Of a stretch of 50,469 nt of DNA, positions 1 through 50,469 are shown piece after piece. The stretch is from the NCBI GenBank assembly GCA_963743305.1, contig CAVUPH010000005.1:1-50469 (forward strand), in the 5' to 3' direction. Every line of letters begins with the position of its first letter. Position 1 is the stretch's first letter. Source of the DNA: an uncultured delta proteobacterium (lineage in GTDB: Bacteria > Desulfobacterota > RBG-13-43-22). Both the position numbers and the translations under genes were made by a program. The notes under the pieces were generated by a model, which was given only the letters and a program-made list of their open reading frames with translations, ran no database searches and was not told the origin of the DNA.

Positions 1-54
1 TTGAATTTCCTTCAAAGGAATCCAATTCTGCCGATTGTTTAGTTGAATCTCCAT
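1..54 (-). CDS. ybeY: rRNA maturation endoribonuclease YbeY, N-terminal fragment (runs off window)
   Basis: ATG at 54 preceded by GGAG; translates MEIQLNNRQNWIPLKEIQ, resembling YbeY N-termini; fits the conserved phoH-HD-ybeY gene order. Only 18 codons are visible. Confidence 0.6.
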   Translation of the reverse strand, partial: MEIQLNNRQNWIPLKEIQ

Positions 55-2374
55 TGCTCCTCTTCCTGGCCTGGCCGGTTTTGCCCGGCAATTCCGGGTA
101 CTCGATCCGATGGTGAAAAATACCATTTAAAATTTTATTGAAACTGCCGGAAATCTGATTGAGATCTTTCAAGGTCAATTCACATTCATCCAATTGTCCG
201 TCGGCAAAAGCGTTGGTGATGATCTTGCTGACCAGACCTTGAATCCGGGACGGGGTGGGATCCACCAGGGTTCGAGAAGCCGCCTCGATGCCATCGGCCA
301 ACATGACCAAACCGGCTTCCCGGGTTTGGGGTTTTGGTCCGGGATAGCGAAAATCTTCGGTGGATACCTGAGCGGGATCATCGCCCTTCAATTCCAGGGC
401 CTTCTGGTAAAAATAGGAAATCAGACTGGTCCCATGATGCTGCTCGATGATATCGACAATAGGCGATTCCAATTTATAGTATTTGGCCATATCCACTCCC
501 TCCTTAATATGGGAGATCAGAATCAGGCTGCTCATGGAAGGGGCCAGTTTCTCATGCTTATTCTCACCCCCCATTTGGTTTTCAATAAAATACAGGGGCT
601 TGGGGGCCTTGCCGATATCATGATAGTAAGCGCTCACCCGGGCCAGCAGAGGTTTGGCGCCAATGGCCTCAGCCGCCGCCTCGACCATATTGCCGACGAT
701 GATACTGTGATGATAGGTCCCGGGAGCCTGGATCATCAATTCCCGGAGCAGGGGCTGGTCCATGTTGGCCCGCTCCAGCAGGCGCATATCGGTAGCATAA
801 CCGAACAGCTTTTCCACCAGGGGGCTGAATCCGGTCACTACAATACCGGACAAAACACCACCCGAAAAACCCAAGAGCAGGTGGACAATGGTTTCCCAAG
901 AAAACAGCCTGGCCTGCATCATCTGCAGGGTCAGGGAACTGCCGATGTTCAAGAGGCCCAAATAAAAACCCAACCGGATCAGGTCCCAGCGATTGTGGCA
1001 AGTGCGTTGACTTTGAGCGGCCCAGAGGCCGGCAATGGCGAAATACAGGGAAAGACCCGGTCCGACGTCTAAAAACAGGGCCGTTAAGGAGGACTGAATC
1101 AAGGTGAAGAGGATAGCCGGCACCGGCCCCAAAACCAGGCTGACCATCATGGGAGCGGCGGGCAAAGGGATCGCCAGCAAGAAATTACGTGGGGTCATGC
1201 CGGGTAGGCCGCCGACAAAAGCCTGGGCGATGAAATCCGCGGTTCGGATCGTCAGGAAGGAAAGGGCCAGCATGATCGTTAAAAATATAAGGTCCCGCCA
1301 ATTATTCAGGTTGGGCTTAAGGCTGTCCATTACCAGGCGAAAAGACATATAGACGAACAGCCCCCAGAGCAGTACCAGTCCTAAAGAAGTGAGGAAGATA
1401 TCGAGTCCCTGCTGCTGCTTGAACTGGAGTCGAATTTTGGTCAGGGCCGCCTCGTCGATTTTTTCCCCTTCCCGAACAATAGGCTCCCCTTTCTTTATCT
1501 GAAAAAAAACCGGCCGCGTTTCTTGGAAGGCTTTCGCGCGCCTTTGATCGGTCTCACTATTATTAAAAAAGAGGTTGGGGACCACCAGTTTTTGGGCCAA
1601 GGCAATGCTTAACGGCCGCATTCCCCCCCGGGTGCCGGTGAGCAGGTAAGCGGCTTGTTTTTCCAGACGGTCCCGCGCCTCGTTCAGGTCGGGAAATCGC
1701 TCCACATCTTTGACCTGCCACTCGCGGCCGGAACGCAATTTCCGAACCACAATCCCCCGCTGGTGTTCACTCATCAAGGTGAGCTTATTGCCGACTACGC
1801 CCACGGCCATGATCGATTGGATCATCTTGGTCAGACCTTCTTCCAAAGAAACAGAAAAACGGTCTTTGGTCAGGGCCTTAATTTCCGAGGGGGTCAATTC
1901 TATGCCCCAAGCCTTATCCAGTTTTTCCCAAACCTCATTTCCCGCCGGCGCGGTCCGGCCGACGCCGTTACTCGCACCCTCTCGGAGCAGTTGAAAGCCC
2001 TGATGGAGGCGTTGCGTCAAAGCGGTCACCGCCCCCTCGTCGAAATCGTAGACCGCCGGAACGGCATTGGCGACTTCTGCCTTTTTTGATTCGGTGGCGT
2101 CCTGATCTTCCACCAGCAGATCCTGCTTGGCCTTGATATCATAAGGCGCCACCTCGCCGACCTGGAAATGGTGCGGGGGAAGAAGCAAGCTAGGGGTATT
2201 CACGACCATAATGAACAGACAAAGGCCGATTAACAGGATTAATTTCCCCTTAGCCAGATCCTTAACCTTATTCCATTGCTCCAGGAACCGGTCATTGGCG
2301 GAAATCGCCTCTTTCCCCAACGTACGGGAGATGCGGAAGGATTTGGCTTTCTTATCTCGATCGGAGCGTTCCAT
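1..2374 (-). CDS. 7TM-HD (HDIG) membrane phosphohydrolase, PgpH/YqfF family (putative cyclic-di-AMP phosphodiesterase); 3' end runs off window
   Basis: Missing from the ORF track because its stop lies outside the window. Manual translation from ATG 2374 (MERSDRDKK) gives an N-terminal TM, an extracellular domain, TM segments, then APGTYHHS...YYHDIGK...FHHRIEYP. Start and end are in the same frame. Confidence 0.9.
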   Translation of the reverse strand, partial: MERSDRDKKAKSFRISRTLGKEAISANDRFLEQWNKVKDLAKGKLILLIGLCLFIMVVNTPSLLLPPHHFQVGEVAPYDIKAKQDLLVEDQDATESKKAEVANAVPAVYDFDEGAVTALTQRLHQGFQLLREGASNGVGRTAPAGNEVWEKLDKAWGIELTPSEIKALTKDRFSVSLEEGLTKMIQSIMAVGVVGNKLTLMSEHQRGIVVRKLRSGREWQVKDVERFPDLNEARDRLEKQAAYLLTGTRGGMRPLSIALAQKLVVPNLFFNNSETDQRRAKAFQETRPVFFQIKKGEPIVREGEKIDEAALTKIRLQFKQQQGLDIFLTSLGLVLLWGLFVYMSFRLVMDSLKPNLNNWRDLIFLTIMLALSFLTIRTADFIAQAFVGGLPGMTPRNFLLAIPLPAAPMMVSLVLGPVPAILFTLIQSSLTALFLDVGPGLSLYFAIAGLWAAQSQRTCHNRWDLIRLGFYLGLLNIGSSLTLQMMQARLFSWETIVHLLLGFSGGVLSGIVVTGFSPLVEKLFGYATDMRLLERANMDQPLLRELMIQAPGTYHHSIIVGNMVEAAAEAIGAKPLLARVSAYYHDIGKAPKPLYFIENQMGGENKHEKLAPSMSSLILISHIKEGVDMAKYYKLESPIVDIIEQHHGTSLISYFYQKALELKGDDPAQVSTEDFRYPGPKPQTREAGLVMLADGIEAASRTLVDPTPSRIQGLVSKIITNAFADGQLDECELTLKDLNQISGSFNKILNGIFHHRIEYPELPGKTGQARKRSNGDSTKQSAELDSFEGNS

Positions 2375-2398
2375 GATTTAGGCTAATTTCGGAGCGAC

Positions 2399-3388
2399 TT
2401 AGAAGCCCTTTCCCCTTTTCTCCCGTTCTTCATAGGCCTGGATGATTTCCTGCACCAAGGGGTGGCGAATAACGTCTTTTTTGGTGAAATAGATAAAGTC
2501 GATGCCCTTGATCCCCTCTAAAACTTTCCGGGCCTCCACCAGCCCCGACATTTTTCCCTCCGGCAAATCAATCTGGGTGACATCACCGGTAATAACCGCC
2601 TTCGAACTGAACCCCAATCGGGTCAGGAACATTTTCATTTGTTCCGAAGTGGTATTCTGGGCCTCATCCAGGATAACAAAAGAATCATTCAGGGTCCGGC
2701 CGCGCATAAAGGCCAGCGGGGCCACCTCGATGACTCCCCGTTGCACCAGCTTGTTGGCCTTTTCAAAATTCATCATGTCGTGCAGGGCGTCATAAAGCGG
2801 ACGAAGATAGGGATTCACTTTTTCATAAAGATCTCCGGGCAGGAACCCCAGTTTCTCACCGGCTTCCACGGCCGGGCGGGCCAAGACAATCCGAATCACC
2901 TCGTTTTTCATCAACGCCGCCACGGCCATGGACATGGCCAGGTAGGTTTTCCCGGTCCCGGCCGGGCCGATGCCGAAGACGATATCCGTTCTTCGAATGG
3001 ATTCAATATAATCTTTTTGTCTTTGGGTTTTGGGGGTGATGACCCGTTTTTGCGAAGTCACGTAGACGGTATCCAAGAATACCGCCTGAAGAGATCCCTG
3101 ATGGTTTTCCTGCAGGAAGCGAATGGCGAACTCCAGGTCGTTGGGGTAAAGTGGAAATCCTTTTTTTAGGAGCTCATAGAGTTCCAGAAATAATTTCTCG
3201 GCTAAAAGGATATCCGGACTTTCCCCCCTGATTTGGAGGGTATTGCCTCGGGTGGTGATTTTAAGCCCCAGCCGCTCCTCGACTAATTTGACGTTGAGAT
3301 TATGCTCGCCGAATAAGTTCTGGGCGACCTGGTTATCCTCAAAACTGATCCGGCGGATGGATCCCTGCTCGGCCAAGTCTTTTTCCAA
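2399..3388 (-). CDS. phoH: PhoH-family ATPase (PhoH-like/YbeZ)
   Basis: GPAGTGKT Walker A, RPAVEAGEKLGFLPG, AFMRGRTL and DEAQN motifs; N-terminal KH-like segment. Confidence 0.96.
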   Translation of the reverse strand: MEKDLAEQGSIRRISFEDNQVAQNLFGEHNLNVKLVEERLGLKITTRGNTLQIRGESPDILLAEKLFLELYELLKKGFPLYPNDLEFAIRFLQENHQGSLQAVFLDTVYVTSQKRVITPKTQRQKDYIESIRRTDIVFGIGPAGTGKTYLAMSMAVAALMKNEVIRIVLARPAVEAGEKLGFLPGDLYEKVNPYLRPLYDALHDMMNFEKANKLVQRGVIEVAPLAFMRGRTLNDSFVILDEAQNTTSEQMKMFLTRLGFSSKAVITGDVTQIDLPEGKMSGLVEARKVLEGIKGIDFIYFTKKDVIRHPLVQEIIQAYEEREKRGKGF

Positions 3389-3463
3389 GGTTTCCGTGAG
3401 TCTTTCCTCCCTTTTGCGGATGCCCCTTCAGGGCCTCGGGTTTTCCCGATAACTGGGTGGTTG

Positions 3464-3555
3464 TTCGCCCTTTGGGGTGGGTGGCCACGATATCCGGTAG
3501 ATTGGACTGAAATCAGGCCCTCGTGGCCGTCTGGTCTTGACGCAAGGGTTTTCCA
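3464..3555 (+). repeat. Dispersed repeat family X, copy A (inverted relative to copy B, with internal insert)
   Basis: Reverse complement reads TGGAAAACCC...AGACCAGACGGCCA...ACCCACCCCAAAGGGCGAA, matching copy B. Internal GGCCACGA/TCGTGGCC hairpin. Confidence 0.8.
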
Positions 3556-3665
3556 CCTGGCCTTATAGGTTCTAACCCGGCCCCATTGTTTCTAAATCTT
3601 CCCGGAAGCAGGGCCAGCCTGGGAAGCATCAAAAGTCTCCAGGTTTGGGCCTGCTTCCAATAAAA

Positions 3666-3780
3666 TTAGCAAGTTCGGCCCGGATTCGAAGTCCGGCGTA
3701 CCTTTGGAAAACCCATTCACCGAGACCAGACGGCCATACCCGATCTAGGGGGTACCCACCCAAAAGGGCGAAGCGTCAAA
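3666..3780. repeat. Dispersed repeat family X, copy B (115 bp)
   Basis: Ungapped match to 41711-41825 with 16 mismatches in 115 nt (manual count). Confidence 0.92.
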
Positions 3781-3788
3781 TTGTTTTT

Positions 3789-3797
3789 ATTATACCA
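3789..3797 (-). promoter_or_regulatory. Candidate extended -10 element (TGGTATAAT) pointing towards phoH
   Basis: Perfect TGnTATAAT on the minus strand; no clear -35. Confidence 0.45.
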
Positions 3798-3986
3798 CCT
3801 TTTCTGCTTTCCCAACATTTTTTTCTACCCGGCTCTTTTTCGCAATCTTATGAATTTACTTGACTATTGATTTCTCCTTTGCTACCACATTTTATAGACA
3901 CTTTTCTGAGAATTTGTCTCTAAATCCGTCATGTGGTTTTTATTACAGCCAAAAATATTTCAAAGCTTTTTGGCTGGGGGTTACTC

Positions 3987-4565
3987 ATGAACCTGCTCGA
4001 CTTGGCCATCCTGATTATCGTAGTTCTAATTGCCGTCCGAGGCTTTTATCGCGGTATCATCCAAGAGGCCGCCACCCTTCTCGGAATTATCGCCAGCTTC
4101 TTCCTGGCTTTTTATTATTACAACGATTTGGCCCACTTTCTGTTTCGTTTTACTCAAAATTACCTGGTAACGCTTTATTTTTTCTCATTCTTCCTGCTTC
4201 TCGCCTTGAGTTTTTTTCTATTCCGGGCCTTTGGGCTCCTGATAAAAAAGATAACTCAACTCACCCTCTTCGGTTGGGTGGATCGGGCACTGGGTGGATT
4301 ATTCGGTCTGATCAAGGGAATAGTGGTGGTGTTTTTTTTGGTTACCTTGTTGGCCCTGCTCCTGCCCAAGCAGCATTCGCTCATCAACCACTCCCGTTTA
4401 TTCCCCTGGGTGATCTCCCTGACCGATCGAATCGCCCTGCTCGTCCCCGGCAAAATAACGGAGGACTTCGCTCGGAAGAAAAAAGAGCTTCGGGAGTATT
4501 GGGAAGAAAAACAACAACTCCTCAAAAGCAAGCCCAAATACCCCAATTATGACGATTCCCGATAA
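3987..4565 (+). CDS. cvpA: CvpA-family (colicin V production) membrane protein
   Basis: MNLLDLAIL...RGFYRGIIQE and DRALGGLFGLIKG signatures; ATG at 3987 preferred over the track start. Confidence 0.9.
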   Translation: MNLLDLAILIIVVLIAVRGFYRGIIQEAATLLGIIASFFLAFYYYNDLAHFLFRFTQNYLVTLYFFSFFLLLALSFFLFRAFGLLIKKITQLTLFGWVDRALGGLFGLIKGIVVVFFLVTLLALLLPKQHSLINHSRLFPWVISLTDRIALLVPGKITEDFARKKKELREYWEEKQQLLKSKPKYPNYDDSR

Positions 4566-5337
4566 ACCGCCCGTCGGAGTTGAGGATCTTCGAGAACTAC
4601 TGGCCCGCCTGCGAGGTCCCCAAGGATGCCCCTGGGACCGGAAGCAGGACCCGGAAAGCCTGAAAATCTATCTTCTGGAAGAAACCTACGAATTGGCCGA
4701 GGCCCTGGATCGGGAAGCCCCCAAGATATCTGTGAAGAATTGGGAGATCTCCTCTTTTTGATGTTGTTTATCTGCCGGATCTATGAAGAACGAGGGGTCT
4801 TTGACCTCTCTGAAGTTATGGAAAGGATCCAGGAGAAAATGATCCGCCGTCACCCCCACGTTTTTGGCGAGGTGCAGTGGCGCCAGGCGGAAGAAGTGGT
4901 CCAGGGTTGGCAGGGTCTAAAGGCCGAAGAAAAACCCGACCAAAGTCCCTTTGATTCCATCCCGGCAGCCCTGCCCAGCCTGTTGAAGGCCCATCGTATT
5001 TCCCAGCGGGCGGCCGGCTTAGGCTTTGACTGGCCCGATATTGGCGGCGTTCTGGAAAAGGTGCACGAGGAATTGGGGGAGTTGGAGGAGGCCATCGAAG
5101 GGCCCTGACCCGACCGCGACCCGGGAAGAACTCGGGGACCTGCTCTTCACCCTGGTAAACCTGGGGAGATTTCTAGGCATCCATACTGAAAATGCCCTCA
5201 GAAGTGCGAACCGCAAATTTTTAACGCGATTTCTGCGTCTGCTGGCTGACCCGGAATATATAGGAAAAAATTCCCAGTCCCTGACTCCGGGGGACTGGGA
5301 AAACCTCTGGAACCGAACCAAGTCCCGCCGGGATTAA
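4549..5337 (+). CDS. mazG: Nucleoside triphosphate pyrophosphohydrolase MazG (two frameshifts, ~4720 and ~5100)
   Basis: LRGPQGCPWDRKQ, EETYEL, EELGDLLF, RRHPHVF, GFDWP and a second EELGDLLF are spread over three consecutive frames. Confidence 0.92.
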
Positions 5338-5368
5338 ACCTGGACATTTGATGTACCCGTTAGGCCAA

Positions 5369-7780
5369 CTAAACCCGAAATTCAAAAATCCAGACCCGGT
5401 CCTGATGATAAAGTAACCGCATCCGGGGATTTGCGCTTAGCCCGGAAATTCCATAAAGACTATCCTGCCCCGATTTCTGCCCGATATAAATATGGGTGAG
5501 CCCTCTTTTTTTTATTTCGTTGATCACTTCCGGACTACTAAGCCCCTGTTTCGCTATCAGCCGGGGCAGGGCATTAATCCAGGAAACATAATCCGGACGT
5601 GGACCGGTTTCCGATCCGTAATTCAGCGGGGGGAGCATCGTCTTCCGATCGGCCAACAGAGGCAACCACCAACCGCCGTCTACACCCACAATCAGGGTAT
5701 CATCGTAGGCAAAGGCGGAATTCACCAGAAATCGGGCCTCTTTCGGGAGGTGATGATCGATCCAGGTGTAGGCCCTCAAGTCGGAACGGGTGGCCAGGGA
5801 GTGTTTGACCCTATCCACTTCGTTAAGCCGTTTCCCAGCCCCCCAGAGGCCCAGCCCGATACAGAGCATTACGGCGAGATAGGTCCAGGCGGATCGCCCT
5901 CCCCGAATCCGGGATTGCAGGATCGTGCCGGCCCAGATCCCAATGATTACGGCCGCCGGAATATAAACGGCGATCATGACGGCAAAACTGCTCAGAGTTC
6001 CCGCCCCCGGCAAGCCCAGCCATTGGGGATTGGCCGCCAAAACTACCCAGAACCACCAGAGCCCCAGTAAAGCGATGCCCTTTTCTCTCCGCCATAACCC
6101 GATTCCCAGGGCCAAGGCCAACAGCAGCCAACCCTTAACCGGAAGATAGACCCGCAAATCACCGATGGCATTGTATCCTCTGGTCCAATCGGATAATTTT
6201 TGGGGCGAGGTCGTTACCTGGTAAGAAAAACTCGATAAAATTTTCCCGGAAAAGACATGAATAAACCAGGGAAGGAAAATAATCCCCGCTCCCGCGCCGA
6301 TCAAAAGAATCCTCTCTAAAGCGGGCCAGCTTTTCCTTTTGTCCGTTTCCAGGATATAATAGGACACCAGGAAAAACAGAAAAAAGATTAAGACGCGATA
6401 GTGGGTCAAGGCCAATCCCCCTAAAGTCAGCCAGGACAAGAAAAGCACCGGCCAATCCCGCTCGCGATTCTTAAGCCCCACCCAGGCCAACACCACCATG
6501 GCCGGCAAAATGGTTTGGCCGCCAAGCTGGGTGTAACGACCCCAGTTGACGTAACCCATGGGTAAAGGGAAGAGGAGCCCGGCCAACAGAACCGATGCCA
6601 CCCCCGCCCAGCGGCTGCCCGTAAATCGAAAGGCCAGCGGATAGAGACTGACCACCGCCAAGCCATTCATTATTTGCCCCAGCCAAAGCGTAGCCCTCTC
6701 CAAAGCCCATCCGGTCGCCCAATGAAGCACCGCCGCGTTGGCATGAAAACCAAAATGATAAGTGAAGGATTGCAATTCCGCGTAGGGTTCCCAGGAATTA
6801 AAGAGCCCCCCGTGGTCCGCAATCAGTCGGGCAATCATGGTATGCTGCAAAGAATCCCCCCAGAGAGGGATGGCCAGAGTGCGTATGGCGTAAAAACGAA
6901 CCAAGAAAACGATAGCCAGGATAATAACCAGCGCGATATCCGGCGCTGGGGCCTCCGAATGACGCCAGGTCCTCCAGGACGCGGCCCAATGGGCCGGCCG
7001 CCAACCGCGGTTAACATAAATAAGGGCCGCGAGGGAACCGGCCAGGGTAATCCAGACCAGACCGGCTCCGAGATAAATCCCGAGCAGATTCGTCCAGAGC
7101 AGGAATACCGGATAAAGAGCCAGACTAATCCCTGCGGCTACCCCAAGTTTCTCCGCCCAGGAATGCAGTGGTAACCTGGAACCGAATAAGGAGATCAAGG
7201 ACCATCCGGGAAGTACATAAAGGAGCAGAGCGATCCCCATGATCCCCAGCCAATCGACCGCTTCCTGCATCAGGCCCCAGATCAACAAGGCGGGATCGTA
7301 GGCTAACCGAAAGACCAATTGAGCGTCCTGCGGTTGGTCGTTTTGATAGAGGGCGCCCTCCAGGTAGCTTTCTCCCGGTCCGACCGCCATTTCCAATCGA
7401 CCTTCACCGATCACCCGGCACTTCAAATAATAATCTCGGAGGCTCGAATGGTCTTGGGGTGGAAAAGTAAAACGATAAAACCCGGGGTTGGATATCCGGG
7501 CGAAGGGGATCTCACTCTTGACGATTTCTTTTGGATCTACGGGACTGCCGCTAAGCGAGATTTGAATGGAACCGGATCTGAGGTCCGCCGGTTTCAAAAA
7601 AAGGTCAATCGCCAAAAGTCCGTCATGCCAGGAGGTGAAGGTTTGACCGACCTCCTGATTTTTTGAAACCATCCTCGTTCCGGTGGCTTGAGGCTGCCCC
7701 CAGCCGGATAGCGGGGAGCAACCGCAGACAACGATGAGCAGGCAACCGAGGAGGGATACCACCGGCCAGCGCAGTTTCAT
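5369..7780 (-). CDS. Large polytopic membrane protein, GT-C-like glycosyltransferase (DUF6541-like)
   Basis: 803 aa: extracytoplasmic N-domain and many TM helices; PLWGDSLQH, YHFGFH and WGRYTQ motifs are shared with 9022-10875; adjacent to a GT2. Confidence 0.65.
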   Translation of the reverse strand: MKLRWPVVSLLGCLLIVVCGCSPLSGWGQPQATGTRMVSKNQEVGQTFTSWHDGLLAIDLFLKPADLRSGSIQISLSGSPVDPKEIVKSEIPFARISNPGFYRFTFPPQDHSSLRDYYLKCRVIGEGRLEMAVGPGESYLEGALYQNDQPQDAQLVFRLAYDPALLIWGLMQEAVDWLGIMGIALLLYVLPGWSLISLFGSRLPLHSWAEKLGVAAGISLALYPVFLLWTNLLGIYLGAGLVWITLAGSLAALIYVNRGWRPAHWAASWRTWRHSEAPAPDIALVIILAIVFLVRFYAIRTLAIPLWGDSLQHTMIARLIADHGGLFNSWEPYAELQSFTYHFGFHANAAVLHWATGWALERATLWLGQIMNGLAVVSLYPLAFRFTGSRWAGVASVLLAGLLFPLPMGYVNWGRYTQLGGQTILPAMVVLAWVGLKNRERDWPVLFLSWLTLGGLALTHYRVLIFFLFFLVSYYILETDKRKSWPALERILLIGAGAGIIFLPWFIHVFSGKILSSFSYQVTTSPQKLSDWTRGYNAIGDLRVYLPVKGWLLLALALGIGLWRREKGIALLGLWWFWVVLAANPQWLGLPGAGTLSSFAVMIAVYIPAAVIIGIWAGTILQSRIRGGRSAWTYLAVMLCIGLGLWGAGKRLNEVDRVKHSLATRSDLRAYTWIDHHLPKEARFLVNSAFAYDDTLIVGVDGGWWLPLLADRKTMLPPLNYGSETGPRPDYVSWINALPRLIAKQGLSSPEVINEIKKRGLTHIYIGQKSGQDSLYGISGLSANPRMRLLYHQDRVWIFEFRV

Positions 7781-7781
7781 T

Positions 7782-8768
7782 TTACGATTCGTCGGAGGCC
7801 GGCCCTGTTCGGTCCAGGGATTCCCGATTCTGATGGAGGTCCATTCTTTTTAAACGATAATTTACTTCTTCCAGTATTTTCCGGTTGGACCCGATCAGAT
7901 CAGCCAGGAGTCCGATCAACAGAACCTGAAATCCCACGATCAGCAGGATGGCCGCGAGGATTACCGATTGGACATGTCCCCCACCCTGGCCGTGGAGGTA
8001 AAAATACAGATAACGGAACCCGAAAAGAAACCCTCCCAGGAGCAACAGCAGGCCTCCCAGGGAAAACACCCGCAGGGGACGATAGGTGGTATAGGCCCGG
8101 ATGATGGTCGCCGTGGAATACCCCAGATAGTGGGAGAGGTTACGCATCAATCGCGAAGGACGTGTGGGAGCGTTCACTCCGATCGGAACATAGGCAACGG
8201 CCATCTTGCCTGCCCCGGCCTGGATTAACGTTTCCAGGGTATAGGAGTATTCGCTCAAGACCACGGTCCGCAAGGCCCCTTCCCGGCTGAGGGCGCGGAA
8301 ACCGCTGGTGGCATCGGGGATGGATATACCGGCGGCCTTTTCCACTACCCAGCTTCCGAACTGCTGGAGCCGTCGTTTAGGCCAGGGAAAGGATTTCAAT
8401 TGCCCCACCCCGCGGTCGCCGATCACCAGATCGGCCTTTCCCTCCAGGATAGGCTCGAGGAGACGGGCTATATCTTCTCCCCGGTACTGGTTGTCGGCAT
8501 CGGTATTCACGATCACCTCGGCACCCAGGGAGAGGGCGGCCTCCAATCCAGCCACATAGGCCTTAGCCAGGCCTTTGTGCCTTTTCAGCTTGACGATATG
8601 GCGAATTCCCAAGGCCTCGGCCACCGCCACGGTTCGGTCGCTGCTCCCGTCATCGATCAGCAAATAATCCACTTCCCCCCCGCCCGGGAGCGCCCGGGGA
8701 AGGTCTTTCCAAGTGCCCGGCAGGGTCTTTTCTTCATTATAACATGGGATCTGGATTATGATTTTCAT
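7782..8768 (-). CDS. GT2 glycosyltransferase, polyprenol-phosphate glycosyltransferase (DPM/GtrB-like)
   Basis: IPCYNEE, IDDGSSD, TDADNQY (DxD) and DATSGFR motifs plus two C-terminal TM helices. Confidence 0.92.
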
Positions 8769-8771
8769 ATG

Positions 8772-8811
8772 AACCCCCATGCCCGCGGGAGGACTCGCGA
8801 GGCATGAAAAT
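8772..8811 (-). repeat. Short palindromic element (ATTTTCATGC...GCATGGGGGTT family)
   Basis: CATGCC...GGCATG hairpin; shares ATTTTCATGC-TCGCG with 18540-18580. Confidence 0.65.
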
Positions 8812-8954
8812 ATTCAGCCATAGTTTTCGTAATGGCCATCACCCACCGACCGGCCAGGTGAGGGATAAAGCCCCTGCACATCGAAGGTCAGCTGCGAGGC
8901 ATGAGACTAAATCCGCATCGGTAGGCTACGTAGGTGCCGGCCTTACCAAAGACC

Positions 8955-8995
8955 ACTTCGTCATTCGAAATTCGGTGTTCGATATTCGAAATTCT
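8955..8995. repeat. Degenerate heptamer tandem repeat (NNTTCGA-type)
   Basis: cattcga aattcgg tgttcga tattcga aattct. Confidence 0.75.
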
Positions 8996-9021
8996 TATTT
9001 ATCTACATACTCCCTATCTCT

Positions 9022-10875
9022 TTAATATGTCAAGTCAATTTTAAAAATATAGACTTGGCCGTCATGGTACTCCATTTTCAACCCGGGGCAGGTCAGCAAG
9101 GATTCCGGAGGTAAAGTCTCGGCGCCCGAATGGGAATAAATGTAGGTGATGCCTTGTTCCCGGATCATACGCCACCAGCCGGGTTCGCCGGGACCGATTT
9201 CGCAGCGTTTCTACGGCCCGCCGGTTAACTTCCTCTATCAATTCTTTTTTTCCAAAACCATAAATAAGGGGGGGGAGCGAGGTCCAGCGACCGGTCAGCG
9301 GCGTGATCCACCAGCCCCCGTCCGTTCCCCGGTAAATATTCCACTCCCAGGGAGTCACATTTATCAGAAATCGGCTCTTCGGCGGGGTCTTTTCTTTTAT
9401 CCAGCGGATGGCCCGAAGATCATCCGGTCCGGCAAAAATGGTATCCGGGCGGATAATCCGGGCCGTCTCCCCCAGCCCCCAAAGGCAAAAGAGACCGAGG
9501 ATCAGCAGGCCGATCTTCTCCGCCCTCTTTCCCTTTCCCGGCGGAGAGAACCGGGCCAGTATTTCAAACGCCCCGTGACAGACTGTCAGGCAGGCCGGCA
9601 AAAACAAAACGATGGCAAAATGGTCCGGACGAAAGGGAAAAAGACGAAATCCCCAGGAAAGGATCCCCAGACCCAAGATAACTCCCCAGACTGTTACGGC
9701 CCGCAGGCGCGCATCCCGGAGAGCCCAGAAACACCCCAACAGCGCCCCGGCCAACAAGAAATAATTTCTCCAGGGACCGAGCAGATGGAAAAGATACTCC
9801 ACATAGCCCGGGAAATAAATTTGGTCCATTGGCGGCCCGGAGGGGGCTAGCGTCAGCCCGACGTATTTTTCGGCCGAACTCCGGATAGTCCAGCAGCCAG
9901 GGGACAATCAAAAGCAGTCCTCCCAGGAGACCGGCCAGCGGGGCCAGGAGAACCCGATCCCAGCGGCCTTTCCCGGCGAAGGCCCAACCGATTCCTTCCC
10001 CGAAAAAAACCAGGACGAAAAGCAGGAGGAGAAAACCGGCGAAGTAGTGGGCCAGCACCGTGCCGGCCACCAGAATCATCTGGAAAATAATCTTGAACAA
10101 ATCCCGGTCGGAGTCGCGGTTTTCCAGAAGGGCCGCCATGGCTAAAGGAAGCAGCACCAGTCCGCTGATCAGGGTATACCGTCCCCAGGTGGCATAATAC
10201 GCCGGCATCTGGGAAACGAAGGCACTGAGCAAGGCGGCTACCGCGGCCCGGCGCGGATCGCTCCAGACCACCCGACCCAGCGCATAGATGGAAAGAGAGA
10301 TGGCGGCATTTAAAACCTGGCCCATCACCAAGACGGCCTTTTCCAAAGGCAACCCGGAGATCCCGGCAAATAAAGCCGTCACCACGTGGAATCCAAAATG
10401 GTAATAAAAAGGTAACCGGGAGATAGGGGTTTAAGTCGGTCGGCAGAATACCGGTTTCCATAATTTTCCGAACGATCAGCGCATGATGGGGGGCATCCAC
10501 CCAGGGGGGAAAAGCCAGGCCTCTGACCTGAAAGAAGCGCCAGGCGATCAGGGCCCCCAACGGGGCGATTAAGGCTAGCGTCCGGCTGTTTAGCCTCGGA
10601 ATGGGCCGGTTCACCAGCCAACCCGTCAGGGCCGTCCCTCCCGCGACCGCATAAAGAACCAGCACTTCCCGGCCGGAGAGGGCCCAATGGAATTCAAAAA
10701 GAGTCAAGGCCAAAAGAGCGGTCAGGGAAAAGCTCAGGCCCAGGGCCAAAGCCAGGCGCTGCAGGAGGTCTTTTTGCGGGTCGGGCCGCCAGGCGAGCAA
10801 GGCGTACCCAGGAAGGACTAAAACCAGCAGGGCGGCCGAGAGGCTTCGTCCAAACATCAGGATCGAGGACTCCAA
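9022..10875 (-). CDS. Second GT-C-like (DUF6541-like) membrane protein, frameshifted about three times
   Basis: Track fragments 9853-10875, 9564-10385 and 9062-9907 join into one protein paralogous to 5369-7780 (PPWVDAPHH, YATWGRYT, RFLINV...GTDGGWW); the corrected tail ends ...VYIFKIDLTY* at 9022. Confidence 0.7.
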
Positions 10876-10903
10876 GGGGTTCCTCTATCCGCGGAATTCG
10901 GCT

Positions 10904-11748
10904 TTACTGATGATTAGAACCGGACTCGATAATAAATCGTTGGACGTCGGCATTGTAGGTGTCCGGGTCTTCCATCAGGAATAAATGCCCCAGGCCTTCA
11001 TAAATGGTCAGCCGGGCGTGGGGAATCCCTTTCCCCAGGGTTAAGGCATTTTCAACGGGCAGCAACCGATCGGCCCCGCCGTGCTGGATCAGGGTAGGCC
11101 GGGTCCATTCCTGGATTCGCCCGTCACATTCAAACCCCCGCATGGCCTGACTGTGTCGCTGGAAGGTAGTCAGTGGGGGACGCTGGGCCAGGCTCCGAAC
11201 ACAGGTACTCGTCAATGAATTTCTTATTCTCCAGGGTCCGGGCGCTGAAAAAGGCCGGCAGGGAGCGGCGCACGTTCTCCTCATCCGAAAGTTCCGGCAA
11301 GCGTGGCAAAAAGGCCCAGTACTTCCGGGTCGGCCGTCAGTCCCTGATCGGCATTACAGGCGGTCCCGGCCAAGATCAGGGTCTTTACCAGGGCGGGCCT
11401 GGTCAGAGCCGCCTCCATCGCCACCATGCCCCCCATGGACAACCCCAGCAGGTGTACCGGGCCGAGAGCTAAGGATTCTATCAGGCTGATGGTATCCCCG
11501 GCCAGATCGGAAATAGTATAGGGCTCGGCCACCCGGTCGCTGTTCCCGGTATCCCGGTTGTCAAAGGTGATGACCTGAAAAGCCCGGCTCAGGGCAGGGA
11601 CCTGGTGATACCACATGGAGGCGGCGTTGCCGTAGCCCCGAATCAGGACCAGCGGTTCACCCGCGCCCTGCAAATAATAAGCGATCCGAATCCCTTGCCG
11701 GGTGACATGCAATCCCGGTTCGGGGTCGTGGGTCTTAAATGGCAGCAC
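10904..11748 (-). CDS. Alpha/beta-fold hydrolase (frameshift ~11290)
   Basis: FDNRDTGNS and GLSMGG nucleophile elbow in the first frame; PTLIQHGGAD and GLGHLF (catalytic Asp/His) in the second frame. Confidence 0.85.
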
Positions 11749-11782
11749 CTGCCGCTCCCTTTCGAATCAGGACATTTTTCCG

Positions 11783-12847
11783 TTATTCAAACAATCCCCG
11801 CTCCATGGCTATGCGGGTGAAGGTTTCCACCACATTGGCGGGAGGTACATACTGGTCTTTCTCGTCCTTGGGAAGGAGGTCAATGGCCGCCCCGCTGCAG
11901 GTGGGCACGCAAAGGCCGCAGCCGATGCAGCGATCTAAGTCGATCTCGGCCTTTCCGTCGACCATCTGGATAGCTCCCATCTGGCAGCGGTCCAGGCAGA
12001 CCTCACAGCCGATACAGTCCTCCTCCCGGATCTGCGCGTAGAAATTGGAATGGACGACCTCGGCCGGTTTAGGATGGCGACGGATGTTTTTCAAAATCTG
12101 ACAGCAATCTCCGCAACAGAGGCAGATATTAATAATCTTTTTAGCGTTGGTCGGCTGTAGTACCAGACCTTCCTCTTCCGCTTTCTTAAGAATCCCCAGG
12201 GCTTCCTCCTGATCGATAACCCGGCCGATTCCGTTTTTTTCATAGTAGTGCGCCCCGCCGGAGAATACCAGACAGGTCTCCACCGATTTCCCGCAACCCT
12301 TACCGACCAGGGCATGTTCTTTCCGGCAAATGCAGGGAGCGACCAGGATCTTGCTCTGCGCTTCGATCAGGCGCCGGGCTTCATCATAGGGCAGGACCGA
12401 TCCCTCCCCTTGAAGACTGGCCCCGATGGGGATGGTCCGCAACTGCTGGGTCTTCAAACGGGTCATGGACCCAAACAGCGTGGGAATGTATTCATTCATG
12501 TCTTTAATGAGTTCCAGATCCAGGTCATTGACGTGGTACTCCCAGATACCGATCACGTATTGAGCCGCCATGTAGAGCGGCCCTTCCGGCCGGTCGGCCC
12601 GAAGTATCAACCCCTTGAGGGACATCTCGGATAACTGGTCGGCCAGGTCCTCAACCGGACGCCCGGCGCGCTCGGCAATCTGCTCCACCGTTTCCGGAGC
12701 CATTTGGAGCAGACAAGCCAGTTCGGCCTCTCCCTCGGTAAATAAACGCCTGAGAATACGCAGTTCCACCCCGGACTCGGTTCGAGGAAAACCCGCCGGT
12801 AACCGATCCAAATGGTTAGCCAACTTTTCATACAGCCCCTCGGTCAT
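11783..12847 (-). CDS. 4Fe-4S binding protein (HTH-like N-terminus, Cys-rich middle, 2x[4Fe-4S] ferredoxin C-terminus)
   Basis: CICR, CLCCGDCC, CIGCEVCLDRC and CIGCGLCVPTC motifs; ATG 12847 preceded by AGGAGG. Confidence 0.85.
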   Translation of the reverse strand: MTEGLYEKLANHLDRLPAGFPRTESGVELRILRRLFTEGEAELACLLQMAPETVEQIAERAGRPVEDLADQLSEMSLKGLILRADRPEGPLYMAAQYVIGIWEYHVNDLDLELIKDMNEYIPTLFGSMTRLKTQQLRTIPIGASLQGEGSVLPYDEARRLIEAQSKILVAPCICRKEHALVGKGCGKSVETCLVFSGGAHYYEKNGIGRVIDQEEALGILKKAEEEGLVLQPTNAKKIINICLCCGDCCQILKNIRRHPKPAEVVHSNFYAQIREEDCIGCEVCLDRCQMGAIQMVDGKAEIDLDRCIGCGLCVPTCSGAAIDLLPKDEKDQYVPPANVVETFTRIAMERGLFE

Positions 12848-12930
12848 AATTCCTCCTGAACAATATTTATTCATCGGTTTCTCAACGGGTAAGAACTACC
12901 GTCTTTATCCCGAACCGTCAAGGAATTTTT

Positions 12931-13090
12931 ACCCTTCGCGGAGTTTACCCTGAGCCGGAGTACGAGACCCTTCGCGGAGTTTACCCTGAGCCGGAGTACG
13001 AGATCTTTCTTCGCTCAAATTGATAGGCGAAGGGCTCAAATTGACAGTCGAAGGGCTCGAATTGACAGAAAGTGAAGGGTTCCGGGTGGC
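12931..13090. repeat. Nested REP-like palindromic cluster with a perfect 36-bp tandem duplication
   Basis: ACCCTTCGCGGAGTTTACCCTGAGCCGGAGTACGAG occurs twice (12931-13002), then three GCTC(A/G)AATTGA(T/C)AG..GAAGGG units; CCCTTCG and CGAAGGG arms are complementary. Confidence 0.85.
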
Positions 13091-13144
13091 CGTTCGGGAC
13101 TTTTTACGAACATCATTTTAGGTTAGCCTTAGGGGGGTCCCTCT

Positions 13145-13153
13145 TGCTATAAT
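13145..13153 (+). promoter_or_regulatory. Extended -10 promoter element (TGCTATAAT) for pgk
   Basis: Perfect TGnTATAAT ~55 nt upstream of the pgk ATG, which has an AAGGAGG SD. Confidence 0.6.
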
Positions 13154-13208
13154 AGAATTTTATTCCATGTCTTTTGGTGAGCCTTAAAATTTCTTTAAGG
13201 AGGAAACC

Positions 13209-14519
13209 ATGAATCAAGCCGCCCTGGATCCTCAATTGCCCTTGATGCAGGAGGCCGACCTGCGCGACAAGGTCGTCCTGCTGCGGGTCGATCACAACGT
13301 GGTCAAAAAGGGCCTCATTCGCGACCCCTACCGGATCGAACAAACCTTCGGCACCCTCTATAACATCGTCGAGCGCGGCGGTCGCCCTATCCTGATGACC
13401 CATGTGGGGCGCCCCAAAGACAAGAAGACGGGGGAGATCGCCTGTACCCCGGACAGCGCCGTTGAACCCATCGTCCGCTACCTGGAACAGAAGCTGCACA
13501 CCTCCTTTCATATTCCTTCCTTTCCGGCGGAAGGGGCCAAGGGAATCCCTCACCTGGATACCTCCATCAACCTGGCGATCAAGGAACTGCGGGGACACAA
13601 AACCGGGGGGATTTATCTTCCCAACACCCGCTGGTTCCAGGGCGAGGAGAGCAAAGGACCGGAGCGGGAGGCCTTCACCCGGCAACTGGCCGGGCTGGCC
13701 GACGTCTATATCAACGACGCCTTCGGCTCCTGGCAGTCCCATGCCTCCACCGTAGACATCACCCGTTATCTGCCCTCCTATGCCGGTTTCCTGATGCAAA
13801 AAGAGATCAGCAACCTGGACCGGGTCCTGAACCCGGACCGTCCTTTTCTGGCCGTAGTGGCCGGCGCCAAGTACGACACCAAAATCGGGCCCCTCAATAA
13901 ACTCTATGAAAAGGTCGATCACCTGATTTTGGGAGGAGTGATCTACAATACCTACCTGGCGGCCAAAGGAGGGGTGAGCATCGCCGGGGTTTCCGACAGT
14001 GATGTCCAGGCCGCCCAGGCCCTGGTGGCTATGGATGCCCGGGAGAAGAAAATCGTCGAGCTGCCGCAGGTAGTTGAGAGCCAGTCCCTGGAGCCACCCT
14101 TTCAGGGCCAATTCCGGACCATCCCGGTCGGAGGATTGAAACCCGGACAGCGGTACGGGTACCTGCTCGATATTGCCCCGGAGTCTTTTGAGGACCCGCG
14201 GGTCAAGGAAGTCCTCCTGGCGGCCAAGACCATCTTCGTCAACGCCGTCATGGGGTACACTCCTCACTTCACCGAAGGCTCCAAGGCCCTGGACCAGGCT
14301 ATCGACAAAAACCGGACGGCCTATAAGATGTACGGGGGGGGCGACACCCTTCAGGAATTCAAGGACCTCAACCCCGGGCTATATCTGAGTGTGATCGACA
14401 ACACGCAGTATTATTTCTTCACCGGCGGGGGAAGCGTGCTGACGGCTATTGAAGCCGGCACGCCCTACGGTCTCAAACCCGTACAGGCCCTGATGGAAAA
14501 CGGCGGGAAGCAGCCCTGA
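13209..14519 (+). CDS. pgk: Phosphoglycerate kinase (divergent type)
   Basis: LRVDHNV, THVGRP, PNTRW, YINDAFG..HAS, GAK..KI, GGGDT and TGGG motifs. Confidence 0.9.
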   Translation: MNQAALDPQLPLMQEADLRDKVVLLRVDHNVVKKGLIRDPYRIEQTFGTLYNIVERGGRPILMTHVGRPKDKKTGEIACTPDSAVEPIVRYLEQKLHTSFHIPSFPAEGAKGIPHLDTSINLAIKELRGHKTGGIYLPNTRWFQGEESKGPEREAFTRQLAGLADVYINDAFGSWQSHASTVDITRYLPSYAGFLMQKEISNLDRVLNPDRPFLAVVAGAKYDTKIGPLNKLYEKVDHLILGGVIYNTYLAAKGGVSIAGVSDSDVQAAQALVAMDAREKKIVELPQVVESQSLEPPFQGQFRTIPVGGLKPGQRYGYLLDIAPESFEDPRVKEVLLAAKTIFVNAVMGYTPHFTEGSKALDQAIDKNRTAYKMYGGGDTLQEFKDLNPGLYLSVIDNTQYYFFTGGGSVLTAIEAGTPYGLKPVQALMENGGKQP

Positions 14520-14548
14520 TCCGGGATTATATTAAATCTGAAAAGACA

Positions 14549-14628
14549 AACGTCGAACATCGAACATCCAACATCGAATGGCTTCGGTCAGGGAGGTTGG
14601 TATTTCAAGGTTGGCGTTCGATGTTCAT
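14549..14628. repeat. AACATCG heptamer array plus inverted partial copy
   Basis: aacgtcg aacatcg aacatcc aacatcg ... gttggcgttcgatgttcat. Confidence 0.8.
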
Positions 14629-14668
14629 TTAGTTTGTAAACAGAAACAAACATCCAGCGGGGCTCCAC

Positions 14669-15412
14669 TTGCTCGAACACACCTTCGTACATATCCCGGG
14701 CATCGGGTCGAAGACCGAGCAGGGAATTTGGTCCAAGGGGCTGCTAACCTGGGAGGATTTTTTGCGATACGATGGGGAGGTCTTTTCCGGGGAACGGGAC
14801 CATTTCATCCGTCGTGAACTGGAGGCCTCGCAGGCCCACCGGGAAGATCTTGATTTCTTCTGGCAGCGCCTGCCGCCGAGTGAAAAATGGCGGCTCTATA
14901 CGGCCTTTCAGCACCAAGCGGTCTATCTGGACATCGAGACCACCGGAGGTTTTCAGGGAGTCGATGAAATCACCCTGATCGGAATATATGACGGTCAACA
15001 AGTCCGGACCTTCATCAACGGAAGCACCCTGGATGAATTTGAAACGGCGCTCGCTCCGGATGCCTTGCTCATCACGTACAACGGGAGCGGGTTCGATCTC
15101 CCTTTTATCCGCCGCTGGTTTCGTCACCTTCACTTGCCTCCGGCCCATATCGACCTGCGGCACCTGCTCCATCGGTTGGGGTATCGGGGGGGTCTCAAGG
15201 CGATTGAAAAACAGGTGGGCATCTCCCGGGACCCCGATCTGGATGGTCTAGACGGCTTTGACGCGGTGATGCTCTGGAAGGCCTATCAGTGGGGCGACGA
15301 ACCCTCTTTACAACGCCTGATCCGTTACAATACCTTGGATATCGTCAACCTGGAACCCCTGATGGAACTCTGTTTTCGAAGACTGAGAAACGCCCTGGGG
15401 GCGTTTCTCTAA
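14669..15412 (+). CDS. RNase H-like (DEDD; YprB/RNase_H_2-type) exonuclease
   Basis: IPGIG HhH-like start, YLDIETTG, TYNGSGFDLPF, GGLKAIEK and YN..D motifs; TTG start. Confidence 0.85.
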   Translation: MLEHTFVHIPGIGSKTEQGIWSKGLLTWEDFLRYDGEVFSGERDHFIRRELEASQAHREDLDFFWQRLPPSEKWRLYTAFQHQAVYLDIETTGGFQGVDEITLIGIYDGQQVRTFINGSTLDEFETALAPDALLITYNGSGFDLPFIRRWFRHLHLPPAHIDLRHLLHRLGYRGGLKAIEKQVGISRDPDLDGLDGFDAVMLWKAYQWGDEPSLQRLIRYNTLDIVNLEPLMELCFRRLRNALGAFL

Positions 15413-15501
15413 ACCAGCGTGAGAAGTTATTTCCCTTCGGTTCTTGAGCAGATTGAGGGGCCGCACCTGCCGGACTCCGATCCAATCCCCCAGAAAGATC
15501 A

Positions 15502-15571
15502 TGTACGAGTAGGTGTACGAGTAACCCCACTCAGCTACGGGGTTCCGTACTCGTACACGTACTCCTACACG
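15502..15571. repeat. Inverted hexamer repeat hairpin between convergent genes (possible terminator)
   Basis: GTACGAGTAGGTGTACGAGTA...TACTCGTACACGTACTCCTACAC arms around an ACCCC/GGGGT stem. Confidence 0.7.
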
Positions 15572-15593
15572 CAATCACCCGTGTGCCCCGCTC

Positions 15594-18114
15594 CTAGGGT
15601 TTGGGCAAAGAGCCCAGCACCCGGCTCAATTCCTGCAGGGTATAAGGCTTGGCCATAACCCCTTTGAACCCATGGGCCTGGTAGTCGGACATGACCGGGT
15701 CCGAGGAATATCCGCTGGAGGCTATGGCCCGGACTTCAGGATCAAATTCCAACAGTTTCTGTAACGCCTCCAAGCCGCCCATCCCGCCGGCAACGGTTAA
15801 ATCCATAATCAATAGATCAAAAGGTTGATCGATCTTTTTGGCCACCCGATAAATTTTAACCGCCTCGGCGCCGTCCTGCGCCTGCGCTACTTCAAAGCCC
15901 AGACGAGTAAGCATTTCTCCCAAGACTTCCCGGACAATGGCTTCGTCATCCATCACCAGGATTCGGCCCTGTCCCCTGACCAATGGCAAAAACGTCTCTT
16001 CCTGAACCGACGGGGTCTTCCCGGAGGCCGGCAGGGTGAGGCGAAAAGTAGCCCCTTTCCCGGTTTCCGATTCCACCGTGATCAAACCGTCGTGTCTTTT
16101 AATAATGGAATAAACCGTAGACAACCCCAGACCGCTGGCTCCCGGTTTGGTGCTAAAAAATGGATCAAAAACCTTGGAAAGGTTTTCTTTGGGGATCCCG
16201 ATCCCCTGATCTGTAAACCAGATCTGGACATAGCGCCCTTCCCGGAGCGAAATCCCCTCCCCGGCGGTTATGGTTCTGTTTTCCATCCCCACCTGAAAAA
16301 TCCCTCCTTCGGGCATGGCCTCGTCGGCGTTGATCACCAGGTTATGGATGACCTGCTGGAACTGACCCTGGTCAAAATCGACCGCCCAGATGTCGGCTGG
16401 AATGAAAAATTCCGCTTTCAACTTCGAGCCGCGCAGGGCAAAGGTAACCGCCTCCTGGACATATTCAGCCATGGAGGCCGTGGTTTTGACCGGCGCGCCT
16501 CCCCGGGAAAAGGTCAGTAACTGCTGGGTAAGTTCCCTGGCCAGATAAGAAGCCTTCTCGGCCTCATCCAGGCGTTTTCGGACTTTTTCCGCATCCTGAG
16601 CAAACATCTTAGCCAGGGAAATATTGCCCATAATGCCCGTCAAAATATTATTAAAATCGTGGGCGATGCCGCCGGCCAGGACCCCGATGGATTTGAGCTT
16701 TTCATATTTGAGCAATTCATCCGACAATCGCTGTTCATCCGTTATATCCCGGAAAACCAGCACCACGCCGATCATGTTTCCGTTCCGGTCTCGGATCGGT
16801 GCTCCACTATCGGCGATTATTCTTTCCTGCCCGTTTCGGTTGATCAGCACCGAGGGGGCCGCCAGTAGTTCTGTTTGGCCGCTCAAAAGTACTCTTTCCA
16901 CCGGGTTCTGGCACCGGTCCCGAGTCTTTTCGTCGACCAGGCAAAAAACCTCCTGCAACGACCGGCCGAAAGCCTCCTCTTGGCTCCAACCGGTCTGGCT
17001 TTCCGCTACCTGGTTGAGCATGACCACCCGTCCCTCCATATTCGTGGTGATCACGCCGTCCCCGATGGAGCGCAAGGTGACCGCCAGCCGTTCTTTTTCA
17101 GCCGCCAGTTCCTCCTCGGCCTTTTTCCGTTCGGAAATTTCCTCCACAATGCCCATGGCTCCCCTGATTCTGCCCTCCCGGCTGAACAGCGGGGCCGTGC
17201 GCATGGAGATGGAAATGACGGCCGGGCCGGTGGTGGCGGAATAGGGTCCTTCGTAATACCCCGACGTCCCGGCGATGGCCATTTCTAGAGAAGGCAGCAC
17301 TCGCTGGTCTTTCAAGGTTTTCATGTCCAGATTGAGCAATTTTTCCCGGCTGGATCGAAGGATGGACACAAAATGATCGTTGCAGTCCGTGATATGCAAC
17401 CGATGGTCGTAATGAAAAATACCTACCGGAGATTGTTCAAAAAGCAGCCGATAGCGTTCCTCCTTCTCCTGAAGGTCCGACTCGGCCTTTCGATAATCCG
17501 TGATGACCCCCATCAGGGTTCGGGTTTCTTTATTGATCAATTGCCCCAATTTGGCGATCAGTTCATTTTCGGAATCTTCGTGGGCGACTACCGCGAGATT
17601 GCCGCCGGCGATCCGGTTCAGGGTATCGTAGTGCTGACAAAGGCCCATGGCCAGCTCATGACTCTGGTCGACCATCTCCTGCACGCTTTCACCCATCTGG
17701 TTGAGAACCTCTTCCAATTTTACCAGCATTTTATTGGGGCTGACTATTTTTACCCGGGCGGTCGGATCGCCCAAGCAGAGTTTCCGGACCATCTCCACGC
17801 TCTGCGAAAGGCCGATGCCCAAATCCAGATTCATGGCCTGCAATTCCCGCATCCCGGTCACGCAGTGCCCGAGTGATCTCCTTAAATTGACGGCCGACTA
17901 CTTGGCAGACCTCCTGCATGTTTGAGGGATCGATCGATTGTTTGAAATATTCGCATTCCAGGCACATTTCGATTTTTTCGATGAACAGCCCCTGGATCTC
18001 ATTCCGGCAAAAGGTCCCGGAAACCAGCCAACAGCGGGGCTCCCTCTGAATAACTACCGGGCAGTCCTTCTCAGCACAGTTGAAAAAATCCCAACAATTC
18101 ATCTTTTCGGCCAT
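15594..18114 (-). CDS. Cytoplasmic hybrid sensor histidine kinase: Cys-rich two-CW domain, HAMP-like linkers, 2 PAS, HisKA, HATPase, REC (frameshift ~17850)
   Basis: Removing one G in GCGGGAA joins 17731-18114 (CWDFFNC...CP...CWLVSGTFC...CLEC) to 15594-17861 (AHDFNN H-box, NLVINA, GLGL, receiver). Confidence 0.85.
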
Positions 18115-18154
18115 GGCCGGCCTCCTTTAATTCGCTCCAGGCAAATAAAACTGA

Positions 18155-18379
18155 TCAAAACTGAATCTGAATCCTCTTCTGATAACCGCCTTCATCCCGC
18201 ACCGAGAGAAACGTTTTCTCTAAACGTTCACACCAGACTCGCACATCCCGTTCAAAGGTGGGACAATCCCCCAGTACTTCCAGGATATCCCCCGGATTCA
18301 AATCCGGAGAAAGCACGGCGATTTTGAGCACCGGCTGCGGGCATTTTAAACCCAGGGTATTCAGGGCCACAACTCCCAT
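18155..18379 (-). CDS. tusA: TusA-family sulfur carrier protein
   Basis: 74 aa with LGLKCPQP (CPxP); AGGAGG SD. Confidence 0.85.
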   Translation of the reverse strand: MGVVALNTLGLKCPQPVLKIAVLSPDLNPGDILEVLGDCPTFERDVRVWCERLEKTFLSVRDEGGYQKRIQIQF

Positions 18380-18467
18380 TTGTTCCTCCTCGGTTCATCC
18401 CGGCCCATGAACGGGGGGGAGAACGCTAATACGAAAATAGAGATTGGTGGTTATTCCCGCTCCCTTA

Positions 18468-18580
18468 AAATCCCCCTGAATCCCCCTTTGCCAGAGGGGG
18501 ACTTGGACTCCCCCCTTAGGAAAAGGGGGGCTGGGGGGGATTTTCATGCTTCGCGGGCGCCCGCCCCGGGGGTGAGGGTA
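18468..18580. repeat. REP-like CCCCCTTT/AAAGGGGG palindrome fused to an ATTTTCATGC element, overlapping the mvhA 3' end
   Basis: AAATCCCCCTGAATCCCCCTTTGCCAGAGGGGGA...CCCCCCTTAGGAAAAGGGGGGCTGGGGGGATTTT; similar architecture at 44949-45033. Confidence 0.8.
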
Positions 18581-20003
18581 TAGTATAAAAGGTAACGGCC
18601 AGAGGCGACTGCCCGGGCAGGCAGTGGGTGGCGCAGGCCAGACAGGGATCATAGGCCCGGTAAACCATTTCAATCTGGTTGAGTAAATCCTCCGAGGCCC
18701 GTCCTTTGTGAATCAATCCCTTAGCCGCCTTTTCAATGGCTAAGCACAAAGCCGCCATGCTGTTCTGGGTGGCGACCAGCAGCTTCATCTCTTGTACCAC
18801 CCCGCGCTCATCGGTCCGATAGTGATGGATCAAGGTGCCTCGCGAGGCCTCGCAGACCCCAATGCCTTCACGGGGAACGGCCGAGGGGATTCTTCGGACC
18901 TCCGGGTTGGTGAGTTCCGGATCGGCCGCCAGCTCCTGCATCCGCTCGGCGGCATAGAGGGTTTCGATCAATCGGGCCCAATGGTAGGCCAAAGTATGGT
19001 GGACCGGCCGGGCTCCAAAACGCGAGATCATCCGTGCATACTCGGCTTGGGCCTCCGGGGTGGCCATGCCCCGGGAGGCGTTTAAGCGGCCCAGAGGCCC
19101 CGCTCGATAGATCCCGTTGGCCTTTCCTTCAAACCAGCCTTTCCAGCCGATGGCCTTCAGATACGGTATCCGACTGTACGTCCAGGGTTCAGTCCTTTCT
19201 CCCAGGTGCCGCGAATAATCCCCTGGTTGAAAACAAGCGAGTTCTTCTCCTCCCGGGTCCACCACGCGGAGCCGGCCGTCATAGAAATTGACCCGTTGGT
19301 CCTGATCGACCAGACCCAGGTAATAGGTGGACTGAATAAAAATGGGGTCCAGAAATTTGGCCCAAATTTTTTTATTTTCCAGCGTCTGATGAAACAACGT
19401 CAGGCTTTCTCTGGCCAGGTCCAGGGCCAGGGGGGCCACCCGGATCGCTTCGGCCCGATCTTCCTGGTCCAGGCTTTTGGAAACTCCCCCCGGAAGGCCC
19501 ACGACCGGGTAGAGGGGACCGCCGCTCAACCGGGTTTGAAGGCCCCGGACTTCTTTTCTCACTTGAATAACCTTTTCCCCCAAAGACCGGCCGACCCGTT
19601 TCATGACGCCCAGGAAGTTCCTTTCAGCGACGGGGGTCTCCTCACCCAGAAGCAGGTCGCATCCGCCCAGGAAGTAGAAATGGAGCAGATGGTCTTCAAA
19701 AATAAAGGCATTGAGAATCAACTCCCGAATTTTACGGGCCGCCGGCGGCGGAGCCACCTGAAACAAATCGTCCAGGGCCTTACTGGAGGCCAAGTGATGG
19801 GCGGTGGGGCAAACCCCACAGATTTTCTGGGTCAGCACCGGCAGCTCTTCGGCGGCCCGGCCTTCGCAAAATTTCTCGAAACCCCGCAAATCCGTGCTCT
19901 GAAAATAGGCCCGCTCGACCTCCCCCTGGTCATCCAGAAAAATGGAAATTTTTCCCTGACCTTCCAGGCGGGTCAAGGGGTCGATGTCGATGCGTTTACC
20001 CAT
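18516..20003 (-). CDS. mvhA: [NiFe] hydrogenase group 3c large subunit (MvhA-like)
   Basis: TRLEG, KICGVCP..HH (L1), EASRGTLIHHY and RAYDPCLACATH (L2). Confidence 0.92.
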   Translation of the reverse strand: MGKRIDIDPLTRLEGQGKISIFLDDQGEVERAYFQSTDLRGFEKFCEGRAAEELPVLTQKICGVCPTAHHLASSKALDDLFQVAPPPAARKIRELILNAFIFEDHLLHFYFLGGCDLLLGEETPVAERNFLGVMKRVGRSLGEKVIQVRKEVRGLQTRLSGGPLYPVVGLPGGVSKSLDQEDRAEAIRVAPLALDLARESLTLFHQTLENKKIWAKFLDPIFIQSTYYLGLVDQDQRVNFYDGRLRVVDPGGEELACFQPGDYSRHLGERTEPWTYSRIPYLKAIGWKGWFEGKANGIYRAGPLGRLNASRGMATPEAQAEYARMISRFGARPVHHTLAYHWARLIETLYAAERMQELAADPELTNPEVRRIPSAVPREGIGVCEASRGTLIHHYRTDERGVVQEMKLLVATQNSMAALCLAIEKAAKGLIHKGRASEDLLNQIEMVYRAYDPCLACATHCLPGQSPLAVTFYTIPSPPGRAPAKHENPPQPPFS

Positions 20004-20953
20004 GAAGTTTTTCTTTTACCTTGCGGGGTATCAGCGCGGCCGAGAGCGAATACTGATAAGCCAGACCCACCGGGTCAATCCAGCCTTCCCTGAACTTCCG
20101 GAGAGCCTCTTCATCCGCGGCCTCACTCAAGGAAGCTAAAAAGGAAACCACCTTGGCCCCCGGGTCTTTCACCAATTCCAGAGGACCGAAACAGCCCCGG
20201 CAGGGCATGTTGGCGTTGAGGCAGCGGCCGGCACACCCCCCTCGGGTGGCCGGGCCCAGGCAAATGAGGCCTTCGGCCAGGAAACAGCGGGACGGGTCCC
20301 AGATCTTTTGATGCAGACGGCCAAATTCATTCCAGGAAATCTTCTGCGGCCGGCTTTCCTTCCGGGCGCAATAATGGCACAGGGCCTTGGGTTCGCCGAA
20401 AACCCAACCCGGGGGGGGAAGCCGGTTCTCCAGGATGGCGGCCAAGACCTGGCGGTTCCAATCCGGGGTGGGCGGGCAGCCAGGAAGGTAATAATCCACC
20501 GGAATCACCTGGTCTAAGGTTTTGACCCTGGAAGTTAGGCCCGGCAGAGCGGGTTCTCGATTCGGTCGAACTTTTTCCGAGACCGACCCCGAAGGTCTTT
20601 CCTGTTCACGGCCAGCCAAGATCTCCTCCGGGCCAAACAAATTCGCTAATCCCACAACGCCCCCTAAATGGGCGCAGGTTCCGTGGGCCACGATGAATTG
20701 CGATTTCCGGCGCAACAGCCGAACGGTTTCCTCGTGTTCATCCAGGCGAATGGCCCCATTTATCCAGGAGGCTAAAAGGGCGCCATCCGCTCAGGCGCTC
20801 CAAGCGCTCTTTTTTATAATCCAAGGCAATCGGCCAGTAAATGATTTCCGCCTCCCGGGACAAGGACAGCAGGTCAAGCCCCAGGTCTAAAAGCGATTCT
20901 TCGCAACCGCCGCAACTGGAGGTCCAGGTGAAAGCGATCTTGGGTTTTTCCAT
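19996..20953 (-). CDS. mvhG: [NiFe] hydrogenase small subunit (MvhG-like), frameshift ~20785
   Basis: SSCGGCEES in the first frame; GTCAHLGG, LPGCPP, CHYC, CFL..G..CLGP and C...NMPCRGCFG in the second. Confidence 0.9.
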
Positions 20954-20954
20954 G

Positions 20955-21368
20955 CTAGCCATCCATTTCCAACGGTCCGGCCTTCTGGATTTCTTCGGCC
21001 CATCGGGAGACAACCGTCGCGAATTTTTCGCCCTCCTGGGCGCTGATATTGGTTACTCTCAAACGGAGGTCAGCAAAACCCAATTGCCGCATCAGGGGTT
21101 TCAAAAGTTCGGTCATCCGGATCATCTGAGCGTTTCCTTTCTGGAAATGGCAATGGCCCGGGGGACAACCGGCGATCAGCACCCCCTGAGCTCCCTGGCG
21201 GAAGGCCAACAGGACCCAGGCCGGGTCCATCCGGCCACTGCAAGGGAGACGGACGGCCTTAAAAAAGGGGGGAATCGTTTTACCCGCCCGGCCGGCGGCA
21301 TCCGCCCCGGCATAGGCGCACCACTCGCATAAGAATCCAATCAACCGGGGCTCGAAACGTTCTCTCAA
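20955..21368 (-). CDS. mvhD: MvhD/FlxD [2Fe-2S] subunit
   Basis: FLCEWCAYAGAD, RLPCSGR and GCPPGHCHF..GN. Confidence 0.92.
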   Translation of the reverse strand: MRERFEPRLIGFLCEWCAYAGADAAGRAGKTIPPFFKAVRLPCSGRMDPAWVLLAFRQGAQGVLIAGCPPGHCHFQKGNAQMIRMTELLKPLMRQLGFADLRLRVTNISAQEGEKFATVVSRWAEEIQKAGPLEMDG

Positions 21369-23320
21369 CGCAGCAACCCTTTCACTTCCGCCTCTACCTG
21401 ATCCTCCTGAAAATGACGGGCCTCAATGGCCGCACTGGGACAGGCGGCGGCGCACAGGCCGCAGCCCCGGCACAAGGCCTCCCGGATCCGGGCCGCTCCT
21501 TCCCCCGGCCCAATTTCAATGGCCTGGTAAGGGCAGAGGTCAAGACAGAGGTTGCATCCCGAACAGTATTCTTCCCGAATGAAGGCCGTGGCTGTTTCCA
21601 GAATCAGCTTTTCACCGGGAATCAGTCGAGACAAAATCCGCCCGGCCGCGGCCTGGCCGTCCAGAATCGACTCGGAGATAGTCTTCAGACCCCGGGCGCA
21701 TCCGGCCGCGAAGATCCCCTCCACGACCGTGTCCACCGGCCCCAAGCGCATTTCCTCGGTAATCAAAAACCCGTCTTTCCCCATGGGGATCTTCAGCCTT
21801 CCGGCCAGTTCCCGGGATCCTTTAGACCCCCCGGGGAGCCCCCGACGATGAGCAGGTCAAAATAATCCACCTGAACTTCCCTCCGGTCGTCCCGGTACTC
21901 CAGCCGTACCTGGTTTTCTTCTTCATCCCATTGGATCGCTGCGGGATCGTTCAAGCGGATGAAGGTCAGCTCGGGTTCCCCCGATAACCGTTGATAGCTC
22001 CGGTTAGCCTCCGGTCCCCATCCGGCCCGGTCCTCTAAATAAACCGTAACCCGGCTCTCGGGGATCTGGTCCCGGATCATCTGGGCAAATTTAAAGGAAA
22101 CCTCCAAAAAAACCGGGGGCGCGACGCTCGATAGACCTGGGGTTTTCAAGCCGGAGCCGGGAAGAATCCCGATCCTCTTTGGGACCTGATCGGGGGGAGT
22201 CAGGATTCTTCCCGCGGTCGGTCCGTTGCTGTTCAACATCTCTTCCATCTCCAGGGCGAAAAGGATTCGTCTTCTGTCAGTTCCCCGGTTTGACCTTAGA
22301 GACTGTCCATCGCTCAAGTCGAAACCGGTGGCCAGAACAATCGCCCCCACTTTTATTTCCAGCGTCCCGTCTTCTTCTCCCAAGTCAATGGCGCCAAAGG
22401 GGCAGGCCTCCAGGCAAGCCCGGCAGGGGTCCCCTCTGAAAATGCCGACAATGGGTCCGGTCGATGACCGCCACATTGGGCAATGGGCCGGGCAGGGGCA
22501 GGCTAACGGCCTTCATCCCGGAGCATCCCCACAGAGGCGTCTGTTTTATTTCTACCGGACAGGCTTCCAGACAGGTCCCGCAGCCCAGACATTTTTCCAA
22601 CTCGACCCCTCGGGCCCGGCGTTGCACGGAGACCTCGAAATTTCCCCAAAAACCCCTGACCTGCCGTACCTGGCTCAACAGGTGGACTTCAATCCGTTCC
22701 TGATGCATAACCGCATCCAGCAGCGGACTCAGCAGGCAGGATCCGCATTCCATCTGAGGAAATATTTTTTCGTATAAAACAGCTTTGCCCCCCACAAAAG
22801 GGGATTGTTCGACCAGATGAATCCGCCGTCCTTTCTGGGCCAGGTTCAGGGCGGCGGTTATCCCAGCGACACCGGCGCCGACCACCAGGACATCCGGGTT
22901 CATAGCGATCTCTAGGGACTGGATCGGCTGATGGAGTCGAACTCTTTCCACAGCCGCCCGAATGAGCGAACGGGCCTTTTCCGCGGCCTCCGACGGTTCG
23001 TCGGTCACCCAGGCGCACTGTTCCCGGAGATTGGCCATCTGCAGTTGATAGGGATTAAGGCCGGCCTTTTCGAGGACACCTCGGAAGGTTAACTCATGCT
23101 CCCGAGGCGAACAGCCGCCCACCACGACCTTGTCCAGTGCGAATTCTCGAATTTCCCGAGAGAGGAAGGCTTGCCCCTCGGTCGAGCAGAGTAAGGCATG
23201 GGTCCGGACCTCCGCCACTTCCGGCAGTTCCTGGGCAAATGCCGCCAGGTCCGTCACCGATATTTTTTCCCCGATGTTCGGCCCGCAGCTACAGATGAAA
23301 ACGCCTACTCTGTCCGCCAT
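21365..23320 (-). CDS. hdrA: Heterodisulfide reductase subunit A-like flavoprotein (two frameshifts, ~22435 and ~21830)
   Basis: FICSCG, GCSPREH, ANLREQC, GAGVAG FAD motif, inserted and C-terminal ferredoxin motifs, GAIVLATG and GPTAG, spread over three track ORFs. Confidence 0.9.
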
Positions 23321-23362
23321 GGTATTATTTTCGGAATATTATAAAATTTCTTTAAATCCAAA

Positions 23363-23391
23363 CGGTTGAATTGAAACTTATCCTTCAACCG
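23363..23391. promoter_or_regulatory. Inverted repeat CGGTTGAA-N13-TTCAACCG upstream of hdrA (candidate operator)
   Basis: Perfect 8-bp arms in the AT-rich divergent promoter region. Confidence 0.4.
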
Positions 23392-23584
23392 ATTCGATTT
23401 ATGGGATTATGATTTGGGAAATAAGAATTGTCAATCTTGTTTAGCCCGGTGGATGGTGGGTTGGCTTCACATCATCCACCCCAGATAGCTTCCAAGCTGA
23501 GCGGTCGATAAGGAATGCTTCCCCCGGATCAGGTCCGGGGGTGCAATGAACGGGGTGGGGCAATTTTCGAACGAATGTTTAAAT

Positions 23585-23613
23585 TTGACCGGCCTTCTCT
23601 TGTCAGGTATGAT
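23585..23613 (+). promoter_or_regulatory. Sigma-70 promoter TTGACC-N17-TATGAT
   Basis: Near-consensus hexamers with a 17-nt spacer, 24 nt before ATG 23638. Confidence 0.7.
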
Positions 23614-23637
23614 TAAGTTATAAGGAATCTTTAGTCT

Positions 23638-25725
23638 ATGGCTCTTTCTCCATTTTCACAAACCATCAATACCTATTGCGCCCGTATGGATCACGGGGGC
23701 TGTGGTCTGCGGGTTACCGCCGAAAACGGGAAAATCACCCGTATCCAAGGCGACCCGCAGTCGCCTATCAGCCGCGGCTATATCTGTCCCAAAGGCCTGG
23801 CCGGGGCCGCGCGGAACACCCATCCCGACCGGCTGACCACGCCGCTGATCCGGGAAGGCGATCGAGGCGCAGGCCGTTGGAAAAGCGTATCCTGGGCCGA
23901 AGCCCTGGAGTATATCGCCGGTCATTTGAATAAAATCCGCGAAGACTACGGCCCCCAAGCCGTGGTCTTCGCCCAGGGGGCGCCTAAAGGGCTGGAACAT
24001 TTTGTCCTGATCCGCCTGGCCAACGTCTTCGGTTCCCCCAACGTCTGCGGCCCCCAGAACGTCTGCCACCTGCCCCGGGAACTGGCCGGAGTCATGACCG
24101 CCGGTTTTTTCCCGGTCCCGGACTATGATTCCCCCACGAGTCTAATCCTCAACTGGGGCAGCAACCTGCTGAAATCCAACGAGGAAGGCATCATTGCCTC
24201 CCGCCTGGTAGGTTCGCTGAAACGCGGGGCGGACCTGATCGTCATCGACCCCCGGCGCACACATCTGGCCGAAATCGCCCAGAGTCACCTGCAGCTCCGT
24301 CCCGGAAGCGACGGGATTCTGGCCCTGGGTCTGCTGCGGGTTATCCTGCGGGAAGGTCTTTATGACCGGGAGTTCGTGGACCAATGGACCGTTGGTTTCG
24401 AGGAACTGAAGCAGCAGGTGGAACCCTATACGCCCGAACGGGTGGCCGAGCTGTCCTGGCTGGAACCCCAGGAGATCATCCACACCGCCTGGACGTACGC
24501 CACCTCCAAACCGGCCTTGATTCAATGGGGAAACGCTCTCGAACATACGGAGAACAGCTTTCAGACCTGCCGGGCACTTCTTTGCCTCATGGCCGTGACC
24601 GGGAATCTGGACGTGCCGGGAGGGAATATCCTTCCGGAAATGCCCCCGGTGGCTCGCCTGGCTGATTTCGTCAAGGCCTCGCTCCTGCCGGATAAGGTTC
24701 AAAAAATGATCAGCCGGCACTATAAGCTGGCCCCTAATTTCATGATCGTTCCCCCTCCTCTGGTCGTGCAAGCCATTCGTCAGGCCAGGCCCTATCCGGT
24801 CCGGGCCATGTACGTCCAGGTGTCTAATCCCCTGCTGACCTACAGCCAGGCCCGGGAAACCCATGAAGCCCTAAAGGATCTGGATTTTCTGGTGGTGGCG
24901 GATATCTTTATGACCCCTACGGCCGCCCTGGCCGACGTGGTCCTCCCGGCCGCCACGGGTTTTGAATTTGACGACCTCGGCCACTATGGGCTGGCCCACG
25001 GGTGGATTTCGGCCAGGCCGAAGATCGTTGATCCTCCGGGAGAGGCTTGGCCGGACATCCGGATCTTAAGCGAACTGGGACGGGCCCTCGGCCACGGCGA
25101 ACATTTTTGGGAGGATTATCACCAGGCCCTCGAAGAGGTGCTGGCCCCATCCGGCCTGACTTATGAAAAATTCAGGGACCAGGGGCTCTTAAAAGGGAAT
25201 ATAAATTACTTTAACTATCTGGCCAAAGGCTTTAAAACTCCATCGAAAAAAGTGGAACTTTTTTCGGCTCAGCTTTCGAAATGGGATTTCGCCCCCCTGC
25301 CGACATTCGGGGATCCCCTTCCGCCCAGCCTGGAATATCCCCTGCTGGCCACCAGCAGGAAGAGCCCCTATTTCTTCCATTCCGCCTATCGTCAGATTGC
25401 CTCCTTGAGAAAAAAACACCCGGACCCGGTGATCGAAATTCATCCCCTGGCGGCCCGGATTCTCGGCCTTCAGGAGGGCGAATGGGCGGCCATAGTGACT
25501 CCCCAGGGAAGAATCACCCAGAAGGTTCGCTTGACCGAGGCAATCGATCCCCGGGTAGTCTATGTCGATTACGGCTGGTGGTTTCCGGAGGCCGGCCCGG
25601 ATCGGCTTTTTGATTGGGACCGATCCAATATCAATATCCTCACCGCTAACCAGCCCTTGGGCCGGGAAATGGGAACCCCCTGCCTCCGCGCCTTTCCCTG
25701 CCGAGTGGAGAAGATAGTCTCCTAG
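23638..25725 (+). CDS. Mo/W-bis-PGD oxidoreductase, acetylene-hydratase-like clade, cytoplasmic
   Basis: CARMDHGGC...ICPKG Fe-S motif, RLTTPL, VIDPRRT, GNLDVPGG, TPTAALADVVLPA and a C-terminal molybdopterin dinucleotide-binding domain; no Tat signal. Confidence 0.9.
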   Translation: MALSPFSQTINTYCARMDHGGCGLRVTAENGKITRIQGDPQSPISRGYICPKGLAGAARNTHPDRLTTPLIREGDRGAGRWKSVSWAEALEYIAGHLNKIREDYGPQAVVFAQGAPKGLEHFVLIRLANVFGSPNVCGPQNVCHLPRELAGVMTAGFFPVPDYDSPTSLILNWGSNLLKSNEEGIIASRLVGSLKRGADLIVIDPRRTHLAEIAQSHLQLRPGSDGILALGLLRVILREGLYDREFVDQWTVGFEELKQQVEPYTPERVAELSWLEPQEIIHTAWTYATSKPALIQWGNALEHTENSFQTCRALLCLMAVTGNLDVPGGNILPEMPPVARLADFVKASLLPDKVQKMISRHYKLAPNFMIVPPPLVVQAIRQARPYPVRAMYVQVSNPLLTYSQARETHEALKDLDFLVVADIFMTPTAALADVVLPAATGFEFDDLGHYGLAHGWISARPKIVDPPGEAWPDIRILSELGRALGHGEHFWEDYHQALEEVLAPSGLTYEKFRDQGLLKGNINYFNYLAKGFKTPSKKVELFSAQLSKWDFAPLPTFGDPLPPSLEYPLLATSRKSPYFFHSAYRQIASLRKKHPDPVIEIHPLAARILGLQEGEWAAIVTPQGRITQKVRLTEAIDPRVVYVDYGWWFPEAGPDRLFDWDRSNINILTANQPLGREMGTPCLRAFPCRVEKIVS

Positions 25726-25785
25726 GGTCTTTTGGTTTATACGCCAAGGAACTCCGCTTACCCGGTCAGGGGTCCTTTGATCCGG

Positions 25786-27573
25786 CTACCCGCTGAAAAA
25801 GGTGTAGCGGTTTTTCCCTTCCCGCTTGGAGCGATAAAGGGTCCGGTCGGCATTGCGAATTAATTCTTCCATGGTCGTACCCTGGTAGGGAAAAAAGGCG
25901 ACCCCGAAACTCAAGGTCAGCGTCTCGTGTTGAAGGAGGATTTCTTCCCTGTTCCGGTATGCGGCCACGGCCTTTTGAATGCGCTCGATGATCTGCACCG
26001 TTTCGTTTTGATCGGTATAGGGCAGGATAACTACGAATTCGTCTCCCCCGTAACGGGCCGACAGATCGATTTCCCGAATGTTTTTCTTTATCAATTGGGC
26101 CAGCGCTTTGATAATCAAATCCCCGGCTAGATGCCCGAAGCGATCATTGATATTCTTGAAATCGTCAATGTCGATGATCATCAGGCCGAGAGGATAGCGT
26201 TGCCGTTCCGCCCGTTTAATTTCCATTTCCAGGAATTTCTTGAAGTAGGTCTGATTATGCAGGCCGGTCAATCCATCGTAGATAGCGGAATTGAGCGCCC
26301 GCTCAAAATTATCCCGGAGTTGGTCTATATAGTGCTTTTTTTTGACCAGGACCTTAACCCGGGCTTTCAATTCCCGTCCGTTAATGGGTTTAATCAGGTA
26401 ATCATCGGCCCCCTGTTCTACCCCCTTGATTTTGTTTTCCAGGTCAGGCAGGCAGGTGAGCAAGACGACCTGGAGGTCCTGAGTTTGATGCAGGCCCTTG
26501 ATCCGTTGGCAGACTTCAAATCCGTCCACCCCGGGCAACAGGACGTCCAGCAAAACCAGATCAAAGTCCTCCTGTTGAATTCGATCCAGGGCCGCCTCAC
26601 CGGTATTCACGGTTTCCAGTTCATAGGGCTCCGTGGCGAAATACTCCTGGATCATGCGGGCATCCTTATCATCATCTTCGACAATTAATATCTTCACCGG
26701 AGGGTGAACCCATTCCGCGAGGTGCGGGGTATTCTGATCGCTGGAAAAACCTTTTTCGGAGAGCGTTCGGGAACGTAGTTGCTCCCGGAAATATTTCAAC
26801 CGCAAGAGCGAGTTGATCCGGGCCAGCAGTTCAATGGTGTTCACCGGCTTGTTCAGGAATTCATCGGCCCCGGCTTCAAACCCCTTGATCTTATCGTCCG
26901 TCCCGTCCAGGGCGGTAACCAGGATGATGGGGATATCCTGAGTGGCCGGATTGGTCTTCAGCCAGTGACTGACCTCGTACCCGTTCATCTCCGGCATCAT
27001 GATGTCCAGCAGGATCAGGTCCGGGGGGTCTTTTAAGGTCATCCTCAGGGCATCCTGACCGCTGAAGGCCGCTGTGGTTTCGAATTGGTCCGGCGGCAGC
27101 TTGGAGGCCAACAACTTCACATTCAAGGGGTCGTCATCGACAATCAAAATGTGCCTTCTCAGACTGAACAAATCTCTTTCGGGCTGGACCTCCGGGCTAG
27201 GGGCGTGATTCAGGTACTCCCTGACCGACTCCATAAAAGTCCGGGTGTTGATCGGTTTGGTGATATACCCGCAACAACCGGCCTCCTGGGCCTGATCTCA
27301 TCTCCGGGCATGGCGTATGAGGTGAGGGCCACCACCGGAATATTCCGAGTCTCCTGGTTTAACTTTATCTCCCGGGTGGCCTCCAGCCCGTCGGATCCCC
27401 GGAAGCTGAATATCCATTAGAATTAAATCGGGCTGGTGGAGGGAGGCCATTTGGATCCCCTTCTCGGCATCTTCCGCTTCCAAGACTCGATATCCGCCCA
27501 AGGATAGTAAACTGCGAACCAATTTCAGGTTCAAGGCGTTGTCCTCTATCACTAAAATCGTTGTTTCTTTCAT
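25786..27573 (-). CDS. REC-REC-REC-GGDEF diguanylate cyclase (DivK-like receiver fused to PleD-like protein; compensating indels ~27393 and ~27293)
   Basis: The 27573 and 27234 ORFs share a frame. The intervening DNA reads IDGLEAT...IPVVALTSYAMPGDE then AQEAGCCGYITKPINTRTFMESVREYL, running straight into the PleD part. RYGGDEF active site and REID I-site. Confidence 0.85.
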
Positions 27574-27601
27574 TGATTCACCCTTCCATCCGGAGAATTC
27601 T

Positions 27602-30190
27602 CTACGGCATCAATCTACCGCTGGTTTCTAGAATAAACCGCGCTTTCGGGAGCGTAAAGGAAAAAATGGCCCCCGGACCTTCAGCCCGGCGCGCGGCCTG
27701 AATACGGCCCCCGTGCAGTTCCACCAGACGTCTGGTCAGCGAAAGTCCCAGGCCGGTTCCCTGATATTTCCGCCTGCTGGAATTATCCCCCTGTTCAAAG
27801 GGTTGAAAAATTCGTTCCAGGTCGGCTTCCGGCAGACCGATTCCGGTGTCACTGACGATGATCTCAACCCCCTTCCCATCCAGACCTCGGGCCCCCAATT
27901 CTACCTTACCCCCATCGGGTGTAAATTTAACCGCGTTGGAAAGCAGGTTATAGAGAATTTGTTTCAGCTTCCTTTCGTCCGCCTGAATCGTAGAAGGGAT
28001 TCCCTGAAAACGAGAAGTGAGCGATATCCGGTGTTTCAGGGCATTTTCCTTGACCATGGTGAGGCTATCCCGCAATAGCGCTTCGAAGGGGATTTCCGAG
28101 GCCTCCAGGATCATCTTCCCGGCCTCCACCTTGGAGAGGTCCAGTATATCGTTAATCAGGGCTAACAAATGACGGCTGCTTTGAAGGATATCGCCCAGAT
28201 ATTCATCCTGGATGGCGTTTAGCGCCCCGAAGTGCCGGTCGGAAAGTAACTCGGAAAAGCCAATGATATGATTTAAAGGGGTCCGAAGTTCGTGACTCAT
28301 ATTGGCCAAAAACGCACTTTTGGCTCGATTGGAGGTTTCGGCGGTCTCCTTGGCTTTTTGCAACTGGATTTCAGTCTGTTTCCGTTCTTGGATCTCTTGG
28401 ATCAAATCACGGTTGATTTGGTCCAACTCCGCCGTTCTTTCCTCCACCCTCTTTTCCAATTGGTCATGGGCCCTTTGAAGCGCTTCCTGGGCGTGTTTTC
28501 GTGCGGTAATATCGCTGGCGGCCAACTGAAACCCGGAAGGAATCCCTTCCCCTTCCGCCAGCCGGGCGTCCATTTCGATCCATTTCCGGCTTCCATCCTT
28601 CAGAACCACCTCCATCTCCATGGGAATGGAAGGGGCGCCGGATAGTCTCTCAGCCATGCGGTTAATCACAATTTGTCGGTCTCCCTCGGAAAAGAATCCT
28701 AGAGACAATCCATTCTTACCGATCACCTCTTTTCGCGGGGTTCCGGTAACCTCCTCGAACCTCCGATTGACGTATTGGATCAATCCCTGGCTGTCGATGT
28801 TCACCAATCCGATCGGGGCTTCTTCCATCAAGGTCCGATATCTCTCTTCCGACTCCTGAAGGGACTTTTCAGCCTGCCGGCGTTCATTCATTTCCTGCTG
28901 CATGGCTTTATTTGTTTCACTCAGCATCCGCCCCTGCTCCTCAACGGTATTAAAAGCATTCGAAAAGCGTAAGGAAAGAAAAAAGGACTGGGAAAAAATA
29001 AAAAGAAAAAGCCCCAGGTAAACAAACTGCCCGGTGGCGACGAGGGAATGATCGTAAAGAATGTCATTGGTCAACGCGGCAATCAGCAGCAGCAATCCCG
29101 AAAAAAGAATGCCGGCCCCGGGCCGTTTTCGATGCCTGGCCAAACCCAGGACCATCAGGACATAGGCCCCGGCGATCAGGGTCAGGAAATGGTAGATGGG
29201 AATGGTATACGAATAAAAAGCGGCTTTGGTAAAAAGGACTACCAGGGCCAGGGCCAGGATGGCTCCCTGGAGTAACCGAAGCAACCGTTTGTTCACTTCC
29301 TGCCGGAAGAGGGAATGAATGAAGGCTAAGAAAACGGGGACGCTCAAAAAGGAACTTAAGTTAGTGAGTTTAACTCTGAACTCCCAATCGGTGTAAGGGA
29401 ACAGATCCAGGAAGTATCTTTCCCCGGCCAGGAGAGTATAGAGAGCAATCAGAAGACAGAAAAGACCAAAATGCAAAGAAGCCCGGTCCTTTCTTCGCAA
29501 CAGAAATAGCCCCAGGTGGTACAATCCCATGATGAAGATGCTGCCGCAGAGAAAGAGCTGAAAGGCCAGGCTCCGCTCCCGCATCTGCCGGATATCCCTT
29601 TCGCTCCCGAGCCAGATGTGCTCGGTGGCGCCTCCTTTGCGATGGTAAAAATTGGAAACCTGGAGAATTAAATCCAGGTGATCGCTTCCCGGTTGAAAGG
29701 CGACCACTTGAGGCCTCCATTCGGGAACCATGCTGGCGCGGCTTATTCCGACCCGGCCGGCTGAAGCCATCATTTTTCCGTTTACATAAAGGGTATAGGC
29801 GGTGCCCAGAGATAAGAACTTAAAGGCCAGGGGGATTCGATTCGGCCTCATCAGCACCCGGAGACGATAGGTGGCATACCCCATCCCGGATATTTTTCTG
29901 CCATCCACCTCCCGACCGTTCCAGGTCCCGGGGACGGTCTGGTATTCCCTCTTCTCGGGCGGATTTCCATTTACAAAATCCTCCGGACCATAAAGCCTAT
30001 CCCAATAGAATTCCCATAGGCCGTTCAGCGTGACCGGACCCTGGACAACCGGGTCCCAATTCCGCAGATCGAGGACTCCTTTTTCCGGTGAAAGGGCACT
30101 AAATCCCGAGCTGTTTCCCGATCCGCTGATCTGGGCCAGAGAAACAAAACAAATGCCGATCAATAAAATGGGGATTATCCGTTTTCTCAT
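27602..30190 (-). CDS. Sensor histidine kinase: periplasmic sugar-binding-like domain + 7TM-DISM + PAS + HisKA + HATPase
   Basis: LNGLWEFYW and GYATYRL (DISM extracellular/jelly-roll motifs), about 7 TM with [25 protein letters not shown]. Confidence 0.88.
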   Translation of the reverse strand: MRKRIIPILLIGICFVSLAQISGSGNSSGFSALSPEKGVLDLRNWDPVVQGPVTLNGLWEFYWDRLYGPEDFVNGNPPEKREYQTVPGTWNGREVDGRKISGMGYATYRLRVLMRPNRIPLAFKFLSLGTAYTLYVNGKMMASAGRVGISRASMVPEWRPQVVAFQPGSDHLDLILQVSNFYHRKGGATEHIWLGSERDIRQMRERSLAFQLFLCGSIFIMGLYHLGLFLLRRKDRASLHFGLFCLLIALYTLLAGERYFLDLFPYTDWEFRVKLTNLSSFLSVPVFLAFIHSLFRQEVNKRLLRLLQGAILALALVVLFTKAAFYSYTIPIYHFLTLIAGAYVLMVLGLARHRKRPGAGILFSGLLLLIAALTNDILYDHSLVATGQFVYLGLFLFIFSQSFFLSLRFSNAFNTVEEQGRMLSETNKAMQQEMNERRQAEKSLQESEERYRTLMEEAPIGLVNIDSQGLIQYVNRRFEEVTGTPRKEVIGKNGLSLGFFSEGDRQIVINRMAERLSGAPSIPMEMEVVLKDGSRKWIEMDARLAEGEGIPSGFQLAASDITARKHAQEALQRAHDQLEKRVEERTAELDQINRDLIQEIQERKQTEIQLQKAKETAETSNRAKSAFLANMSHELRTPLNHIIGFSELLSDRHFGALNAIQDEYLGDILQSSRHLLALINDILDLSKVEAGKMILEASEIPFEALLRDSLTMVKENALKHRISLTSRFQGIPSTIQADERKLKQILYNLLSNAVKFTPDGGKVELGARGLDGKGVEIIVSDTGIGLPEADLERIFQPFEQGDNSSRRKYQGTGLGLSLTRRLVELHGGRIQAARRAEGPGAIFSFTLPKARFILETSGRLMP

Positions 30191-30232
30191 TTGAGGATTC
30201 AGGTGGTTCCTCCGAGAGAAACCTGTCCGGGC

Positions 30233-32191
30233 TCAGGCGGAATCTGTCCCATAAACGTCCCTCTCCGAGGGCAGCACAAAGTGAAAGGCACTGCCTTGAC
30301 CTTGGCCTTCACTCTCGGCCCAGATCCGTCCGCCGTGAAGTTCAACTATTTTCTTGGTCAGGGACAGTCCCAGACCGGTTCCATGGGATTTGCGACCAGT
30401 CGAATGCTCCACCTGTTCGAAGGGCTGAAAGATCCGTTCCAGATCCCCCGGCGCCAACCCGATCCCTGAATCAATGACGCTGAAACGAAGTCCTTTTTCC
30501 TCGGCTGAACCCTCGTTTTCCGGAGAGACCCGAATCCGAATCGTTCCCCCCGCGGGAGTGAATTTAACGGCATTGGATAACAGGTTATACAGGATCTGTT
30601 TCAGCTTGCGTTCATCGGCTGGAAAAGATTCCGGCCGGTCGGGGATTTCGGTCATCAGCGTAAGCCGTTGTTTCAGGGCTTTTTCCTTCACCATGGTCAG
30701 ACTATTATCGATCAACGGCCGCAGGAAGACCGTGGAGGGGATCAAATCCATCTTCCCGGCCTCCACCTTCGACAGGTCCAGGATCTCATTGATCAGGGCC
30801 AATAGATGGCGACTGCTCTGGAGCACGTCATTTAGGAATTCATCCTGCTTAGGGCTTAATTCGCCGAAATTCTTATCCACCACCAGTTCCGTGAACCCGA
30901 TGATATGATTTAGCGGAGTTCGCAACTCATGACTCATATTGGCCAGGAATTCACTCTTGGCCCGGTTGGCGGCTTCGGCGATCATCTTGGCCTGCGCTAA
31001 TTGCTCGACCTTTTTCCGTTCGGAAATATCACGGGAAACGCCCAGAATCCCCACCGGTCGCCCGGATTCGTCTCGTATGAAGGAAGCCCTCATCTCGGCC
31101 CAGGCAAAGGTTCCATCTTTGCATCTCTGTTGGACTTCTATAATCCGGGATCGCGTGGCCTCCGCGTTCCCGGCGGCTTCTTCCTCCAACTCCTCGGCCA
31201 GAGCTTGATAGACCCCTGGCAAGGATGTCGGGGACAGGGTTTCTTCCACACTCATCTCCAGGGCTTCGGCCACGGTATACCCGCGCATTTCTTGCACCGA
31301 TGGACTGACATAGGTGAATTTCATGGAGGCCAGGTCCATAGTCCAAATGGTGTCGGTCACATTTTCGGCTAAGAGCCGATACCTGGCTTCTGAATCTTTA
31401 AGGTTGGATAATGAGGCTTCCAACTGCTGCCGGGATGCTTGCATTTGCTGAGTGAGTTGCCCCAAATCAAAGGCTAGTTTTCTGCTCTCCTCATACTTTT
31501 CTTGGATGATCCGATTGGCCTCCTGCAGGTCCTCTATGGCCCGTGTATACACCTGATAGCGACGAAACAACCGCTTCCCCAACGATGGCCGCCTCCCGGG
31601 GTCCCAGCGTACGCGGTAAAAACACCCTTTTGTTTCAGACTCTGATCGGTCTAACATCAGTTCGCGGCTTGGTTCTTCAGCAGCGACTTGACATGCGATT
31701 TCGTCCACCTGGGCCAGCGGCATATTGAATAGGGTCGGAATCCCAGCCAGGATCCCCCGGGTATATTCGCAATCTAAGGGAGTTTTTTGGTTAGGCTTAA
31801 AGTAGCGGTCTTCCAAAAGTACCCAGGAATCCCCCTTTTCGTGAATCCGGACTTCGCCAATGGCATATAAAAGTCGACTGTACCTTGGGGCCTGGGTGTA
31901 AATGAGTCGTGGACTGCCCACCAACCGGGCCAGTCGGTCCAGGATTCCAAAGGATTGAAACCGCTCGGAGGAAAGGGCCATCTTATAGACCGCATTTTCG
32001 TCCCCCAGGATGGCAATCATTTTCCGGTAGAGCGTTTGGAGAAAGGCGTGGGGGATCCAGTTGTTGGGGTCCGTCAAATACGGTTCATCATAGACAGCTC
32101 CATCCAAAAGCGGCCCCAACGAACCGTTGTTTCTTTCCCTAACATACAAGATCAAGGTCCGGGTAATTCGGCAACTGATTTCTCTATCCAA
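30233..32191 (-). CDS. Cytoplasmic sensor histidine kinase: H-NOX/V4R-like N-domain + PAS + HisKA + HATPase
   Basis: No TM segment; N-domain EISCR...DPNNWI...CEYTRG...C...CFYRVRW; PAS; [13 protein letters not shown] at 32191 is my preferred start (track start 32323 overlaps the upstream gene). Confidence 0.8.
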   Translation of the reverse strand: MDREISCRITRTLILYVRERNNGSLGPLLDGAVYDEPYLTDPNNWIPHAFLQTLYRKMIAILGDENAVYKMALSSERFQSFGILDRLARLVGSPRLIYTQAPRYSRLLYAIGEVRIHEKGDSWVLLEDRYFKPNQKTPLDCEYTRGILAGIPTLFNMPLAQVDEIACQVAAEEPSRELMLDRSESETKGCFYRVRWDPGRRPSLGKRLFRRYQVYTRAIEDLQEANRIIQEKYEESRKLAFDLGQLTQQMQASRQQLEASLSNLKDSEARYRLLAENVTDTIWTMDLASMKFTYVSPSVQEMRGYTVAEALEMSVEETLSPTSLPGVYQALAEELEEEAAGNAEATRSRIIEVQQRCKDGTFAWAEMRASFIRDESGRPVGILGVSRDISERKKVEQLAQAKMIAEAANRAKSEFLANMSHELRTPLNHIIGFTELVVDKNFGELSPKQDEFLNDVLQSSRHLLALINEILDLSKVEAGKMDLIPSTVFLRPLIDNSLTMVKEKALKQRLTLMTEIPDRPESFPADERKLKQILYNLLSNAVKFTPAGGTIRIRVSPENEGSAEEKGLRFSVIDSGIGLAPGDLERIFQPFEQVEHSTGRKSHGTGLGLSLTKKIVELHGGRIWAESEGQGQGSAFHFVLPSERDVYGTDSA

Positions 32192-32294
32192 TCGGCCAAC
32201 CCCGATTTCCAGCGCAGAGTTATTGGGTTGCCCCCTTGACAGCTCTAAATTAGCCAAAAAAATACCTTTCCCCGTCTTTTTAAAATGAACTTGA

Positions 32295-32693
32295 TCAGAC
32301 CTCGAGGGTCGGCGGCTTTCCACCTAGATATCCGGCGATGGTCTCCAAAAAGGACCGAACCTCAATCGGTTTGGCTATAAAACCGGAAAACCCTAACCCA
32401 TCGGGAGACTCTCCAATATCTACCGATCCAAATCCGGTCAAGGCGACCACCGGGATGGACCGCAGTTTTTCATCCTCCTTAAGGACGGCGGTGGCCTCGA
32501 TACCGTCCATGCCCGGGAGCTGCAAATCCATGAGGATGAGGTCGGGAAGGTGTTCCCGGGCCAATTGCAGGCCCGCTTCCGCGTCACGGGCGGTCAGGAT
32601 CTGATAATTTCCCAAACGGAGGACGGCCACCACCAATTTCATATTGAGTTCATTGTCTTCCACGATCAAGATGGTTTTTGCTTCGATGCCCAT
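32295..32693 (-). CDS. Single-domain response regulator, DivK-like
   Basis: ILIVEDNELNMKL, PDLILMDLQLPGMDG, IPVVALT and KPI motifs. Confidence 0.9.
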   Translation of the reverse strand: MGIEAKTILIVEDNELNMKLVVAVLRLGNYQILTARDAEAGLQLAREHLPDLILMDLQLPGMDGIEATAVLKEDEKLRSIPVVALTGFGSVDIGESPDGLGFSGFIAKPIEVRSFLETIAGYLGGKPPTLEV

Positions 32694-34364
32694 TTATGAT
32701 TCCTCGCCTTTTTTGCTCGGTTCCGCACCGGGCTTCCTTTTCCGGACCGGTATCGAACAAGGTAACACAAAATGGAAGGCGCTGCCTTTCCCCTCCCCCT
32801 CACTGACGGCCCAGATTCTCCCGGCCTGGAGTTCAACCATTTTCCTGGTCAGGGCCAATCCCAGACCGGTCCCTTGGAATTTGCGGCTGGCCGAATTGTC
32901 CACCTGTTCGAAAGGCTTGAAGATACGTTCCAAGTCCCCCGGCGCCAACCCGATGCCCGAATCGATGACACTGAAACGAAGTCCTTGCTTTCCGTCTGGA
33001 ACCCCGTTCTCCGGGGAGATCCGAACGTCAATGGTTCCCCCTGGAGGAGTGAATTTGACGGCATTGGACAACAGGTTATAAAGGACTTGTTTCAGCTTGC
33101 GTTCATCGGCCTGAATGGATTCCACCTGATCGGTGATTTCGGCATGCAGTTTAAGACGTTGTTTGAGCGCTTTTTCCTTAATCATAATCAGGCTGTTATT
33201 CACCAACGGCCTCAGGAAGACCAGGGACAGGTTCAGTTCCATTTTCCCGGCCTCCACCTTCGAAAGGTCCAGGATCTCATTGATCAGGGCCAGGAGATGA
33301 CGTCCGCTCTGGAGCACATCGTTCAGGAATTCTTCCTGTTTAGGGTTTAATTGGCCGAAATTTCCGTCGACCACCAGTTCCGTAAAACCGAGAATGTGAT
33401 TCAGCGGGGTTCGCAGCTCATGGCTCATATTGGCCAGGAATTCACTTTTGGCCCGACTGGCGGCTTCGGCGCTCTCCTTGGCCCGGATCAGGTCGTCGTT
33501 GGTCCTGGCCAGATCGGCCGTTCGATCGCTTACCCGTTGCTCCAATTCATCATGGGCTTGCTGCAACGCCTCCTCGGCCCGTTCCCTTTCTTTCAATTGG
33601 TGCTGTAACTCCCGGTTCCGAATTTCCAATTGGATCTGAGCCTGCCGGAGCGCCGTCTCCCGCTCTTGGATCCGGCCGACCATTTCATTGAACCGCTCGG
33701 TTAAAAAACTGATTTCATCGTTCCCCTTTACTTCGACCCGAAGGGAATAATCCTGTTTTTCGGAAATCTGGCGGGTCACTTCGGATAGAACCAGAATAGG
33801 TCCGGAGATGACCTTTTGCAGTTTAGTGGCTAACAGGTAGGAGATCAGGGCGGCCAAACTTACGAACACGACGGCGATAAGGGTAAACCGGGAGGACCGA
33901 TCCTGAAAGGCCTTAAGGTCGGAATGCAGGAAAAGAGTGCCCATTCGCTCCCCTTCCAAGCGAATCGGCCGGAAGGAAATTAAACGGTCTGCCTGAAAAA
34001 AAAGTCCGTCCTTCCCCAGCTTTTCCGTTATTCGCCCTTGGGCCAACCCGTCACGTTGGTAGGTGGAGAATAAGGTCCCCGTCCGATCGTAAAGGGCGGC
34101 GGCAACGATATGTTTTTCCGCCTTCAAAGCCTCCAGCGTACGGGAAGCGCTGCCGGCATCGGAAAAAGTGAGGGCGGCCACGCTGTTGTCGCTGATAATC
34201 GCCCCCAGGGTTTCCAGATCGGTAACCATTTTACGCTTGAAATAAGAATGGTCGAAAATGCCAATCGGCACCAGGGCAAAAATCAGGGCCAGAAAGCTGA
34301 TCCCCATGATCAGGGCAACGATCTTATTCCGAATGGTACTTCGATTTCTAAAAAAGGGCCGCAT
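32694..34364 (-). CDS. Membrane sensor kinase with YfiN-type periplasmic (CHASE8-like) domain + HAMP + HisKA + HATPase
   Basis: TM1, [10 protein letters not shown]...LEALKA...AALYD..G..FSTY periplasmic motif, TM2, HAMP (DYSLRV..DEI..L..FNEM), [10 protein letters not shown]. Confidence 0.85.
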
Positions 34365-34385
34365 CCTTGATTCCTGTCAGGGGGA

Positions 34386-34934
34386 TCACTGAATAATTTT
34401 GGCTAATTTCAGGAGCTGGGAGCTGACTTTTAGTTTGCTGCGCTGGACCGTATCCAAGTTGATCTCGAAGTTAATAGTATTATCCACCGCCACCAAGCCG
34501 ATCATCCCCCCCTGGGGAGCAAAGCGATCGATGTCACTGACCGTCAATATGGGATGATTCTTCACCGCCGCCAAGATCGGGCGCAGGGCGCCTTTCTCCG
34601 ATCCGCTGATAAAAAGGATTTGGCAGTCTTCGAAATTTTCCAGACGAGAAAGCCGCCGGATAACCAATTTCCGTCCCTTGACTGTTTTATCCTTAAGGGT
34701 TTCCAAGAGGGATCCAAAAGGGTCAACGCCCACGATCCCCAGCACCAGGGGAGTGGTCTCGTTTCTAAACGATTCCGATGGCCAATCCACGAATTTGGCA
34801 AAGTTATACAAAAAAGCCGCTTTCACCGCGTATTCTCGGGATTCCTCCGCTTCGCCCCTGGCCCCTCCAAGACCGAACAGGCATCCCCAAAACACAAGCC
34901 AGATGGTGAACCTGTTAAGGTTAATATATCGCAT
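34386..34934 (-). CDS. yfiR: YfiR-family (DUF4154) periplasmic protein
   Basis: EYAVKAAFLYNFAKFVDWP, GVDPFG, ILTVSD, GGMIGL, FEINL and SSQLLKLA. Confidence 0.9.
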   Translation of the reverse strand: MRYINLNRFTIWLVFWGCLFGLGGARGEAEESREYAVKAAFLYNFAKFVDWPSESFRNETTPLVLGIVGVDPFGSLLETLKDKTVKGRKLVIRRLSRLENFEDCQILFISGSEKGALRPILAAVKNHPILTVSDIDRFAPQGGMIGLVAVDNTINFEINLDTVQRSKLKVSSQLLKLAKIIQ

Positions 34935-35011
34935 TAGAACCTCAAGTCCGCGGCGAGCTGCCATGAAGCCCAAAAAAACGAATAACTTCGGTGTTCGATT
35001 TCACTATCACC

Positions 35012-37130
35012 CTAAAACTGCCAGGTCAGTTTGCCGTAAACACCGCGCTGCATCTCATAGACCTGCGTGCTGAATTGTTCCGGGCGAAACTCCTGATGCC
35101 GGTCTTCCAACAAATTCTGTCCCACCAGGGCCAGTTCCAGATTTTTTATCGGCCGCCAGGCCAGTTTCAAATCCAGGGTGAAATAACTGGGCACACCGCC
35201 GTTATCAAACCCGTCCACATAGCGCAGCCAGGCATCCGCTTCGATGTTTTTTCCCAGATTCATACCGGAACGCACCGAGAATTGATGGCGGGGCAGGCTT
35301 TGATTTTGAGCTTCGGTTAACGTGACGGCTTTGATCGATTTTCATTTCGGCGAAGGTATACGATCCCTTTATCCGCCACCAATCCAGGGGCTGCCATTCC
35401 AGGGCCAGTTCCACCCCGTAGATATCCGCATTGAGGTTATTATTGAGATCAAGGGTGCTCAGCAAGTAGGGGTTCCCCTCGCTGAAGGCCAGTGTCGGCG
35501 GGGTATCAGGGACATTGGTGGAAGAGCGGAGCTTGCTATAGCGGTTGTAATATCCTGCCAGATCGAAGGTCAGGCGGTCGATCGGCCGCAACCGGTAACC
35601 CAGTTCATAGGCGATCAATTCCTCCGATTGGAAATTCGAGTTCCCCTTGATCTGAACCTGGATCGGCAAGGGACCGGGGTTCCCGCCCTGGCCGGGCGGG
35701 ATGACCGCCACATTGGTCGTCACGGTCTGTTCCGCGCGTGAAGGGGTCCGGACGGAACGGGATACAGCCCCCCAGACCGATTGCTCTTTCGATGGCGTCC
35801 AGATCAGACGGGTGCTGGGCTGCACTTCAAACCCGGTATAATCGTTATGTTCGAATTTGGAACCGATCACCCAACGCAGCCGGTCCTTAATAAGCGTAAT
35901 ATCATCCTGGATAAAGGCGCTGAACAACTGATCGGTGCGGCTGGAAGGATTTATAGTTCTTAGAATCAGTATCCTTGATATTATCCCGAGTGACCCGGTA
36001 CCCCAATCCCCAGACGATTTCCTGACCGCCGATCCATTTGAAGCGGTGCTGCAAATCGAAATCAAGGGTGTCTCGATCTTCCGCAGCAAAGGCATCCTGC
36101 GCTCCGTCCGGTCGTAGTAGGTCTGCAGGTTGATCTCGGAATTGTTTGAAATAACATGCTTCCACCGGCCGAGGATATTGCCGCCGGCCATATCCGGTTT
36201 TTCCTGGAAACTCTTGGTAAAAGGCGGGGACAGGGAAGAGATATCATAGGTCGAGCCCGACTTGCCCCGGTAGTAATCGCCTTGCAGGGTAAAGTTGTTT
36301 TGAGCGGAGGGTTCATGGTCCAACCGGAAGCCGGTCCGGAATTGGTCCCAGTCGTCGGCGGCCGTCGCACCCGAGCTGGTAACTGAGGCGTCCCGGTTAA
36401 AATATTTGACATAAGCCCGGGCATCCGAGTGCTCACCCAGCTTCAGACCGTAGCGGAAAGATCCAAAACCCTTTTCTTCCGTTCCGGCCCCCACCGTAGC
36501 CAGACCCCCCCGGGTCTCCCCGGCCTTCTTGGTGATGATATTGATTACCCCGTTGACGGCGTTGGCCCCCCAGAGGGTGGCCCCCGGCCCCCGGATGACC
36601 TCGATCCGGTCGATGTCTTCCAGGAGCGTATCCTGGACGTCCCACCAGACGCCTGAAAATACAGGGGAATAAACAGACCGGCCGTCCATCAGGACCAGCA
36701 GTTTGGTGGCAAAACGGCTGTTGAACCCCCGGGCGCTGATGGCCCATTTGTTGGCGTCGATGCGGGCCACCTCCACCCCGGGGGCCATCCGCAGTGCTTC
36801 GGGGATGCTGGTCACCCCGGAACGGCGGATGTCTTCCTGGGTGATGACAAAGATGGCCGACGGGGCGTCGGAGAGTTGCTCACCCTTCTTGGAAACCGAG
36901 GTGACCTCGATGCGCATGAGGTCTTCCAGACTGAGCTGAGTCAGATCTTTGACGGGTGACGAAGCCCAGCCATTGACCGTCAGGGAAAGAAGGACCACCA
37001 AAAACGCCAGGGCTGTTCGGGCCGGCGGTCGCCCGATCAATAGCCTGGTCCGTCCATAAGCCCTTATATAAAGAGCATAAAAACTTGTTTCCCGCCGAGT
37101 CCCCTCACTTTTTTCCCTTTTCCGATCCAT
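35012..37130 (-). CDS. TonB-dependent receptor-like outer-membrane protein (frameshifts ~36085, ~35960, ~35320)
   Basis: Plug motifs (LSLEDLM..EVTSVSKK, ISARGF, LVLMDGR, IDRIEVIRGPGATLWGANAVNGVINII); beta-barrel; C-terminal ...KLTWQF. Confidence 0.9.
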
Positions 37131-37180
37131 AGTCACTCCTTTTCCAAGGGGCATAACATTCAATAGTTCTTTTAAATAGT

Positions 37181-37196
37181 TGCAATTCATGTGCCT
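37181..37196 (-). promoter_or_regulatory. Sigma-54 (-24/-12) promoter candidate
   Basis: Minus strand AGGCACATGAATTGCA = GG-N10-GC, ~50 nt upstream of the receptor ATG (AAAGGAG SD). Confidence 0.6.
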
Positions 37197-37344
37197 GCTC
37201 ATGATTAGCTCTCTGGGGTCTGGAGATTTCCCCGAAATTATCTGCCGGAATGAGAAATCGGTCAGTTGTCTTTCCCCTTCATCGCTCAATCGGTCTTTTG
37301 AAAAATACCAAGGCCGCTCCGTCGATAATCCTGGCCTCCCCCGT

Positions 37345-37905
37345 TCAGGGCAGTGTCGTTACGATTTTGGCCAGTTTTAAAAGTTGAAAACTAACCTCTA
37401 TTCTTGTCGGTTTGATGGCCTCCAGATTGAATTCCAGCTTGATCTTCTCGTCTACGGTCACCAGTCCGATCATTCCTCCGGCTTCGGCAAAATGAGCTAA
37501 GTCGCTCACGGTTAACACCGGCCGCCCCCTCAACCCCGCTAAAATGGACTTCAGATGTGACTTTTCCGAGGGACTGATATAGACCATCTGTCCCTCTTCC
37601 GGTTGGTCCAAACGTTTGGCATATTTGATGATTAGGGGCCGCCCCTTGACCAGTTTATTCCGAATGGCCTCGGTGGCCGATCCAAAAGGATCGGTTCCAT
37701 AAATTAGTAATATAAATGGGGCGGTATCGTTTTTGAATGTCCCGGCAGGGTAGTCCATGAATTTGGCCAAGTTATAGAGGAAACCGGCCTTGATCAGGTA
37801 TTCCCGATTTTCCTGGGCCTGTACCGAAAAGGACGATAACCCGATCGTAATAAACATCACCACCATCAGGACCATTCTTCTGATTTTTGTCAGATAGTTT
37901 TCCAC
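37345..37905 (-). CDS. yfiR: YfiR-family (DUF4154) periplasmic protein, second paralog
   Basis: EYLIKAGFLYNLAKF, GTDPFG, VLTVSD, GGMIGL and QLLKLA. Confidence 0.88.
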   Translation of the reverse strand: MENYLTKIRRMVLMVVMFITIGLSSFSVQAQENREYLIKAGFLYNLAKFMDYPAGTFKNDTAPFILLIYGTDPFGSATEAIRNKLVKGRPLIIKYAKRLDQPEEGQMVYISPSEKSHLKSILAGLRGRPVLTVSDLAHFAEAGGMIGLVTVDEKIKLEFNLEAIKPTRIEVSFQLLKLAKIVTTLP

Positions 37906-37992
37906 TGTCTATTTACGGTATTTCCAGGCCCGAGGCGAGAACCAAAGAAGCCTGAATGATTCTATTATCAAACACGGACCAGCCTTTCGCCA

Positions 37993-40002
37993 TTAGAATC
38001 TGTAAGTCAGCTTAACCCGAAAGCTGCGTCCATCCTGGGGAATTTGGGCTTGGCGGAAATCTTCGGAGACGGGGTCCCCGTAGGCATAGTCAAAAAGGTT
38101 GTAGATGCTGGCTGAAAAATCCAGGTTTTTCCAAATCCTGGGGGCAAACAGGGTCAGGTTGGTGATCCAGAGCGCATCGGTTGCGCTTCCGGTCAGGGTC
38201 TTTCGCGAACTCATGTACCGCTGTTCCAGCCCGGCAAAAAACTTCTCTTTAACGATCGGAGCGGTTAGGTTGAGCTTGATCATGTGCCGCGGAGAATTGG
38301 ATAGTTCAGCCCCGTTTTCCTGAACCCGCGTTTCTTGGTAAGTGTAACTGAGCCGGCCCTCCCAGCCGTTGGGCCAACGGCCGTTCAGAGCCAGCTCTAT
38401 TCCCTTGGCTTCAATGGGTTTGGCGTTTTCAAAGGTCGTCGAGTTATCGGTAGGGTCCACCTTTTCATCGATCAGGTTGTCGATTTGGTAATAGTAAAAC
38501 GAGCACAATCCTCGGAGGGTTTTGCTGAATTGCTGTTCCACCACGAGTTCATAGGTTTGGATAGTTTCCGGTTTAAGTTCCGGATTGCCCTTCTGTGTGG
38601 TTGAAAAATAATAGAGTTCAAAATTTTGAGGTGCTCGGAAGGCCCTTCCGTAAAGGAGTTTGAGGGTCGTATTGTCGGCGGGGTTGAAAATGACGGCTCC
38701 CCGGGGATTGGTGGTGGCGCCGAAAGTACTGTAATAGTCATAACGCAACCCGAAATTGAGGGCCAGCCGCTGAGTCAGGTAATAATCCCCCTGAACGTAG
38801 GTTCCCCAGAAGGTCGAATTTCGACGGTCATCCAAATATCGGGTATAGGGGTCGATGTCATAATTCCCTTGGTCCTGCTGGAGGTTGAGCGTGTATTCCA
38901 TCCCTAAAGTCAGCTTCAGATTTCCCCGGATCACTTTAGTGGCCTTAATCTCCGTCCCAGCCCACTGGCCATAGGTATAATCCTTGTTTAAGGTACGGGG
39001 AGGGTAATCATACAGATAATGGCCGTAATAGGAGTAATAGTCATAGAAAAGCCGGGCCAGGACATCCCACTCCCGGCCGAAGGATTTTTCATAGCGCAAA
39101 TCCAGATAGGCCCTTTCATCCGTGGTAAAGGTTTCCGTGTTATTAAAGATGGTGCCAAACGCGGCGGTCGGTATGGCCTTCCAACGGTATTGGTAGGCCC
39201 CCACCAGGGTCAGTTCCTTCCAAGAGCCCTTGGTAAAAAGACTTCTGGATTGGTCCTGGTCGCGGTTCGGGACTCGCCCGTTGTTGGTGGCCGGGTCGTC
39301 GAACTCCCTGAAATGAAGATTCCGCTGTCCCTGACTTTCCAGGTAGGAGCCGGACAGCAGGAAATCCGTCTGTCCGGGTTGATTACGATACCCATAGCTC
39401 ATTCGCCCGTTATACGTTTCAAAAGTCCCTACGGCCCCGGAAACTTCGACCCCTTTCAGATCCTTCCCTTTCCTGGTGAAGATATTGATGACCCCAAAAA
39501 AAGCGCTGTCCCCATACAGGGAGGATCTGGGACCCCGGATAATCTCCACCCGATCGATCAAATCCAGATCGACAGGGAAGTCGGTACCGATAGGGGCCTG
39601 AGAGTAGAGATTATCATTAAGCTTGTGGCCGTCCACCAACATCAGGATACGCGAATTGTAGTCACTGGGCCGTCCGAAGCCCCGAACGCCAACATAACTA
39701 TAATTTCGATCATAGGTGGTGTAAAAACCAGGGACGCTGTTCAGCAGCTCAGCCAGGGTCCTCCACCCGTAGTGCTGGATATCCCGGCTGGTTAGAACGG
39801 TCACCGAGGAAGGGGCCTCTTTTATTTTCTGAAGATACCGCGAGGCCCCGTATACGCTGGTGATCCTCAAGTCCATCAATTCCTCAATTCCCAGGGCGGC
39901 CACATCCGGCAACTCTTCTTTTTCCTGGGCACTTGAGGAAAAAGGGAAGGTAGTCAGCGACAAAAGAAAAATTAGACTGAATATCAATAAATGGACATTC
40001 AT
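37993..40002 (-). CDS. TonB-dependent receptor-like outer-membrane protein, second paralog
   Basis: Signal peptide, LGIEELM..ITSVYGASR, VRGF, IDRVEIIRGP.SSLYG...GVINI, NLFD and terminal ...KLTYRF. Confidence 0.93.
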   Translation of the reverse strand: MNVHLLIFSLIFLLSLTTFPFSSSAQEKEELPDVAALGIEELMDLRITSVYGASRYLQKIKEAPSSVTVLTSRDIQHYGWRTLAELLNSVPGFYTTYDRNYSYVGVRGFGRPSDYNSRILMLVDGHKLNDNLYSQAPIGTDFPVDLDLIDRVEIIRGPRSSLYGDSAFFGVINIFTRKGKDLKGVEVSGAVGTFETYNGRMSYGYRNQPGQTDFLLSGSYLESQGQRNLHFREFDDPATNNGRVPNRDQDQSRSLFTKGSWKELTLVGAYQYRWKAIPTAAFGTIFNNTETFTTDERAYLDLRYEKSFGREWDVLARLFYDYYSYYGHYLYDYPPRTLNKDYTYGQWAGTEIKATKVIRGNLKLTLGMEYTLNLQQDQGNYDIDPYTRYLDDRRNSTFWGTYVQGDYYLTQRLALNFGLRYDYYSTFGATTNPRGAVIFNPADNTTLKLLYGRAFRAPQNFELYYFSTTQKGNPELKPETIQTYELVVEQQFSKTLRGLCSFYYYQIDNLIDEKVDPTDNSTTFENAKPIEAKGIELALNGRWPNGWEGRLSYTYQETRVQENGAELSNSPRHMIKLNLTAPIVKEKFFAGLEQRYMSSRKTLTGSATDALWITNLTLFAPRIWKNLDFSASIYNLFDYAYGDPVSEDFRQAQIPQDGRSFRVKLTYRF

Positions 40003-40254
40003 CCATCTTTTGTTGATTAACCATTGGATCCGAACGGCATCGATGAGGGTGGCCAGGCCAACGAGGGGAGGATCTATTCTTGTCCATTTCGCTCTCTGGG
40101 ATTTCCCTTGAGGTTATGATTTTTTCCTAACGGAAGGCCTTCATTTAGACGAGCTTCGACAACTTTTCGTGGTGGTGCCGTATCAATTCCAAGGCCAAGC
40201 CAAGGGTCTTCCCTAGCGGTTGTCAGCCGGAAATTGAACTTCCCCTTGGGCTTT

Positions 40255-40272
40255 ATGCACAAATTCTGCCAA
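40255..40272 (-). promoter_or_regulatory. Sigma-54 (-24/-12) promoter candidate for the whole signalling cluster
   Basis: Minus strand TTGGCAGAATTTGTGCAT = TGGC...GG-N10-GC, with an AT-rich tract upstream. Confidence 0.65.
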
Positions 40273-40485
40273 GTCTCGGAAAAATCATCTTTTTGTTAAG
40301 ATGATTCGGCCAAGAAAGGAAGATATTAAATTTATTTGGTTTAAACAGGATGTTGCCCGTTGTCAGCCGTTGTTTTTTATCAAAAGGTAGACTTTTCCTT
40401 GATTGAATTGAAGAGCGTATAGGTCTTTTACATAGTCATTATTATGACTTCCCAGGTCCTGACCAGGAGGTTTTCCGATTTTGGC

Positions 40486-40514
40486 TTGATCTTCGCCGCC
40501 ATTTACTGCACAAT
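40486..40514 (+). promoter_or_regulatory. Candidate sigma-70 promoter for corA (TTGATC-N17-CACAAT)
   Basis: 4/6 match at -35 and 4/6 at -10 with a 17-nt spacer. Confidence 0.35.
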
Positions 40515-40623
40515 TCAAAATCCAAAGAAAAAAGTAATTTTAGTCGACTTTGGAGAGCGGAAGGATTTCAGATGCGTCCCCTTGTTCCAGATGCCCAAGC
40601 GCTAGTCGGGTAGGACTTTCCCG

Positions 40624-41691
40624 ATGCCCCCTACTTTCAGAAAACGATCACAAAAAACCGGGCTGCCGCCGGGGGCCTTAATTCACGTGGGCGAGCAGAA
40701 GAGCGAGCGGACCCGCATCACCCTGCTGGATTATGACGAACAGCACGTGGAGGAAAAAGAGCTTCCGGTGGTCGAGGAATGTCTCCTCTCCAAGGATAAA
40801 GAATCAGTCACCTGGATCAACGTGAGCGGTTTGCACCAGGTAGAACTCCTGGAAAGGTTAAACGACTGCTTCGGACTCCATCCCCTGGTCCTGGAAGACA
40901 TTTTAAATACGGATCAACGCCCCAAAATGGAGGACTTCGGGGATTATCTATATATCGTCCTGAGGATGCTGGACTTGGACAAAAAGAATGAAAATGCCAT
41001 TGTCAGCGAGCAGATCAGCCTGATTCTGGGTAAGAATTTTGTTTTGACCTTTCAGGAAAAGGAGGGGGACCTTTTTGACCCCTTGAGGGCACGTATCCGC
41101 AACGGCAAGGGCCGGTTGAGAAAAATGGGACCTGATTACCTGGTGCACGCCCTTTTGGACGCCATTGTGGACCAGTATTTCGTGGTGCTGGAAAAACTGG
41201 GGGAGCGTATAGAATTCCTGGAAGAAGAATTGGTTACCCGACCTACCCCTTCTACCCTCCAGATACTTCATAGATTAAAACGGGAGATGATCTTTTTACG
41301 CAAGTCGGTCTGGCCCCTGAGAGAAGTGGTCGGGACTTTGGAAAGGGGTGAATCTTCTCTAATCCAGGCCTCCACTAACTTGTATTTGCGTGACGTCTAC
41401 GACCACACCATTCAAGTCATCGACAATGTCGAGACTTTTCGCGACATGCTTTCCGGGATGCTCGATATTTATCTCTCCAGTATCAGCAACCGCATGAATG
41501 AAATCATGAAGGTCCTGACCATCATTTCCACCATTTTTATTCCTTTGACTTTCATCGTCGGCTTGTACGGCATGAATTTTAAATTTATGCCGGAATTGGA
41601 ATGGCCCTGGGGGTATCCCGCGGTCCTATTGCTGATGGTGGGGGTTACGGTCTTTATGCTCTTTTATTTCAGACGCAAAAAATGGCTTTAA
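40624..41691 (+). CDS. corA: Magnesium/cobalt transporter CorA
   Basis: LHPLVLEDI..TDQRPK, YGMNF..MPEL signature, two C-terminal TMs. Confidence 0.96.
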   Translation: MPPTFRKRSQKTGLPPGALIHVGEQKSERTRITLLDYDEQHVEEKELPVVEECLLSKDKESVTWINVSGLHQVELLERLNDCFGLHPLVLEDILNTDQRPKMEDFGDYLYIVLRMLDLDKKNENAIVSEQISLILGKNFVLTFQEKEGDLFDPLRARIRNGKGRLRKMGPDYLVHALLDAIVDQYFVVLEKLGERIEFLEEELVTRPTPSTLQILHRLKREMIFLRKSVWPLREVVGTLERGESSLIQASTNLYLRDVYDHTIQVIDNVETFRDMLSGMLDIYLSSISNRMNEIMKVLTIISTIFIPLTFIVGLYGMNFKFMPELEWPWGYPAVLLLMVGVTVFMLFYFRRKKWL

Positions 41692-41710
41692 AGGCCGTTA
41701 AAAAGGGAGG

Positions 41711-41825
41711 TTAGTAATTTAGGCCAGGATTCGAAGTCCGGAGTACCGTTGGAAAGCCCTTTCGCCGAGACCCCACGGCCAGACCGGATCTGGGGGGTAC
41801 TCACCCCAAAGGGCGAAGCGTCAAA
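41711..41825. repeat. Dispersed repeat family X, copy C (115 bp)
   Basis: About 86% identical to 3666-3780, same orientation, no gaps. Confidence 0.92.
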
Positions 41826-41893
41826 AAGGATTATACGTCCACCCGATAATAATCAGCCGTTTAGTTACCCAAAAAAACGCTTCATTAAACCAC

Positions 41894-43051
41894 ATGAAAT
41901 TCCTGAAAATCATCTTCAAAAACACCCTGCGCCACAAATTGCGCACCGGCCTGACCGTTTTGGGCATCGCCGTCGCCCTGCTGGCCTTTTGCCTGCTGCG
42001 AACCGTCATCCAGGCCTGGTACGCCGGAGTGGAGGCATCTTCGGCCAACCGGATGATCACCCGGAACGCCGTCTCGCTGATCTTTCCCCTGCCTCTGTCC
42101 TATCTCCCCAAAATCCGGCAGATACCGGAAGTGCGCAATGTATCCTACGCCAACTGGTTCGGCGGGATCTACATCGATGAAAAACACTTTTTTCCTCAGT
42201 TTGCCATTGACTCCAAAAACTTTTTCAACCTCTATCCCGAGATCGGCATTCTTCCGGAGCAGAAGGCCGCCTTTCTAAGAGAGCGAAATTCCTGCCTGGT
42301 GGGCCGAAAGTTGGCCGCCAAATACCAATGGAAAATCGGAGAGGTCATCCCCCTCCGCGGGGTCATCTTTCCGGGCAATTGGGAGTTTGTCCTCCGGGGG
42401 ATCTATCGGGGGGCACAGAAAACCGTGGATGAGACCCAATTCTTCTTTCATTGGGATTATCTCAACGAGCAGGTTAAAAAGGTCTCCCCGACCCGGGCCA
42501 ACCTGGTGGGCTGGTATGTGATCCAATTGAAGGATCCCTTTAAAGCCCCGGAGGTGGCTCGGATCGTGGACCAGGGCTTCAAGAATTCCCTGGCCGAGAC
42601 CTTGACGGAAACGGAAAAGGCCTTTCAGTTGGGTTTCGTGGCCATGACCGAGGCCATCGTGGTCTCCATCCAGGTGATTTCCATCGTGGTGATCGTCATC
42701 ATTATGATCGTCCTGGCCAACACCATGGCCATGACCGCCCGCGAACGGATCGGAGAATATGCCATCTTGAAGACCCTGGGATTCGGACCCGGGTACATCC
42801 TCTGGCTCATTGCCGGGGAATCGCTCTTGATCGCCCTGGCCGGCGGGCTACTGGGAATACTCCTGACTTTCCCGATGGTTCAAGTGGTGGGTAAACCGTT
42901 GGCCACATTTTTCCCAATCTTCATTGTCACCGCCAAAACCCTTTGGCTGGCCATTGGAGCTTCGGCCTTGGTGGGTTTGTCGGCGGCCGTCTTCCCGGTC
43001 TGGCGGGCATCCACTATCCGCATCGCCGAGGGATTGCGGGGAATCGGGTAA
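41894..43051 (+). CDS. ABC transporter permease, MacB/FtsX-type
   Basis: N-terminal TM (RHKLRTGLT), large periplasmic domain, NTMAMTARERIGEYAILKTLGF, three C-terminal TMs. Confidence 0.9.
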   Translation: MKFLKIIFKNTLRHKLRTGLTVLGIAVALLAFCLLRTVIQAWYAGVEASSANRMITRNAVSLIFPLPLSYLPKIRQIPEVRNVSYANWFGGIYIDEKHFFPQFAIDSKNFFNLYPEIGILPEQKAAFLRERNSCLVGRKLAAKYQWKIGEVIPLRGVIFPGNWEFVLRGIYRGAQKTVDETQFFFHWDYLNEQVKKVSPTRANLVGWYVIQLKDPFKAPEVARIVDQGFKNSLAETLTETEKAFQLGFVAMTEAIVVSIQVISIVVIVIIMIVLANTMAMTARERIGEYAILKTLGFGPGYILWLIAGESLLIALAGGLLGILLTFPMVQVVGKPLATFFPIFIVTAKTLWLAIGASALVGLSAAVFPVWRASTIRIAEGLRGIG

Positions 43052-43076
43052 AAAAGTTACCAAAAAGGACTGGAAG

Positions 43077-43121
43077 CCTTACTCAATACGCCTAACGCCT
43101 TGCACCTTACGACTTACGACT
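43077..43121. repeat. Degenerate heptamer repeat (CCTTACG-type)
   Basis: ccttact caatacg cctaacg ccttgca ccttacg acttacg. Confidence 0.65.
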
Positions 43122-43135
43122 AGAAAGGAATCTAT

Positions 43136-43945
43136 ATGACCCAACCCTACACCCCCTTCGCAGCGGTTGATTTTTCTCTAATCGATCAGCGGATTTTTTA
43201 TCCGCGGCGCGACCCGCACGCCCGGCCTCCCGTCGGGGCGGAAGATCATTCCTTCCCTGTTGAGCCGGGGATTGAAATCGGAGGCCGCTATTATCTGGCC
43301 GAACCCTCCGGGCCCCATCTGCTTTTCTTTCATGGCAACGGGGAAATCGCCTCCGACTACGACGAACTGGGCCCTTTGTACAATCGCTGGGGAATAAGCC
43401 TTTTGGTAGCGGACTACCGGGGCTATGGAAAAAGCCAGGGGACGCCTTCCGTAACCACCCTGCTCCCCGACGCCCTGGCGGTCTTCGACCAGGTTCACGA
43501 ATGGACAAAGGAAACAGAGCGCACCGGCCCCTTTCTGATCATGGGTCGCTCCCTGGGCAGCGCCCCGGCCATTGAAATCGCTTACCGGCGCAAGGAAAAA
43601 ATCGCCGCCCTGATCCTGGACAGCGCCTTCGCCTATTCCCTGCCCCTCCTCCGACTGATCGGCATTCCGGTGGAAGACTTGGGACTTCGCGAAGAAGACG
43701 GTTTCAAAAATTATGAAAAAATATTTTTCATTTCCAAACCCACTTTACTGATCGCCGGACAGCAGGATGAACTGATCCCGCCGACCGAGTCCGAAATCCT
43801 CCTGCAGAATTCCGGGGCCCACCGGAAAGAACTGACCTTGGTCCCCGGCGCGGGGCACAACGATATCTTCGCCCGCTGCGGGGAGGGCTATTTTGAGCTG
43901 GTGTCCCGCTTTGTCAAACCGTTCATGAGGAAACAGAAAAAATGA
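43136..43945 (+). CDS. Alpha/beta hydrolase (BEM46/ABHD-like)
   Basis: FFHGNGE, DYRGYG, GRSLGS, QQDELI and AGHND catalytic motifs. Confidence 0.9.
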   Translation: MTQPYTPFAAVDFSLIDQRIFYPRRDPHARPPVGAEDHSFPVEPGIEIGGRYYLAEPSGPHLLFFHGNGEIASDYDELGPLYNRWGISLLVADYRGYGKSQGTPSVTTLLPDALAVFDQVHEWTKETERTGPFLIMGRSLGSAPAIEIAYRRKEKIAALILDSAFAYSLPLLRLIGIPVEDLGLREEDGFKNYEKIFFISKPTLLIAGQQDELIPPTESEILLQNSGAHRKELTLVPGAGHNDIFARCGEGYFELVSRFVKPFMRKQKK

Positions 43946-44015
43946 AACGTGGCGCCACGGAAGAAAGGTCTTCCCCTCCAAGAAAAAGTTTGAAAATCGC
44001 TGGGGATAAAAATAA

Positions 44016-44855
44016 TCAGCCCGCGAACCGTAGCCGGATCCAAGACAGGAGAAAAAGCAGACAACTGATCAGGATGATAGTGGCCCCGGCCGGGGTGTCC
44101 AGGTAGAAGGAAAGCAGGATGCCGGTGAGGCCGGAGAAGGAGGCGACGCCTACGGCGATCCAGAATAGACTGGCTATTCCTTGAGCCAGGTTCCGGGCCG
44201 TGGCCGCCGGGATGACCAGCAGAGCGGTCACCATAAAAAGGCCTACGGCCCGAAGGCTGAAAGTCACTACCAGGGCCAGCAGGACGGCAAACAGGTATTC
44301 GGTTCTTCCGGCGGCGATCCCCCGGGAGGCGGCCAGATTCGTATTCAGGCTGATCAGAATCAGGCGGTTGAACCAACCGGCCATGAGGACGAATATCACC
44401 CCCCCTACCAGGAAAAGAATAACCAATTCCCCGTCGGTCAGGGACAGAATCGCCCCATACAAGTAGGCATCAAAGTTCCGGGTTTCCTGCCGGACGAAGA
44501 GCAGGGTAATCCCTATGGCCACCAGGCCCGAAAGGATGACGCTGATGATCGTATCCGAGGAGAGATCGGACCGGCTTTTTAAATGCGTGATAAACAGCCC
44601 GGATAAGACTGCCCAGCCCGATCACCGAATAAAAAGGATCCAGACCGAAAAGGACCCCCAAGGCCACCCCGGTGAAGGTGGAGTGACTGATGGCATCCGA
44701 AAAAAAAGCCATCCGGAAATTGACCACATGCACCCCCATGACGGCGCACAGCGGGGCAATGACCCCCATGGCCAGCACGGCCCGCCACATGAAAGGAAAA
44801 CTGGGCCCATTCGAAGGGGACCCAGGATTGGAGGACGGCATAGAGGGGGTTGCAT
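44016..44855 (-). CDS. Metal (Zn/Mn) ABC permease, ZnuB-like (several frameshifts)
   Basis: Corrected start MQPLYAVLQSWVPFEWAQFPFMWRA; RMAFFSDAISH, YLYGAIL, VGLFMVTALLVIPAATA and DTPAGATI. Confidence 0.85.
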
Positions 44856-44870
44856 GTTCAGAATCCAACC

Positions 44871-45033
44871 AGGGAGAAGGGAGAAGGAAAGGAGAGGGAA
44901 GATGGAAGAGGGAAGAGGGAAGCGATAGGTTTTGAAAACGATTCGACGGATCTCCTTTGCCCCCCTTATTCTGAGCGGGGGAATCCTTCCGCCGGTCACC
45001 TCCCTTTGGCAAAGGGAGATGGGGAGGGATTTT
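44871..45033. repeat. GGGAAGA heptamer tract plus REP-like CTCCCTTTGGCAAAGGGAG palindrome between znuC and znuB
   Basis: Purine heptamer tract at 44871-44921; hairpins at 44949-45033. Confidence 0.7.
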
Positions 45034-45070
45034 TGAATGATCGAAAACGAATGAAAGAAATTCGAAAATT

Positions 45071-45922
<852 letters not shown>

Positions 45923-45932
45923 AATGGCCTCC

Positions 45933-46894
45933 TTAGCGAAATATTCTTTTCATGGCTTCCAGGTTGGCTCTTCATCACCCGTTCATAGGTGTCGGCAGCC
46001 GGCTGACCGGTAGCCACGGGGTCCAGAAGAAGAATCGGGGTCCCGGTTTCCCGGGCCAGAGTCCGGGCGGTCTTATCGGAATACTGGGGTTCGGTGACAA
46101 TGGCCGTCACCCCGTCCTTTTTGATCACCCGGATCAACCGGGCCATTTCCCGCGGAGAGGGCTCGACACCGGGGGCCGATTGGATCGAACCCCACATCCT
46201 GCCAACCCAGGTCTCGGGCCAGATAATCGAAACTGTTGTGAACGGTCAAAACCTTTTTATTCCGGGAACGGCCCACCAGAGACTTCATTTCCTCAAACAA
46301 GTTCTCCAGCTTCCGTTGATACGCCTTTCCGTTGGCCCGATAAAGCTCGGCTCGACCCGGATCAATCCGGGCCAGGCCCTCGGCGATGGCCTTAACCATC
46401 AAGGCCGCCTGTTTCGGCGAGACCCAGGCATGCCCGTTCACCGCGGTTTCCGCATCGGAAAGATCGTGGCTGACCGATCGTTTTCTCTTTTCAGGCGGAT
46501 GATCGGTATCCGGTCCTTCCAAGGGCGCTATCCCTTCCGTAGCGATAATCCACTGGACTCGGGGATGGGCCTGTTTGAAGGGTTTGGTCAAGAATTCTTC
46601 CAGGCCCAACCCATTCACGATGATCACCTCAGCTTGAGCAATTCGCTTCATTTCCCCGGGAGTTAAATCATAGTCATGAGGGCAACCCAGATTGGGAGGC
46701 AAAAGCATCTCCACCCGGACCCCGGCTGTCTTCCCCACCACGTTCAAGGTAAAAATGGTCACCGGCAGGGTCGTGGTGACGATTCGCAAACCGGTTTCTT
46801 TTGCCTTGACCTCCGCCGTTTGAGCGGTCAGGAGATTTGGAAACATAAGTCCAAAAGCGAATAACCCGACCAGAAAGGCCTTATGGCTTACCAT
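45933..46894 (-). CDS. Metal ABC substrate-binding protein, ZnuA/TroA-like (frameshifts near 3' end)
   Basis: Signal peptide, GCPHDYDL, NGLGLE, GHAWVSP, VHNSFDYL, EPS and LDP. Confidence 0.9.
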
Positions 46895-46940
46895 CTTCTT
46901 TAGAATCCCCGCTTATCCTGTTCATACGCCTCTTTTCTAA

Positions 46941-46966
46941 TTGTATAAACCGCTTGATTTATACAA
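46941..46966. promoter_or_regulatory. Palindrome TTGTATAAA-N8-TTTATACAA between divergent genes (candidate metalloregulator operator)
   Basis: Perfect 9-bp arms ~47 nt upstream of the znuA-like start. Confidence 0.55.
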
Positions 46967-47010
46967 ATAATTACTAGAATATATTTATTGAAAATCGTCA
47001 AGGATTTTGT

Positions 47011-48094
47011 ATGACCCTTTCTGCCTCGAATCATGATCGCCTGTTGGAAGAGCTGCTCCCGGCCATTCGGAAAAATTGCCGGATCTCCGATGCCACCCAC
47101 AGCGGCTTTTATTCCCTTTGCGGGTTGTTTCTGCGTTTGAAAGATCAATTCCTCTGGGAAAAGGATCTGCCCCCCTGGACCGAAACCGATAAGGCGGCTT
47201 TGATGGACTGGATCGAGGGCCGCGAGAATCTCTGGCTCAGCCATCTGGACCTACCTTTTGAGGACCTCACCCTGCAAGGTCGGGGTTTTGGTTTCCTGGA
47301 CAATCGGCGGATCAACGACCTCATTTTACCCGAGGGGCTCTATTACGGGGCCGGGTTGGGACGGGGTTTGAAACCGACTTTTTTTCTGGGAGAGGTGATC
47401 GAGCAACGGAAATTTGGCGGTTATACGGTCATCACCCTGGATCGGGAATATGCCAGCGACCTGCTGGTGACCCCGGCCGTTCGACGGGGAAAATGGATCA
47501 TCATGCGCCTGAGTCCTTTGCGTTTTCTCCTTTGGGGAAAGATCCAGGAAATAGAACACCTGGAACGGGAGGCGACCAAAGCGGCCTTGACTTATTACGG
47601 CTGGGACCCGGACCGGCCGACTGAAGCCCAGTTGGAACGCCTGGTCCGTGAGGAAATCGAGGCGTCCTCTGGCATGAGATTGGGGAAGGGCGCGACCAGA
47701 CCCTGCCTTTCAGGTTCTGGACCAACCTGTTGCGTCTTTTTCCCCACAGCCGTCTGGAAATCTATCTGCGCAGTTTGAAAGATCTGTTAGGCGACACCCA
47801 CCCGGCCGGCCCGCTGCGCCACATTGTCCAAAACCGGAAGGCCGGCTCCTGGGCTTTTTATGTTTCCAACTTGAAGGACCTGGCTCGGCTGATCGTCCCG
47901 GAAATCGTCGAGGCCTTCTATTCCTTCCAAAAAAATTCCGATTGGGGACGGATCGAACAAACCCGCCGCAAAATCCGCCGTCGATTGGTCGCTCAAGGCA
48001 ACCGAATTCGGGCTTTGGCCACTTGCTTCCCGACCAGCCGGAAGGGTTCCGGGAGGCTTTTGAGGAGGAGTTCATGATACCCCTTAAGATATAA
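47011..48094 (+). CDS. Conserved hypothetical protein (resembles the Sfum_1244 family), frameshifts ~47665 and ~48025
   Basis: NCRISDA..SG.YSLCG..LRL N-terminus, YGAGLG...KPTFFLG, then in a shifted frame LWHEIGE...RSLKDLLGDT. Family recognised from memory only. Confidence 0.65.
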
Positions 48095-48103
48095 AAAAAG
48101 ATG

Positions 48104-48342
48104 AACATCGAACATCGAATGCCCAACATCCAACATCGAATGAAAAAAAAGTCATCCACCTCCGGCAAAGCCGGGGATTTACCAAAGAGAAATTATTCGT
48201 TCTTCCTTTTGGACGGGTGGCCACAATATCGGGTTTATTGGACTGAAATCAGGCCATACCGGATCGAAGGCTTCTAAAGGGCCAGAGTCAAGAAATATAC
48301 CATTCAACATTCGATGTTGGACGTTCGATGTTCGATGTTCAT
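48104..48342. repeat. Composite intergenic element: inverted AACATCG heptamer arrays enclosing a CCGGCAAAGCCGG hairpin and a partial family-X copy (D, ~48205-48270)
   Basis: 48104-48140 and 48308-48342 are inverted arrays; GGGTGGCCACAATATCGGGTTTATTGGACTGAAATCAGGCC matches 3479-3519. Confidence 0.85.
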
Positions 48343-48380
48343 TTAGGTGTCGGCGCCTATCCCACCTGGTTCCCCCCACC

Positions 48381-48833
48381 CTACAACAGTGACCGTAAGA
48401 GCCGCTCGATCTCGTTCTTGGGCAGGGCCCCCACCTGACGGTTGACCAATTGCCCCCCTTTAAAAAAAAGGAGCGTCGGGATGCTCTGAATTTGAAATTG
48501 CCCGGCGATCCTCTGATTCTGATCCGTGTTCAATTTGGCGATTTTAACCCGTCCCGCGTATTCCCCGGCCAATTGTTCCATGATCGGGCCCACCGTTCGG
48601 CAGGGGCCGCACCAGGGGGCCCAGCAGTCCACCAGTACCGGCCCGGCGTGCTGGGTCACTTCGCGGGCAAAGGTCTGGTCGGTCACCTCCACCGGGCGAC
48701 TCGAAAAAGACCCTGCCGCCGACAATGGAGTTTTGCATTTTCCGCAAATCGCCCGCTCCCCTTGCCGGGCCGCCGGAATCCTATTTTTTGCCCCGCATCG
48801 GGGACAGGGAACAATAATCTCATCACCGGTCAT
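48381..48833 (-). CDS. trxC: Thioredoxin 2 (zinc-finger thioredoxin)
   Basis: CPRC...CGKC zinc site plus WAPWCGPC; ATG at 48833 (the track start runs into a repeat). Confidence 0.92.
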   Translation of the reverse strand: MTGDEIIVPCPRCGAKNRIPAARQGERAICGKCKTPLSAAGSFSSRPVEVTDQTFAREVTQHAGPVLVDCWAPWCGPCRTVGPIMEQLAGEYAGRVKIAKLNTDQNQRIAGQFQIQSIPTLLFFKGGQLVNRQVGALPKNEIERLLRSLL

Positions 48834-48924
48834 GGCCACCCCACTGATTGTTTTAATCAATACAAAATAAGAATGGTTGGAACGCAAAATCAAGCATGAC
48901 GGACCAGCTAAAGTCCAAAACCCT

Positions 48925-49020
48925 GTCATTGCGACCCGGACTAGCCGGGGGAAGCTGAATCCCCACCATGGTAACTTATCTGATTGGGGATTGCTTCGTC
49001 GCTTCACTCCTCGCAATGAC
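48925..49020. repeat. GTCATTGCGA...TCGCAATGAC palindromic REP/RPE-like element
   Basis: 10-bp terminal inverted repeats with internal AATCCCCA/TGGGGATT arms. Confidence 0.8.
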
Positions 49021-49069
49021 ACCGCTGGGGATTTTTTGCCAGACCATCAATTTTCACCTTCTCCAAAAA

Positions 49070-49966
49070 TCATCTTTTATTGACCCAATAGATCCCCACG
49101 GAGATCAGGGCCAGGGAGATCAGCAGGGAGAGGCTGATCGGTTCCCCCGGAACGAACAGGCTGCTGAGGAAGACCCCGGAGATGGGAGTAAAAAAGGAAA
49201 AAGCGGCTAACGTGGTGGCAGGGTAGATATGCAAAAGATAAAACCAGGCCCAGTAACTCAACCAGGCCACGATAATCGTTTGATAAAATAGTGAAAGAAG
49301 TATCGTCTGATCGGGATACGGATGGGACTCCCCTCCAGGAAGAAACTCAAGCCAAACAGGACCGGAGCGGAAAACAACAGTTGATAGATCAGGGTCTCAA
49401 AAGCATTGCAGGAGCGGATCAGAAATTTCTTGATATAGAGGGTGGTGGCCGCCCAGCCCAACGCGCCCAGCAGGACATAAAAATCTCCCTTCAACACGGT
49501 GGCCGAAAAATCCGCAACCCCTCTGAGAAGGCGAAGGCCAGTCCGGTAAAGGCCAGGAGCAATCCCGCGAACCGCTTCCAGCTCAGACGATCCCCCGGAA
49601 GGAAGTAATGCGTCCCAGGGCCACCCAGAAGGGATGAGTGTAAAGGAAGATATAAGCCCGGCCGGCAAAGGTATAGCGTTGGGACAAGTAAATAAAGGCG
49701 AACTCCACCCCGAAAAGCACCCCCACCATAACCGCGTGCATTTTATTGAAAGCCGGTGGGAAGACCCGCTCCTTCCGAATACGCATCCAAAAATACATTA
49801 GACCGGCGGCCACCAGGGAACGCAGACCCGCCGTGAACATCGGGGCCATTCCCCGGTTGGTGAATTTGATGGCCGCCATGTTCCCGCCCCAGAGGGTGCA
49901 GAGGATCAGCAGAATGACAACGGCTTTCCAATCCAAATGGGTTTTTTGCGTATAGAGGGAGGACAT
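49070..49966 (-). CDS. DMT/EamA-family transporter (frameshifted)
   Basis: LWGGN..AIK, AGLRS, IFLYTHPFW, GD...LLGALGWA and FSFFTPISGV across three frames. Confidence 0.85.
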
Positions 49967-50004
49967 AAGGGAAAGAAAGGGGTGACCTTAGATATAGAAT
50001 CCTT

Positions 50005-50032
50005 AAACTCGAAATCCGAAACACGAAATCCA
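50005..50032. repeat. Heptamer repeat (AAATCCG-type)
   Basis: aaactcg aaatccg aaacacg aaatcca. Confidence 0.65.
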
Positions 50033-50085
50033 ATTTAATTTTTTTGAAATCCGCCTTCCGGTTTGGCCCCGGTCGGCTTCAAAAT

Positions 50086-50469
50086 TTAGACGATACCGAA
50101 AAAATCCGGGCGTTCTGATTGGTCCTTAAAACGACTTCTTCCGGATTCATCCGCTTAATCCGGGCCAGCTCGGTCAAGCTCTGGATCACCTGGGCCGGGC
50201 GGGCTTCCACCCCCTGATAGCGCACAGGAGAATCGGTTTCCAGCAGTATCTGTTTTAGGGGCGTGATGGCTACGGCTTCCTGGTGCTTGGGACTGTAGGC
50301 CAGCGCCGGAGTGGCGGAAATGGAATACCCCTGGAGCAGCAGGTTCTTCAGGACGTCTACCGGTCCGCTGTACCAATGAAAAATGGCCTGGGTGAGATCA
50401 TTCTTCCGGACCAGTTCATACAGCTCTCCCCATGGGCCAATCGGGAGTGAATGATAACCGGCTTTTTTC
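50086..50469 (-). CDS. tatD: TatD-family hydrolase, C-terminal part (5' end outside window)
   Basis: Manual translation: KPVIIHSR...IFHWYSG...SISATP...ILLETDSP...TNQNA. Confidence 0.85.

Follow-up and report, generated by a model that had tools for sequence, protein, structure and literature searches.

In the YfiBNR system of Pseudomonas the OmpA-type lipoprotein YfiB sequesters YfiR, and the CHASE8-HAMP-GGDEF cyclase YfiN is thereby released. In the DivJ/PleC-DivK/PleD system of Caulobacter one single-domain receiver and one cyclase of REC-REC-GGDEF type serve several kinases. A gene trio identical in order and families to the one described here has already been catalogued by NCBIfam curators as NF053590 (TOL_0244 family TonB-dependent receptor), NF053591 (TOL_0243 family YfiR-like protein) and NF053592 (YfiR-like-associated sensor kinase); the names carry no mechanism, and a literature search found no mechanistic paper on the trio. 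TOL_0244 of Thalassolituus oleivorans, the namesake of NF053590, has the N-terminal peptide described below and a YfiR-like neighbour; it is reported to be about sevenfold up on n-C28, TOL_0243 being detected in that condition only (PMC6304351). OmpS (B5T_01485) of Alcanivorax dieselolei B-5 is given as 40.3% similar to TOL_0244 (PMC6304351), and is termed an essential alkane sensor and chemotaxis trigger (PMC9788540). In contrast, the organism analyzed here is of the anaerobic, sulfate-reducer type, and nothing suggests an alkane ligand.

The locus resides in a window of 50,469 nucleotides, the whole stretch of DNA analyzed. Nine co-oriented ORFs, all with the expected domains (Pfam and NCBIfam profile searches), are found on the minus strand, as the preliminary description had it.

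37993..40002, minus strand: TonB-dependent receptor 1, 669 aa, intact; Plug (3.5e-21) and TonB_dep_Rec barrel (2.1e-46; Pfam)
39841..39909, minus strand: N-terminal peptide of receptor 1, LGIEELMDLRITSV; peptide profile E 1.1e-6 and 7.1e-6
37345..37905, minus strand: YfiR-like protein 1; DUF4154, 3e-35 (Pfam)
ORF 35205-37289, corrected extent 35015..37130, minus strand: TonB-dependent receptor 2, TOL_0244 type; Plug and barrel, frame broken
36879..36950, minus strand: N-terminal peptide of receptor 2, DLTQLSLEDLMRIEVTSVSKK; peptide profile E 3.8e-13 and 2.1e-12
34386..34973, minus strand: YfiR-like protein 2, TOL_0243 family; DUF4154, 9.4e-49 (Pfam)
32694..34364, minus strand: CHASE8-HAMP-HisKA-HATPase kinase (Pfam; NF053592)
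32295..32693, minus strand: single-domain receiver; Response_reg, 2.2e-22 (Pfam)
30233..32323, minus strand: cytoplasmic kinase with predicted H-NOX-like N-terminal domain (AF2 and Foldseek), PAS and HisKA-HATPase (Pfam)
27602..30190, minus strand: 7TMR-DISM membrane kinase; 7TMR-DISM_7TM (9.2e-26), PAS, HisKA and HATPase (Pfam)
25786..27234, minus strand: PleD-type diguanylate cyclase, REC-REC-GGDEF (Pfam)

Spacing between genes ranges from -29 to 87 nt, with two exceptions: the 231 nt that follow receptor 2, an artefact of its broken frame, and the 367 nt that precede the cyclase gene. The receiver gene abuts the stop codon of the CHASE8 kinase and overlaps the following gene by 29 nt. DUF4154, CHASE8 and Plug, proposed for confirmation by HMM, were all matched in Pfam. 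The block had been drawn up to 40272, but 40003-40272 is intergenic, and the cyclase, described as REC3-GGDEF, features two receivers in Pfam, not three.

A beta-barrel receptor had been placed before each yfiR; both receptor genes are there, but the frame of the second is broken by three indels. Receptor 1 is modelled as a BtuB-like 22-strand barrel with plug (AF2 pLDDT 87.3; best Foldseek match BtuB 1nqg, E 2e-37), the closest structures being BtuB, PqqU, Cir and ChuA. It scores only 136 bits on NF053590, and by sequence belongs to a different receptor clade. Compared to its same-genus homologue (tblastn and DNA alignment), receptor 2 carries a 1-nt deletion around 36098, a 2-nt deletion around 35963 and a 1-nt insertion around 35326; consequently about 45 codons are misread, and a different frame encodes the C-terminal ~109 residues, up to around 35015. 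The ATG near 37130 is its likely start. NF053590 matches receptor 2 at positions 1-505 of 604 with 552.9 bits, below the cut-off of 645 as a consequence of the broken frame. The indels are probably assembly errors.

YfiR is termed a periplasmic binding protein, and its fold is described as resembling that of the N-terminal domain in binding proteins of the ABC type; its alpha1/loop, beta7 and alpha3-alpha4 surface is the contact site for YfiB and, by prediction, also for YfiN (PMC4655355). Near-invariant residues of the YfiR-like proteins are concentrated in the N-terminal and C-terminal segments and, judged by eye from a pairwise alignment to PDB YfiR, appear to map to this partner-binding surface (helix alpha1 and loop, strand beta7, helices alpha3-alpha4). 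YfiR-like 1 has a signal peptide and a mature part free of Cys, and with 118 bits is just short of the NF053591 cut-off of 125. YfiR-like 2 (157.5 bits) passes it, matches PDB YfiR 4zhy (E 8.8e-8), and has a probable start at the ATG at 34934. The locus resembles YfiBNR (TpbB/DgcN; P. aeruginosa, E. coli) and HmsCDE (Yersinia) because a periplasmic DUF4154 gene lies beside those of a CHASE8-HAMP inner-membrane sensor and an outer-membrane partner, and because the final output, as read here from the genes, is also c-di-GMP. It differs because the partner is a TonB-dependent receptor, rarely a MetA-type barrel, and not the OmpA-like lipoprotein YfiB; because a histidine kinase takes the place of the cyclase as sensor; because the YfiR-like proteins lack the YfiR cysteine pairs and score 52 and 31 bits on NF053586 (cut-off 85); and because the input arm is doubled. 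FecA/FecR/FecI transducers are also different: the receptors of the locus lack an STN signalling domain and carry just a peptide of about 20 residues, and the anti-sigma and ECF sigma factors give way to a soluble go-between in the periplasm and a histidine kinase.

The CHASE8 kinase passes the NF053592 cut-off (205.7 vs. 194 bits), and its domains agree with the earlier view of a YfiN-type sensor whose GGDEF is exchanged for a kinase; CHASE8 is matched by E. coli DgcN as well. The N-terminal domain of the 30233-32323 kinase has no Pfam annotation, and according to its model folds like H-NOX (AF2 pLDDT 82.8; Foldseek 3eee_A, E 3.2e-5, TM 0.68 on target). It has 240 homologues; among the 120 listed the Pfam families are solely PAS, kinase and receiver. 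Pairwise identities among the three kinase cores are 73.5%, 58% and 60%; with a further kinase of the window they are 23-25%. In the cyclase both the GGDEF motif and the I-site (RxxD) are present. With its PleD-type cyclase, its single-domain receiver and three kinases of similar core, the locus recalls DivJ/PleC-DivK/PleD, from which it differs by the retention of the acceptor Asp in both receivers of the cyclase and the lack of a cell-cycle link. The receiver had been called DivK-like; membership in the DivK family is ruled out (NF045717, 47 bits vs. 160). The PleD-like label holds for the REC-REC-GGDEF architecture, but the NF007135 score is 464.9, under the cut-off of 474. Production of c-di-GMP through a phosphorelay, as had been suggested, is plausible, a PleD-type protein being present here and a same-strand GGDEF gene downstream in 16 of 78 loci.

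The absence of yfiB had been stated from the locus, and it holds. In the whole genome, 90% complete, the best NF053585 match is 74 bits (cut-off 128), and the four ORFs of OmpA type resemble MotB/MotD, Pal or generic OmpA. A survey of mutual exclusivity between yfiB and receptors had been proposed; YfiB was found in none of the 301 genomes of the phylum sampled, 48 of which have DUF4154. The two DUF4154 genes and the single CHASE8 domain of the genome all reside within the locus. TonB-ExbBD are encoded elsewhere (one clear TonB_C), and the loci examined have no dedicated TonB.

The adjacency of receptor and yfiR genes is conserved. In a set of loci drawn from many phyla, the ORF directly before the YfiR-like gene encodes a TonB-dependent receptor in 70 of 75 cases and the ORF directly after it a CHASE8 protein in 59 of 68, counts confounded by kinship; among loci of relatives, the YfiR-like gene is directly preceded by a receptor in 9/10. 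Plug-less MetA-type (Phenol_MetA_deg) barrels replace the receptor in 3/75 loci. That such trios occur in other genomes had been anticipated, and NCBIfam already models them. Nor is the duplicated form particular to this genome: it recurs in loci L028, L036 and L084, and in L008 from the same genus. After its first arm, the same-genus genome carries an additional kinase without counterpart in the window. The locus is a real, duplicated member of a YfiBNR-like variant.

Outer-membrane partners share an N-terminal peptide of 26 residues (consensus DLTxLSLExLMNxxVTSVSK). Built from 42 loci, a profile of 26 columns matches 66 of 75 upstream ORFs (at least 14.7 bits in 63); the nine others are N-terminally cut (seven) or not outer-membrane proteins (two). 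The peptide is also found on the plug-less barrels of L027 and L041, the two MetA-type replacements with a whole N-terminus. Among 37,849 ORFs of this genome it is matched by the two receptors of the locus and by no other (E 2e-12 and 7e-6; next best E 1.8). In four other genomes it is present on the one DUF4154-linked receptor, and on none of 19 unlinked receptors. In the 301 phylum genomes 56 of 64 matches lie at most 9 kb from a same-strand DUF4154 gene, 46 of them in the adjacent gene, and 39 of 42 peptide-bearing genomes have DUF4154. The peptide is specific to DUF4154-linked partners, a link which could be partly due to the common descent of the receptors. In receptor 1 it lies at the expected TonB-box position, extended upstream, in a region modelled as flexible (residues 18-58 pLDDT <50 in the AF2 monomer), and could therefore serve TonB rather than the YfiR-like protein.

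The receptors had been proposed to bind or release YfiR as outer-membrane sensors, a plausible mechanism, and the modelling of receptor and YfiR complexes had been suggested. Predictions for receptor 1 and YfiR-like 1 scored 0.50, 0.50 and 0.54 (median 0.50; best of three controls 0.00), with partner pLDDT of at least 81 and at least 62% of contacts common to the runs. Among 157 solved complexes 116 attain the mark used, as do 2 among 215 mismatched pairs; with scores up to 0.60 it is attained by 18 of the 157 and by both mismatches. These counts hold only roughly, as alignments were self-made, and by the method's own account a pairing that passes at 0.50 is wrong in most cases if it was not likely beforehand. 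The predicted contact is weakly supported. Co-divergence of YfiR-like and CHASE8 proteins given the receptor is marked in 48 triples (partial correlation 0.72, permutation p 0.001), that of YfiR-like proteins and receptors absent (partial r -0.015, p 0.59), kinship confounding both values. Receptors form two clades of 13 and 35 members at a distance of 0.79, and YfiR distances average 0.553 within vs. 0.569 between these clades. Lack of co-divergence fits a contact through the shared peptide only and no contact equally well. No receptor-YfiR fusion was found among the longer proteins searched; the five matches are two tandem DUF4154 proteins, one truncated DUF4154-CHASE8 kinase fusion and two single DUF4154 proteins.

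At somewhat less than even odds, we favor the locus as an envelope-spanning YfiBNR-type sensor in which parts have been exchanged and which feeds a phosphorelay of several kinases. Each of the two outer-membrane TonB-dependent receptors would have a periplasmic YfiR-like protein to itself; these two proteins would bind the periplasmic CHASE8 domain of the sole CHASE8 kinase, an inner-membrane protein, locking one signalling state in the way YfiR acts on YfiN. We infer that a ligand-bound receptor exposes the peptide, an extended TonB-box region, which would capture or release the YfiR-like protein and so switch the kinase. The CHASE8, H-NOX-like/PAS and 7TMR-DISM kinases probably converge on the single-domain receiver and the PleD-type cyclase, with c-di-GMP as the likely output.

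In SusC plus hybrid two-component sensor systems import precedes sensing. The same logic could apply here: the receptors would be ordinary TonB-driven importers, never touching the YfiR-like protein, and the imported compound, bound by the latter or by CHASE8, would switch the kinase. Such a scheme, unlikely in our opinion yet a serious contender, is in line with receptor 1 being a complete BtuB-like transporter with full plug, so that import is possible, with TonB and ExbBD in the genome, and with YfiR-like proteins not co-varying with receptors; the reported binding-protein-like fold of YfiR (PMC4655355) and the alkane induction of TOL_0244, taken by the authors for an uptake protein (PMC6304351), fit as well. 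It does not account for the plug-less barrels which keep the peptide, nor for its absence from 19/19 unlinked receptors, and the complex prediction weakly favors contact. An improbable alternative has CHASE8 kinase and YfiR-like proteins sensing the envelope state as in YfiBNR, the receptors being co-expressed cargo or a target with a special TonB box for a dedicated TonB. The position of the peptide, the missing co-variation and the free swapping of receptor clades suit it, but gene order and adjacency are preserved over many phyla, non-receptor barrels carry the peptide too, and a dedicated TonB is absent from the loci examined, with one clear TonB_C in this genome. Very improbable is a decaying, partly non-functional block, with receptor 2 a true pseudogene and the kinase of the first arm lost, as the three indels and the extra kinase of the same-genus genome might indicate: in the misread stretch the conserved residues are still encoded in the alternative frame, in contigs 90-97% alike from three other runs the frame is intact wherever they cover the sites, and the ABC-3 permease of the window, as well as the third receptor on contig 26 together with its neighbours, are similarly shattered in this assembly.

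Judging from gene content, the trio is a very widespread putative envelope sensor, formed by an outer-membrane receptor, a small YfiR-like periplasmic protein and a membrane kinase, and the peptide of the receptors may be the site of signal hand-over.

Nine minus-strand ORFs occupy positions 25786-40002 of the window. The ORF call and the Pfam and NCBIfam searches confirm the nine co-oriented genes and the order read in the preliminary description, DUF4154, CHASE8 and Plug domains being confirmed by Pfam HMMs in both arms and in the kinase. In gene order the features are:

37993-40002, minus strand: receptor 1, Plug and barrel (Pfam)
minus strand: YfiR-like 1, DUF4154 (Pfam); 118 bits on NF053591, slightly below the cut-off of 125
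~35015-37130, minus strand: receptor 2, Plug and barrel (Pfam); 552.9 bits on NF053590 ("TOL_0244 family")
minus strand: YfiR-like 2, DUF4154 (Pfam); 157.5 bits on NF053591, above the cut-off of 125
minus strand: CHASE8-HAMP histidine kinase; 205.7 bits on NF053592 ("YfiR-like protein-associated") over residues 10-233, above the cut-off of 194
minus strand: single-domain receiver (Pfam/NCBIfam)
minus strand: PAS kinase, its N-terminal domain of about 300 residues without annotation
31394-32236, minus strand: N-terminal sensor domain of the PAS kinase, residues 30-310
minus strand: 7TMR-DISM/PAS kinase (Pfam/NCBIfam)
minus strand: REC-REC-GGDEF protein, near the PleD family; 464.9 bits on NF007135, slightly below the cut-off of 474

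The genes are closely packed: the start of the receiver abuts the stop of the kinase, and receiver and next kinase overlap by 29 nt. As read from the translations, both receptors and both YfiR-like proteins carry signal peptides, and two membrane helices flank the CHASE8 domain. No Rfam family was found at the gathering threshold in the entire window; relative to shuffled sequence, neither promoters (13 vs. 9.3 +/- 3.6) nor terminators (22 vs. 22.1) are in excess. The adjoining segment 15594-25725 encodes [NiFe]-hydrogenase subunits, a molybdopterin oxidoreductase and a PAS hybrid kinase, neighbours that would suit an anaerobic host of the sulfate-reducer type.

NCBIfam already catalogues the module, which is strongly conserved, as a trio (NF053590-92) with the order seen in the window: receptor, YfiR-like protein and sensor on one strand. 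YfiR-like 2 and the CHASE8 kinase pass the respective cut-offs; receptor 2 stays below that of NF053590 (645 bits), matching profile positions 1-505 of 604 with the rest in another frame, and receptor 1 (136 bits) falls outside this receptor family. The YfiR-like proteins fail the YfiR equivalog NF053586 of the YfiBNR system (52 and 31 bits vs. 85), and belong with YfiR at the level of Pfam DUF4154 only. Two conserved Cys pairs mark YfiR, whereas alignment to the PDB YfiR shows that the disulfide cysteines are not retained in the window proteins, which have no C145-C152 pair; mature YfiR-like 1 has no Cys at all. YfiN combines CHASE8-HAMP with GGDEF, and E. coli DgcN gives both CHASE8 and GGDEF matches, whereas the window sensor is CHASE8-HAMP-HisKA-HATPase (Pfam), that is, a YfiN-type sensor with a kinase in place of GGDEF, as first proposed. 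In contrast to FecA-type transducers, both receptors lack an N-terminal STN domain (Pfam), and no FecR-like or sigma-like genes were found among the flanking ORFs scanned, which sets the locus apart from FecARI-type ECF systems, again as proposed. Receptor 1 resembles a TonB-dependent transporter, a plug lying inside a 22-strand barrel (Pfam, AF2 model with a pLDDT of 87.3), and is BtuB-like (1nqg, E 2e-37, TM 0.87 on target).

The genome (4.9 Mb, 90% complete) contains two DUF4154 matches and one CHASE8 match, all within the locus, so that two YfiR-like proteins face a single CHASE8 sensor. Three Plug matches were found, two in the locus and one, BtuB-like, beside exbB-exbD-tonB on contig 26. 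The lack of yfiB reported at the locus extends to the genome at this completeness, the best score on the profile of this OmpA-like lipoprotein (NF053585) being 74.4 bits vs. a cut-off of 128; four OmpA-like ORFs resemble MotB/MotD (two), Pal, and a generic OmpA fragment. YfiB scores above the cut-off in none of 301 genomes of the phylum.

The order receptor, YfiR-like protein, CHASE8 kinase was found in nine of ten relatives' loci, one of the nine being cut by a contig end; the tenth (L017) shows no receptor within the 1.1 kb of contig available. A wider scan of one genome per species, using an alignment of 14 YfiR-like proteins as query, gave at least 600 stretches, at least 567 of them confirmed, of which the best 78 loci were surveyed. 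These belong to Desulfobacterota, Nitrospirota, Acidobacteriota, Verrucomicrobiota, Planctomycetota, Proteobacteria and others. A same-strand upstream ORF was scanned in 75 of the best 78 loci (three have none). In 70 this ORF encodes a TonB-dependent receptor and in three a Phenol_MetA_deg-type barrel, while two gave no match; the adjacency of receptor and yfiR is conserved, as anticipated. The three plug-less Phenol_MetA_deg-type barrels preceding a YfiR-like gene reside at L027:5661-6920, L041:4414-5706 and L066:6209-6937. Downstream ORFs were found in 73 of these loci (five have none) and 68 were scanned, five being omitted because of a size limit or shortness: 59 encode CHASE8, five a second receptor, and four other products. 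Kinase domains follow CHASE8 in 54 of the 59, three end after PAS, and two are GGDEF-EAL proteins. A same-strand GGDEF gene lies downstream in 16 of the best 78 loci, 58 of the 78 having at least 5 kb of downstream sequence.

Doubled arms as in the window recur in three surveyed loci (L028, L036, L084) and in a genome of the same genus; the duplication is therefore not unique to the window. That the extended, duplicated form lacked mechanistic study agrees with the searchable literature, in which no paper was found on the receptor/YfiR-like/CHASE8 trio. The same-genus locus (L008, G001:C10:165000-184900) is a larger version: receptor 1 is present twice, there is one more YfiR-like gene, and a further kinase of 693 residues, in which Pfam detects no sensor domain, lies between the two arms. 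Upstream of the locus is a REC-HD-type (HD_5) gene.

The two window receptors, about 23% identical overall, nevertheless share an N-terminal peptide (39841-39909 in receptor 1, 36879-36950 in receptor 2, minus strand) with the consensus DLTxLSLExLMNxxVTSVSK. The peptide starts straight after the signal peptide and runs into the expected site of the TonB box, where a strand-like stretch (...RITSV... / ...IEVTSVS...) reads as a putative TonB box; TonB_C and exbBD-like genes are found on contig 26. Confidence in the AF2 model of receptor 1 is low over one long stretch only, the peptide, which is modelled with one short helix and one short strand. A profile of 26 columns, trained on 42 loci, which match by construction, detects the peptide in 66 of the 75 upstream ORFs of the best 78 loci, and 63 of these score at least 14.7 bits; of the nine ORFs without a match, seven are truncated at the N-terminus and two are not OMPs. 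A stricter regular expression retrieves 41 of the 75. Both MetA-type barrels with a complete N-terminus, each plug-less, carry the peptide as well. A candidate relationship with the N-terminal linker of YfiB, which the peptide might have mimicked, was dropped, since E. coli YfiB gives no match to the profile up to E 1000.

The two locus receptors are the only profile matches among the 37,849 ORFs of the genome. In four other genomes the peptide occurs in none of 19 receptors not beside a DUF4154 gene, and in the single receptor beside one. The 301 phylum genomes gave 64 peptide matches in 42 genomes, 56 of which lie within 9 kb of a DUF4154 gene on the same strand, 46 being the adjacent upstream gene. 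Of the eight exceptions, five come from fragmented genomes in which DUF4154 lies on another contig, and three from genomes without DUF4154, two of these being marginal matches. The third, G013:C191:7519-7584 (E 5e-6), lies in a 590-residue open frame of a 100%-complete genome and is a possible exception to the link between peptide and YfiR. Conversely, nine of the 301 genomes have DUF4154 and no peptide match. The order is reversed in one family of the phylum (G118:C1:843555-844210, G210:C15:8135-8808, G268:C38:18589-19244), the peptide-bearing frame beginning right after the DUF4154 gene and, in two of the three, being just a 122-residue open frame. A docking motif would be expected to combine strong conservation, partner specificity and flexibility, as this peptide does; part of the association with DUF4154 could nonetheless stem from common descent of the receptors.

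The contact between receptor and YfiR inferred in the preliminary description was examined by complex prediction and by co-divergence. Complex prediction on mature receptor 1 and mature YfiR-like 1, run on 65-row alignments built for this analysis, scored 0.50, 0.50 and 0.54, vs. 0.00 for the best of three controls, with a partner pLDDT of at least 81 and at least 62% of contacts common to the runs. Of 157 solved pairs 116 attain the mark set for such scores, as do 2 of 215 mismatches, and the range up to 0.60 holds 18 of those solved pairs and both mismatches; the contact is graded as weakly supported. In 48 complete triples, in which kinship inflates the distance-correlation statistics, YfiR-like distances track those of CHASE8-HAMP (r 0.77; partial r 0.72 given the receptor; permutation p 0.001), but not those of the receptor (partial r -0.015, p 0.59). 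The pattern is compatible with a YfiR-like/CHASE8 interface together with a receptor contact restricted to the invariant peptide, and equally with no receptor contact at all. The near-invariant residues of the YfiR-like proteins fall in the N-terminal and C-terminal segments and, compared by eye with a pairwise alignment to the PDB YfiR, appear to correspond to helix alpha1 and its loop, strand beta7, and helices alpha3-alpha4; according to PMC4655355, this is the surface of Pseudomonas YfiR to which YfiB binds and to which YfiN is predicted to bind. No fusion of receptor and YfiR was found among longer proteins, an absence that is weak evidence, and one YfiR-CHASE8-kinase fusion was, a single member with a truncated DUF4154 (profile positions 1-102 of 143). 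Two proteins (P0001, P0002) feature tandem DUF4154 domains: YfiR-like proteins may form dimers, and the two paralogues of the window could pair, or the tandem proteins could be gene-call fusions of adjacent genes.

The system is a variant of the YfiBNR kind, and the window locus is a doubled member. Our best single reading, offered tentatively, refines the mechanism first proposed: the YfiR-like protein would mediate between the CHASE8 kinase, which would hold it, and the receptor, which would take it up, with the N-terminal peptide as the handover point. Its main rival holds that the receptors import a compound which the YfiR-like protein or CHASE8 binds in the periplasm, receptor and YfiR-like protein never touching; the co-divergence data accommodate it and the complex prediction points weakly the other way, and we regard it as rather improbable. 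Handover may also be part of a broader scheme, in which the peptide would be a portable docking tag through which any outer membrane barrel could pass a signal to a YfiR-like protein, be it a plug-less MetA-type barrel or a receptor from either of two distant clades. The tag would be exposed by ligand binding, possibly with TonB engaging the overlapping TonB box; the exposed tag would capture the YfiR-like protein away from the CHASE8 sensor; the outputs would be kinases, cyclases or chemoreceptors; and in the window two receptors would be multiplexed onto one kinase. Taken whole, with exposure and capture included, this scenario is unlikely.

In PMC6304351, the namesake of the NCBIfam family, the T. 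oleivorans receptor TOL_0244, is about sevenfold up on n-C28 and 40.3% similar to OmpS of Alcanivorax dieselolei; in its Table S1 the YfiR-like neighbour TOL_0243 is detected on n-C28 only, and the N-terminal peptide is present in TOL_0244. OmpS is described in PMC9788540 as the essential alkane sensor and chemotaxis trigger.

The three kinases of the locus have DHp-CA cores 58-73.5% identical, with a near-identical H-box helix, and 23-25% identical to another window kinase, a likeness which suggests, at the level of sequence, common receiver partners. The single receiver and both cyclase receivers retain the acidic pocket, acceptor Asp, Thr and Lys, and the cyclase its GGDEF and RxxD sites, as read from the translations; we infer phosphotransfer among kinases and receivers. 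The cyclase had been described as REC3-GGDEF: the GGDEF domain holds, the three receivers do not, the domains being REC-REC-GGDEF (Pfam), the architecture of the PleD family. Nor is the single-domain receiver DivK-like, scoring 47 bits on NF045717 vs. a cut-off of 160; it is a generic receiver. The N-terminal domain of the PAS kinase has 240 homologues at E <= 1e-5; among the 120 listed, most are 55-63% identical and the Pfam families are solely PAS, kinase or receiver domains. Its model (pLDDT 82.8) best matches H-NOX in the PDB (3eee_A, E 3.2e-5, 13% identity), followed by the VirS and DmpR sensor domains, and the label H-NOX/V4R holds at the level of fold, H-NOX being defined by fold, heme-ligating His and YxSxR motif. 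Pfam HNOB has no match in the domain, and the ESM Atlas gives unnamed clusters only (up to 0.81), a lead at most. Among its conserved residues are three invariant Cys and a fourth that is nearly so. The domain may serve kinases of Desulfobacterota and Syntrophales as a sensor of metal, redox state or gas.

Receptor 2, initially read as one gene, is not a single frame. DNA alignment with the same-genus homologue (706 aa, 85% DNA identity) reveals two deletions, of 1 nt near 36098 and of 2 nt near 35963, with about 45 intervening codons out of frame, and a 1-nt insertion near 35326 that displaces the last ~109 residues of the barrel to another frame; the displaced frames still encode the conserved residues. 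Public sequencing runs include none with this strain (best share of words 0.20), and the contigs compared, found in three runs, belong to relatives and are 90-97% alike. All four of these contigs that cover the site near 35326 lack the extra base, and one relative contig has a compensating pair of changes at 36096 and 35965. Other genes are broken likewise: an ABC-3 (ZnuB-like) permease at 44016-45012 (minus strand) is split into two overlapping ORFs, and on contig 26 (~41500-46500) the reading frames of the BtuB-like third receptor, an amino-acid permease and cobalamin-pathway genes are broken into many pieces. Since relatives keep the frame and other genes are similarly interrupted, the breaks are probable assembly errors, and a true pseudogene in the source organism is the less probable reading; with so many small indels, any pseudogene call in this genome requires read support. 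Elsewhere in the window, three overlapping ORFs at 9062-10875 (minus strand), one matching DUF6541, are probably one frameshifted membrane protein gene, and an 803-residue ORF at 5369-7780 (minus strand) has no Pfam family.

The locus adds that one kinase can serve two input arms, and one cyclase three kinases with similar cores. If the handover is true, many phyla, including many uncultured soil, sediment and groundwater bacteria, would have a pathway connecting the cell surface with two-component and c-di-GMP signalling, of which no description was found in the searchable literature and in which a small soluble adaptor and a short peptide tag take the place of a dedicated signalling domain. 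A set of TonB-dependent receptors whose present annotation is nutrient import would gain a function, and the occurrence of YfiR homologues in genomes lacking YfiB would be explained. If the docking tag is true, these systems would add to FecA/FecR/FecI and YfiBNR a third class of cell-surface signalling, and a very widespread one.
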